The notes beneath the pieces were generated by a model. The model was not told the origin of the DNA and ran no database searches. It saw nothing but the letters and a program-made list of their open reading frames with translations. A stretch of 64,000 bases of DNA from the NCBI GenBank assembly GCA_048213135.1, contig PS015093.1, forward strand, positions 1-64,000, written 5' to 3'. Shown here piece by piece: positions 1 through 64,000 of this stretch. The stretch comes from Reclinomonas americana ATCC 50394 (Eukaryota). The stretch's first letter is position 1. Each line of letters begins with the position of its first letter. Both the position numbers and the translations under genes were made by a program.

Positions 1-73
1 TGGAATGCGCATGGAACAGCACAGAGGCGAGGGACGGGAGGAATGAGGCAAGAGCACGCGCTGCTCACTCAAC

Positions 74-470
74 TCCATTCGAATCCAAGAACGAGAACAT
101 ATCATCGACCTGCGCCTTGGCGCTCTTTCCACGGCACGGGAACATGTACACATCCACGTGCTTCATACCGCCGGCCCACGCATTCGCCACCGTCTGCACC
201 GCGTCCGTATCAGGCGCACCTGTGTAGCACACAACATGGATTGCAATCAATAAAAACGCGCACAGAAACGCAAGCAGCACGAAGAATGCTCACCATACGA
301 GTGATAGGCACGCACAATGGCAAAGTCAAAGCCAGTCGAGTTGAGGCAGCGGAACTGTGAGCGCGCGCGTGCGTGTGCATATTAGACAACATGTCGCACC
401 TCGGAATAATCGCACCTCGCACACTCCCCCCAGTGCACACACACGCACACACACACACACACACACACGT

Positions 471-509
<39 letters not shown>

Positions 510-652
510 ATTCAACGCACATTGGAGACCGAGTAGGACCCGGCGACATCAACACCGCGCGTGGCCTCGGCCACTGGTGTCATTGTGCCCACACTCAGCA
601 CCACCACCGCCACCACTGCCAAGCACACAATCAACACACGCTGCTGCTGCAT
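74..652 (-). CDS. GH25-family lysozyme, 5' half (exons 652-521, 354-294, 219-74)
   Basis: Spliced translation MQQQRVLIVCLAVVAVVVLSVGTMTPVAEATRGVDVAGSYSVSN|FRCLNSTGFDFAIVRAYHSYG|APDTDAVQTVANAWAGGMKHVDVYMFPCRGKSAKAQVDDMFSFLDSNG. It has a signal peptide plus the GVDV, IVRAY and VDVYMFPC motifs of protist GH25 lysozymes; introns are GT-AG. Confidence 0.85.
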
Positions 653-732
653 TCAATCGTCGTCCTCTGNNNNNNNNNNNNNNNNNNNNNNNNNNNNNNN
701 NNNNNNNNNNNNNNNNNNNNNNNNNNNNNNNN

Positions 733-1500
733 CTGGCAGCCTTGCTGCTCTTGATTGTGTGCTCTCTCGTCCACACTTCGTTCCGTCGTCTGCCGACCAT
801 TCTGTCTCCACTTACACTCTTCGCTCTTCCTGTTCTCGTCTCCTTCTGTCGCTTCACCTCTGTGCTGTTCCATGCGCATTCCAGTGGCAGCCTTGCTGCT
901 CCTCTTTGTGCACTTTGCCGTCCATGCTTCGTTCCGTCGTTTGCCAGACTTCGTCTTTCGCCACTTGCATTCTTCGCTCTACCTCCCTCCCTGCTCATCT
1001 CATCTTCCTCCCTCCCTCTCCTCTGTGCTGTTCCATGCGCATTCCAGTGGCCTCGCTGCTCCCCTTTGTGTTCTCCTTCTTACACCCATTCCGTCGTCTG
1101 CCGACCATTCTTTCTCCACTTGCGCTCATCGCTCCTCCTGTTCTCGTCTCCTTCTGTCGCTTCACCTCTGTGCCATGCGCATTCCAGTGGCATCCTTGCT
1201 GCTCCCCTTTGTGTCTGCCGACCATTCTTTCTCCACTTGCACTCTTCGCTCCTCCTGTCGCTTCACCTCTGTGCCATGCACATTCCAGTGGCATCCTTGC
1301 TGCTCCCCTTTGTGTGCTCTGTCGTCCACTCTTCGTTCCGTTGTTTGCCAGACTTGTCTTTCGCCACTTGCATTCCTCGCTCTTCCTCCCTCTCTTCGGT
1401 TGCCTCACCTCTGTGCTGTTCCATGCACATTCCAGTGGCATCCTTGCTGCTCTCGATTGTGTGCTCTGCCGCTCATGCTTCGTGGAGTCGTCCGCTTGCA
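733..1500 (+). repeat. Degenerate intronic minisatellite (core ctctgtgctgttccatgcgcattccagtggc)
   Basis: The core recurs near 858, 1021, 1166, 1267 and 1409. Its reverse complement lies at 1-26. Confidence 0.85.
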
Positions 1501-1675
1501 TTCCCCCGTCAGCCACCATGCCTCTCTCCCTCCCTTCCCTCCCCTCCCCCCATCCTCTCTTCTGTGTTATTCCAATGACAGCGTTGTCGCTCCTCTTTGT
1601 TCACTCCCTTCCCTCCCCTTCCCATTCCCGTCTTCCTCCCTTTCCCTCCACTCGCATTCCCTTTTTCCATCCCAG

Positions 1676-2240
1676 ATCAAGTACGGCATGGTGTGGCTCG
1701 ACATTGAGGACAACCCAAGCGACAACTGCGGCTGGGGCACCGACTACGCCTCCAACTGCGAGTACCTGGCCGACCTGGCCAACGCTATTGGCGCTCATGG
1801 CCGTCAAGTCGGTTCGCTCACCTCTCTTTTCCCCCTTCCTCATGGGTTTCGACTGACCTTTTTCCCACCGCAGGTGTGTACGCCTCCACATACATGTGGG
1901 GCCGCATTCCGGGCAACAGCTGCACCAGCGTGAGCAGCCACCCGTTGTGGTACGCGGCGTGGGATGGGCAGCAGGTGACTCCGTCCGCACATTCTCTCTT
2001 TGCAGTCACCGAGACTAATCTCTCACGTGCGTTCCCCGCGCAGAACTACAACAACTTCCACGCCTTCGGAGTTGCGTCTTCTCACGCACAACATGCATGC
2101 AATCCGCCAACCACGTCTGACTTGCTCACACAATCATGTTTGATACCTTGCAGGGCTGGTCTCAACCGGCCATGAAGCAGTACGACGACCACCTGACCAA
2201 CGGCTGCGGTTTTGATGCCGATGTCGACTATTACCCTTGA
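1676..2240 (+). CDS. GH25-family lysozyme, 3' half (4 exons)
   Basis: IKYGMVWLDIEDN...G|VYASTYMWGRI...HPLWYAAWDGQQ|NYNNFHAFG|GWSQPAMKQY...DADVDYYP*. Contains the catalytic WLDIE motif and continues in phase 0 from the minus-strand 5' half. Confidence 0.88.
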
Positions 2241-2289
2241 GAGCGGAAAGCAAGAGAGAGTGAGAAAGCGTTTCCACAATCGCAAAACA

Positions 2290-5200
2290 ATGAAACGCGA
2301 CATGATGACAGGACATGAACGCTGCAAATCCGGCATTACGCACGCACAAGAAGCGGTCAGACAATGCCGTGGGTCGTTCACTTGGAAGATGGTGCTTTCT
2401 CTCACGCACACACGCGCACTCTCTCTGTGCTCCCTGCGCATTCTCACTCTCACTCCATGCACAGACGACAAGAAGTGGATCAACCTCGACGGTGGCCAGT
2501 TCGGTGAGTCTCCTCTTCCCCTTCACTCTCCCTCTCTTTCTTCTCCCTGCTCTGACCACACGCGCACACACACAGGCACCGTCTTCAAAGTCCCTGTGAT
2601 CGGCGAACCACGCTGGGTCGACCCTGCCTCTCTTTCCGGCGCCTCCTCCTCATCCTCCCCACCCGCATCCTCTTCCTCCTACGCGTGCGCACCACCTCCC
2701 GTGTTCCCTTCGGCCACGGACGCAGCTGCGCGGACCGCCGAATTCAAGTCTGCATCAGAGGGAGTGGCATGGGCGCCCTCGGCAGTGATAATTCCCGATC
2801 CATCACCTCTCTCTCCGTCCTCTATGAGCTCTTCTTCGTCGTCCGCGGCTGCTCCGTCGCCTTCTCGCATGGAGGCCGTTGCGTCGCCAATGCACCATCA
2901 CATGCCGCCGGGCGAGCCTCCGCGATGGGCAGTGGTCAAGCGTATTGTGGTGGACAACAGTTCGCAGGCACGAATCGGGGTGCGTTGACCAAGGTTTCTG
3001 CTGTGGACCTTCTTCTTTCCTTTTCGTGTAACGGTTCGTGTAGGTGCGGCCAGAGGATGTGGAGCGTGAGCGGGAGGCACTGCAGAAGCTGCAGGAGTGC
3101 CCGCAGGAGAACCTGTGCGACTCGTACATTCTGGAGCGGCCATTGCGAGCCAGATCCGGAGTCTCTTATCTCGGTGCGGTGATGTTGGGTAAGCACGCAC
3201 TGTTCAGTTGATCTGACGTGCGCCGTGTACAGTGACGGAGCTCTACGAGGGCGGCAGTCTCTTCTCCTTCATCCAGCGGTACGAAATGGACGAGGGACAG
3301 GCGGTGAGGACAGTGACGATTTTCTTCACCCTTCCTGTCTCGTACCTCATCTTGGGATCCCTGCTCCTGCTGCAGGCACACTTCACTTGGCAGCTTCTCA
3401 AAGCGCTGCAACACTTGCAGGAGCTGAAGATGGTGGTTCGTGTTGTTATCCCCACTCCCTTCTCCCTCTTGCGCAGTTCCTCATAATCTCTACCCTTTCG
3501 TTGACGACAGCATCGAGACTTGAAGGTGCAGTACTCCTGCGACGAATGTTTCCACCTGCAATGTCAACTGACCGCATGTCGCGTGCAGTCCGAGAATGTG
3601 GTAGTTGAGTACGTCAGGCGATCGGAGCGAGCGCGTAAGCAAGGCTCTAAGCTGAAGAGCGTCGTGCGGTTGCGGCTTGTTGACTTCGGTGTGTGCTCGT
3701 AGAGCTCTCCTTTGTCGCCTCGCTCTTTTGACTCATCGCAGTGGGCAGGCACAAGCAAGACCATTCCAACTGCTGCCTACAATGCCCGCCAAACGTACCG
3801 CGGATCCCAGTTTGCCATGGCGCCAGGTTTGTCTGCAAAACATACTTGCTTTCTGCTAGTGACTTGCTCACTCAAATCTCTTGTATTGGCAGAGGTGCAT
3901 CTACTGTTTGTCGACTCACAAGCACTTCCCCAGTGATGCCTTACCTGTGACTCTCTCCAGATTCGCAAGCAACACAGTGCGACGGTGCTCAGTGACATTT
4001 GGTCGCTCGGCTTCATTGTTGTCGAGGTACTGCAGTTTTCCCGCTCGTCTGAATGCTGCGCCGTCAATCATTCACTAACAATCACGTTTCTTTGTATGCA
4101 GATGCTCACCAACGGCAACCTGTACATTCCGGTTCAAGGTGGTCCGCCTGAGATCCCCGACGACATTAGCGATGAGGCCAAGAGCTTTTTGAAGCGGTGC
4201 TTCGTTGAAGACCCGTTGCGTCCATATTCCGCCTATCTCGCCCATGTCGTGCCTCATTCATTTTTCACGCGTGTGCCAGATCGGAGCGTGCCACGGTAGA
4301 CGAGCTCTTGAAGCATCCATTCATTTCGGTCGTGCGCGGCGAGAATGAGACTAGTTCCTACCGCGAATGGTGCGCTGCTTCGTGTTCCTCTCAACCGTAC
4401 TCGCATCACCACTCACATCATATTACATCCGCGTTAGCCCTCCGCTGCGCAGCGACAGGGTGTCGCAGAACATGGATGGTCACTCGCAGGCTGTGCTGTA
4501 CCAGAAGAATTTGCTGCGATGGCGAGGCAACGCATTTTTCGGTCGTCGATCCGTGTTTGCCGCCATCGAAGACTTCCGCACTGGCGACCAGTCGCCTCTC
4601 CCGTCGTCGTCTCACTCATCGGCATCAGCCCCGAGTGTGGGTGGACCCCGACCCATCTTGCTGTTGCGCGGTGGTGTTGGCGTCGGCAAGACGGCGTTGG
4701 TGTGCGAGATCGCCCACAAGTTCCTGATTCACAACAAGTATCCAGGCGTCGACACCGATGCTGTGGTGCGCGGTCGTCCTGTGCTCGGCAGAACACTCGC
4801 TGTGCATTGCTGATGTACGAATTCGCAGGGTGATTTCTTCTACGATAACATTGTCGTGCCAGTGGAGCGCATCGCGGGATTCTACATTGTGAACGCCAAC
4901 GAGACGCGCTCACTGACAACCGACATGTTCATTCGGAGCGTGACTTCCATGTTTCTTCGCACTGTTCCCAACTTCCGCGAATCTCTGGCCTTCAGTCTCC
5001 GCGACAGCGGTGACGTGTACGACAATGAGCGCTCCGCGGACTGGACACGACTCGTCAAGGACCCTCTCTCCAACAATTCGACGACGAATCCGCAGGTGCC
5101 TCGCTGCGTTCTTGTTTTGATCCATCACACAATAGGTGTGCTCACTTTGTGTTTTGTGCGCACACAGTCCATGATTCTTGTCATCGATGGACTCGTGGCC

Positions 5201-8200
5201 GAGGACAGAGTGCCCGAAGAAGCACGCGAATCGTACAAGCAGCTGTTGAGGCTCATGCGTCAAATGTTTGTTCGCACTTCGCTCATCCCTGTCTTTCTCT
5301 TGTGCGTATGCTCATTGTTGCTCTCTCACTCTAATGCACAGGGTTGCCGACTTCCCGCAGTGGATCCGATTGGTGTTCACTGTCGCCGATGACCATGTGG
5401 AATTCCTGCACAGCCTATTGCGATGTGACGCGGCTTCCTCATCGTCAGTCGCTGCGCATTCATATGTGCATGCAACTTCATCAGTAAGTCACCGTTGTAC
5501 AGACTACATGTTGCTCGACATGTCGATGGCTCTGTGACCGCCGTGCATTACAGGTGACAGTCACCGCGCAGGCACTGGGTGATCCGAAAGACAAGGAGAG
5601 TCGACTGGACGCAGAGGAATTCGTCCGCCACACCGTTGACGAACACCCGCGGCTGCGCCACGCCGTCAAAAAGTGGGCACCGAAAGCCAACAACTCGCGA
5701 GACTCGTCGGCAGCCAATCAGGAGTTGCGAGTGCGTCTTGGCCAGTGCGAATTGTGCCGCGTGGCGAACCACAACTTCCGTTACCTGAGCAAGATTCTGG
5801 AGATTGTGGCCAGTTCCACGTCCGATCTGAAGCACCTGCCAAAGGAGGTATGTGTGTGACACAGCCTGTCTGCTTCGGTCAGTGCTGATCCTCTGTGTGC
5901 AGCTCGATACCATCTACGAAGAAATGTTTGTGCAGTCGTTTTCCAACGTCAGCAGCTTTGAGGACGAGAGCGAGGTGCCAGGCATTTCATGGCTTGACGT
6001 CCTGGGTGGTCTCGGTCTTGAGCCAAGCCGCATGGACCAAATGGCGGAGAAACTCAACGAGATGGAGGAGCCACCGGCGCTGTTCGCTGTCAACCAAACT
6101 CCAATTGGCCAGAGCAGAAAGATTGCCAAAGTACTCGGCATTAGAGACCCTCGCACTCCGGAGGCACGTCTTGTTGAGGAGATTGTGCAGCGGCTTTCTC
6201 GATGCGTGCCGTCGACTCCGGCGCCGTCGCCTGTGCCTCTGGTAGATTCGTCGCCGTCACCAGCACTGGATGCCAGCAGAGTTTCGTTCGTGGAAGTGCA
6301 ACCCATGTTCGAAGTGCTGCTGAGTTGCGTGAGGCACCACAGCCGCAATTATCAGCGCCACGCGCGACAGTGCTGACCGTCATTTGTTTTTATGACAGCA
6401 TCGCCAACGCCGTTGTCGGAAAAGGAACTGCTCGACGCATTGTTCATGTTGGATCCAAGAGGGCGCTGGGACGCCAGGAGCCTGAAGCGTTGCCTCTCGT
6501 ACACTGAGCGGTTTTTGATTCGCCGATCCTCTGACGATCTCGGCGTTGTGTGCTCGGTGCGCCCGCGTCACAGCCGCGCGTGTTGTCAACGCTTTCCCGC
6601 TGACCTTTGGCTTTTGTGCAGGAGTCTGTGGAGACCCTGCAGATTGTGCCTCCTCTTGCTCGTTGGCTTTCCGACCTGGACCGCAGACACGAATACTACT
6701 GTTTCTTGCATCCTCCTGAGAAAGTGTGTCAAGCATTGGTCTCTGCTCTGTGGCATCAGTTCTGCGACCGTTGGTTCAACCACTGGGAGACGAAATCGGT
6801 TCGCAGCACGCTGCTGTCATATGTCTCACTCCCGTTGTTTCTGTCTCACCTGCGTTGTGTTGTTTAATTGCAGCGAAAGCTTGTGGATGCCGCCGCCGCG
6901 TACGTGGAGCGGCTCGGTCGCTCGTACTTGCCGCGCTTTCCATTTTTGCATGACGCGAGGGTGGACCTTTTCCGCATGGCCGCATTGGACCCCCGGCAGC
7001 CGCAGGGAGCATCGTTGCCGTCTGCCTCTTCTTCAAGAAATGCCGAAGAGCCTGCTGGATACTGGAGATCCATGGTACGTTTGATGGCTTGATGACTGGC
7101 GATCAACAGCCGCACAGTCATTGAAGGGCGCTTTACTCTCATGCACAGGCACAAGTTCTGGTCGATATCTGGAAGCTGAAGATGCGGTCGCCACAACTGA
7201 ACGCGAACAGCACTGATCTTCTCTGCAGCGAATTCGAAGCAATGCTCATTCCGTTTGGAGTCTATGCGTGGTGCTGTACTCCACGTGCGTTATCTGTCTG
7301 GTCCATTTCTGTGCCTCTTGTCGCTCTACTGATCTGAGTGAGACATTGCAGCACCGGAGGGCGATGACGATCTGTGGATTGATCAAGTGGACGAATTTCT
7401 GCTGCTCATGGAACCGTTTACGGCATCTGTCAGCAACAGCATCTGCAAAGTGCTCAGTTCGTTCCTGGAGGAGTTCCCGATGGCTGCACGCTCCTTTGCT
7501 CGTTGGCGTGATTTGCCAGTCGACAGTGCGGCATTTATCACCCTGCTGCAGTACGCCGGCCACCAATTCCGTATCTGTGAAGACTACAAGCTCGGCTACA
7601 CTCCGCTGCATTGGCTTGCCTTCGATGGCCATGTGCAGATGATCGACGCGCTGATCGCGACCATACCCTCTGCGTCATTGCACGCCGTTGTTGAGGGAAT
7701 GGAGGCGCCAGCGGATCCGCGTCTTTCTTTGCTGCATGCGAAACTCGGCAATAGTGGTGACACGCCGCTGCATGTGGCGGCCACCAAGTTACGCTTCCAA
7801 CCCGTGTCCATTTCCCTGAATAGACTGCAATTACTGACTGTTTTATTGGCAGTGGTCATGTGGAAGCCGTGCGAGCACTCATTAGACACGGCGCACGTGT
7901 CCGCGAACCAAACACATCCGGCAACTTGCCAAGTGCGTGCATCTATCATCTGCACCCTGTACCTGTTCTGGTACTCATCTTTTTGCATGCACCGCACACA
8001 CAGTTCACTTGGCCGCTCGACAAGGCCACGTCGATGTGGTGATGGAGCTGCTGCGGACGGATCTCCATTTGATGACCGTGTGCAACTTGCGCGGTCACAA
8101 TGTGATCTCGGTTGCCTCGATGTGGGGTGCGTTGCAGCGTCTGTTTCTTTGTGTGCGTGCGCAACCACTTACTCACCGTGGATTTTAGGTCGCGAGTGCA

Positions 8201-9650
8201 TTATCCGCTCAGTGGACGCCTTCCTTTCGAGTGAACAAGTCGACAGGCGCGACCTGCTGGTGACAGCATTGCATGAGCGGTACGTCAGCGCTGGAGAGAT
8301 CGCATTCGCAATGCTGATATCTTACAGTTTCGCGTGTATTTGTAGTGACATGCTGTCGCGTAATGCGGCACACTTGTGCGCTGGGTGGGACACCGATGGC
8401 AATCTGCAAACGATGAACCTGTTGCTGCGGATCGATCCGAATCTGCTGTATGCTCGACGACCGCCAAACACTCCGCCGCTGAAGGGGGCCCCAGTTGGTG
8501 TCTTGGCTTCACCGGGAGCAGCTTCTCGCTCGCAGAGCCTATTCGACGCTAGTCCGGAGCTCGAGTTGCCGATTGACTGGGCGGCTGGCAGTTGCGCACT
8601 GCTTGTATCACTTATCACCTCGTCCCCTCATCTTACCCGCTGCCTCGCAACTCACAGTGGGTCAGCCGCGCATGACATTCTCCCTGCTGGAGCACATGGA
8701 GCAGCGGCCGCACGAAGACTACCCCGACGCCACCGACATCAATCGTTTGCTTGTGCTGGCCAGCTATCGGTGCGGACCTCGGCTGCACAAGGCGGTGGCC
8801 GAGCATCCGCGCTTTGGACCCGAGGCCATCTACAATGCTCGACATAGTGCGGTTGACGAGCGAACACTGTTGCATTGCGCGGCTTCGAGGAAAGGCTCCC
8901 GTGATTTGGCGCAGTGGCTGCTTCACTTGCCGCCGCCGCCTGGATCACCACCACTTGTTTGCATCCCCGACAGCAAGAACTGTACTCCGTTGCGTGCGGA
9001 CGTGCCGTTGCTGGGTGTTCACTGCGCAGCATCTCACCATGCACACACACGCGCAGAGTGCACACTGCGGCTGCTTCTGGCAACTGTGAGGTGCTCAAGG
9101 TCTTCCTCGAATCGCCACCCGACGTTATTCCGCCCGAGATCTTTCAGCAGGTCACTGGGTGGGGTTTTACTCTGCTTCACTCGGCCGCCTACGTTCGCCC
9201 CCGCCAGGTGAGCGCACACGTCCTGTCGCACACGCACGCGCTCTGCCGCGCACTCACACCGATTCACTGGCGTAGACCATCATTCGCATGCTGGTGGAGC
9301 GTTTCCCGCACATGGTGACCATGAGCGACACGCACGAGAAGCAGACGCCGCTGGAGATGGCAGAGAAGCGCGCCAAAAAGTCGAAGCAGGTCCTTTCGCC
9401 CGCCATTAAGCGACTGCTACAAGGAGATCTTGCGCCCGACACGGTGGCGATCTCGGAGCCTGAAGACCCCGACTCGGTCGTTGTTCGCATCGACTCCATC
9501 GCCTCTGTGGTCTCGGGCGACGCCACGGCGGCTACAGACAGTGACATGCAGCGGTCGGTGTCGCTCTCGTCGTCGGCAATGTGGGACTCGAAGATTTTTG
9601 GCGAGCGTCAGTCACCTCGCGGGCCTCCCCCCGCAGCGGGTGATTGCTAG
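2290..9650 (+). CDS. Multi-exon Ser/Thr protein kinase + STAND/NACHT-like P-loop NTPase + ankyrin-repeat protein
   Basis: Kinase motifs: LDGGQFG|TVFKV, WAVVKRI, HRDLK|SENV, LVDFG, YRGSQFAMAPE, SDIWSLG. NTPase motifs: FFGRRSVF, LLLRGGVGVGKT (~4670), ILVIDGL, FPQWIRLVFT. Ankyrin motifs: GYTPLHWLAFDGHVQMI, GDTPLHVAATNGHVEAVRALI, GNLPIHLAARQGHVDVV, RTLLHCAA, GFTLLHSAA. Stop TAG at 9648-9650. Confidence 0.8.
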
Positions 9651-9682
9651 TAGAATGGAGTGAACCGAGGAGGGGTGAATGA

Positions 9683-11058
9683 TTAGCGGATCAGCATGTC
9701 GATGGCGTTGGTCATCCATGGTTGTCGCCGTTCCCAGTATTGGGTGAAGCCTGGGTAGGGGGGAAGGGAGGGGAAGGGGAAGGGAGGGGGAAGGGGAAGG
9801 GTGGGGAGGGGAAGGGTGGGGAGGGGAAGGGGAAGATCTAGAGGAAGGAGGAGGAGGAGGAGGAATGCCAGCGCAAGAAGAAGAAGAAGAAAGAGAGAGA
9901 GAGAGAGAGAGANNNNNNNNNNNNNNNNNNNNNNNNNNNNNNNNNNNNNNNNNNNNNNNNNNNNNNNNNNNNNNNNNNNNNNNNNNNNNNNNNNNNNNNN
10001 NNNNNNNNNNNNNNNNNNNNNNNNNNNNNNNNNNNNNNNNNNNNNNNNNNNNNNNNNNNNNNNNNNNNNNNNNNNNNNNNNNNNNNNNNNNNNNNNNNNN
10101 NNNNNNNNNNNNNNNNNNNNNNNNNNNNNNNNNNNNNNNNNNNNNNNNNNNNNNNNNNNNNNNNNNNNNNNNNNNNNNNNNNNNNNNNNNNNNNNNNNNN
10201 NNNNNNNNNNNNNNNNNNNNNNNNNNNNNNNNNNNNNNNNNNNNNNNNNNNNNNNNNNNNNNNNNNNNNNNNNNNNNNNNNNNNNNNNNNNNNNNNNNNN
10301 NNNNNNNNNNNNNNNNNNNNNNNNNNNNNNNNNNNNNNNNNNNNNNNNNNNNNNNNNNNNNNNNNNNNNNNNNNNNNNNNNNNNNNNNNNNNNNNNNNNN
10401 NNNNNNNNNNNNNNNNNNNNNNNNNNNNNNNNNNNNNNNNNNNNNNNNNNNNNNNNNNNNNNNNNNNNNNNNNNNNNNNNNNNNNNNNNNNNNNNNNNNN
10501 NNNNNNNNNNNNNNNNNNNNNNNNNNNNNNNNNNNNNNNNNNNNNNNNNNNNNNNNNNNNNNNNNNNNNNNNNNNNNNNNNNNNNNNNNNNNNNNNNNNN
10601 NNNNNNNNNNNNNNNNNNNNNNNNNNNNNNNNNNNNNNNNNNNNNNNNNNNNNNNNCCTCACTCACCGCACTCCTCGCACGTCACAGTCACAAAGCGACG
10701 GTCTTGCACGTTGAGAATCTTCGTGAGCAGACTGCCACACTCGCTCATCTCGCCCACAGTGAACACAGTGCTCAGGCACTTGCGACATTGCCACGATGCG
10801 GAGGAGCGATGTGCAGAGGAGGAGGAGGAAGAAGAAGAGGAAGAAGAGGAAGAGGAAGCGGCGATGCTCAGAGCAGTGTTGGGGCGAGCTGTGACTCAAG
10901 AGAGTGAGGAAAGCGACTTAGTGACGACTGTGTGTTTGCGTGCACACACACATACCACTCTGTAACATGGCACTCTCGGGCAACGTTGGTGGAGGTGGGA
11001 ATGCGGAGGCGAGAAGGCCCATTACACTCTCTCGGAGAAACGCCCACAGCACGCTCAT
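9683..11058 (-). CDS. Zn-ribbon protein of the prokaryote-type zinc_ribbon_13/COG3478-like family (exons ~11058-10956, 10888-10667, 9750-9683)
   Basis: Spliced C-terminus WQCRKCLSTVFTVGEMSECGSLLTKILNVQDRRFVTVTCEECG|FTQYWERRQPWMTNAIDMLIR*. Two CxxC pairs, and intron phases match across the N gap. The start could be 11058 or 11022. Confidence 0.75.
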
Positions 11059-11646
11059 TGAAAGACGATGGAAGCTTGCGTGCGTCCTGCAACTTTCCAC
11101 TTTGAAAGGGTCATGGGTCACGGATGAAAGGAACAAGAGTGGAGACAGAGCAAGCTTGACCTCGCAGCGTACGTGTCTTGACAAGGGTCAAGGTTGTGCC
11201 ACAACAACAACAACTTTACTGATTCATGGCCAGACAGCAACACAGATACCCATCACCAAAGAAACTTGATATCCAAGGAGAACAGGGCGGCCATGGAGCT
11301 CGAGGTCAAGTCGTCAACAACCACGTCCGAGTTCTGGACGCCTCCCGAGTTGAGTGCAACACGTCAACCGTGAACTGCAGCTCTGTCACCGTAAGTGACA
11401 CATGAGGCCACATCAACCTGCTCATTAGTCGGCTCGCATTCGCCTTCGATGTGCGCAGCCAAATACCCGATCGCAACAAAAACACCAGTGCTGCTGATGC
11501 TTGCATGCTGCTGGTGAATGAACAGTGCTGCGTGTCTCGACGCAACGCGCGCACACCGCCACCACAACCCACAAGCGAATCTATGCCATAAACGACAGCC
11601 ACAGCCACTGAACCACATAGCAACGCCGCCGCACCGCATCCATCCA

Positions 11647-13538
<1,892 letters not shown>

Positions 13539-13633
13539 GGCGCCGGCTGTGGTATGGTATGGTATGGTTCCTCGTCGTTTTCATTCATCCACATTCTAAT
13601 CACTTTGTGGCTTGCTTCACACGCACGCACACA

Positions 13634-16600
13634 ATGTCAACGGTGCGGGTTCCCTCTGTGCTGTGTGTGCTTTCACTGTGTGCTGACCATCGCACACGCA
13701 GTTCTCTGTCCGTGTCGTGGCCTCACACGATTCAACGCTCGTCGTGTTCGTGGAGGGCATGTCGGCTGCGTCCACTCTCGCGGACTTGCTGCGTGAGGCC
13801 ACACACTTGCTGCGGGAGAAGAGTGGAGATGAGGGAGTGGAGATTGTGGGGGTGGAGAAGCCATCAGAGTTCAAGATCGCCAAGGTTGGCGGAATGGAGC
13901 TGGACGACCTGGGCATCAAGAGCGACACTCCGTTGGTTGTGCGAGTGGCCATGTCGCCTGCTTCTGCAGCTGGCACCGTAAACGGAGTTCCAAGGTGATT
14001 CTGCGTGCGAAGCTGCTGTCTCTTGTGTGTGAGAGAGGATGCGTTTTACTCATCCAAGTGCATTCTTCATTTCCAGTGCTTCGGCATTGTCTGAGCGGTT
14101 TGTTGTCTGCCGAGGCGCTCCAGTTGATGTTGCTCACGCAACGCCTTGCACAGAATGGTGCACTCGAATCGCGTTGATGTGGCGTGGGAGGCTGTGGTCG
14201 ATGCTTTGCGTTTGCGCTGTCAATGCGCTCTGGCGCAGTTCAGTCGCGATCATGCCGACTTTGATGTGCGGGCATGGACTCCCGATGTGTGGACGCCACC
14301 GTTGTGCTTGCTTCCACTGGCGATCAAAGCGTGGTACGATCGACATGCACCGCTGCATCCCGGACGAGTCAAGTTATTTGCACCGCAGCAGCAGCACCTG
14401 CGCGACTGGAAGTGTGCCTTTGATGCTGACTCCGCTTCTGACCCTCCGTGTGACGCATTCGATGTGACGGCGTTGGTGTCGATCCTGCTGTTTGGTGGCT
14501 TTGTTGAAGATGATGGTCGCAAGCTGCGGCTAATTGACGACGCTGAAGAGCGCAAGGCTGTGGAACTGGTGCGTGAGGTACGGAATGAGTTGGCTCATGG
14601 ATCGTTGGGATGGGACGAGTCCACTGTGTACGAATATCTCGGTGACACTGGTATCTTCCTCTCCCTGTTGGTGAAGCTGCGCATTCCTGTTGATGCAGTC
14701 GCCAGATTTGCGACGCGGATTCGTGAGGCTCGCCACCTCGACTTCAGCGTCAGCACCTTCGAGGAGCGACTTTATCGACTGGCTTTCCGTGAGCTCTCGT
14801 TTTACCAGCACGACGAGAGTGTGCGCAAGGACATGCAGATGTATGTACCGCTGCTGTGCTCACGTGAGCGCGATGTCTCCGCGAGAGACAAGATGACAGA
14901 CCTGTTAGCGGAAGTGGATGCTTTCCTCTCCGACAAGAACACCATGCAGCATGTGCTGGTTTTATTCGGCAACAGCGGAGCCGGCAAGACCACCACCATG
15001 TCGGTGCTGGCTGAGCGAGCATGGGGGCAGTGGCAGGCGAGAGAGAGCAGACGAGTGCCTGTGCGTGTGCCTCTTGGTTCATTGCGCAATGCCGATGAGC
15101 GACTGTTGGAGGAAGCATTGGAGCGACTGTCACCCGAGTTGGGATTCAGTGAGGCGGATGTGCGACGATTGAAGGAGGAGCCACTTCTGTTGTTGCTTGA
15201 CGGATACGATGAGTTGTACCGTGGGGTGAATCTGTTTGTCAAGAACCAGCTGGATGTTTGTCGCGATGTGAAGGTGATAATCACTTGTCGCGGTGATTAC
15301 GCCCTGACGGCACTGGGTGGTGTTGCGCAGTATCGACGGTACTTTGCACCGGTGGATGCACGTGGACAGTTGTGCATGCAGCAGCTGATGGAGCGACACA
15401 TTGCGCCGTTCAACAAGGAGCAGATCGAAAAGTACATTGAGCGACTGGTATCACGAGTGAGCGATGACGATGGTGAGGTGCGGTGGTCAACAGCCGAGGA
15501 GTACATGCGTGCGCTGATGGGTATTCGTGGGTTGGATGTGCTGGTGTCGAACCCGTTCCTGTTGGCTGTGGTGGCTCGTGTGTTGCCGGAGTTGGTGGCG
15601 AGTGGCGTGCAGCGACCAACTCGGTGTGATGTGTTTGACCGATTCATTCGACAGTGGATTGTGAGAGAGCAGGAGAGACAGACGCGTCTTGGTGCGAAGC
15701 GTGTACCGAGTGAGGACTTGTGTATCGCATTCTGTGAGGGACTGGCACGGTTGATGCATGAGAGGAATGTGGTGCGTGTGTCTGTGATAGAGAATCGAGC
15801 AGGTGATGACGGAGAGGAAGAGGAGGAGGACGACTTTGGTGGTGCGCCACTCTCCGTGCGACGAGTGGTCGAAGGACCGTTTGACAAGTTCCTCGGGCAC
15901 AAGAACCAACATGTGCGAGTTTGCTGTCCGATTGTGCGACGGTTTGGGACGACGCAGTGGGGATTCGTGCATCTGTCGTTGCTGGAGCACTGTGTGGCAC
16001 GGCATGTGTTTGCGTGGGAGACGTGGGATGAGGAGAGGAGATTGACGATGCAAGATGTGCAGCAGCATGTGTTGGCTGTGCGCCTGCTGAATGATCGACC
16101 ATCGTTGGTAGGGCAGATGGCTGAGGTGGTGCGACGATCGTCTCGATTGCAAGCGAGACTGTGGGAGGTGATTGAGTTGTCACGAGAGGTGGATAGTCAG
16201 CGAGTGGTGACTGCAGCCGCGAATGCAGCAACAGTGTTGTGTGTGGCACAAGTGTCGTTCAGTGGACGAGATCTGTCGGGTGTGCGAGTGAGAGGTGCGG
16301 ATCTGAGAGATGCGGTGATGCACAGGACGGTGTGGAGGGGAGCGGATTTGCGAGGAGTGAATGTGTGCATGGTGAATTCGATTGCGGCAGACTTCAGAGG
16401 AGCGGATGTGACGGAGGTTAAGTGGCCGAGGAAGCCGTTGATGGGTCATGGTCGCTTGGTGAATACTGTCCGCGTCACCCCCGATGGCCAGCATGTTGTG
16501 AGTGGCAGCGGCGACGGGACTGTACGAATGTGGTCGATGGCAAGTGGTTATGAGGTGCGCCGACTGCAAGGCCACACTGGTGAGGTGAATGCAGTGGCGG

Positions 16601-17460
16601 TTACACCCGATGGTCAGTACATTGTGAGTGGCAGTGTGGACAGCACTGTACGGGTGTGGTCGGTGGCGAGAGGTGAAGAGGCGCATCGATTACAAGGGCA
16701 CTGGGGTGCGGTGAATGCAGTGGCAGTGACACCCGATGGTCAGTACATTGTGAGTGGCAGTGTGGACAGCACTGTACGGGTGTGGTCGGTGGCAAGTGGT
16801 GAAGAGGTGCGCCGACTGAAAGGCCACACGCATGGGGTGTGGGCAGTGGCAGTGACACCCGATGGCCAGTACATTGTGAGTGGCAATGGTGACAGGACTG
16901 TACGGTTGTGGTCGGTGGCGAGTGGCGAGGAAGTGCGCGGACTGGAAGGCCACACATTGTGGGTGCGTGCTGTGGCAGTGACACCCGATGGCCAGCACAT
17001 TGTGAGTGGCAGTTATGACAGTACTGTGCGGATGTGGTCAGTGGCAAGTGGCGAGGAGGTGCACCGACTGGAAGGCCACACATTGTCGGTGACTGCAGTG
17101 GCAGTGACACCCGATAGCCTGCACATTGTGAGTGGCAGTGAAGACAAGACTGTGCGAGTGTGGTCGGTGGTAAGCGGAGAACATGTGCGCCTGCTTAGAG
17201 GGCACACTAGTGGTGTGCTTTCTGTCGCTGTCACTTTGGTGAATCAGCTTACTATGAGCGACAGCGATGTGGAGGCAAGCGGAGGTTCACGACGAGACTC
17301 TCGAGTACTCCTCGTTCTCGCATCTGGCGAGCTCGTCTTCACCGTCGAGCTCAACGTCCAGAATTCTGACACGGAGGATCGCGAACTCCGCAGACACCAA
17401 GGGGGCTTGCGCGAGCGGAATTCTGAGCTGATGCCCCATTTTTCTGGGGCCTTGTATTGA
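13634..17460 (+). CDS. NLR-like protein: ubiquitin-like + HEPN-like + NACHT + pentapeptide repeats + WD40 repeats (~1209 aa; exons 13634-13642, 13702-13994, 14077-14097, 14154-17460)
   Basis: All three introns are GT-AG and phase-consistent. UBL-like: TLADLL...LDDLGIKSDTPLVVRV. HEPN-like: FDVTALVSILL...VREVRNELAH. Walker A: GNSGAGKTT (14968). Walker B: LLLLLDGYDE. Also KVIITCR, NPFLL, FVHLSLLEH, AAANAATVL, then GADLRD/GADLRG/AADFRG, then 6-7 WD40 repeats. Confidence 0.9.
16441..17235 (+). repeat. 126-nt (42-aa) coding tandem repeat, WD40 units with high internal identity
   Basis: The TPD codons start at 16477, 16603, 16729, 16855, 16981 and 17107, exactly 126 nt apart; a partial seventh unit follows. 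Confidence 0.95.
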
Positions 17461-17731
17461 TCGCTGTCTCACGACGTCCATGAGATCATCGCTTGGTTGT
17501 AATAAATTCATGATCATGCATCGGGAACAAATCGAGTGCAAGCCAGTGGCAGACCACCGACAATCTCTCTTCACCTGCAGTTGTTTTAGTTTCACACGCA
17601 CAGTCACAGTGGCGGTGCGTGCATCTCACCACGGAAACGGCAACGACGCCGCACATTTTGGTCATGATTCGTAACGGTCAATTTCCTCAACCTTGTGGCG
17701 AGCAAAGACAACAAACGAGAAATACAAAAGA

Positions 17732-20704
17732 ATGACAGCGCACCAACAACGCCAGTGGTTCGACGAGACCACCTGGTCGTCGTCATCAGAGGACGACGAC
17801 GACGACGACTTCAACCATGAGCGACCAGCACGCAACAACAACAACAACAGCAGTGGCGCAATGATTCGCATGGACGTGGTGGTTCCCTCGTATCGTGTGC
17901 GCCTCGATCGCCTGCGCGACATTCTGCGCATTCGTAATGGACGCGTGGATGTGCCGTTGGACGATGAGGATCGGCGGGAGCGCGGCGGCGGAGTCGACAC
18001 CATGATGGATGTCAACTTTTACTTGGTGATTGATAATCCGCACATTCCGTTGCCGGCGGAGATCAAGAGCTGGGGGAAGTTGCAGGGTGCGTGGAGAGGG
18101 CAAGGGGAGAGGGGAGGGAGGGAAGGGGAGAGGGGAGAGAGGAGAAGAGAGAGAGAGAGAGTGACTGCACTCGCGCAGAGGCAGTTGTTGGGAGCAATCA
18201 AGAGAGTGGGTGAGAGAGGGAGTTGATCGCAGCGTTGCACGAGCCTTGCAGCACCTTAGTGCGTGTCGTGGCAAGCGAGAAAGGAGAGCAAGAGATCCTC
18301 ATCTGAATTTGAGAGTACGAGAAGGCCCTTGCGCTTTTGCCTGAGCATCAGAGAAAGACAATGGTGGTCGAGGCTGTGGCTTGACGTTGGGAGGGAGGGA
18401 GAGGGGGCTGAGAGGGAGTATCGCAGGTTGGCGCGAGAATCTCTGCGAATTGCGCTGTCCTTGTGACGGATCATCACCTCCTCGACGCTGTCTTTTGTTT
18501 TCCATCATGTCCGGTTTCCGTCTTCTCTCCTCCTCAGTGCTCATGTGGTGAGCCTAGAGGCCACAGTATGTATCTCGTGCTCTTCCTTCTCCTCTCAGGT
18601 GTCCCGTCGTAAACCGTGCGCGTTCTTGATCCCGCCTATCTCTCCACTGTAAAGCATAGACAGCTCTGTCTCTCTTTCGATCCGTCATCCGCCTTCTCTC
18701 TCCTCAGTGTCCATGTTACGACTCGCGTTATGGAGGCTACAGTGCACTCTTCGCCTTTGCAAGTTAAACTTGCATTTTGAGAGTATCTGGCTGGTCCCGT
18801 CGTCCACCCTTTTTGTGTTTCCATATCGACCATGAAGACAGCCTCATCTTGGTGGCCTTGGCTTCTCGTGTTCTTGCTCTGAGGCAGTCTGATCCGCCGT
18901 GATCTGCTATCCTTGTCGTAGCCGATCTCAGAAGTGCTTCTTCCTTTCCTTCTCACGCTCCTCGTTTATGCAGATCTGTGCTTCTCTTTCTCTCTTCTTG
19001 TTGCCATTCTCTTTGCACTCTCAGTTGCAAGAAGAGAGCACCCTCGTTCTCCTCTCTTACACATGCTTGCCCCGCTTCTTTCCACTCTTGTTGCGTCAGA
19101 TCTGTCCTCTCTCGCAGAATGGATGCATTCTTCTTCTCTCGCCATCCCTGCATGCCCAGTTTCCATTCTTTTCTCTGTGACCTTGTTGCATGAGCCACTC
19201 TGATAGGGGCCTCCGTGCTCTAGCGCGTGCGAACTTCATTCATGTTGACATGAGCACGGGTGTGTTACTGCGAGTTGATGGTCTCTCTCTCTCTCTCTCA
19301 CACTCATTCTCTGACGCCTTCTCTTGCCCACTCTTCCTACTCATCGCCCTTCTTCACCTTCGTCCCTTCCCCCTTCCCTGTCCCCTCACTTTCCCTTTCC
19401 CTTCCCCCCCCTCAGGCGGCAACCGCCTCCACATCCTCGTCAACGAGCGCAACCTCGGCGCCTCTGGCAGCCGCACCCGCGGCATGCAAGCCGGCAGCGG
19501 CGACTGGATCGTGTTCCTCGACGACGACGTGATTCCCGACGAGGACCTCCTGGAGCGCTACGCTGCCTACTTTCGCGGCGCCGAGGCCGAGATGGGCCGC
19601 CGCCCCAACAAGCCATTCCCGGGCTTTGTCGGCCTCGCCGCCTTCCCCACCCCCAAGACGTCGCTCACGCGCGGCTTTGTGGCCAGCGACATTTCCGCTT
19701 GCTGGGCCTGGTCACTGAAGGGCCCGTACTGCCCGTGGGGCGTGACGGCCAACATTGCGGTGCGCCGCGCCGTCGTCGAGGGCACCTGCTTCCCCAAGGA
19801 CGATCCGCGCCACGGCAACGTGCTGGAATTCTCCCCGCTCTTCCCCAACACTGGTGGGTGATGAATGAGGAGAAAGTAGCGATGATTATGCCGGCGCTGA
19901 CGATCTTCTTTTTTCGTGATGCAGGTGGTGGCGAGGATGTCGAATTCTGCCTGCAGCTGGTGCAGCGCTGCGATGGTCGCCGCTTCCGCTCGGCGCCCGA
20001 GGCTCGCATCAGTCACCCATACTGGGGTGCCACTTCGTGTGACGATGGCAATGCCGCCGTCAACGGTGCCGCCTGTCGCCGCGAGTGCTATCGCCACTTT
20101 TTCGGCTGGGCCTTTGGCGACGGCTGCCTCAACATTGCGCACCCGCACCTCACCTTCCGCGTGCTGCCGTCGGCGGTCGAGCTCATCTCGTTCCTCGTGG
20201 CCGCCTTTGCCTTGAGCTTTGTGTTTGGTGGTGGTGCGTTACTTCGCCAAGAGTTTTCCGTGCAAGAAAAGTTGACCAACACAATGTTGTGTGCCACACA
20301 GGCCTGGCCTTCTCCGTCGCCTCCCTCCTGCTGTCGGCCGCGGGCATCCTGTTTGCCGACTTTTGCTGGGAAGCGTCACGCGTGGCCGTGCAGAAGAACA
20401 TCTGGAATCCGAAAGTGTGGGCCGAGAGCTACATTTGCCGCTTCCTCACCGACTTTGGCCGCATGTACGCGCTGATTTGGTGAGTGGTTGCGAGGGAGAA
20501 GAGGAGAGGTGTGTGGAAAAAGGAGGCTCACTCCACGTGTGGCACAACAGGCGCAGCCACTGGAAGTACATTTGCACGCGTTTCGACTTTTTGCTGGATC
20601 GCAAGGCCGTGGCCGCGCAAAAGGAGCGCGAGGCGAAGAAATTCCTGTCGTTTGCGACAATGACCGCCATCTCTACGGCCGCCATGTACTCTCTGCTGGC
20701 CTGA
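17732..20704 (+). CDS. Glycosyltransferase family 2 membrane protein (5 exons, long intron 18087-19415)
   Basis: MDVVVPSYR, FYLVIDNP, NLGASGSRTRG, WIVFLDDDVIP (DxD), WGVTANIAVRR, GGGEDVEFC, and C-terminal hydrophobic helices. Confidence 0.85.
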
Positions 20705-21624
20705 AGTGGTTCCAGCATGGAGAGTGGGAGGGGAGGAGGAGGAGAGAAAATCTTGTGCGAAACACACTGCGTGTTATGGTGAAATGTTTTTTTATATCGC
20801 ATCGTTGAATGAACGAGCAGAGGTCTGCGCTGGGGAAACAAGTTCTCTTTACAACAACAACGACAACAACAACAACTTTACTAATCCAAACAGCAACACA
20901 GCTGCATGATGATCACCATCTTGAGTGAGCACCAGAAACTCAGACAACCCGGCAAAACCGAGAAAAAATCGAGATGTGTTCAGCCGCACCACCAACGTAC
21001 GACACCACCACTGTTTGCTTTTGCTTTGCCTGCTTCACGGATCCGGACCCGGCTTTGCTTTGNNNNNNNNNNNNNNNNNNNNNNNNNNNNNNNNNNNNNN
21101 NNNNNNNNNNNNNNNNNNNNNNNNNNNNNNNNNNNNNNNNNNNNNNNNNNNNNNNNNNNNNNNNNNNNNNNNNNNNNNNNNNNNNNNNNNNNNNNNNNNN
21201 NNNNNNNNNNNNNNNNNNNNNNNNNNNNNNNNNNNNNNNNNNNNNNNNNNNNNNNNNNNNNNNNNNNNNNNNNNNNNNNNNNNNNNNNNNNNNNNNNNNN
21301 NNNNNNNNNNNNNNNNNNNNNNNNNNNNNNNNNNNNNNNNNNNNNNNNNNNNNNNNNNNNNNNNNNNNNNNNNNNNNNNNNNNNNNNNNNNNNNNNNNNN
21401 NNNNNNNNNNNNNNNNNNNNNNNNNNNNNNNNNNNNNNNNNNNNNNNNNNNNNNNNNNNNNNNNNNNNNNNNNNNNNNNNNNNNNNNNNNNNNNNNNNNN
21501 NNNNNNNNNNNNNNNNNNNNNNNNNNNNNNNNNNNNNNNNNNNNNNNNNNNNNNNNNNNNNNNNNNNNNNNNNNNNNNNNNNNNNNNNNNNNNNNNNNNN
21601 NNNNNNNNNNNNCGTCCGACGAGC

Positions 21625-21675
<51 letters not shown>

Positions 21676-22109
21676 AACCTGCTCGCTGCTGCCTCATGAT
21701 CAAGATCGGTGTCTCTGTGTGGATGTTTTGGATACGATTGAACTTGGTCATCAAGACAGCTGTTGCTTGTTTGCTGGTGAATGTCTTCGTTGTTAGAAAA
21801 ATCGGTGCATATACCGGTTCCGGTATTTCATGCAAATTGTGCAAATATCTCACGACGTCGACTGCACCGTCAAAGGCACTGACAAAACGCAACCCACTGT
21901 AATAACCTACTCAACCACAAGCTACAGCAAAGGAAAAAGCAACATCGCCAGTTGCAAGACAACTCCAATCGGGACAAACGTCGAGAGTCGCTAATATGAC
22001 GTAAGTGCCACGTGGCATTCCTCTTCTTGCCTCTTGCGTGCGAGCGACGACCACATGAGAGCACTCTCTTGCACACACTTTCTCCTCCTCACGCTGCTCA
22101 CTCTCCTCG

Positions 22110-22363
22110 CATGTGCGTCATTGAGTGTGGCCCTTCGCGGAGTGTACAAGCCGTGTCGACGCCACGGCACTCAAGTGCAGTGTTACAAGGTAAGAAGAGA
22201 AGAGTGAGAGAGTGAGTGTGTAAGAGAGACTTGAGACTTACTCTCTCTGTGTTTGTGTGTGGCCAGACTCATCCTCAGGCGATTCCCGGAGACTGTGACT
22301 CGACTGATCGCAAGCCTGATCCGAAGCTGCCTGATCCGCGAGGTGTGCGTGAGAGAGAGAGAG

Positions 22364-22409
<46 letters not shown>

Positions 22410-22870
22410 CGAGAGAGAGTGTGAGTGAGTGAGAGAGTGTGAGTGAGTGAGTGAGTGAGTGAGTGAGTGAGTGAGTGTGTGTGTGTGTGTGTTGNNNNNN
22501 NNNNNNNNNNNNNNNNNNNNNNNNNNNNNNNNNNNNNNNNNNNNNNNNNNNNNNNNNNNNNNNNNNNNNNNNNNNNNNNNNNNNNNNNNNNNNNNNNNNN
22601 NNNNNNNNNNNNNNNNNNNNNNNNNNNNNNNNNNNNNNNNNNNNNNNNNNNNNNNNNNNNNNNNNNNNNNNNNNNNNNNNNNNNNNNNNNNNNNNNNNNN
22701 NNNNNNNNNNNNNNNNNNNNNNNNNNNNNNNNNNNNNNNNNNNNNNNNNNNNNNNNNNNNNNNNNNNNNNNNNNNNNNNNNNNNNNNNNNNNNNNNNNNN
22801 NNNNNNNNNNNNNNNNNNNNNNNNNNNNNNNNNNNNNNNNNNTTCGTTGTTGTCTCTTCGTCTCTTCTCT

Positions 22871-22922
<52 letters not shown>

Positions 22923-23113
22923 CCCCTTCCCGCTTTTCCTCACCCCTTCCCCCTTCCCCCTCCACAGCCTGCGAACCCGGCACCTGCACCGCCGAAATCG
23001 ACGTCTGCCGTCGCATGTGCAAGATGCAGACCGACTGGGACCTGCAGGAGGTGTGCATGCTGCACTGCAACGACGTGTCATCCGACTGTTTCAACTCGTG
23101 CGGGTATTATTGA
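22110..23113 (+). CDS. Small Cys-rich protein, partial; 5' end uncertain and interrupted by a gap
   Basis: Last exon after a polypyrimidine/cag acceptor: CEPGTCTAEIDVCRRMCKMQTDWDLQEVCMLHCNDVSSDCFNSCGYY*. Possible upstream exons ...YKPCRRHGTQVQCYK|THPQAIPGDCDSTDRKPDPKLPDPR. Confidence 0.45.
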
Positions 23114-23157
23114 ACGATGCACACATTCTTTTCTTTCCTACTCCCACTCTTTCGCGA

Positions 23158-26100
23158 TCATTCATCGTCGGCGGCGTCGTCGTCGCCGTCCTTGCCCACG
23201 CCGGACTCGTAGTGCACACCGTCGTTGCAGGACAGCGGCACGCCAAACACATGATTGGAGAGCCAGTGCATAGGGTGGCGCACGGCGTAGCGCGCCTCGG
23301 GACACAGCTTGGCGAGGTTGGCGTAGCCGTGGCACAGACCGTCCCAAATGTGCAGTTGGACCTGTGTGCGGCATTGCATGATCATCAAGCAGTAAGCAGC
23401 AGCACACAAAGAAGTGTTGCTGGAAAACAGAGAGGAATCACACGCAACATCCTTGCGCAGGTGCATCAGGCGCTCGCACATGTACAGGCTGTCGTCCAGC
23501 AGCGGGTCGTTGCCGCCGGCACAAAAGTAGGTCGGCGGGAAGCGCGAGAGGATCTCGTCTGTGAGTGTGTGTGTGTGTGTGTGACGGTGAGACACTCCAT
23601 AGCGACACAAGAGAGTAAGTGTGTGCGAGAGAGTGAGAGCGAGAGTGTGCGACGAACACAGGATAGTGAGCGTGTGCGACAAAGTGAGTGAGCGAGTGAG
23701 TGTGTGCGGATGTGAGAGAGAGAGATCGTGGAAGAATGAAAGTGTAAGAGCACGCGAAAGAGTGTGCGACAGAGTGTGTGTGTGCGCGAGAACAGCGAGA
23801 AGGGATGGGGAGATCGCAAGGCATACACTGACGGGGTGTGTGTGTGTGATGGAGAGAGAAAGAGAGATGTCGCTGCCTGTCTACCTCCATCTCCCTCTCT
23901 CACACACACACACTGTCGCACACTCTTTCGCATGCTCTCACTCTTCTTTCTTGCAAGATCATCGAAGCAGCGAGAAACAGCGAGAAGGGATTCACAGAAA
24001 AATCGTGTGCACGACAAGCAGTGAGACGCACCACTCAGATTGGCGGGGCTCACAAACGGGTGGGTCTGCAAGTGGCGGTTCTCCTCGCCCAGGTACGCGT
24101 CGAGGAGCTTGATGACGAACGCCATGTTGAGCTGCACATTCGTGACTCGTGAGAAATGAGTGTCGAGAGTCACGCTGCAAGCAGCACATCGCACCATAGG
24201 ATCAATGGAGGCCAACAGACGCGCGGGCGAGATCATTTGCTCCAGCATCACAGCCGGGTACAGCAGAATGGCGGCAGTCGGCGCCGGCATGCCAAGGGAC
24301 AATGCCTGTGCACGCGTACACAACAGTGAGCATCTCACTAAACCATAAAGAGCGACTCGAGCAGAAGCAGACCTTGCCCATGACAGCAGCCACAAAATTG
24401 CCACCAGCTGAATCACCGACAAGCACCACGTGCTTGAAGGGAGAGGCTGCACGTAGAGTGAGCATCACATCAACACAAATCGTCACGTGAGTGAATGCCG
24501 CAACTCTCGTCACGAGTCATGCGCAGTGCCCAGGCGTACGTGTCGAGACACTCGTCAAGCGCAATCGGATACTTGGCCTGCGGGGCCAGAGAGTAGTCGA
24601 CACTGACCACGACCATGTCTGTCATCTTGGACCTGTGTGCAGACGACAAAGATAAGAATGTACGCCAGTCGCTCTTGTCACGTCGCAAATGGACGCAACC
24701 AGGCACGCAGGTAGCCCTCGTGCATTGTCGGCGACATGGCCACAAAACCGCCGCCGTGGAAGTGCAACAAGATGGTATTGGCGTGTGTCGGCGGCGGCCT
24801 TGACGACAGGCCATAGGCGGGTCCTGCCGCGTCCGGACCGTCGGTGTATGTCTCCCTCGTCTGTCGACCGCCCAGCAACTGCGCGCACACGCACAAGTCA
24901 GCTATCAACTTTACAAACACACGGCAGAACAATAACACCAATAAAATCTCTCACTCTCTATCTCTCGTCTCGTCTCTCCCTCTTTTTCCTCTCTCTCTTT
25001 CGTGCTCCCTTCTCTCTCTCTCTTCTATCTCTTCTATCTCTCTGTCTTCTCTCTCTCTCTCTCTTCCTCACATTTCGATTTTTCTGTGAATCCCTTCTCG
25101 CTGTTTCTCGCTGCTTCGATGATCGTGCACGAAGAAGAGTGAGAGCATTCTCTCTCTCGTGCCCCCTTCTCTCTCTCTCAATCTATCTATCTCTCTCCAT
25201 GTCTCTCCATCTCTTTCCTTCTCCCTCGTCCTCTCCCTTTCCGTCCTTCTCTCCCTCTCCCGATGCTGCGTCACTCACAATTCCCTCTTGCCCAATCATG
25301 CATTCCACACAAACCCCCCACTCTCAAACAACGGATCCTCACCGACGACTCCTCGGCGTTGGGATTGCGCGCGCATTGGCAGCAGCAGCAACCGCACGTC
25401 ATGTCAACCTGGATGCTGACATCACCGCTGGGAAGAGTGACGGCACGTGCACGTCGATGGGCGCTGATGAGACGCGCGCGGAGTGCGCCAATCTGGAAGC
25501 TCGATTGGTCGGGTGCTGCAGGCCATCAGCAGGAGGTGAGATTGTTCGCCATTACAAAACTTTTCTCCATCACAAACACACCTCCTGGAACCGGCAACAA
25601 CGGGCGAGGAATGCTAATCTCACGAGAGGTATTGATGCGCGGATTGGTGGCGCGCTCCACTGCTCCCACCAGCTTGTTGCCGTACATGTTCCACACCACA
25701 ATCTTCTGCTCCAGGGTGGACTCGATAAAGAACTTTTGGCACTGTGCAACAGGTCAGCCGACGAGAGTACGCGGGCATTTTCCTTCTTCCCTCGCGCACA
25801 CACACGTACCAACTCGGCGGCTCGCTCGCCACGTGCCTTGTAGTACGGCACCTTGCAGCAGAGGTAGCACACCTGCGAACACCAGTTCTTGCGCTCGGCG
25901 AGACCCTCGCCGCCGGCTTGCAGGTAGACCAGCAGCTTGAGGAGAGTCTTGACACCGGGAACGAACTGTGACAGCCGACAAGTGAGTCAAGAGGGCGCGA
26001 TTCTGTAATGGAACGATTGTACAAAAGGGGACGAACATGACCACCGAGGTGACGCAAAAACGGCACGACGTTGACGCCGCGGTACTCGGCCATGTGCGTG

Positions 26101-27831
26101 TGCACCACATCCAGCGGCACAAACGGCTCGTACACGGCCGACACCGACGCATCGGCTATCGGCGGCACACGCACACGACGCGGCACATTCTGCCGGCGCA
26201 CCATATCCGTGGACACGACATTCATCACTCCAGCCGGCATCAGCTGCACAGCACCGGGAATCTCCAGTGCTGCGGGCGCCGCAATCACACGCGACTCCTC
26301 CCCACCACCCAAGCGACCCGGCTCGGTGTCGCTGTACACCGCCGCCGGCCGCGAATCACCACCACCCGCATCCACACCGCCGGCCACCACCAGCGCCGGC
26401 GCCACCACCGGCAGACCAGCGGCCGCCGCCTCCTGCGCCTGCTCCTCCTCGTACAAATGATGCAACATGCCCGTTACCACCTGCAGCCGCTGCGTCGCCA
26501 ACGAAACAGACTCGTGCAGTGTGGCACGTCGGCACCATCGACCCTCCGCAATACGCTTCATGTACTTGCTGTTGAGCTCCGAGTGCATGAGTAGGAGGAT
26601 GCCACGGCAGCGTCCCTGCTTGAGCGTGGAGGATGAGAGCGGGGCCACGCACTCGGCCAGCGGCACAGTTTTGCACATTCCGCGGCGGATGCGAGTTTCG
26701 TTGAAGCGGCTGTGCGAAGGGGGAGAAGGGTGAGAGGGGGAAGGGAAGGGGGAAGGGGAATAGGGGGAAGGGAATAGGGGGAAGGGAAGGGGAATAGGCG
26801 GAAGGGAGGGAGAAGGGGGAAGGGGAAGGGGAAGGGGATAGGGGAAGGGGAAGGGCGAAGGAACAGGGGAAGTAAAGTGAAACAGCAAGGGGGAGGGGGA
26901 GGGAGAGGGCAAGGGGCAAGAGGGAAGGGGAAGGGAAGGAAATGGGAAGTTGGAGAGGAGAGAAGATGGAGAAGCGGAGTTTGTGCAGAGAACTGCAAGT
27001 GCAGAATGGGAAGAACACGAGGACGAGGAAGAAGGAGAGGAGGACAAGAACTAGAACTGTGGTAACGCGGAACAAAAGGAAAATCACCAGACTACGAGAA
27101 CAAGACACTGCTGGGAGCAAAAGCGGGAAGCGAATGGAAGGGCATGCAACAATGAGAGCAAGGGAGGTGTACGCAACGCCATGGGATGCGGGTACTGCCC
27201 GCGCGATCCACTCCCCGAGGCCGCTCCGGACGACGACGACGCAGGCGACTGCTGCGCTGCTTCCCCATTCATAGGCACAGACAACGTACGCGCAGGCGCA
27301 GGAGCGGGCCGCCGCTCCCCCGCCTCCTCGTCAAACTCAGCCAGCAACTCGCGCGTGTCTACGACACCAGGCGTGGAGTTCGCCGACGACGAGTGCATGA
27401 CTCCATTCGAAGACGAGGCGTCAAAGTCGCCAGAGTGGTCGTGAAAGTGCGCGCGCTCGGTGAGAACGGCGAGCGCGCTGAGCACGTCTTGAAGACCGTG
27501 CAAGAGACGAGCCTGCGAGAGACGAAATAAGGAGTGAGTTCATGGTGAGATAGTCTCACTGTCTCACGAACGCGGTCTCGCCTTCAAGCGCGATCAAAGT
27601 GACTTCAATTGCGCTTACAGGTGTGACGGAGCGTTCTTTCTCACTCTCTCAAGCTATCCCTGTGTCTCTTATAGTTAGTTACACATGCTCTCTTTTGCTG
27701 TCTAGCACACACAAGTCGCTCCACAAGAGATCAGAATGACTTCAACTGCGCCCATGGCACGACATAGAGCTCGATTCTCAAGGTTCTCTGACTCTCCGCG
27801 CCTCTCTCGCGTACACACATGCTCGCTTATG

Positions 27832-27877
<46 letters not shown>

Positions 27878-27978
27878 GACGCAGAGTCGCACTGGTGAAT
27901 GTCATCAAAGTGACTTCAATTGCACCCAAGGGAGAGACAGAGCGATCTTTCTCTCTCTCTGCGTGTCTCTTACTCATA

Positions 27979-28016
<38 letters not shown>

Positions 28017-28838
28017 CACACACAGTCGCACTTGCGAAAGCGATCAAAGTGACTTCAATTAGAGGCAAGCACGCGAACACATAAACAAAACCTTTCTCAC
28101 ACTCTCACTGCTCCCTCTTGCCCTCTCTCTCACACACACAGAGAGAGAGACGCACACGCACGTCTCGCCTTCAAAAAAGTGCGATCAAAGTGGGTTCAAT
28201 TGGGCCCACGCGTGCGCACAAACAAAATCATTCTCTCATTCGGCCTCTTCCTCTGCGCTCTCTCTCTCTCTCTCTGTGTGTGTAAGTGTGCGTGTGTGTG
28301 AGAGAGAGAGTGTGTGTGTGACAAAGAGAGTTCAATTGCACTCACGCGTGTATCCATGTGATATTCTTTTCCACGTCTCACTCTCTCACACACACACTCT
28401 CCCTCACACACACGCAGACGCCCACCACCTAAAGTGGGGGGGTTCAATTGGGCCCACGCGTGCGCATACTTTCCCACGCTCATCTGTCTGTCCGCCTCCC
28501 CTTCTCCGCCATACACACACACACGCGTGCGCAACTGTGTCCGAGCTCTTCTGCGCCTCCGCGGCATCATCGACTTGCTGCCGCCGCTGCGTAAGCTGCG
28601 CCACAAAGAGAGAGAATACGACCACTTCAATTCGGACCTCGCATGCGCACGTGTCTCTCGGAAGTGGAAAACGCAACTGTGGTTTGCACGAGGCGCGCAA
28701 GTGGTTGCCGCAACTCGTGCTCTCGTAACGTGAACGAGTGCACCCACAAAGTCGGACGCATCGTGCGTGCGTGCGTGGCGGCGATTGAACTGGAGGGTGA
28801 TGGATCGCCGATGGACTGATGCAAGGCACTTTGATCAT
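23158..28838 (-). CDS. Hormone-sensitive-lipase-like alpha/beta hydrolase with long N-terminal region (multi-exon; start uncertain)
   Basis: LLHFHGGGFVAMS, VSVDYSLAPQAKYP, VLVGDSAGGN, LLASIDPM, HPFVSPA, DPLLDDS, GLCHGYANL; the catalytic Ser/Asp/His motifs are present. Confidence 0.85.
27575..28460. repeat. Degenerate tandem array with conserved core gatcaaagtgacttcaattg
   Basis: Core or variants at 27592, 27729, 27903, 28042, 28183, ~28322 and ~28431, separated by divergent CT/CA-rich spacers. Confidence 0.8.
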
Positions 28839-29552
28839 GCTGGTGAGCGGAGGTCGCGTCTCTCACACTCTTTCTTCTGTCTTTCCTCTTGCTCTGCTCT
28901 CTGTGTCTACACAGTGTGCAGTTGCAATCAATTGTCTCATTTCTCTCTCTTTCTTTCGTCACACTCACTCCTCTCTCTCACTCTCCTCTCTTCTCTCTCA
29001 CACACACTCATTCGCATGAGCACTCATACAGCCTCTGTGTCTCATATGCGCACAAGCAGGCTCGGATCCCTCACAAACACTCACTGTGTCAATCTGTCAG
29101 TCTTGTCTCACTCTCCTCTCTCACTCTCCACACACTCTCTCTCTCTCTCACACATGCACACACTCACTTACTCTCTGTGCTTTTCACTTCCTGTCTCACA
29201 TGCGCGAAAACAAGCACACAATGACTCACAAACAATCATTCTGTCAATCTCCACTCTTGTCTCACTCACTCCTCTCTCACTCTCCACCCTCTCTCACACA
29301 CACGTATGCACTCATTACCCATCTGCACTTCTCACTCCCTGTCTCATATGCGCGAAAAAAGCACACAATGACTCACAAACACTCTTTATCTCTTTCTCCC
29401 ACTCTCTTGTCTCTCTTCCGCCCTTGCTCCTCCCTCCCTCTCCCTCTCCTCTGTCCTCTCTCTGTGTGCCTCACACACTGGCGCAATCGGCCTTCGCACA
29501 CGTTCAATGAGAAAAAAGATGCGATTATGCATGACTCTCACTTCTCACTCTC

Positions 29553-34950
<5,398 letters not shown>

Positions 34951-35010
34951 GCCTCTCTCCCATCTCCTCCTCTCGATCGACCAACCAACCACACAGTGAA
35001 TCATTTGTGA

Positions 35011-35608
35011 ATGCATTGGCGCGCGGTGGTGGTCGTCGTCGTGCTGCTGCTCGTGTGTGCTGTCAGTGGAGCACAGGCAGCCGCAGTGGTCATTCACGCC
35101 ACATGCCCAGCAGCAGAGATCTGTCAGTGCACACAGGCAAACAATGTGCCGAATGCTGGTGCGCGCAGAGAGAGGGAAAGGAGAAGGAAGACAACTTGCT
35201 CTCTCTCTCTCTCTGCGTACTTCTTCTTCTTCTTCTTCTTCTCCTCCTCCTCCTCTGCCTCTCACTCACTCTTATGTGTGCTCTCCTCACACAGTGGCCA
35301 CTGCCACTGTCTCTGATGACATGGAGACCACGGGATGGGTGTCTCTGCAGATCATGACCTACAATGTCACGCAGCAGGGCGTGCAAGTCTCCGATGAGCA
35401 ACAGTCGTTTGCAGCTGGTGAGAGGCATGAAGGAGAGAGAGAGAGAGAGAGAAGAAGAAGAAGAAGAAGAAGAAGACTCAATGCCGAACACACAGACACA
35501 CACACACAGAGAAAGAGAGAGAGCGTGTGAGTGAGAGTGAGAGTGTGCGTGAGAGGGAAAGAGAGACAAGCGAGACTGAATGCCGAACACTCACAAACAC
35601 ACACACAC

Positions 35609-35656
<48 letters not shown>

Positions 35657-38036
35657 GAGGCAGAACAAGTGAGGCACGAGACTTACAAACAACACACTCC
35701 ATCGCTCACTCATTCACCTTCCTTTTTCTCCCTCCCACTTCCCCTTTTCTCCACCTTCCCCTTTCCTCCCCCTTCCCCTTTTCTCCTCCCCTTTCCCTCC
35801 CTCGCCAGGCTTCGTCGAGGCCTGCGCAACCGCCACGCGCATTGGCCAGTTCGTCACCAACATGCGGGCGCATCTCTTCAACACGGTGGATGCGATGCCG
35901 AGCAATGTCGCCGACTATCTCTGGAAGAACTATGTCTACGTGCTGCGCCAGTCCACGCTTTATGTTGCGCTCGTTGGTCGTCTCCTGGATTTGCTTGCAG
36001 TCAGTCGTGCTCATGGAGGGCGGTGTGAACAACAGGGGCCCTCAGATGCCTTCTGGTATCAAGCGGGACTGCTGTTGTCGCAGGTGCGCGGTCTGCAGCA
36101 GGGCTACGCGAGTGTGGCGGATCCGCAGAGTGTTGCGTGCCCCAGCTTCCTGATCTAGATTCGTCTTCGCTGCTCATTGTGAGTGCGTCACGTGGCAGCC
36201 GGTGCTGTCGCTCGTCGATTTCTTGTTTGTGCAAGCGGCCAGTGAGACGGAGGATATCATGTCGCACTTGAATCCGCAGCCGCTGGCGGAGCGGTTGAGC
36301 CGCATGAATGAGCACGAGCTGCGCGATTACACCGAGGTCAACGGGCATTGCACGTCGCTGATCAAGGTGCGGAGTTGGAAACAATTCTCACCTTCTCATC
36401 TCCCCTGCCCCCTCTTGCGTTGTGACTCCTTCTGCAGTGTAGTGCACTACTATTATTCATTTCTCTCTTTCTCTCTCCCTCTCTCCCTCCCCAACGCGTT
36501 GCTGTTGGCAAAGGAAGTGGCATTCATGTTCTCTGTCTTGCGCAGATCACTCCCGATGGGTCCGACCTGCTTGTGGCACACAACACATGGTATGCTCGCT
36601 CGGTTTCGCAGTCTGTGAGTTTTAACTCCTCACCAACCACTGGCAGGGTGTGGTTCACGCAAATGCTGCGTGTGTACAAAAAGTACACGCTGCAGTTCCA
36701 CTCGCTGGCCTCTGCCGGGCCCGGCTTCCGCATGTCCATGTCGTCGTATCCGGGCTCGTTGAGCTCGCTGGATGACTGGTGAGTATGGTGGAGATGCGGC
36801 TGTGGAATCACATTCTTCTCACCTTGATGCACAGGCTCATCTCCTCCAACAAGCTGGTGATTCTCGAGACCACCAACCTGGTGCGTGTGTGTGTGCATGA
36901 GAGGTTACCAACTCTATCTCTCATGCCCCTACCGCAGATCTTCAACACGTCGCTGTACACGGTGCTGCAACCGGCAGCCTCGTTCACCTGGGCGCGCTCG
37001 GTGATTGCCACTCGTCTCGCCAAGACCGGTGTCGAGTGGGCCACTCTGTTCCAGCGCGAGAACTCGGGCACGGTGTGTGTGGCGCACAGTTTTTTCTCTG
37101 GCTTGCGCGTGCGGCTGACATTTCCGTGCAGTACAACAACATGTGGCAGATTGTCGACATGAAGAAGTTCGTGCCGGGCAACACCAAGCCGGCGGCCAAC
37201 TCCGGTCTGTTGTATGTCCTCGAGCAGACACCGGTGTTTTTCCGCGGGTGCGTGTGCCTCTCGTCTGTGGCTGTGCTTGTTGTCATCAACGCACTGATGC
37301 GAGCTCGCGCTGCTGCAGTGGTGACCAGTCGGCGTTCCTGTCTTATGGTATGCGTGTGTCAGCCTGTTCTCATCTGCAATTCACATCTACCTCACTCCTC
37401 TCCATGTGCTGCAGATTCGCTGGGCTACTTCCCGAGTTACAATCGCCCGCTGAACAGGGACGTGTACCAAGTGATGGGCTACGCTTCGGAGGTGAAGATC
37501 TGGGGCGACTTTTGGACGTGGAGCGCCAATCCGCGAGCCAAGATCATTGCGCGCGATCAGGGCAAGGTGGTCGACGTGGAGAGCATGAAGCGATTGATCT
37601 GGGAGAACAACTGGCAGAATGATCCGCTCTCCGAAGGCAATGCCGTGGTGCGTGCCTCTCTTCAAGTCGCTTGTTCCGTGTCACTCAGCCATCTCACGGC
37701 TCACCTCGCTGCAGAATCAACTGTGCGCACGCAGCGACCTCGTCACCAACCCCAATGAGAAGAACTTTGATCTGGTGAAGCGGCCGCACGGTTGCATCGA
37801 CGGCAAGGTGACGTCGTTCCGAAGCGTCCACAATGGCGAGCAGGCGGAGGCTGTGTCCGGACCATCGCATCAGGTGCGCAGAGCTCTGTGGTGAACTCTG
37901 TTGCGTATCGCATCACATCTAACTCTCGACTGCCACACAGAGTCAGCAACCGTTCAGCTGGTCCGCCTCCGGGTTCGACAAGTACGTGCATGTGGGACAG
38001 CCTGATGTGTGGGCCTTTGACTGGATGATAATGTAA
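35011..38036 (+). CDS. Phospholipase B-like (PLBD, Ntn-hydrolase) precursor
   Basis: Signal peptide MHWRAVVVVVVLLLVCAVSG; GHCTSLIK, LVAHNTW, MSSYPG, LETTN, ENSGT|YNNMWQIVD, YFPSYNRP, NPRAKI, CARSDL, GCIDGK, HVGQPDVWAFDW. Confidence 0.92.
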
Positions 38037-38059
38037 CCCCACGGTCACGCGTGTCGTAT

Positions 38060-39657
38060 TCACTCGTCCGCCTGTGTTCCCCGTGATGCCTCCAGCGCAT
38101 CTCGCACCGCTGCAATGCTGGAAGCCAGTGCCTGCTGCTGCAGCGGCAAGAACTCGAACTGGAAGAACCCGTGCACAGCGTCGTCGTGGTCGAAGTGCAG
38201 GTGTGACACCCACACACCGGCCTCCTTTAGCTTGCCGACATACGTGTGGCCGTCGTCACTCATCGGATCGGCCTTGCCACTGACCATCACTCTGCTCACC
38301 CAGACGTGTCAGACAAGGACGGGAACATTCTTCGCACCTGACAACGCAACGTTGGTGGCAACTCAGCCATGGAGGCCGCCTGCATCGGAGCCACTCGCCA
38401 GTCCTCTCGTGCCACACGCATGCGCTCCTCCAGATTGTCCCCGAGGTACGCAGCACTGAAAAAAGTGCACACAAACTGCGGTAGCACGTACGCATCGCCG
38501 CCTAATTTGTCGAACGACGGAGTGTCTGCGACCCACAGGCCGGGGTAGCTGGAGAGAGGGATTAGGGTTGAAGAAAACACGCCTTAGTGTACAGCACGAC
38601 GCAACATCAGCAGCTGTGCGTTGATGCGTGGTGGCGGCTGCACGCATGCCGGCTTCATGTTCACTTGCAACGCATCACGTGCCAACAATGACAGCACGGC
38701 AGTCAGGTTGCCGCCAGCACTGTCACCTCCCACGGCAATCTGACTTGCCGGACTGCACACTTGCGATGAACAAGGGAGGTGAAAGAGCGCAAAAAGGACG
38801 CAAGCGGACGCAACTCGACGAGCGACAAGACACCACGGCCACGATTCACTGACACCCACTCGAGAGCCGTGTAACAATCCTGCGCAATCGAGCGAGTGAG
38901 TGAGAAGGGCCACTTCAATGCAAGGGGAGATCGAGTAAAACGCACCTCGAGTCCACGCGGGAACTTGTGCTCCGGCGACAACCGATACTCCACCGAGACC
39001 ACCACCGCAGGCAGTCGCGTCGCCAAGTCGCGACACAATCGATCGTACGAGATATCCGAGGCGTGGTTGATCACATACCCTGCAGAACCACACAGCGACT
39101 GAGACAAGGCCAGAAGAAGAGGGTCCACTGCAGCTGTCATCTGCGTGCCACACCTCCTCCATGAATGTACACAAACACCGGCAGCCCGTCTCCCGTCCCT
39201 GGATTGAAGACTCGCACCGGAACTTCCACACCCTCCCTCTCTCCAGCCTCGCCTGCAGCACACGGACTACGCACAGTAACATCCCTTGATGCCACTCTCA
39301 TCACCTTTCCCTCTGCGCCTGCTGCATGTTCCACAAAGACCCAGTCACGATCAATGTCACGAGTGGTCGGAGGAACCGCGCGCTGCAGTCTCTCAAAGCA
39401 CTCGCGGCTGAACAGTGACGCATCGGCACCATACATGCCGCACTTCCAGAACATGAGACGCGCGACAACCTGCACAACAGCAATGCAGAGTGCGACAGTC
39501 AAGAGAAAGAAGAACATCGCGATCTTCTTCATGCACACATGTCAGCAACATCAACAAGTCGCAGTCTCCAGTGCGTGCTGTCTTTCCGCGTGCCCAGGTA
39601 CACGGCCACAAGAAGCACCAGTGCAGTGACGACCACCAGCGCGCGTCGGAGAAACAT
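38060..39657 (-). CDS. GDXG-family esterase/lipase (Abhydrolase_3, AADAC-like), tandem copy A
   Basis: N-terminal anchor MFLRRALVVVTALVLLVAVYLG; VYIHGGG, VSVEYRLSPEHKFP, GGDSAGGNL, DPMSDDG, VHGFF. Confidence 0.9.
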
Positions 39658-39799
39658 TTTTGTGAGAACTGCAGTAAGGACAGGACTTGTACGTCTTATT
39701 CTTCCTGGCGACTGCCATGTGCACGACAAGTACGTGCATGCGTGGCATTTGGATGTTGAGGAGACCATAGTGACGCTCGTGCAGCATTCTACGTTGTTT

Positions 39800-41386
39800 T
39801 CACTCCTCGACCACCTTCGAGCTTCGAGACACCTCCAGGGCTTCACGAATCGCTGCAATGCTGGAGGCCAGTGCCTGCTGCTGCAGCGGCAGGAACCACA
39901 ACTGGAAGAAGCCGTGCACAGCGTCGTCGTGGTCGTAGTGCAAGTGCGACACCCACACGCCGGCCTCCTTTAGCTTGCCCACATACATGTGGCCTTCGTC
40001 GTTCAGCGGGTCCGGCGTGCCGGTGATCATCACCCTGCTCACCCAGGCGTGTTAGCGATGACGCTACAGCACCTGCACCACACAGGCGACGCAACGTGGG
40101 TGGCAGCTCAGCCATGGAGGCCGCCTGCATCGGTGCCACTCGCCAGTCCTCTTGCATCATGCGCATGCGCTCGTCGAAATCGTCGCCGAGGTACGCCGCG
40201 TTGAAGAAACGGCATACGTACTGCGGCAGCACGTACGCATCGTCGCCCAGTCGGTGGAACGATGGGCTGTCCACCACACGCAGACCGGGGTAACTGGAGA
40301 GAGTCAGTGAGATAGCAATCGCGGAGAGGGTTAGCGCGCAGAACGCCACACGCAACATGAGCAGCTGCGCGTCGATGCGTGGTGGCGGCTGCACGCACGC
40401 TGGCTTCATGTTCACTTGCAGTGCATCGCGTGCGAGAAGCGACAGCACAGCACTCAAGTTGCCGCCAGCACTGTCGCCTCCCACTGCAATCTGACCCGCC
40501 GGACTGCACGCGCGGCGAATGAGAGAAAGACCGCGAGAGTGAAGGGCAGGAGAGCAGGCGCAACTCGGCAAGCGACAAGACACCGCGGCCACGATTCACC
40601 GACACCCACTCCAGTGCCGTGTAACAATCCTGCGTAAACGAGCGAGTGAGAAGGGCCTCGCCAGCGCACACTGCATGATGCCAACCAACCTCCAATCCAC
40701 GGGGGAACTTGTGCTCCGGAGACAGTCGGTACTCCACCGAGACCACCACTGCAGGCAGTCGCGTGGCCAAGTCGCGACACAATCGATCGTAGGAGATATC
40801 CGAGGCGTGGTTGATGACATGCCCTGCAGAGCGACTGAGACAAGGCCACGGGAGGGCCCACACTGCACTAGCAGCATACCTCCTCCGTGAATGTACACAA
40901 ACACCGGCAGCTTCTCGCCCTTCTCCGGCACATAGACGCGCACGGGAACTTGCACGCCCTCCCTCTCCCCAGCCTCGCCTGCAGCACACGGACTGTGCAC
41001 ATTGATATCCCGAGATGCCACTCGCATCACCTTCCCATCCGAGCCTGCAGAATGCTCCACAAACACCCAGTCTTTATCGCTGTCTCGCGAGGTGACAGCC
41101 GCTGTCGTGTACGAAGGCGCCAAATGCCGCAAATTCTCAAAGCATTCGCGGCTGAACAGTGACGTGTCGGCACCGTACATGCCGCACTTCCAAAACGCGA
41201 AACGCGCGGCCATCTGCACGCCATAAAACATGAGGAAACGAGGAAACGTCGCGACGTTTTTTTCTTCACGAATGCAACATCAACGAGTCGAAGTCGCCAG
41301 TGCGTGCTGTCTTTGCGCGTGCCCAAGTACACGGCCACGAGCAGTACCAGTGCAGTGATGACCACCAGCGCACGTCGGAGGAACAT
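39800..41386 (-). CDS. GDXG-family esterase/lipase, tandem copy B
   Basis: Same motifs and intron positions as copy A: VYIHGGG, GGDSAGGNL, DPLNDEG, VHGFF. Confidence 0.9.
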
Positions 41387-41482
41387 TGTTGTGTGCGCGC
41401 AGGACACGCGACGTGGACAGACTCGCGCGCGGATATCATCACTCACTGTCTTGCGTGCAAGAGAGAGCGACACACCACCGCC

Positions 41483-44400
41483 ATGACGCTGCTCCTGCAG
41501 AGGAGATGGTGGCGCGGAGGAGGAGGAGGAGGAGGAGTGACAGTGACAGTGAGAGCGAGTGTGATTGTGTTGATGATGATGACTGTGATGATGATGATGT
41601 GTGTCATGTGTGAGAGTGTGAGTGCGGTGCGAGTGGTGGCGACTGTGGACGAGGCGCAGCAGCAGAGTGGTGCCAGCTGGCAGGGAGACTGGTCACAGGC
41701 GCAGACAGTGTCAGGTGAGAGAGAGAGTCAAATCATGCTGCACGAGGACAGCTTGGTCAGTGAAGGAAAGAGAGAGAGAGACTGCAGAGAGCACACTCAC
41801 ACTCCCTCCCTCACACGCACACGCACTCTCCCTCTCTCCACTCTCCCTCGATTCCTACATGTGTAATCGGTCTTCTGTAGAGAGCTCTGATTGTGTTTTC
41901 GCGCGAAATTCGCAGGGACTGCGCTGTCGCGGCGTCAGTCGTTCCCGTGTCTGTTTGAGGGCTCTGCGCTGGTTGGAGGGAGCGATGTGGACGACGAATC
42001 GACGTTTGTGTGCACTGATCTGCCACCAATGTCGGTGGGGGCGCGAGGCGGCGGTCATCGCGTGCAAGTGCGTGTGACGACGGCGGAGGGGCAGCAGAGG
42101 GCGGCTGGTTTGGTGGGCTTTGATGTGGAGCTGTGTGCGGTGTCGGGCGTGGAGGGTCGTGTGCCGCAGTGTGTGCGCGAGGCGAATGTGCAGGAGGTGG
42201 ACTGGCCGCAGGCGGAGGCCGTGCATCGGCATCCGTCGGACGCGTTTGATGGGTTCTACGTGCTGCGCATTCGTCGGTCTGCGGCCACGACGTCACCGGC
42301 ACTGGTGGGCGTCTCGTTCCATGTGGACTCGGGCGCCAGTGAACGCATTCTGCCGCTCGGTGAGTGTGTGGAAGAAGAAGAAAAAAGGGTGATGGGGTGG
42401 CAAGTGATCTCAACCAACCCTGTTCATGCAGACAACATTCTGACGCTGGACGAGGAGGAGGTGGTCTCTGAGCCGGATAGCGTTGACGATCCAGTCACAA
42501 CCGACACCACCAAGTCGGGCCAACAGACGTCGACAACGACCACGGGATCGACGACGGCGACGACGGTGACAGGCCGTGCGCCGGGAGTTGTCCGCTACAT
42601 GGTTGTGGTGAACGTGACGCAGACGAGTGCCAAGTTGAAGATCGGCACGGCGATGACCAGCGGTGGATCACCAGTCAAGGGCTACCGTGTGGTGCTGTCG
42701 ACTGTGCAAGACAAGGTCGAGGTGACGTCGAAAGATCTGGCTGTGAATCAGCGCGAGATGGATGTTGTCGGTGAGCGAGTGAGACTGTCAACTACAGATG
42801 GTGTGATCTCAGGCTCGCGTGGTGCTCACCTGCCTTCTTTTGTGCAGACTTGTCCCCAGGCACGCGTTACGAAGCGACTGTGGCTGCCTTCAACGCCGTT
42901 GGTACGGGGCAGAAGCGCCGCGCGACGTTCTCGACCAAGGCAGATCCGAGCCAGGTGTGCTGCATGTCGTTGCTCTTTTTCTGGGACTGTGGTGATGGCG
43001 TGCTTAATGACTTGTGAAATACAACAGGCTCCCCCGCCGCCTCCACCACCACCGACATCTACGTCGACGACAGCGACAGCGACGGCAAACAATACCAACA
43101 AGGACAACGGCAGCAAGACCACCAACACGTCGACTACAAGTACATCGTCGAGCAACAACAACAACAACAACAACACCACCACCAACAACAGCAAGAACAC
43201 CAACAGCAGCAGCAGCAACAACAACAGCAACAACAAGACTGCCACCGCAACTGCATCGGCTAACAGCAGCAGCAAGTCGAATGACAACAAGTCAACCACT
43301 GACAGCAAGTCATCGAGCGACAACAAGGCGTCCTCCGACAAGAAGAGTGATGACAGTGCACCTCCGTCCCCACCTCCACCCCCACCGCCACCGCCACCGC
43401 CACCTCCACCGCCACCGCCACCCCCTTCCTCTCCATCGTCGAACTCATCCAGTGGGTCGTCTTCGTCGTCTTCAGGGACGAAGAAGGACAAGTCGAAGGA
43501 TGACGACCCAATGCCAGCCCCGCCTTCGGACAAGGACTCATCGGCAGGCGATGCGCCACCGCAGCAGCCGCCACCGTCCAATTCGGGAGCTGGATCAGGC
43601 AGCACAGGGCAGAATGGTTCAGCGNNNNNNNNNNNNNNNNNNNNNNNNNNNNNNNNNNNNNNNNNNNNNNNNNNNNNNNNNNNNNNNNNNNNNNNNNNNN
43701 NNNNNNNNNNNNNNNNNNNNNNNNNNNNNNNNNNNNNNNNNNNNNNNNNNNNNNCAGCAGCAGCAGCAGCAGCAGGGAGGATCGCAGAAGAATGGTAATT
43801 CAGGACAGCCACCGCAACAGCAACAGCAGCAACAGCAACAAGGGCCACCGGGGCAACAGCAACAGCAGCAGCAGCAGCAGCAGCAGCAAGGACCACCGTG
43901 GCAGCAACAGCAAGGCCCTCCATGGCAACAGCAGCAGCAACAGGGACCTCCGTGGCAACAGCAACAGGGCGGGCCACCATGGCAGCAAGACCAACAGCAA
44001 GGGCAAGATCAACAGCAAGGGCAAGATCAACAAGGTCCACCTTGGCAGCAACAACAAGGACAACAAGGCCCACCGATGCAGCAGGGGCAGCAGGGTCCTC
44101 CGATGCAGCAAGGGCAAGGGCAGCAGGGTCCGCCGATGCAGCAAGGGNNNNNNNNNNNNNNNNNNNNNNNNNNNNNNNNNNNNNNNNNNNNNNNNNNNNN
44201 NNNNNNNNNNNNNNNNNNNNNNNNNNNNNNNNNNNNNNNNNNNNNNNNNNNNNNNNNNNNNNNNNNNNNNNNNNNNNNNNNNNNNNNNNNNNNNNNNNNN
44301 NNNNNNNNNNNNNNNNNNNNNNNNNNNNNNNNNNNNNNNNNNNNNNNNNNNNNNNNNNNNNNNNNNNNNNNNNNNNNNNNNNNNNNNNNNNNNNNNNNNN

Positions 44401-45209
44401 NNNNNNNNNNNNNNNNNNNNNNNNNNNNNNNNNNNNNNNNNNNNNNNNNNNNNNNNNNNNNNNNNNNNNNNNNNNNNNNNNNNNNNNNNNNNNNNNNNNN
44501 NNNNNNNNNNNNNNNNNNNNNNNNNNNNNNNNNNNNNNNNNNNNNNNNNNNNNNNNNNNNNNNNNNNNNNNNNNNNNNNNNNNNNNNNNNNNNNNNNNNN
44601 NNNNNNNNNNNNNNNNNNNNNCAAGGGCAACAGGGTCCTCCGATGCAACAGCAACAACAGGGGCCGCCACCACCCGATCAAACGGAGCAGCAGCAGGGCC
44701 CGCCTCCGGACGAGTCGCAGCACCAGAGCGATGGCGGCGAGGAGCCGCATTTGCAGGCGGCGGAGTTGCAGCGGCACCGCACTTCATTCCTCTTCCCGAG
44801 TGAGATGGGCCGCCTGCAGCAATCCACCGACGAGGTCCTCAGTCGGGTGGCCGACATGGCGCGTCGCGTGAGGCGCCTCGACGAAGCCGTCACCGGCGAG
44901 CAACACCAAGACCTGGCCGACGAGGAGCACGACGTGGTACAACTATCAGAAGACGACCTGTCCGCTCGCCATCAGCAAGGAGGTGAAGAAGAAGAAGAAG
45001 AAGAAGGCGAGGAGGAAAGCATCGACGACGAGGAACTCCTGCTGCAGCTGGCCGAGGTGCAACGTCGCCGAAGTCTGCGGCGGCATCGACGTCAACAGAA
45101 CCGCGGACGGAAAGCTCGTTTGCCTTTCAGTCGACACCGTCTGCGTCGTCGCCACCGGCGGCAAAAGCACAAGAAACAGCTCCGCCATCGTCGCAAGCTT
45201 GCTGTATAA
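41483..45209 (+). CDS. Putative secreted FN3-domain protein with Thr/Asn/Ser/Pro-rich linker, QQQGPP(W/M) repeats and acidic then basic tail (two gaps inside)
   Basis: Hydrophobic N-terminal segment; FN3-like APGVVRYMVVVNVTQTSAKLK...GGSPVKGYRV...|DLSPGTRYEATVAAFNAVGTG; low-complexity C-terminal half. Confidence 0.7.
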
Positions 45210-45272
45210 AACATTTGCGATATTTGAAGCGGACAACAAAAACAGCAAGTCTTTTCTCTCGGGTCGCCTCTC

Positions 45273-47639
45273 ATGGAGCCCAGTGCGCGCCCGTTTGTGC
45301 TCCACCGCCAACGCTCCTCCTCCACATCCAGTGCATCAGCTGCTGCTCCGATGGCCGCTGCATCAGCTGCTGCAACAGCTGCGGCGGCAGGTGGTGCTCT
45401 CGGAGACTCTCCCGACTCGCCTCTCATCCGCATCGTGTCGGAGATGGTGGGCAGTGGCATAGGAGGCGAGCCAACAGCCTCCACACTGCACTTTAGTGAT
45501 GGTAAACACGCACACACAACGCACGCACACACACAAGAGAGAGTGGAAGGGGAGTTGCCAACTCTCTCTCTCTGTTACAGACACTGCTGGCAACCGCAGC
45601 AGTCGCTCATTCTCACTGGTGCGTCGTGGAGGAGTGCGTTCCATGGCACTCTCCAAAGACGATGCCATGCGCGTTCTGCTCAACTCCTCGTTCTCGGCGT
45701 CGGGTTCGGGGGATTTCACTGGGGATTTGAGCACGCCTTCTTCCGCAGCTGCTGCTGCTGCATCAGCTGCTGCTACTCCGTCGGCGCGACGACCGTGGCA
45801 TCGCCGAGCTGGGCTGCAGTCGTCAAGCAGGACCTTTCATAGCTCGTTGTGTGGCGATGTGGCAATGTCGCCAGCTGTAGTTGGCACGGATTGGTCCGGT
45901 TCGTGCAAGAGCAACAGAGACACAAGCCGTGCCCCATGAGGCCATGACTGACTATCCTTGTGTGTCATGAGGTAGCATTTGGCGAGGAGCATCATGGGCG
46001 GGCGCGGTTTGAGCTGACTCGCGGAACCAAGCTGATGGACGACTATGTGGTGCATGGGCGGTTCGAGACTTTCCGCTCGTCGGCGGTGACGCACAATCAG
46101 GTGGCTGTGGAGTGGATTGAGATGCCGCAGAGTGTGCTTGTGGTGTGCGAGAGCAACTCCGACGACTCCATCTTCAAGCACTTTAATGATGTTGTCAAGT
46201 GCGTGTCCGAGTGTTTTTCACTCTTTTTTTTTTGCTTGGGGAACTCACGTTGTCTCTTGCAGGTTCTTTATCAAGCGCAAGATTCGCGTGTATCGCCCAC
46301 AGGTGGTGGATCGCTCCGAGTTCGAGGTGCTGCCGCCACTGCGAGCAGGTGCGGAAGAAAAAAATGGAAACGTCTCATTTGGGCTCCAACTCACTGTGTT
46401 GGCCGGCAGATGTGCTCAACGACATTTCACTGGTGGTCAGTCTCGGCAACACACGGACCATTCTGCGTGTGGCTGAGGAGTTCCCCCAAGAGCATCCGCC
46501 AGTGGTGGCGTTCCACTTGGATTCTCTCGGGTTTCTGTCGGCATTCGGTGCGTATGTCAATCACACCCTCGCCCACTCCTTTTTCGTGAGAACTGATGTC
46601 CTTCTGGCCTCGCACAGACATTGCCGACTATGAGGAGATTTTGACGCGGTGCATCATGCCGCACTCCAAACTCGGTGTCAGCTGTCTGGCGCGCTTGTCG
46701 TGCCGTCTCATCTCTTACGATCGAGCAACGGGCGAGAAGACAGTCAGTGCGTACAAGCAGTCTATTCACTGGGTTAATGCACTCGCTGCTGACACTCGCG
46801 TGTTCTCTCACAGCTCAGTGCGTGGCACTCAATGACATGGTCGTGTCGCGTGCCGAGGGCTCGATGGTGGTGCGTGCCTTCCTGATTGTACTCCGTGGGT
46901 GCACTGGCTTGAAACTAACCATCTGCGATACAGGTGCTCAACTGCTTCTCGAACGGCACTCCGTTCACCACGGTGCAGGCCGATGGGTGAGTGTCGTCGC
47001 ACGTGAAGGGGAAAGAGTACCACACTCTGCTGACTTTTTGGTGTCGCAGTGTCATCATCGCCACGCCGACCGGCAGCACCGCGTACAGCATGTCGGCCGG
47101 TGGATCGATGGTGCATCCGATGGTGCCGGCCATCCTTTTGACGCCCATCTGTCCGCACACGCTGTCGTTCCGACCGATCATTTTCCCGGACTCCACGGCA
47201 CTCACGCTGCAGGTGCCAATGGATGCTCGGTTCGCATGCACCTCCTCGCCCTGTTCTTTGGCATCACCGCTCACCATGCCGTCTCCTTTACAGAGCTGGT
47301 GCACGAGTGGCTGTGGACGGACGCGACGTGGGTGCACTGAACCCGGGCGACAGTGTGCTGATCTACTTGCATGAGCACCCTGTGCCGAGTTTCGTTTCTC
47401 CAACCCATCGCCCGTCTACTTGCCGTCTCTCACGCTATGCTGCAGTGATCACGTTTGAGGGAGACGGTGGCGAGTCGCAGTGGTTCAACCAGCTGGCGAC
47501 ATGCTTGCTGTGGAACAAGAAAAAGGTGGTGCTCAAGGCCTCCAACAACAAGCCGGCCGACGAGGAGACGCACGCGTCGCCCGCACAAGCCGCGCAACCA
47601 ACACCAGCTGCTGAGGACCGCGAGGTCGTCGGAAAGTAG
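45273..47639 (+). CDS. NAD kinase-like protein with degenerate GGDG motif (probable pseudoenzyme)
   Basis: [22 protein letters not shown] and [30 protein letters not shown]...[13 protein letters not shown] match NADK; the GGDGT position reads GNTRT. Confidence 0.88.
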
Positions 47640-47703
47640 TAAAAAAACAACGCGCATTCTGTTATTGCTTCCCGCATCCCTTCCATCCTCCACACCATCC
47701 CTC

Positions 47704-49055
47704 TCAATCAAACAACAAGCGATTCCGCTGGTCGGCATTGGCACGCCGCACTTGCCGCTCTCGCAGCGAGTCTGGCACCCGCGCCGTGGTGCCGCGATGA
47801 GTGACGAGTCCGCTGACGAACTCGCGCGTGTCGGCCAGCATCTGATCGAGCATGCCGCGGCGCACCGCCTGCCGCACCGAATGCAACGGAATCGTTGGCG
47901 ACGACGACACCGAGGGAGAGTTGGGTGACCGACTGCGCGCCACCGCCGGCTCACGACGCTCCAGTGGCGACGCCGGCAAGCCGCCAGTGATGCTGTCGAG
48001 CACGGCCTCGCGCGTCTCCCGTCGCCGCCGAGTGACCAAGTCACGCAGCAGGCGAATCGACTCGCGCGTCGACTCCTGCTCCTCGCGCACGCGTGCTAGC
48101 CGACGCTCCACCACAAAGCCGTCCTCTTTCAGGCGCTCGATATCCAACGCCAGTCGATGTGCCTCGTCGCCCTCGGCCGCCGCTGCGAAACGATGAGCAG
48201 GGGGTGTGGAAGAGAGGGAGGGGGGACATAGAGACCTTGATGATGCTGCAGCTCAGTCTCCACAATGGCACGCTCCACATCGCGCTGCCGATCGTTGGCA
48301 TCGTTGAGGAGTGACCAGGCGGCCACTCGTTCCGCACTGCGCGGACTCGACAGCATCGTCTCGACACGTCGACGCGTGACTGCATTGTCGAGCAGTGCAT
48401 CGCGCAAATCGACCGTCGCCACCTCCGCCTGCGCCTGCGAGTGCACCGCCAGCGCCGCCCGTCGTCGCCTCGTCTCCTCCAGTCGATTGATATCGGTGCG
48501 CACGCCTTGCAGCTCGTTCAATCGAAACACCTCCTCCGAGGTCAGTTCCGACAGGCGCGTCTCCAGGCGCTGCGTGATGACGAGAGGAGAGGTGAGGAGT
48601 AAGGAAAGCGATGGTTGAGAGAGGGAGAGAGTCGCAACGAGAAGTTCATCGGCGAAATCGATCGGAGTCGGCAGTGGCAACGATGAGTCGTCAAAGAGCG
48701 ATGAGGAGAGTCGTTCATCGACGATGCGTGACTGGGGAGAGAGAGAGGCGATGAGCGTGATGAGCGAGATGAGAGAAAATATGTGATGAGTGTGTGCGTG
48801 TATTACCCGAGGGAGTGGACTGGTGGCCATGCGCAGTGCACGAGCTGTTTGCTCCGCCACTCGCTCCTGCTCGAGGCGATCCAACTCCTGCGATCGTGTG
48901 TCGTGTGGAGGCGTTGTTACTCGCTCGGAACGCACTCTTTTTTCTTTCTCTCTTTCTCTCTGTTTGCATACCTGCAGACGGCGACGTGCCAGCGCCTCCC
49001 GATGATCGGCAATGGCCACTCGCCGATCGAAATCACCTCGCTCCCACAGGTCCAT
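47704..49055 (-). CDS. Coiled-coil protein of unknown function (multi-exon)
   Basis: Arg/Glu/Leu-rich helical exons (MDLWERGDFDRRVAIADHREALARRRLQ|ELDRLEQERVAEQ...; RLETRLSELTSEEVFRLNELQGVRTDINRLEE) separated by GT-AG introns. Confidence 0.6.
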
Positions 49056-49116
49056 TGTTGTGGGTGATAAGGCCCGGAAAATTGTCATTTTTTGCATTTT
49101 CACTTAGTTTTTTTGA

Positions 49117-51690
49117 TCATTGCTGGTCGTGGTAGCCACGCGCCTGCTGTGTCTTGGACTGTGCTCGATCGATACTGTTGGCAATGATCTGTGACCGGTT
49201 CAGCAGACCCCTTGTCTTGTCAATGACTTGCTGGTGACTGATGGAAGGGAGAGGGAGGTATAAGCAACAGGCCACAATCTTCCAAAGACAACGGCGCGAG
49301 ACGTAACATGGAGTTGTGATGCCGGTTAATGACAATGTAGTTGTGCTCCGAATCGATCTTGGCGTCGATACGTGTGGCGCGCATCGACGACGGTGTCCTT
49401 GACTCGAGGTGCGAGTTGCGGATCAGGTTGACCAGCCACACCTCGGCCTGCTCGGGGCCCATGCGCAATCGCTCGGCGAGCATGCTCATGTCGACACGCT
49501 GGTGAATGGCGCAGTAGGTCTCGAAAATCATGGCCTGCGCACTGCTGGTGAACTCGGCCGCAAACGACTCCAGGAAGGGGTCCGTCTTCAACACCTGATG
49601 AGAAGCAAAAGAGTGAGCTGAAAAGGGAAGGGAAGGGTGATGAGGGAAAGGAGTTGACAAACCTCCTCGCTGTCGTGCAGACTCGTCTGCGCAGCCTCAA
49701 AATCGTAGTGCACGTACAGGTTCTCGAGAACCTCCGTCACGGGATCCGAGTAGCGGTACTTTTCCACCTCCAGGAACTGTGCGCGCAATCGACACATTTG
49801 AGCACGACAACCTCACAAGAGTGGTAGTGTGCAGCAGAAAAAAGAGATAGAGATGGTGGTGATGAAAATGTTGCCCCCGTATAGTGCCAAGTATCCACGA
49901 TGGAGCACATCATTGGCTTGGTATGGAGTGAATAAGAGCAGATCATTCTAGGCCATCTAGGTCGCTAATAACCGCACTGAAGAACGGCTGCCAGCTGATG
50001 AGAGGCCGCAGGAATAGGGAAGGAGGGAGAGGGGGACGAGAGGGGGAGGGGAAAAGGAAGAGGAAAAGGGGGAAGAGGGAAAGGGGGAAGAGGGAAAGGG
50101 GGAAGAGGGAAAGGGGGAGAGGGAAAGGTGGGAGAGGGAAAGGGGGAGAGGGGAATGGGAGATGGAAGAGGGAAAGAGGGAAAGCGGAAAGGCAAAGAGG
50201 AAAACAAGAGATGGAGAGGAAAGAGGGAGGGGATGAAGAAAGAGGGGAAGAGGGAGAGGAAGAGGGAGAAAAAGAGGGGGAAAGAGGCTGAGACAAGAGG
50301 GAGTGCACAAAACAAGAAAGCTGGAGAAAGCTGCCAGCTGCTGAGAGGGCTCACAAAAACAGGGGAAAAGCGGGGAGCGGATAGAGAAGGAGAAGTAGAA
50401 GGGAAAGAGGGAGGAAAACGAGCGTGGTCGGTATAAAAAAGCTACAACCAAAGCAGGCTGCTAGCCAATGAGTGGCTTCACAGAAGGAGAGAGGGACAGG
50501 GAAACAGTGCAAAGAGGAAACTCAACACAGCAAAGTCTCTTCCAAAAAAACTCCTTGTCACCAAAAAACTCACCCTCACAAGCCGGTCCAGCGACTTGTC
50601 GAGCGACCTGCGTCGCTTGGCCAGCACCACGGCCGCCGAGACGTAGCGCAGGAGATGCGGGGCCTCCGACTGCAGGGCGTTGGAGAACTTCTCGTCCATG
50701 AACATGTCGACCAGACGGAAGCGGTTCTCGGCATCGGTGCTCTGACCAAAGAAGGCAAACAGCGACCAGTGCATCAGCCATGAGCGGGACACCATCGTCT
50801 CCTTCAGTGTGCGCTGTCCGTTGGCCAACTGCGCGAGAGAAGAGGTGAGTGAGGAGAGAGACAGAGATGGAGAGATAAGGAGACAACTCTCTCACCTGCG
50901 CCTCAATCATGTCGCGCAACGGCGCAATGTCCTCGACAGCCGCCGCCAACGACTCCTCCGTGCCCGTCATCACATCGGCGGCCAGCAAACCCCAGGCCGC
51001 CTGGATCGAGTGGCCCGAGTGCGACGCCAGCGTGCGGAACGCCCTCAGATACACGCCCGCTCGCGCATACTCGCCCGCATCGTACACGGCGCGCGCCAGC
51101 GGATACAGCGCCTCGGCCTCACCGGCTGCCACATTGTGCGCCGAACGCAGGTGATCGGCCGTCAGACGGCTGCTGCTGCGGAGATCCTCCAGCAGCGCGG
51201 CATCGTCGAGCACCGTCAACAGGTTGGCACATCGTGAGCGCATTTCCAGCATATTTGCCACTTGCTGTTGTCTTCTCTGCTGGTCGTCTGTGCGGCGATG
51301 CATCAGTGAGAGTGGAGGAGAGAGGGGCAATGAAGGGAGGGGGGGCGACTGACCAGCATCAGCACTTGTGGCAGTGGCTTTTCTGAGATCATCAATCAAC
51401 TGCACCAGCGCAGTGCCACTGGCGGCCTCCAGTTGTGCGCGCTGCACATCAGCGCGCGGGAACACCTCGCTCTTCTCCACAAACCCCAGCACTCGCAACA
51501 CCTTTTAGAGACAAGACGGAGAAGGGTGAGCATGTCTCGCACATGTGACACATGTCTCACCGACACAAACACACACACAAACACACAAAGTTAAACAAAG
51601 ACGCACCATGTGTCTGTCGAGGAAGGGCGTCATCGTGGCGGCGAGGGAATGCGCCGCACCAGCGGAGGCGGCCCCCGCGGCAGCTGACAT
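49117..51690 (-). CDS. EIF3E: Eukaryotic translation initiation factor 3 subunit E
   Basis: PFLDRHM, YDAGEY, AAWGLLA, RSWLMHWSLF, APHLLRY, YRYSDPVTE, YDFEAAQ, IFETYCAIH, AEVWLVNLIRN, DAKID, HQQVIDKT. Confidence 0.95.
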
Positions 51691-51753
51691 GATGGAAAAA
51701 GTAGATGAGTTACCGGGGTGCAAATTCCAGCACAGACGGTGGTAACCCCGCTC

Positions 51754-52147
51754 TCAGGGTTGCGGCTGGCGACCCATCACGGGAATGCCGACTGCGATCT
51801 CATCGTCATCGTCTGAGTCATAGTCATCGTTGTCTGAGTCATCAGTGGGGAGTGCTGATTCGGATTCGCGGAGAGCGCGATCGAGAGTGAGTGCGGAGAG
51901 TGCGCGTTGAGAGAGGACGATGCGGCGGCGCAGGCGGGTGGCAGAGGAGGAGGAGGAGATGAGGAGGGAGGCGGTCCAGGCGGAGGTGGTGACGAGGAGT
52001 TGAGCGAAGACGAGGATGGCGGCGAACATGCGATGAAAGGAGCAGGACACGAGACGCTTGAGCGATGAAGCCGGCTGCGTGGTCACTGTGTTGATCAGCA
52101 CATAGGTAGTGTGTATCGTGGCTGCAACACTGCAGTACGCAGCATGC
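51754..52147 (-). CDS. Possible small membrane protein exon with acidic tail
   Basis: ...RMFAAILVFAQLLVTTSAWTASLLI...DDSDNDDYDSDDDDEIAVGIPV; no recognisable family and start unclear. Confidence 0.35.
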
Positions 52148-52359
52148 TGTGGAGAGGAACGTGGAGCAGTAAACGTCGACGTCGACGCTTTTTCGACCTC
52201 CTCTTCCTCGCCAGACGCAAGCAACGATGTCTGTGGTAATGTAGATACCAGAGCACTCCCTCTGCTCTTACAAGTCGTCAAGAACAACTCGACAATCTGC
52301 AGGACAGAACGATCTTGCGCGAAGTTCGCCTGACAAGTGTCGCTGCGAGAGCTCGCCAC

Positions 52360-54594
52360 ATGGATCGGTTATCACAACCCGGCAATGGCCGCCCAGACAT
52401 CAACGCACCACCACGCGCACGCGATGTAGAGAGCGGCCGCGGCGACGATGACGCTCCTCCACCTTCCTTTTCCTCTTCGATCCCCATGCTGCGTGTGCCT
52501 GGAGAAGACGCACCTCCTCCCCTTCCACCACTAGCACCTCCATCTGCTCCTCCCGCCCCACCAGCAGCCGATCAACAGCAGCCGCAGCCACAGCCACCAC
52601 CACCAGCAGGCGCACTGGCACAGTTGCAAGCCGATGTGCTCATGCGACTGATGGCGATGCGACATCAAGAGATGCAGCAACAACAGCAACAGCAACAGCA
52701 GCAGCAGCAGCAGCCTCCACTGCCCATGCAGTCACCGTCGACTGGAGCACAACGAGGTCAGTGAAACTTGGTGGGGTTTGCATTGACATCAAAGTGACTT
52801 TGATGGTTGTTCACAGGGTGGAGTGGGGTGGAGGCGGTGTTGTCGCGTGTGGCGGCGGATGCGTTTGCGGGAGTGCCGTCGCCGAATGGACCCGACGAGA
52901 CCACGGCGCATACGTCGATCGCGTTTCTCACGACTTTGGCGCTGGTGTTGCTGATCTTTATGGCGTTTCTCGCCAAGCACATCAGCGGTGCGTGTGTGGG
53001 GGGGAGGTGGATGCAGGGAGAGATGCGTGCTCATGCGTGCGTATGCAGGGATTCTGACGTTCATCTGGTTCTACCTGTTCCTGGCCGAGCTAATGTCGTC
53101 CACGCGAAAGCAGCTGGCGAGTGCACCAGTTGCGATAGTGATTGCCGCCGTGTCTTCTCGTTGGCGAGTCTCTCACGTGCACGCAGAGGGATCGGTCGCT
53201 GTTGGTGTGTGTGCTGCTGATGCTGGGCACTCTCTTCCAGGCCGGTGTGATGCTGCTTGTGTCGCAGTTGCGTCGCTGAATGGAGGCTGGCAGGCAAGAG
53301 GATCGTGTGTGCTCACACGTGCGTGCGTGCGTGCGAGGCAGTGAGGACCAGCTGTACAAGATGTTGATATTCCAGGCGCCGATAGAGAAGATGAGGGACT
53401 CGCTGTTGTCGACCTTGGTGCGTTGGTGCTGATGGGGGAGGGGTGCAAATCACGGCAGCGCGACTCATCGTACACGCGCAGTGGTACTGCGTCATGAGTG
53501 ACATGGTGTTGCGGTACATGTCGTGTGCATTGAAGCTCACGATGCTGCCGTTCATGTGCTGCCAGCAGCGGCGAGTGGTGCGTGTCTCCCCTCGCCGTCT
53601 CCTGTGAGGTTGTGCTGACCTTGTATTGCAGAACCGTGTGTACGCCTTCTTGGAGACGATACTGTACATCTATCGAGCTGCTGTGCCGGTGTACCCGTGG
53701 GTCGCGTATCTCGAGAGGGCGCCCGACAACGAGCTCTTCGGCTACATGTTGTGGGGCTTCTACGCTGGCTTGAAGTTCAACTTGGCCGTCAAGTCATTGA
53801 AGCAGGTCGTGCTCTCCTTCCGCTCTCTCTTCTCGTCGACCTCGGTGAGTGGCGGATTTTTGGCACAGGGGAGTGTGCGTTTGATCTCATGCTGATGTCG
53901 ATGCAGCGCTTTGGCACGTACCTGACGGCCGAGGAGCAGGAGCGGCATGGTGAGTGGTCGGGGAGCGGGGAAGAGAAGGCGTGTTATCGGCGGTGCAGAA
54001 ACGAGTTCAGTGGGTCGCTGTGCTTGCCGTCATGTCATGAGAAGGAGGATGAAGAGAATGGAGGCGTGAGAGTGGAGATGAGAGTGGAGATGATGAGAAA
54101 GGTCGAGAATGGCGAGTGGGTGGAGAAAGCGTTGCAGATTATCGTGGGGAAGCGGAAGGAGTTGAGAGAAGACGGAACGGTTGAGAGGATGCAATGGACG
54201 AGGCGTTAATGAGATCTTGCTGGGGGATTATGATGGGCTCGGATGATGTGCGCTGAACTCACTGCCTTGCAGACGACATTTGTGCTATTTGCCAGGAGAG
54301 TCAGCTCACAACGCCGACGCGTCTGGGATGTGGGCATGTGTTTTGCGAGCAGTTGCGACGCGTCGTGAGAGGATGAAAGCTCGCTTGCCGATTCCTCACT
54401 CTTCTCGCAGATGTCTCGAGGAATGGATTGTCAGGCATCCGCACTGCCCTGTATGTCGCGCGCCGTGCAGTGATGCTGTCCGCCACTCCAATGTGGATGG
54501 GTGAGTCTGTGTCGACACTGTTGATAACGTAGTCTTGTGCTCACCGCGGTGTGTCCGTGCGTGCAGGTTTTCTTCGGCCCAAGTGTATTGTTGA
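52360..54594 (+). CDS. RING-finger transmembrane E3 ligase, RNFT1/RNFT2-like
   Basis: Several TM helices, then C3HC4 RING ICAICQE...LGCGHVFCE|CLEEWIVRHPHCPVCRA, and terminal DGFSSAQVYC*. Confidence 0.8.
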
Positions 54595-55594
54595 GAAAAA
54601 GGAGTGAATAGAGAAACAATTTGCAAGGGGCGCAGCTTTCAGAGGTTGTGGATTCCGCTGCGCGTTGTGAACTTATCTTGCCAGGTTGAGGAGCGAAGGG
54701 GGAGCTGGTGCTTCTAGACAGCTGTCGGTGCCGCCCGGTCAAGAACATAACTGGTGTAGGAGGGAGGAGCTGTTGCATCATGTGATTCTGCAGTACGTGA
54801 CGAGTTTCCTGATGCCCCAGAGTCAATGAGTGCAATCTGCAACAGCCGTGGAAGGGAGCAAGTTGCAGGCTACGAGTTTGTGGGATTTGCAACATGTTCC
54901 TTGTGGGTCGAGACACCAGTGGAAGAGAGGAGCTGCCGCGTCTGGTAAGCTGGGCTCTGCAGTATGTTTCTATACTCCTGGTGAGTGTGCGGACAGTGAG
55001 ACCTCTGTGACGTTTGATCGCGCGGGTTCTTTGAGCCTGCACGTTACGAATTCCGTATTATGTCGCCGCAAGTTGAAGAGTGTGTGCTGCGGTCGGAGGG
55101 AAGAGGTTTCTCTTGCGAGCTTGCAAGTTCTGCGCTGCGGATGCGGAGTCGCTATGCATATGGTGAAGAGTGTGTTCTGCAGCGGTGCTGGGAAGAACAG
55201 TTGTCGCCTCCTGCAAGTTTGTGATTCTCGCAGCACACTTGGAAGGGATGGCATTAATATTTTCTTGCAGAACAAACACTTCATTCACCACATTCCAATC
55301 ATGCGACAAACGCCCGCAAATCCCTTGCCGACAATGACCTTGGCACGCCAACAATTGGGCTATGTAAGTTAAGGCTGATCATGAACTGCAGCTGGAGATA
55401 TCGACATGACGGCAGAGCGACTTGAAGCATGCCTTGGTTCTGCAACTCGTTTCCGGTGATGCCTTGTAATGCATCCACTCTCGTCACAGCATACGCCGTC
55501 AAGAAAACCTCGCCTTCCTCGACCGCGAAGTCGACGTCGCTGCATATTCTATTGCATTGATCCGCGATTCTAATCATTTCACTTCCCCACCAAC

Positions 55595-57091
55595 ATGTGC
55601 GCCCGCGTCGCCCCTCCCGCCGACCTGCTCACCTTCCGCCCTCTCACTCCCGAGAAGAGCTTCCCGCTCGTGGTCTCGCCCAAGCCCGACCTCGGCTGGC
55701 TCGGCCTCTCCTGCGCCTCTCTCGAGTTTCTCCTCGAGTTCATCAAGCATCACCAGCAGGTACACAGATGCACACACGCACAAAGAGAGAGAGGAGGGGG
55801 GGGAAGAGAGAGACACTCACTCTGTGTGTGCGCAGGAGATGCGTCAGCTGATGATTGAGCACGGTGCATTGCTCTTCCGCGGCTTTGCAGTGCACACTGC
55901 AGAGGAGTTTGAGCAGGTGGCGCTGGCCTTGGAGCCCAATGTTACGCTCTCCCTCCGTGCGCAAGACACACCCTCACTGCTCAGTGCTCATTCTGCGCGC
56001 TGTTGCTGCACAGCTCGGGCAAATGTATCTCGGCACCAGTCCGCGCAATCGCATCACGCAGTTCACCTTCAGTGCCAGCGAGTTGCCGCCAGTGTTCCCC
56101 ATTCCTCCGCACATTGAGGTACTCTTTGTGTCACAATATATCTGTGAGCTGCATTACTGACACGCATGCGCGCGCCAAAAAAGATGTCGTTCCTGGAGAA
56201 AAACCGCCCGGATAAGCTGTTCTTCTGGTGTGGTATTGCGCCGGAGACGGGCGGCGAGACGGCGCTTGTCGACTTTGCGCAGGTGTGGGAGGACCTCGAC
56301 CCGGCTGTGCGTGAGCAGTTCCGCGATGGCGTGCACTACTACCGCAATTACACGGGGTAAGTAAGGGAGGTCGTACATGAACGTGACAGGTGGTTTGCTG
56401 ACTCTTTCTTGCATGCACAGACCCGATGAGATGAAGCTCGACCCGGTACGTTGAAGCTCACATTCATACTGTTGCTTTCGACACGGCACTCATCTGTTGT
56501 TGTCGTGCAGTGGAAGCTGAAGAAGTGGCCGGAGATTTTCGAGACCACCGACAAGCAAAAGGTGGAGGAGACGTGCCAGCAGGACGGCATCAAGGTGCAA
56601 TGGATGGAGCATAATCGTCTGCGCCTGTCCAACCCGGGACCCGGTTTCCGCCCGCATCCCGTGACGGGTCGCGAGGTGTTCTCCAACCACTCGTGCGTCT
56701 TCCACCCGACGCAGGCGTTCCAGGAGTACCACCACATTGCGAAGCGCACGGGTCTCCTCCGTCACTGGATCATGTTCATCCTGCTGTACGTGCTCACCTT
56801 TATTCGCCGCCTGATTCAGTCGGAGAAGTCGCAGGGTGCGTGGCACGTGCAATTGATCTCTCACCCCCTTGCTTCGTTGTCTCACCTCTTGCCCCAGGCA
56901 TGAACTGCCTGTGGCACAACGAAAATCCGATTCCCGATGCCGTCATGTCGCACGTGCGCGACGTGTGCTGGCGCCACACCGTGTTTCCGGCGTGGAACCG
57001 CGGCGATGTGTGCATGATTGACAACCATCGCCTGGCGCACGCTCGCATGCCGTACTCTGGCCCGCGCCGCATTCTGGTCGCGTGGGGATAA
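55595..57091 (+). CDS. TauD/TfdA-family (clavaminate synthase/SyrP-like) Fe(II)/2-oxoglutarate dioxygenase
   Basis: HGALLFRGF, GTSPR, IPPHIE|MSF (HxE), KLFFWC...GGET, WNRGDVCMIDNHRLAHARMPYSGPRRILV. Confidence 0.92.
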
Positions 57092-57727
57092 CTGTGATGG
57101 AGAGGAGATTTTTTGTGTTGTCGTTGAGATGGAGATGCGTTCTCTCTGTCATGTTGTCATGTCGTGCAAGAAGTGGGTAAACACCCGTGTGCGATATGAG
57201 AAGGGAGAGGCTAAGAGTGGAATGCACTGCTGGGCAACGGCACGGCAGCAGGCCAGCAGCTTCAAAGAGGGTGTTCAGGGTGGTCAGCAGGAGACGAGCA
57301 AACTCACCTGGATGTTTTTCGGCAACTGCAAGCCGGCACAAGATTGGATGTGCAGTGGCAGCACTCGTAAGCCGAAAGCAAGAATACACAAGGCTGGGAG
57401 CTCTCCGCTCATCAGAAAAGCAGGCTGCTTTCGTTACCATGAAGCAAGCAGCCATATCTGACTGTGTTTGGGCAAGCATCCAGAAGGCTGTGTGCGCAGT
57501 GGGCTACAACGCATAAAAGCAGGAAAGAACGCACAAGGCTGCGACCACTCGGAATCAACAAGCAGTCTGCTGCAAGCGTCAACAGGAAGCAACCATCCAT
57601 TTTGGAGGCGGCAAGAAAACAAACATGCACAAGGCTGAAGATTCATGGCTGACTCAATACCAACGCGACTCCTGCGACGCAGATCGCAACACTCGCCGCT
57701 GTGGTGTTTCCCTTGGCACACATGGTA

Positions 57728-57759
<32 letters not shown>

Positions 57760-58047
57760 GCTGAACTCTGTCAGCCGGGACTGTGTTCGTGGATTACAAA
57801 CACGGCTCTCCCTGCCCTCGATTCCTCTCCTCTCCTCTCCTCATCACTTTCACTCTCTCTCTCTCTCTCCTTCCTCATGCACCATTCTTACTCAGTTCTT
57901 CTTCGTGTCCCCCTTCGCCCGTCTCTTCTCCTCTGTCTCTCTCTCTCCCCTCCGTGTCTCTCTCTCTCTCTCTCTCTCCCTCCCTCTTTGCCTTCCCCAA
58001 TCCCCAATCCCCTTCCCGTCCTTGTGACCAACCACTTCACTCTCCTC

Positions 58048-58593
58048 TCACCCTTGATGCCTCGTAAACGTATAATACAAGCGCTGCTTCACCGTAAACC
58101 TCGACTCCTCCAGCACCTCCACCCGCACATCCTCCCACCGCTGCATCTCCTCCTCTCTGCCCACCACCTGAAAAATCAGCACAACCTTTTCTCCCCGCCA
58201 CACATCACTCCTCACAGAACGCAACATCATCCACGCATCCTCTCTCTGCCCCACCACCTCGCCCTCCAGCAACAACGTCGCATCATCCTGCCCCTCGCCC
58301 GCAGTCACCTGCGACGGACGCACCCATCCACTCAACTGCAGCGCCGCCGCACGCGATTGTAAACGCCCCGCCACGTCACTAACAACCACCGCTGCGGCGT
58401 CGGCGTCCTCCAAAGCCGTTGTTGTTGTGGCGCGAATGAGAAAGCGGAAACGCCTGTACAGTGCCACCTGCGGATCAAAGTACACTGCGCGCTGGCGTTG
58501 CATCCACTCGTGCGCGTCTTTGGGCACGCTGGTGTGTGGGACGGGCACAAGTGTGCTGCGGAGGCGCTGAGCGAGGAGGACCAGTGCGCGCAT
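58048..58593 (-). CDS. Acylphosphatase-fold-like protein, copy 1 (possible 48-nt intron 58215-58168)
   Basis: RRFRFLIR...RAAALQLSGWVRP...LEGEVVGQREDAWMML...RLYYTFTRH follows the acylphosphatase pattern; the catalytic motifs are altered. Confidence 0.6.
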   Translation of the reverse strand: MRALVLLAQRLRSTLVPVPHTSVPKDAHEWMQRQRAVYFDPQVALYRRFRFLIRATTTTALEDADAAAVVVSDVAGRLQSRAAALQLSGWVRPSQVTAGEGQDDATLLLEGEVVGQREDAWMMLRSVRSDVWRGEKVVLIFQVVGREEEMQRWEDVRVEVLEESRFTVKQRLYYTFTRHQG

Positions 58594-58805
58594 GGAAGAT
58601 GGAAGGTTTGTCCTGCACGTGGTCGACGTCTACATCCATCGTGTCTCGACGTCGACAGTGAGATGACTACTGGAGAAGAGTACATTGCGTGTTTATTCTG
58701 TTCTGCCGCGGCAAAGAAATGCCATGTTTTTGCATTGGGATGAATGAACTTCACGCTGTCCTGCACCTTTGTGTTTTGTTTTTTGTTTGTGAGAGCGCCA
58801 GTGCC

Positions 58806-59042
58806 ATGCCATTCTATCGTAGCGCGTTTGACTTTGACGCGGTGGAGAGCGAGGAGCTGTCGTTGAGGAAAGGCCAAGTGGTGGAGTCGGAGGGTGAGTT
58901 GTGTGTGCCCAACGGCTCTCATTTTTTTCGGTCTTGCCTCATGTTGTTGTTTGTGTGTTCTGTGTGTAAGGCGAGGGCGATGGGAACTGGATCTGTGTGC
59001 ACTCGGTTGATCGGCCAGAGGAGAGAGGATACGCGCCAGTGG
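58806..59042 (+). pseudogene. Duplicated first two exons of the SH3 gene (truncated or gap-interrupted)
   Basis: MPFYRSAFDFDAVESEELSLRKGQVVESE|GEGDGNWICVHSVDRPEERGYAPV; no downstream exons are visible before copy 2. Confidence 0.55.
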
Positions 59043-59228
59043 GTGAGTGTCAATCTCTGAATTACGCAAGCAGACACATTTGCGCACACACAGTTGCACA
59101 CTGCTCCCTCTGCATACACACATACTCTCCCTCTGTGTGTGTGTGAATGTGTGCGTCTGCTTACTCAGAACACGGCGTCCTTAGTTCAATCTTACACTCA
59201 CGCTTGCTCTCCTCCGCTCACACACACG

Positions 59229-59299
<71 letters not shown>

Positions 59300-59560
59300 C
59301 TTACTNNNNNNNNNNNNNNNNNNNNNNNNNNNNNNNNNNNNNNNNNNNNNNNNNNNNNNNNNNNNNNNNNNNNNNNNNNNNNNNNNNNNNNNNNNNNNNN
59401 NNNNNNNNNNNNNNNNNNNNNNNNNNNNNNNNNNNNNNNNNNNNNNNNNNNNNNNNNNNNNNNNNNNNNNNNNNNNNNNNNNNNNNNNNNNNNNNNNNNN
59501 NNNNNNNNNNNNNNNNNNNNNNNNNNNNNNNNNNNNNNNNNNNNNNNTCGTCTCCTCTCC

Positions 59561-59603
<43 letters not shown>

Positions 59604-59604
59604 T

Positions 59605-59658
<54 letters not shown>

Positions 59659-59734
59659 CCTCCCTCCCTCTTTTGCCCCTTCCCCAATCCCCTTTCCCTA
59701 TATTTCGTGCCCTTCACCAACCACTTCACTCCTC

Positions 59735-60280
59735 TCACCCTTGATGCCTCGTAAACGTATAATACAAGCGCTGCTTCACCGTAAACCTCGACTCCTCCAG
59801 CACCTCCACCCGCACATCCTCCCACCGCTGCATCTCCTCCTCTCTGCCCACCACCAGAAAATCAGCACAACCTTTCTCCCCCTGCACATCACTCCTCAGA
59901 GAACGCAACATCATCCACGCATCCTCTCTCTGCCCCACCACCTCGCCCTCCAGCAACAACGTCGCATCATCCTGCCCCTCACCCGCAGTCACCTGCGACG
60001 GACGCACCCATCCACTCAACTGCAACGCCGCCGCACGCGATTGTAAACGCCCCGCCACGTCACTAACAACCACCGCTGCGTCGGCGTCCTCCAAAGCCGT
60101 TGTTGTTGTTGTTGTGGCGCGAATGAGGAAGCGGAAACGCCTGTACAGTGCCACCTGCGGATCAAAGTACACTGCGCGCTGGCGTTGCATCCACTCGTGC
60201 GCGTCTTTGGGCGCGCTGGTGTGTGGGACGGGCACAAGTGTGCTGCGGAGGCGCTGAGCGAGGAGGACCAGCGCGCGCAT
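59735..60280 (-). CDS. Acylphosphatase-fold-like protein, copy 2
   Basis: Open ORF nearly identical to copy 1. Confidence 0.6.
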   Translation of the reverse strand: MRALVLLAQRLRSTLVPVPHTSAPKDAHEWMQRQRAVYFDPQVALYRRFRFLIRATTTTTTALEDADAAVVVSDVAGRLQSRAAALQLSGWVRPSQVTAGEGQDDATLLLEGEVVGQREDAWMMLRSLRSDVQGEKGCADFLVVGREEEMQRWEDVRVEVLEESRFTVKQRLYYTFTRHQG

Positions 60281-60494
60281 TGATTGAAGACGGAAACAGA
60301 AGTGTCCCGCACGTGGTCGACGTCTACATCCATCGTGTCTCGAAGTCGACAGTGAGATGACTACTGGTGAAGAGCAACTGCGTGTTTTTTCTGTTCTGCC
60401 GCGGCAAAGAATGCCATGTTTTCTTGCATTGGGAGAATGAACTTCACGCTGTCCTGCCTGTGTTTTGTTTTTTGTTTGTGAGAGCGCCAGTGCC

Positions 60495-62021
60495 ATGCCG
60501 TTCTATCGTAGCGCGTTTGACTTTGACGCAGTGGAGAGCGAGGAGCTGTCGTTGAGGAAAGGCCAAGTGGTGGAGTCGGAGGGTGAGTTGTGTGTGCCCA
60601 ACGGCTCTCATTTTTTTCGGTCTTGCCTCATGTTGTTTGTGTGTTCTGTGTGTAAGGTGAGGGCGATGGGAACTGGATCTGTGTGCACTCGGTTGATCGG
60701 CCAGAGGAGAGAGGATACGCGCCAGTGGGTGAGTGTCAATCTCTGAATTACGCAAGCAGACACACACACACTTGCACACAGTTGCACACTGCTCCCTCTG
60801 CATACACACATACTCTCCCTCTGTGTGTGTGTGTGAATGTGTGCGTCTGATTGCAAAGAACACGGCGTCCTTAGCTCAATCTTACTCTCACACTTGCTCT
60901 CCTCCGCTCACACACGCACGCACGCACACACACACACACACACACACGCACACACACACACACACTATCTCTGTGTGAGAGCGCGTGCGTCTTCCCGTGC
61001 GGAACACGTTGTCCTTAGCTCACTCACTCTCCACCCCCTTTCACACACACACTCTCTCTCCTCTCTCCCTCTCCCTCCCTCTCTCTCTCTCCCTCTCTCC
61101 GTCTATGTGCAAGTGTGTGCGTGCGTGTGAGTGTATTACTTTCTCAATCACAACCTTCACTCTCCTTGTCTTCTCCTCCTTCTCTTCTCCTCCTCTACCT
61201 TTCCCCTCCACCCACTCTCTCCCCCACCCCCCAGGCTACCTAAAGGAGCTGAGCGACGCGGAGGTTGCAGCACTGGTGAGCACATTTTTCAGCGCGGGCC
61301 CGCTGATTGCAATTTCGAGACCTCTCTCACTCACTCTCCATAATTCTCTCACACAGCACGCCCCCGGTCGCGACTCGCTTCACAGCAGCGCCTCCAAGCG
61401 GGAACGGCGATCGGCTCCGCGACCGCCGCCCTCCTCGTCAGCGGCCAGTGCGGCGGCCATGGGCGCGGCCATGGGACTGAGCTCGCACGATGGTGCGTCG
61501 CCACGCAACGATCACTCGTTGTCGCCACCGCGCTCGCGTGGCGGGAACAGCAGCAGCAGCACGGCGGGTCTGTCCAGCACGTTCCGCGGCACTCCGCCAT
61601 CGTCTGCACGCGATTTGGTACGCCACCAAAGCTGATATTGGTTGCCAACAATCATGTTCGTGTACTAAATAGAAGCCGTTTTCTTTTGTGGTCGTAGGGC
61701 TCTGGCAATGGAGGCGGTCTGCCATCGGTGGAGCGCGACACGTTTACGGAGCTGGTGTCGGACTTCCGACAGCGCCTAAAGACGGTGATGGAGGAGCGTG
61801 AGGATGCCTTCCGCAAGCTCGAGTCGTCCATCTCCTCCACCTCCAAGGAGATTCAGATGTGTCAGGAGCGCAACGGCAAGCTGACGCAGCGCATTATCGA
61901 GCTCGACAATTGGATCGAGGAGGAGCGGCAAAAGTGGAAGGATCAGCTGGAGGCGGAGAAGAAGAGCCTCAAGCTCAAGAACCTCACGACGTTCTCCTCG
62001 TTTGCGCCCAAGTTCCCGTGA
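60495..62021 (+). CDS. SH3-domain + C-terminal coiled-coil protein (multi-exon)
   Basis: SH3: FYRSAFDFDAVESEELSLRKGQVV...GNWICV...RGYAPVG|YLKEL. Ser-rich linker, then coiled coil FRQRLKTVMEERE...IEEERQKWKDQLEAEK. Confidence 0.85.
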
Positions 62022-62715
62022 GTGGCGGCGGGGGTGAGAGTGTGAGTGTGAATGAGATGCTTTTGTAAAACTGTGCTTTTTTCTTTTTCCTTTCTCATTC
62101 TCGCAGCGCATCATCTTATTCTTTGGTGAAGCATCGCTGCGAAACTGGTTTGTATGTGCCTCTTCTGTCTCTCTGCACCAGGGTTAATAGACAGTGACGA
62201 CTGCAGGTTCTCTGCCACGGGCTTGAGACAAGGACGGCGTTTTGCCCTTGCCGCACAATCTACGGTAGATTCACACTGCAGCTGCGGGGTACCTTTTTGT
62301 GCGATCGCGAAAACGAATCTGCAGGCATTCGTCATGTTGTCTTGCCTCGGGTCGTGGCATACAACCGACGGCCCTCGCGTGTGCTGCATCATCTCCTCCT
62401 GACCGGCAGTTCTTCTTTGCACTTGCATTCTCTTCTGAGTTCTTGTCATGGAGAAGCGCAAATGCATATGAGATGCCTTTTTCAACTTGTCACTCTCGCT
62501 TTGCGCCTGGCTCCCCTTGACACTTCTTTTCCCCATGTCTCTCTCACTGTTCGTTCCTCTCGTAGGCACTGTAGACAGCGCCTGCACAAACCAACAGTTC
62601 CGCTTTTATGCGAATCGAATCGCATCAATCGCCAGCCAGATTCACCTCATCGCATTCTTTCTTTCTCGTCGTTGAGCCAAGGTTGCCACCTTACAAACAA
62701 ACAAAACAAATCATC

Positions 62716-63021
62716 ATGAACCCTGAGGACTTTGCCCCCCCTGTCGATGGTGCGTCCATTATGCTCATGCTTTGCTGCACGTCCGCCCAGTAGTGACTGA
62801 CTTTGTCTCTTCTCCATGCAGCGTCGGCTGAGTTCAAGACTGGCTGGGAGAGTGGCCTGCACCCGCGCACAGGCGCATGGATGTTCCACATGCCCAGCGT
62901 TGCGTCTTTTCTCTCCTCCTTTTCTCATGTTCTTTCTCTTCTCGCTCACCTCTGCTTCTATCATATACAGGAGCAATACGCTGAGGGCTTCTTCGCGGCC
63001 AAGAGCGCTGCGGGCTGGTAA
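62716..63021 (+). CDS. 53-aa three-exon microprotein
   Basis: MNPEDFAPPVD|ASAEFKTGWESGLHPRTGAWMFHMPS|EQYAEGFFAAKSAAGW*; phase-consistent GT-AG introns and an A-rich leader before the ATG. Confidence 0.6.
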
Positions 63022-63253
63022 TCGCTTGCCATGAAGTAGGCACCCTCCTCCGCCTCTCCCACGAGTGTGTTGGAGTGTACGTACGGGCTGCGTGCCTTTT
63101 GGTGCAAGTCACCGCCACCATCTATCTTTTTTCCGTGTTTTTTCGATTGTGTGCGTCCTTTCTATAATCCGCGTTGTGCGCGGGGATGCCACGTGATGAA
63201 GCCGCTGATTGTACTTCTGGGAATTGTGTAACATGCAAACAACTACAAGGGGG

Positions 63254-63675
63254 TTATCTGGCGGGAGGGAGGGGTGCCAGGTGCATGGATTCGAGGGCGC
63301 GCATGGCCTCCTCCATGCTGCACACAAAAGATGAGTAGGTGTGGCAATACCGCACAGAGCTACAAACAACGTACGTTGGTCTCTGGGTCGGGTCGTATTG
63401 CAGACAGTGGACCATGAGCTGAATGAAATCAGGCGGCAGCATGGTTCCGCTCTCCTTGTCGGCCAGTTGTCGCATGCGCTCGCGTGACACACTGAGTGCC
63501 AGGGTACCTGCGCGTCTGTTTGCGTAAGTGATCGAGAAGCGACGAGGTTACAAGACAAGCGAGGGACGCACCGACTGCCAGCTGATGCAACACTGACATG
63601 GGATTGAGATCGGTGAACGGGCGTTGCTGGTGGGCGAGTTCCCACAGGACCACGCCGAAACTCCACACATCGGCT
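63254..63675 (-). CDS. Protein kinase (TKL-like), 3' exons; the rest lies beyond the gap/window edge
   Basis: DVWSFGVVLWELAHQQRPF...LPPDFIQLMVHCLQYDPTQRPT|MEEAMRALE. Confidence 0.85.
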
Positions 63676-63789
63676 GCGAGAAAGGGGGCAAGTGAGGCAG
63701 AGGGTCTCGCACCTGCTTCCGAATGCAGAATTCCCAGCCTCCTGGCGCTTCCAGTCCCGCTCCTTGCCTGTCTCTTTTCCAGTAACTGC

Positions 63790-63824
<35 letters not shown>

Positions 63825-64000
63825 NNNNNNNNNNNNNNNNNNNNNNNNNNNNNNNNNNNNNNNNNNNNNNNNNNNNNNNNNNNNNNNNNNNNNNNNNNNN
63901 NNNNNNNNNNNNNNNNNNNNNNNNNNNNNNNNNNNNNNNNNNTCCTCCCTCCTTCCTCCCTCCCTTCCCTCCCTTCCCTTCCTCCCTCTCTCCCTCTCTC

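What the first reader, a model, noticed from the sequence alone, without database searches (positions are those of the whole stretch)
13634..17460. NLR-like receptor with a predicted HEPN ribonuclease effector and a ubiquitin-like header
Seen: one spliced ORF joins a beta-grasp-like N-terminus (FSVRVV...TLADLL...LDDLGIKSDTPLVVRV), a segment FDVTALVSILL...ERKAVELVREVRNELAHG with an intact R-x4-H motif (R at 14581, H at 14596), a NACHT NTPase, pentapeptide repeats and a WD40 sensor. Known: R-x4-6-H preceded by a D-x-x-x-L-L helix is the signature of DZIP3/Swt1-like HEPN RNases. NACHT/STAND proteins oligomerise to activate N-terminal effectors in fungal NWD proteins and bacterial antiphage NLRs. 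UBL headers occur in Crinkler-type conflict proteins. Inference: a ligand-triggered RNase (translation arrest or cell suicide) immune receptor in a protist. I do not know this exact five-domain architecture from a characterised protein.
Basis: partly seen in the sequence, partly recalled or inferred. Interest (0 to 1): 0.88.

Follow-up and report, generated by a model that had tools for sequence, protein, structure and literature searches.

The report
NLR-like receptor with possible RNase head
One large gene in an intron-rich eukaryotic genome encodes an immune-receptor-like NACHT, pentapeptide and WD40 protein whose front end has no detectable relatives but probably carries an RNA-cutting HEPN domain behind a small, possibly ubiquitin-like, exon.

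Summary
The sequence features sit at the stated coordinates. The 1110-codon ORF 14128-17460 (+) has Pfam-significant NACHT, pentapeptide and WD40 domains. It belongs to a NACHT-pentapeptide-WD40 family known from Mortierellomycotina fungi and Mycoavidus, at about 30% identity and E down to 2.7e-39.

The first ~235 residues are a sequence orphan: 0 hits in 1.84 billion representatives, and no Pfam, NCBIfam or PDB match. A HEPN reading rests only on weak, convergent leads:
- RNELAH lies at the end of a predicted helix.
- The only two PADLOC hits are HEPN models placed on that motif.
- The nearest named ESM-Atlas clusters are HEPN_Swt1 and HEPN_DZIP3.
- One distant relative carries a collinear motif and a sub-threshold HEPN_DZIP3 hit.

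Both structure predictions were too poor to test either fold.

The upstream exon 13702-13994 has clear coding codon usage. It can be joined in frame by GT-AG introns of 82 and 56 nt, the short size class seen in neighbouring genes. No RNA data could be obtained, so the splicing is unproven, and its ubiquitin-like fold is unproven too.

HEPN-NACHT receptors are already described in animals and HEPN-STAND proteins in bacteria. I rate this a new variant of a known kind, of moderate interest.

The parts
13634..13642 (+). Candidate first mini-exon (ATG plus two codons). Uncertain.
   Evidence: The donor GT at 13643 (GTGCGG) scores in the top 2.6% of all GT sites in the window. An identical GTGCGG donor is used in the neighbouring phospholipase B gene. 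An alternative ATG lies at 13537, and an assembly gap at 13213-13372 lies just upstream.
13643..13701 (+). Candidate intron 1 (59 nt)
   Evidence: GT..CAG borders. The acceptor scores only in the top 10.5%. The length falls in the 56-73 nt class of 9 of 11 introns mapped in neighbouring genes.
13702..13994 (+). Coding exon for a ~97-residue, possibly ubiquitin-like, domain
   Evidence: Codon-usage log-likelihood is +29 bits in this frame and negative in the other five. Only 5.2% of 1806 other windows reach this, and the ones printed cluster in a few blocks, several of which coincide with Pfam-matched ORFs. The AF2 secondary structure runs b-b-a-b-(short helix)-b, at pLDDT 65. All four named Atlas rows listed are ubiquitin or Rad60-SLD, at 0.88-0.89. 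The fold is not confirmed.
13995..14076 (+). Candidate intron 2 (82 nt)
   Evidence: Donor GTGATT scores in the top 4.8% and the acceptor in the top 1.0%. The stop that closes the upstream ORF overlaps the donor.
14077..14097 (+). Candidate 21-nt micro-exon
   Evidence: It is part of the best-scoring of 8 frame-keeping splice paths. A single 159-nt intron, 13995-14153, that skips it also keeps the frame.
14098..14153 (+). Candidate intron 3 (56 nt)
   Evidence: Donor GTTTGT is the same hexamer as a methylmalonyl-CoA mutase intron and scores in the top 3.2%. The acceptor scores in the top 3.1%. The in-frame stop at 14125-14127 lies inside it.
14154..17460 (+). Large last exon, uninterrupted to the stop codon. 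ATG at 14155 is an alternative start that would leave out the upstream exon.
14305..14757 (+). HEPN-like region (about aa 60-210 of the ORF). Family unassigned and borders approximate.
   Evidence: All-helical in AF2. The borders are projected from the profile positions of the P0019 HEPN_DZIP3 hit. PADLOC HEPN hits fall on aa 137-164. Atlas gives HEPN_Swt1 0.81 and HEPN_DZIP3 0.78.
14581..14598 (+). R-N-x3-H motif (R152, N153, H157)
   Evidence: Read from the sequence. It lies at the end of predicted helix 138-157, before a loop and helix 164-183. This is the position described for HEPN helix-3 (PMC3710099).
14953..15444 (+). NACHT NTPase domain, with Walker A GNSGAGKTT at aa 281-289 and Walker B LLLLLDGYDE at aa 353-362
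   Evidence: PF05729 E 1.7e-8 to 3.3e-8, above the cut-off. Motifs read.
16240..16422 (+). Pentapeptide-repeat segment between the NACHT module and the propeller
   Evidence: PF00805, 2 stretches, above the cut-off. The same segment is conserved in relatives.
16444..17325 (+). WD40 propeller: six regular 42-residue blades plus a degenerate seventh
   Evidence: PF00400 E 2.9e-71. A 126-nt tandem repeat of 5.7 copies, 83% matches. Amino-acid differences between blades concentrate in a few columns.

Best explanation
This is a STAND/NLR-type intracellular receptor gene of a eukaryote.

Shown:
- A central NACHT NTPase with intact Walker A and B motifs.
- A pentapeptide-repeat spacer.
- A C-terminal WD40 propeller whose blades are near-copies that differ at a few positions.

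Inferred:
- The orphan N-terminal region (about aa 60-210) is a divergent HEPN-type, metal-independent RNase domain whose active site is R152-N153-x3-H157.
- A preceding exon adds a small, possibly ubiquitin-like, domain.

Proposed mechanism, by analogy with other NLRs and with dimerisation-activated HEPN RNases:
1. A ligand binds the variable face of the propeller.
2. The NACHT module exchanges nucleotide and oligomerises.
3. The N-terminal HEPN domains are brought together and form composite active sites.
4. They cut cellular or invader RNA, which arrests translation or kills the cell.

The role of the upstream domain (regulation, localisation or autoinhibition) is open.
For: Chassis:
- Pfam NACHT, pentapeptide and WD40 are all above their curated cut-offs.
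- 47 proteins match aa 230-770. The best 20 or so share the same NACHT-pentapeptide-WD40 layout, with E 2.7e-39 to 1.9e-15 and 24-31% identity.
- The N-termini of these relatives vary: TPR, ARM_5, protein kinase. That is typical of NLR effector positions.
- WD40 blades are 67-88% identical in DNA, and non-synonymous differences are clustered in a few columns.

HEPN:
- RN-x3-H lies at the end of a predicted helix, followed by a loop and another helix. This is where PMC3710099 places the motif, and a polar N after the R is typical.
- In PADLOC, 3 of 3 121-residue windows covering the motif gave exactly two hits, both HEPN models (CARF2--CARF_HEPN E 0.009, RTasHEPN E 0.04), aligned on aa 137-164. 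None of 5 control pieces of the same protein gave a HEPN-named hit.
- The two rows listed by the Atlas are HEPN_Swt1 (0.81) and HEPN_DZIP3 (0.78).
- P0019, a relative in the same NACHT family, has collinear FDITSL...RNENYAH and a HEPN_DZIP3 hit at E 0.024. The best BLASTP segment between the two N-termini is exactly this stretch.
- HEPN-NACHT and HEPN-STAND fusions are published.

Upstream exon: coding signal, splice path, Atlas ubiquitin-type leads, and secondary-structure order.
Against: - No significant homology of the N-terminus to anything. There were 0 of 1.84 billion representatives at E<=1e-3, and none in the word-indexed search. Pfam gave none at E<=10 for either the 274-aa or the 121-aa piece. 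NCBIfam gave none and PDB sequences gave none.
- The PADLOC hits are short (23-28 residues) and have E-values at which spurious hits also occur (DpdH for the upstream ORF, PDC-S60 for a control piece). They vanish when the 270-residue query is used. P0019's core gave no PADLOC hit.
- Atlas scores under 0.9 are leads only. A third of shuffled proteins reach a first hit of 0.8.
- The AF2 model of aa 1-270 has pLDDT 44, and Foldseek found nothing at E<=0.001.
- No Ex3[KR] acidic motif was seen by eye.
- The NACHT tree does not resolve P0001 with P0019; both are long branches and the fork is open.
- The AF2 model of the upstream exon (pLDDT 65) best matches uL23/eS24-type ribosomal proteins at Z 5.7 or less. 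That is below the tool's noise level, and no ubiquitin-like chain is in the top 50.
- There is no transcript evidence for any junction.
Confidence: 0.55

Rival explanations
1. The N-terminal ~235 residues are a lineage-specific helical adaptor or oligomerisation domain without nuclease activity. The RN-x3-H is a chance or non-catalytic feature. The protein would still be an NLR-like receptor, but one that signals through protein-protein contacts.
For: No significant profile, sequence or structure match was found. Relatives carry non-enzymatic helical N-termini, ARM_5 and TPR. A helical effector domain is also reported for the Mortierella/Mycoavidus NLRs (PMC9815663, passages). Bare Rx4-6H is expected by chance, and a second one is present.
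Against: All weak leads point to the same superfamily and the same 28 residues. The motif has the preferred N after R and the expected position at a helix end.
Confidence: 0.3
2. The upstream exon is not part of this protein. Translation starts at the ATG at 14155, and the 13702-13994 ORF belongs to a separate small gene or an untranslated leader.
For: ATG 14155 directly follows the proposed last acceptor. There is no RNA evidence. Acceptor 13701 and donor 13995 score only moderately. In-frame splice paths can arise by chance among several candidate sites.
Against: The exon has a strong frame-specific coding signal. It lacks its own in-frame ATG before residue 25 of the ORF. It ends 156 nt before ATG 14155 on the same strand, and its stop overlaps a usable donor. 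The best-scoring path restores the frame with introns of the local size class.
Confidence: 0.3
3. It is a housekeeping scaffold NTPase, in the manner of non-immune NACHT/WD40 proteins, and not a defence receptor.
For: The gene is not in a cluster of similar genes within this window, and its neighbours are ordinary metabolic and translation genes.
Against: Relatives carry variable N-termini on one chassis. The WD40 blades are near-identical repeats that differ at a few positions, as described for fungal non-self recognition NWD genes (PMC1805685, search listing and abstract only). The N-terminus has no orthologue in 1.84 billion representatives, whereas housekeeping proteins are normally conserved.
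Confidence: 0.1
4. It is an unexpressed relic of a recent transfer or retroposition.
For: The 3.3-kb exon has no intron, while neighbouring genes have 4 introns in 1.7 kb and 7 in 1.05 kb. The chassis also occurs in a bacterial endosymbiont.
Against: The frame is intact for 1110 codons and the catalytic motifs are intact. Codon usage resembles local genes, since a model trained on it together with the mutase exons also picks out other stretches of the window that coincide with Pfam-matched ORFs.
Confidence: 0.05

Closest known systems
DZIP3/hRUL138-like HEPN-NACHT proteins of bivalves and cnidarians (PMC9646362; PMC3710099 Table 1; passages read)
   Same: An N-terminal HEPN with Rx4H and an N after the R, a central NACHT, and C-terminal repeats that can be WD40, TPR or LRR. 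They are presumed RNase-effector NLRs.
   Different: Here Pfam HEPN_DZIP3 does not match at all. The NACHT belongs to a different, fungal/endosymbiont-type clade with pentapeptide repeats. An extra upstream exon is added. The host is not identified, and no animal protein is among the named hits.
NACHT-pentapeptide-WD40 proteins of Mortierellomycotina fungi and Mycoavidus (hits)
   Same: The same three-part chassis over aa 230-770, including the pre-P-loop segment, at 24-31% identity.
   Different: Their N-termini are ARM_5, TPR-containing or kinase. Ours lies outside their clade on a long branch. A motif of the R[N/D/H]-x3-5-H kind upstream of the P-loop was found by regex in 1 of 20 relatives, P0019.
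Fungal NWD/HET-E type NLRs with highly similar WD40 repeats (PMC1805685, listing and abstract only; details recalled)
   Same: NACHT plus WD40 repeats that are near-copies, with variation at a few positions.
   Different: The effector is different (HET there). The repeats here are less similar to each other, at 67-88% DNA identity.
Bacterial HEPN-STAND proteins (PMC3710099, passage)
   Same: An N-terminal HEPN coupled to a STAND NTPase and C-terminal repeats or binding domains.
   Different: They are prokaryotic and have no detectable sequence relation to this N-terminus.
RNase L / Ire1 KEN domain (HEPN activated by dimerisation; PMC3710099 section 6 read, dimerisation recalled)
   Same: The proposed working principle: HEPN RNase activity is switched on by induced proximity.
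   Different: A kinase-like module, not a NACHT, drives assembly, and the KEN domain is a circularly permuted HEPN.
Sacsin and Crinkler-type proteins (ubiquitin-like N-terminus; PMC3710099 Table 1 and PMC9815663 passages; Crinkler header details recalled)
   Same: [quoted passage not shown]
   Different: No sequence match to either. The ubiquitin-like fold is unproven here.

Membership tests
NACHT NTPase (PF05729) | Profile match above the curated cut-off | tested here: met
   34.0-34.9 bits against 26.7, aa 276-439
NACHT NTPase (PF05729) | Walker A GxxGxGK[ST] and Walker B hhhhDG[FY]DE | tested here: met
   GNSGAGKTT at aa 281-289 and LLLLLDGYDE at aa 353-362, read. The motif definitions are recalled.
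Pentapeptide repeat (PF00805) | Profile match above the curated cut-off | tested here: met
   23.2-24.3 bits against 20.2, 2 stretches
WD40 propeller (PF00400) | Repeated profile matches | tested here: met
   E 2.9e-71, 6 stretches. Seven GH-initiated units by eye, the last one degenerate.
NACHT-pentapeptide-WD40 family (Mortierellomycotina/Mycoavidus type) | Full-length similarity over the NACHT to pentapeptide module | tested here: met
   E 2.7e-39, 99% of aa 230-770 covered, 31% identity to P0003, with about 20 such hits. It lies outside their clade in the tree.
HEPN superfamily | Rx4-6H with a polar residue (N/D/H) after the R | tested here: met
   R152-N-E-L-A-H157. Criterion from PMC3710099 section 6.
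HEPN superfamily | [quoted passage not shown] | tested here: inconclusive
   The predicted helices 113-122, 138-157 and 164-183 fit, but the model has pLDDT 44. Foldseek gave no match.
HEPN superfamily | Significant profile match to any HEPN family | tested here: inconclusive
   Pfam gave none. PADLOC gave two HEPN models at E 0.009 and 0.04 only. The Atlas gave 0.78-0.81.
HEPN superfamily | Second conserved acidic residue, typically Ex3[KR] (present in many families, not all) | tested here: not met
   No Ex3[KR] was seen by eye in the candidate helix-2. D112 in FDVTAL is the only candidate acidic residue.
HEPN_DZIP3 (PF18738) | Profile match above the cut-off of 27 bits | tested here: not met
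   No hit at E<=10 for our protein. The relative P0019 scores only 14.8 bits.
HEPN_Swt1 (PF18731) | Profile match above the cut-off | tested here: not met
   No Pfam hit. There is only an Atlas feature score of 0.81.
Ubiquitin-like beta-grasp | Profile match to a ubiquitin-clan family | tested here: not met
   0 Pfam families at E<=1. NCBIfam gave none.
Ubiquitin-like beta-grasp | beta(2)-alpha-beta(2) fold with a mixed sheet | tested here: inconclusive
   The secondary-structure order fits. Fold searches gave only sub-noise matches to other folds. The Atlas leads are to ubiquitin and Rad60-SLD at 0.88-0.89.
HEPN RNase (function) | Metal-independent RNA cleavage that depends on the R and the H | not testable with these tools
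   Needs a biochemical assay.

The most novel reading that the evidence does not exclude
A unicellular-type eukaryote carries an NLR whose effector is a previously unclassified HEPN RNase family with no detectable sequence relatives. It is headed by a ubiquitin-like domain and mounted on a NACHT-pentapeptide-WD40 chassis shared with early-diverging fungi and their bacterial endosymbionts. If so, RNase-based suicide or translation-arrest immunity by NLRs would not be confined to animals and bacteria, and effector heads would be swapped onto one chassis across kingdoms.
Probability: 0.35. Interest if true: 0.65.

Novelty: new variant of a known kind. Interest (0 to 1): 0.45.

Why it matters
If the head is an active HEPN RNase, this protein would link three things: bacterial HEPN-STAND defence proteins, the expanded HEPN-NACHT families of oysters and corals, and the fungal/endosymbiont NACHT-pentapeptide-WD40 family. 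It would also offer a compact single-gene model for testing whether NLR oligomerisation switches on an RNase. None of the animal HEPN-NACHT proteins in the passages I read had been tested biochemically. If the head is not HEPN, the gene is simply another NLR-like protein with an unknown effector.

Tried and rejected
- Whole-genome search: no genome is held for this window, so paralogue conservation of RNELAH could not be tested.
- tblastn inside the window found no paralogue of the N-terminus, the NACHT or the upstream exon.
- RNA evidence: no RNA holder was listed.
- Searches with the N-terminus:
  - The word-indexed search with aa 1-270 found none.
  - phmmer against 1.84 billion representatives found 0.
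  - The metagenome contig scan gave 134 pattern matches, none confirmed.
  - PDB sequences gave none.
  - NCBIfam gave none.
- P0019 aa 225-350 found only itself.
- A two-sequence profile (A1) against PDB sequences gave only antibody chains at E of 0.16 or more, which are spurious.
- The AF2 single-sequence model of aa 1-270 had pLDDT 44.2. Foldseek on it gave nothing at E<=0.001, and the top rows were unrelated helical proteins. I treat these as meaningless.
- The AF2 model of the upstream exon had pLDDT 65.3.
  - Foldseek's best E was 0.16, to S6 permutants and uL23.
  - VIA-align wide gave a best Z of 5.7 (rmsd 3.0, 67 aligned), to uL23/eS24-type chains. That is below the tool's stated noise level, and no ubiquitin-like chain was among the 50 rows.
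- Homodimer prediction of aa 95-215 returned no verdict (score 0.00, own fold uncertain).
- PHROGs gave one weak hit, phrog_3846 of unknown function (E 0.07), again on the motif helix. It cannot be interpreted.
- Earlier notes of this scan held nothing for this genome or sequence.
- The NACHT tree does not resolve whether ours and P0019 are sisters. It was built with the quick method and LG+G4 on 21 rows. P0029 and P0048 were left out because my P-loop pattern did not find their motif.
- The first codon-usage run included one mis-framed training exon and the test region itself. It was replaced.
Full report
**What is in the sequence**

The + strand holds an ORF open from 14128 to the stop at 17458-17460, 1110 codons. 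R152 is encoded at 14581 and H157 at 14596. A second ORF in the same frame, 13687-13998, holds the FSVRVV...LDDLGIKSDTPLVVRV stretch. An assembly gap at 13213-13372, flanked by (GA)n and other simple repeats, lies just upstream.

**The chassis**

Pfam gives three matches, all above their curated cut-offs:
- NACHT: 34-35 bits against a cut-off of 26.7, aa 276-439.
- Pentapeptide repeats: 23-24 bits against 20.2, around aa 709-743.
- WD40: E 2.9e-71, six stretches.

Walker A (GNSGAGKTT) and Walker B (LLLLLDGYDE) are intact.

A search with aa 230-770 found 47 proteins. About 20 of them share the same NACHT-pentapeptide-WD40 layout, at 24-31% identity and E down to 2.7e-39. Most of the named ones come from Mortierellomycotina fungi. 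One is from the endosymbiont Mycoavidus, and a few are from unnamed eukaryotic or metagenomic sources.

Their N-termini differ: ARM_5, a TPR-containing region, and a protein kinase. That is the pattern expected for exchangeable NLR effector heads.

In a quick maximum-likelihood tree of 21 rows, our protein lies outside the fungal/Mycoavidus clade (SH-aLRT 87). It sits on a long branch in an unresolved fork with P0019 and P0021.

The propeller is a 126-nt tandem repeat of 5.7 copies with 83% matches. Six regular 42-residue blades are 67-88% identical in DNA. Their amino-acid differences are concentrated in a few columns: just after the GH, around the S-x-D-x turn, and at the blade end. A seventh blade is degenerate.

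**The N-terminal region**

Residues 1-235 have no detectable relatives:
- 0 of 1.84 billion representatives at E<=1e-3.
- None in the word-indexed search.
- None in metagenome contigs.
- No PDB sequence match.
- No Pfam family even at E<=10, for the 274-residue or the 121-residue piece.
- No NCBIfam family.

So membership of HEPN_DZIP3 or HEPN_Swt1 was tested and not met.

What speaks for a HEPN-type domain is a set of weak leads that all point to the same place.

1. The motif is the full R-N-x3-H form. PMC3710099 (section 6 read) says the residue after the R is typically N, D or H. [quoted passage not shown] The AF2 secondary structure has helices at 113-122, 138-157 (ending in RNELAH) and 164-183, with a non-helical stretch at 123-137. 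The model itself is poor, at pLDDT 44.
2. In PADLOC, each of three 121-residue windows covering the motif gave exactly two hits, both HEPN models: CARF2--CARF_HEPN at E about 0.009 and RTasHEPN at E 0.04. Both aligned on aa 137-164. Five control pieces of the same protein gave no HEPN-named hit. The P-loop piece hit defence ATPases, as expected.
3. The Atlas listed two rows for aa 1-260: HEPN_Swt1 at 0.81 and HEPN_DZIP3 at 0.78.
4. P0019, a 1779-residue member of the same NACHT family, has FDITSL...RNENYAH in the same order ahead of its NACHT. It gets a HEPN_DZIP3 hit at E 0.024, 14.8 bits, below the cut-off of 27. The best BLASTP segment between the two N-termini is exactly FDVTAL...RNE against FDITSL...RNE, at E 0.074.

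Each of these leads is individually insignificant:
- The PADLOC hits disappear with the 270-residue query.
- E-values of that size also occurred for obviously unrelated models.
- Atlas scores under 0.9 are leads only.
- P0019's core gave no PADLOC hit.
- I saw no Ex3[KR] motif.
- A bare Rx4-6H is expected by chance, and RHAPLH at aa 72 is a second instance.

I put the HEPN fold at roughly two in three and an active RNase somewhat lower.

**The upstream exon and the gene model**

I mapped 11 GT-AG introns in the neighbouring methylmalonyl-CoA mutase and phospholipase B genes. The mapping used Pfam-delimited exon pieces and the sequence. Nine of the 11 are 56-73 nt, and the other two are 179 and 622 nt. 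Donors are GTGCGT, GTGCGG, GTATGC, GTTTGT and the like, and 10 of the 11 acceptors end in CAG (one ends in TAG).

- Donors 13643, 13995 and 14098: top 2.6%, 4.8% and 3.2% of all GT sites in the window.
- Acceptors 13701, 14076 and 14153: top 10.5%, 1.0% and 3.1% of all AG sites.

Among positive-scoring sites there are 8 frame-keeping ways to join the upstream frame to the main frame. A single intron, 13995-14153, also works.

A codon-usage model trained only on the NACHT-to-WD40 part and the mutase exons gives 13702-13992 +29 bits in the proposed frame. The other five frames are negative. Only 5.2% of 1806 other windows reach this level. The ones printed cluster in a few blocks, and several of those blocks coincide with Pfam-matched ORFs.

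So the exon is very probably coding. It has no in-frame ATG before its 25th codon, and it ends 156 nt before the next ATG on the same strand. Fusion to the NLR is therefore the most economical reading. No RNA run could be listed, so the junctions, the micro-exon and the first exon remain unverified. The candidates for the first exon are ATG 13634, ATG 13537, or a site beyond the gap. ATG 14155 is a possible alternative start.

**Is the upstream exon ubiquitin-like?**

- The AF2 model has pLDDT 65 and pTM 0.50. Its order of elements is strand, strand, helix, strand, short helix, strand. From memory, that matches ubiquitin.
- All four named Atlas rows listed are ubiquitin or Rad60-SLD, at 0.88-0.89.
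- No Pfam family matches.
- Foldseek and VIA-align placed the model nearest to uL23/eS24-type ribosomal proteins, at E of 0.16 or more and Z of 5.7 or less. Both are below the noise levels the tools state. No ubiquitin-like chain was among the 50 VIA rows.

The fold is undecided.

**How it most likely works**

Shown: domain identities for the chassis and intact NTPase motifs.

Inferred by analogy with other NLRs and with dimerisation-activated HEPN RNases:
1. A ligand binds the variable propeller face.
2. The NACHT module exchanges nucleotide and oligomerises.
3. The clustered N-terminal domains form an active RNase that cuts host or invader RNA.

The homodimer prediction gave no verdict.

**Comparison with what is known**

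- PMC3710099 (Table 1 and passages) lists DZIP3-type HEPN fused to NACHT in animals, with expansions in Nematostella, the oyster and Capsaspora. It also lists bacterial HEPN-STAND proteins.
- PMC9646362 (passages) reports more than 50 pearl-oyster NACHT proteins with an N-terminal HEPN_DZIP3. NACHT proteins there can carry WD40, TPR or LRR repeats.
- PMC9815663 (passages) does not mention HEPN among fungal NLR effectors. [quoted passage not shown]
- In the papers found by three full-text searches, I did not find the combination with pentapeptide repeats and an upstream ubiquitin-like exon described in the listings and passages I read.

The principle is therefore known, and the particular assembly and the orphan head are new. 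My verdict is a new variant of a known kind, of moderate interest, with the decisive tests being transcripts, paralogues and an RNase assay.

**Surroundings**

No similar gene lies in the window. Pfam-matched ORFs in the window, not all of them near this gene, are:
- A WD40-only ORF on the opposite strand, 11647-12909.
- Ankyrin-repeat ORFs, 7342-9211.
- A family-2 glycosyltransferase piece, 19181-19861.
- An alpha/beta hydrolase piece.
- The methylmalonyl-CoA mutase and phospholipase B genes.
- eIF3 subunit 6.

Noticed in passing
14154-17460 compared with 30713-32380 and 36367-37414: The NLR body is one intron-free 3.3-kb exon. The neighbouring mutase gene has 4 introns in 1.7 kb and the phospholipase B gene has 7 in 1.05 kb. 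This may point to retroposition or transfer of the chassis, with introns only in the added 5' part.
   Followed up: partly
11647-12909 (-): A WD40-only ORF (PF00400 E 4.9e-27) runs divergently from the NLR gene. Its 5' end runs into simple repeats and the assembly gap at 13213-13372, so its true start and the real distance between the two genes are unknown.
   Followed up: partly
12990-13520: Long (GA)n and tetranucleotide-type simple repeats flank a 160-N gap directly upstream of the gene. The promoter and first exon cannot be fully resolved in this assembly.
   Followed up: no
14251-14277 and 14452-14475: The peptide HADFDVRAW (aa 42-50) resembles DAFDVTAL (aa 109-116). This may be an internal duplication of the helix that precedes the HEPN-like core.
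   Followed up: no
P0019 aa 80-250: The only relative with a HEPN-like motif has a ~170-residue insert, which looks strand-rich by eye, between an N-terminal helix and the FDITSL helix. This is a different elaboration of the same head.
   Followed up: no
30713-34950 (+) and 35808-37674 (+): A methylmalonyl-CoA mutase gene (with a B12-binding piece at 34180-34950) and a phospholipase B gene have very short introns of 56-73 nt. They are useful as local splice-site training data.
   Followed up: yes
17701-17911: A strong coding-type codon signal lies just downstream of the NLR stop. The ORF 17675-18226 is acidic and low in complexity and has no Pfam match. It is probably the next gene.
   Followed up: partly
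aa 141-162 of the ORF (14548-14613): PHROGs family phrog_3846, of unknown function, gives a weak hit (E 0.07) on the same motif helix as the PADLOC HEPN models. It may be an unannotated phage HEPN family.
   Followed up: no

What the first reader, a model, noticed from the sequence alone, without database searches (positions are those of the whole stretch)
16441..17235. Near-identical 126-nt WD40 repeats with hypervariable positions (het-e-like diversifying sensor)
Seen: six exact 126-nt units share AVTPDG...IVSGS.D.TVR.WSVASG.E but differ at a few fixed sites. After GH they read GRLVNT, TGEVNA, WGAVNA, THGVWA, TLWVRA, TLSVTA; in the GS.D.T loop they read GSGDGT, GSVDST, GSVDST, GNGDRT, GSYDST, GSEDKT. 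Known: Podospora HNWD genes (het-d/het-e) have highly conserved WD repeats with positively selected propeller-top residues that are shuffled by unequal crossing-over. Inference: a repeat-shuffling receptor repertoire.
Basis: partly seen in the sequence, partly recalled or inferred. Interest (0 to 1): 0.7.

Follow-up and report, generated by a model that had tools for sequence, protein, structure and literature searches.

The report
Protist NLR with swapped WD40 sensor
This is one member of a large family of immune-receptor-like genes in a microbial eukaryote; its propeller-shaped sensor varies mainly at the binding face and appears to have been overwritten with repeats from other genes, a strategy already known from fungal self/non-self receptors.

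Summary
The six 126-nt WD40 units are real (16444-17199), but only 67-88% identical, not near-identical. They end an intact 1209-aa gene: ubiquitin-like? / probable HEPN / NACHT / pentapeptide / WD40. It has no HET domain, and its closest database relatives are Mycoavidus and Mortierellaceae proteins. The assembly holds roughly 120 such loci (estimate). Across 711 repeats from 57 arrays, positions 4, 5, 7, 23 and 25 are hypervariable with dN above background dS. Four of them match the HNWD selected codons; three are known top-face hotspots. The probable second allele is 95% identical except a 642-nt in-register tract (68%). There the window copy uses the family's shared codon style, while the allele and the common flanks keep an older one. 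This indicates ectopic gene conversion, though no donor was found. The same repeat pool occurs in a divergent NACHT class and in stand-alone propellers. It works like HNWD but is not a member. Ligand, expression and RNase activity are untested. This scan noted the family and its variable sites before on other DNA of this genome; the allele-level tract replacement was not in the notes I saw.

The parts
13634..13642 (+). Inferred first exon (ATG + 2 codons)
   Evidence: GT-AG introns give one 1209-aa frame; splice sites and frame kept in the allele; no RNA support
13702..13994 (+). Exon 2, ubiquitin-like beta-grasp domain (weak lead)
   Evidence: Atlas ubiquitin/Rad60-SLD clusters at 0.87-0.88, below the tool's 0.9 lead threshold; no Pfam hit; 49-82% identical matches upstream of most paralogues
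14077..14097 (+). Inferred 21-nt mini-exon
   Evidence: Needed to keep the frame; kept in the allele; a simple pattern found it in only 6 of 54 paralogues, so it is uncertain
14154..14750 (+). Probable HEPN (Swt1/DZIP3-like) domain; R-N-x3-H motif at 14581-14598
   Evidence: H invariant and R in at least 90% of 41 family members; HEPN_Swt1 in 21 of 41 members, best E 0.0022, none for the window copy; Atlas HEPN_DZIP3 clusters 0.92-0.93; fold search inconclusive
14953..15444 (+). NACHT NTPase with intact Walker A and Walker B; helical STAND domains follow to about 16240
   Evidence: PF05729 E 1.2e-8, above cut-off; motifs conserved across the family
16258..16401 (+). Pentapeptide repeats
   Evidence: PF00805 E 5.2e-8
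16444..17199 (+). Six 42-aa WD40 repeats; hypervariable positions 4, 5, 7, 23, 25
16506..17147 (+). Replaced tract: 206 of 642 bases differ from the allele; codon style of the family-wide repeat pool
17200..17460 (+). Degenerate seventh repeat and locus-specific tail; may close a 7-bladed propeller
   Evidence: 97% identical in the allele, so not an assembly break; not resolved in the model (pLDDT <50 from residue 334)
11650..12780 (-). Head-to-head neighbour: divergent stand-alone WD40 gene with the helical tail typical of the WD-only class
   Evidence: Pfam WD40 E 4.9e-27; tail aligns with 23 other tails; open frame of 390 aa in the allele

Best explanation
The repeats are the ligand-sensing propeller of an intact NLR-like (STAND) protein from a large lineage-specific family in a heterozygous microbial eukaryote. 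Shown by sequence: the architecture; a shared pool of 126-nt repeats; five hypervariable codons per repeat; and a 642-nt in-register tract that differs between the two haplotypes. Inferred: ectopic gene conversion copies blocks of pool-type repeats between loci without changing array length, and diversifying selection keeps new residues at the propeller top. This turns over binding specificity much faster than the rest of the gene. Inferred from NLR and HEPN biology only: ligand binding releases the NACHT switch, oligomerisation dimerises the N-terminal HEPN domains, and RNA cleavage arrests or kills the cell. The ligands are most likely proteins of viruses or intracellular bacteria.
For: Architecture. 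Family: 57 pentapeptide-WD arrays among 78 fetched loci plus window and allele; 39 of 57 lie in one frame of 1000 aa or more with Walker A. Entropy is 2.8-3.7 bits at positions 4, 5, 7, 23, 25 and at most 1.64 at the other 37; 628 combinations at 5/7/23/25 among 711 repeats. Codon model on 220 of 711 repeats, shared synonymous rate: omega 2.2, 4.4, 3.1, 6.1, 1.6 (p <= 6e-7), with 0 of 37 other sites significant. Tree-free check, 166 repeats, 3000 pairs: dN/dS 2.5, 4.8, 5.4, 5.0, 1.6. In 16 recent within-array duplicates: 13.5 N / 1.5 S changes at these sites against 27.5 N / 28.5 S in the framework. Allele 93.5-100% identical in 13 of 14 segments and 67.9% in the tract; synonymous divergence 0.50-0.65 in repeats 1-5 against 0.08 in the tail and 0.24 upstream. 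Codons identical to the pool consensus where the residue matches: window tract 141 of 163, allele tract 64 of 144, shared flanking repeat parts 15 of 33 in both. In 15 of 29 fourteen-repeat arrays, same-position repeats of different loci are no more alike than other positions.
Against: With a per-site synonymous rate only positions 5 (p 0.0012) and 7 (p 0.005) are significant; 23 gives p 0.07, and 4 and 25 are not significant. Only position 5 is near a 42-test Bonferroni limit. Synonymous differences are also raised at the variable codons (0.40-0.55 against 0.32), and recombination inflates tree-based tests. No donor: best match to the tract is 84% among 40 scored of 1475 candidates. Only 1 identical repeat pair between loci among 980 repeats. 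In 14 of 29 fourteen-repeat arrays, repeats 5-14 are position-specific and not homogenised. HEPN fold not established: Foldseek no hit; VIA best Z 7.3 to an unrelated protein; HEPN entries Z 5.5-6.2. The window copy has V where at least 90% of the family has E15. No expression, ligand or activity data.
Confidence: 0.72

Rival explanations
1. Neutral concerted evolution: any near-identical tandem repeats are homogenised by conversion, and the variable sites are just unconstrained surface positions.
For: Raised synonymous differences at the variable codons; positions 4 and 25 are not significant with site-specific rates. Recombination biases dN/dS.
Against: Relaxation gives omega near 1, as at positions 3, 32, 33 and 42; sites 5, 7 and 23 reach 3-6 in two methods. 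Other exposed loops stay fixed. The third base at codons 4, 5, 7 and 25 stays biased (59-73%) while bases 1-2 of codons 5 and 7 are near random.
Confidence: 0.1
2. The two arrays are ancient balanced alleles that diverged in place (MHC-like), with no transfer from other loci.
For: Same repeat number and register; no donor found.
Against: Sharp tract edges inside repeats 1 and 6. The window tract is closer to unlinked loci (84%) than to its allele (68%), and the allele tract's best match elsewhere is 75%. The shared flanks have the allele's codon style. Balancing selection may still maintain both alleles.
Confidence: 0.06
3. The tract is an assembly chimera of repeats from other loci.
For: Fragmented assembly (16,441 contigs); no reads could be laid.
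Against: No gaps, frame and register intact. The longest exact matches to 78 other loci across the edges are 29 and 31 nt. Each half-repeat has a different best match at 76-95%. A similar array-specific drop in identity is seen in 4 of 7 other close locus pairs.
Confidence: 0.06
4. A programmed, targeted diversifier (DGR-like or somatic cassette switching) writes the variable codons.
For: Multi-base codon changes in recent duplicates; 628 of 711 combinations distinct.
Against: All four bases vary at codon positions 1-2 of codons 5, 7 and 23, with no adenine-only pattern. 7 of 16 recent duplicates have no change at the five sites. I did not search for a template or a reverse transcriptase.
Confidence: 0.04

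Closest known systems
Podospora anserina HNWD/NWD family (het-d, het-e, het-r); Paoletti 2007 PMC1805685, Dyrka 2014 PMC4986451, PMC13449251
   Same: NACHT followed by 42-aa WD40 repeats under concerted evolution within and between loci. Selected codons 7, 9, 25, 27 flank the conserved codons 8 and 26, 18 apart; here the variable 5, 7, 23, 25 flank V6 and D24, 18 apart. Intergenic repeat exchange is reported there too.
   Different: No HET domain; probable HEPN plus ubiquitin-like head; pentapeptide linker; non-fungal host. About 120 loci against 10. Mean internal identity 54-82% aa (0 of 57 arrays reach 85%). A fifth variable site (4). Array length is mostly fixed (29 of 57 have 14). The pool also reaches stand-alone propellers.
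NACHT-pentapeptide-WD40 proteins of Mycoavidus cysteinexigens and Mortierellaceae (called NACHT-PPR-WD40 in 10.1101/2021.12.02.471044; I read PPR as pentapeptide from the PF00805 labels)
   Same: Closest sequence relatives of the NACHT region (24-30% identity, best named hit E 4e-42), same domain order. In 6 of 10 relatives checked, repeats are 73-82% alike and vary at 4/5/7/23/25.
   Different: Different N-terminal domains and a different repeat consensus, so homogenisation was independent (inference). Direction of any gene transfer was not tested.
HEPN-NACHT proteins (DZIP3/hRUL138-like, CXorf38-like, Swt1-like; PMC3710099)
   Same: N-terminal helical domain with R-N-x3-H before a NACHT.
   Different: No sequence relative outside this genome: 0 hits among 1.84 billion representatives. 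Fold and activity unproven.

Membership tests
HNWD (Podospora) | N-terminal HET domain | tested here: not met
   No Pfam family in 14128-14880 at E <= 1 or in exon 2; no HET hit in 41 family N-domains
HNWD (Podospora) | Central NACHT domain | tested here: met
   PF05729 above cut-off; but the 23 closest relatives are Mycoavidus, Mortierellaceae or unnamed proteins, none named as ascomycete
HNWD (Podospora) | High internal conservation (80-100%; 85% threshold) | tested here: not met
   This array 71% mean aa identity; 4 of 57 arrays reach 80%, 0 of 57 reach 85%
HNWD (Podospora) | Four diversifying codons at the propeller top | tested here: met
   Positions 5, 7, 23, 25 (plus 4) have omega > 1 with a shared synonymous rate; only 5 and 7 with site rates; topology
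HNWD (Podospora) | Concerted evolution within and between loci | tested here: met
   identical repeats between loci are nearly absent (1 pair among 980 repeats)
HNWD (Podospora) | Repeat-number polymorphism between alleles | tested here: inconclusive
   The two haplotypes have the same count; paralogues have 6-20, some cut by contig ends; one genome only
HNWD (Podospora) | Allorecognition and regulated cell death | not testable with these tools
   No functional data
Mycoavidus/Mortierellaceae NACHT-pentapeptide-WD40 | Domain order and NACHT-region homology | tested here: met
Mycoavidus/Mortierellaceae NACHT-pentapeptide-WD40 | Phylogenetic nesting in that clade | not tested
   No tree was built
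HEPN RNase superfamily | Rx4-6H motif, polar residue after R | tested here: met
   definition from PMC3710099 passages
HEPN RNase superfamily | HEPN helical fold | tested here: inconclusive
   Model pLDDT 81.8; AbiF Z 6.2 (rmsd 4.4, 149 aligned), Csm6 5.8, Swt1 5.5, tied with unrelated helical proteins; Foldseek none
HEPN RNase superfamily | RNase activity | not testable with these tools
   Needs an assay

The most novel reading that the evidence does not exclude
One genome-wide pool of 126-nt WD40 blades overwrites, in register and without changing blade number, the sensor arrays of three distinct gene classes in a protist: HEPN-NACHT receptors, a divergent intron-rich NACHT class and stand-alone seven-bladed propellers. 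This would give it a shared, conversion-driven recognition repertoire coupled to different outputs, including an RNase. The window allele would be a caught example of an old receptor being recruited into the pool.
Probability: 0.35. Interest if true: 0.8.

Novelty: new variant of a known kind. Interest (0 to 1): 0.55.

Why it matters
The mechanism that maintains and exchanges conserved NLR repeats is described as unknown, with ectopic gene conversion only proposed (PMC13449251, passages). This locus offers a before-and-after pair: one allele with old repeats and one overwritten with pool-type repeats, with breakpoints mapped to a few codons. That makes the conversion model directly testable. 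It also extends HNWD-type diversifying recognition to a large family in a non-fungal microbial eukaryote, selected at the same propeller positions.

Tried and rejected
Truncated pseudogene (my first guess, because 29 of 57 relatives have 14 repeats): rejected. The allele has the same tail at 97% and both frames are intact.

Close-pair dN/dS with pairs chosen on framework identity: not used as evidence, because the choice lowers framework dS.

Regex repeat extraction missed divergent repeats; it was replaced by HMM extraction, which dropped 92 of 1072 hits (indels, N, stops, partial cover).

Donor search found none. Sequencing runs: none was listed, so no evidence on expression or assembly.

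Lineage: an HSP90 exon gave 78% to an unnamed protein and at most 75% to named plant and haptophyte proteins. The 18S search returned only a bacterial operon. The jakobid label of earlier notes is therefore unconfirmed.

WD-only tail: looks F-box/SOCS-like by eye (recalled), but no Pfam or PDB support. The single-sequence model did not resolve blade 7 and gave no coordinates for burial. Exon coordinates were off by 1-2 bases, so its spliced translations are void; corrected.

Literature: searches (listings only; 15 of 131 shown, 10 of 12) showed no paper on an HNWD-like WD40 repertoire in a jakobid or other protist. The library lacks most subscription papers.

Full report
Observation. Six ungapped 126-nt units run from 16444 to 17199, followed by 12 codons of a seventh. 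The quoted variable segments are correct. The units are 67-88% identical in DNA and 57-86% in protein, mean 71%, so 'near-identical' overstates it. Numbering from the G of GH, variation concentrates at positions 4, 5, 7, 23 and 25. The four positions equivalent to the HNWD sites hold 18 distinct residues, p = 7e-5 by permutation.

The gene. The repeats end a 1110-codon frame with a NACHT domain and pentapeptide repeats above Pfam cut-off. Three small upstream exons with GT-AG introns give 1209 aa. This 5' model is inferred; it is kept in the allele. Exon 2 resembles ubiquitin only weakly. The next domain is a probable HEPN. The R-x4-H motif is conserved in 41 family members, 21 of 41 give weak HEPN_Swt1 hits, and Atlas neighbours include HEPN_DZIP3 clusters. 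The fold search is inconclusive, and no outside relative was found. The closest relatives of the NACHT region are Mycoavidus and Mortierellaceae proteins at 24-30%; their architecture is mentioned in 10.1101/2021.12.02.471044 (passages).

The host. A 108-Mb, intron-bearing eukaryote assembly with two haplotypes about 5% apart. C704 is collinear with window 734-22430, window 45500-49500 has one 95% copy, and cytosolic-type HSP90 exons occur on two contigs. Lineage is unresolved; earlier notes say jakobid, which I could not confirm.

The family. From the 150 listed of 232 matches I fetched 78 loci. With the window and its allele they gave 1072 repeat hits, 980 kept: 711 in 57 pentapeptide-WD arrays, 254 in WD-only arrays and 15 at locus edges. 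29 of 57 arrays have 14 repeats; 32 of 49 WD-only arrays have 7. An 18-mer present in 33 of the 57 occurs 71 times in the assembly, which suggests about 120 loci over both haplotypes (inference). The sample is biased towards repeats like the window's.

Selection. Entropy peaks at the same five positions across the family. My own codon model on a random 220 of 711 repeats gives omega 1.6-6.1 at these five sites and at none of the other 37 when the synonymous rate is shared. With site-specific rates only 5 and 7 pass p < 0.01 (coarse grid, recombination not modelled). A tree-free comparison agrees, though synonymous differences are also raised at those codons and site 25 does not exceed its own synonymous level. 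In 16 recent within-array duplicates the five sites took 13.5 nonsynonymous and 1.5 synonymous changes, the framework 27.5 and 28.5.

Structure. The model places strands at positions 6-11, 17-22, 27-31 and 37-41 and matches 7-bladed propellers, e.g. 5yzv at rmsd 1.2. Positions 4-5 lie in the d-a loop, 7 at the start of strand a, and 23 and 25 in the b-c turn. By the rules in PMC3419727 (passages), 5, 7 and 23 are the top-face hotspots R1-2, R1 and D-1. The HNWD codons 7, 9, 25, 27 (PMC1805685, passages) map to 5, 7, 23, 25. Burial was not computed, and blade 7 was not resolved.

The allele comparison. The C704 gene is intact, with the same repeat count and tail. It is 93.5-100% identical in 13 of 14 segments but 67.9% over 16506-17147: 206 of 642 bases differ, against 134 of 2662 in the rest of the exon. 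Synonymous divergence is 0.50-0.65 in repeats 1-5, so point mutation under selection cannot explain it. Polarity comes from codon style. The window tract matches the pool consensus at 141 of 163 same-residue codons, the allele tract at 64 of 144, and the repeat parts shared outside the tract at 15 of 33. The allele is thus continuous with the flanks and the window tract is the import (inference). It is 84% identical to many unlinked loci, with no single donor; the allele tract reaches 75% at best. In 4 of 7 other close locus pairs the arrays are 74-85% alike while the 3' flanks are 90-98%. One pair shares array and 3' flank only, and two are mixed. Near-identical repeats at non-adjacent positions within arrays show local copying too.

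Reach of the pool. Four loci inspected (L035, L077, L092, L099) carry pool-type arrays (85-89% to consensus) behind a different, apparently intron-rich NACHT. 12 of 39 WD-only arrays of six or more repeats are pool-type (85-88%), one or two possibly NLR fragments; the other 27 are 54-74%. This two-state pattern mirrors the two alleles here. Against full homogenisation: 14 of 29 fourteen-repeat arrays keep position-specific repeats 5-14, and only one identical repeat pair occurs between loci.

Mechanism. Shown: architecture, family, variable sites, allelic tract. Inferred: conversion as the cause, selection as the filter, top-face binding. Assumed from NLR and HEPN biology (PMC3710099, passages; my own knowledge for the activation cycle): ligand-triggered oligomerisation and RNA cleavage in defence.

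Comparison. It works like HNWD but fails the HET-domain and 85% conservation tests (threshold from PMC4986451, passages). PMC13449251 (passages and section 12) reports such conserved-repeat NLRs in animals, plants and prokaryotes, and intergenic exchange in Podospora; the word 'protist' does not occur in it. Mycoavidus relatives vary at the same positions. Supplements of these papers were not read and may list protist cases. Earlier notes of this scan already describe this family, its probable HEPN head and the variable stand-alone propellers on other pieces of this genome.

Verdict. A real feature and a new variant of a known kind. Interest 0.55, carried by the mapped before-and-after allele pair and the shared pool.

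Noticed in passing
window 11650-12780 (-): Stand-alone WD40 gene head-to-head with the NLR, about 0.8 kb apart, with old-type blades and the conserved tail of the WD-only class; possible partner, not tested.
   Followed up: partly
L042, L052, L094, L100, L103 (contigs C381, C257, C358, C604, C605): Tandem clusters of seven-bladed WD-only genes with a conserved two-helix tail that has no Pfam or PDB match.
   Followed up: partly
L084 / L093 about 3258-4725: In L084 a NACHT segment (residues 169-317) lies on the opposite strand between its neighbours; L093 lacks a match over the same part. Both have over 1000 N: inversion or scaffolding error.
   Followed up: no
L060 versus L077: Two loci with unrelated NACHT classes share a related array and a 93-96% identical 3' flank, suggesting a 5'/3' gene chimera.
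   Followed up: partly
alignment A1, columns 40-170: The HEPN-like domain is a mosaic of a few alternative blocks across paralogues (54-76% identity to the window copy, against about 85% for NACHT); some variants read R-K-x3-H.
   Followed up: no
L116 (G000:C1:277609-282129): Complete bacterial 16S rRNA, two tRNAs and the start of 23S on contig C1; a bacterial-type HSP90 on C2. The assembly contains bacterial DNA, symbiont or contaminant.
   Followed up: partly
C7522, C2509, C280, C6654, C143, C219 and others: A second, more divergent set of multi-array WD40 loci, 66-75% alike to the allele's old repeats.
   Followed up: no
window 7342-8844, 36901-37755, 38587-41073, 49120-51690: Ordinary genes: ankyrin protein, phospholipase B, alpha/beta hydrolase, a divergent eIF3e.
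   Followed up: no
window 43150-44150: Low-complexity Gln/Pro-rich tandem repeats, broken by a gap.
   Followed up: no
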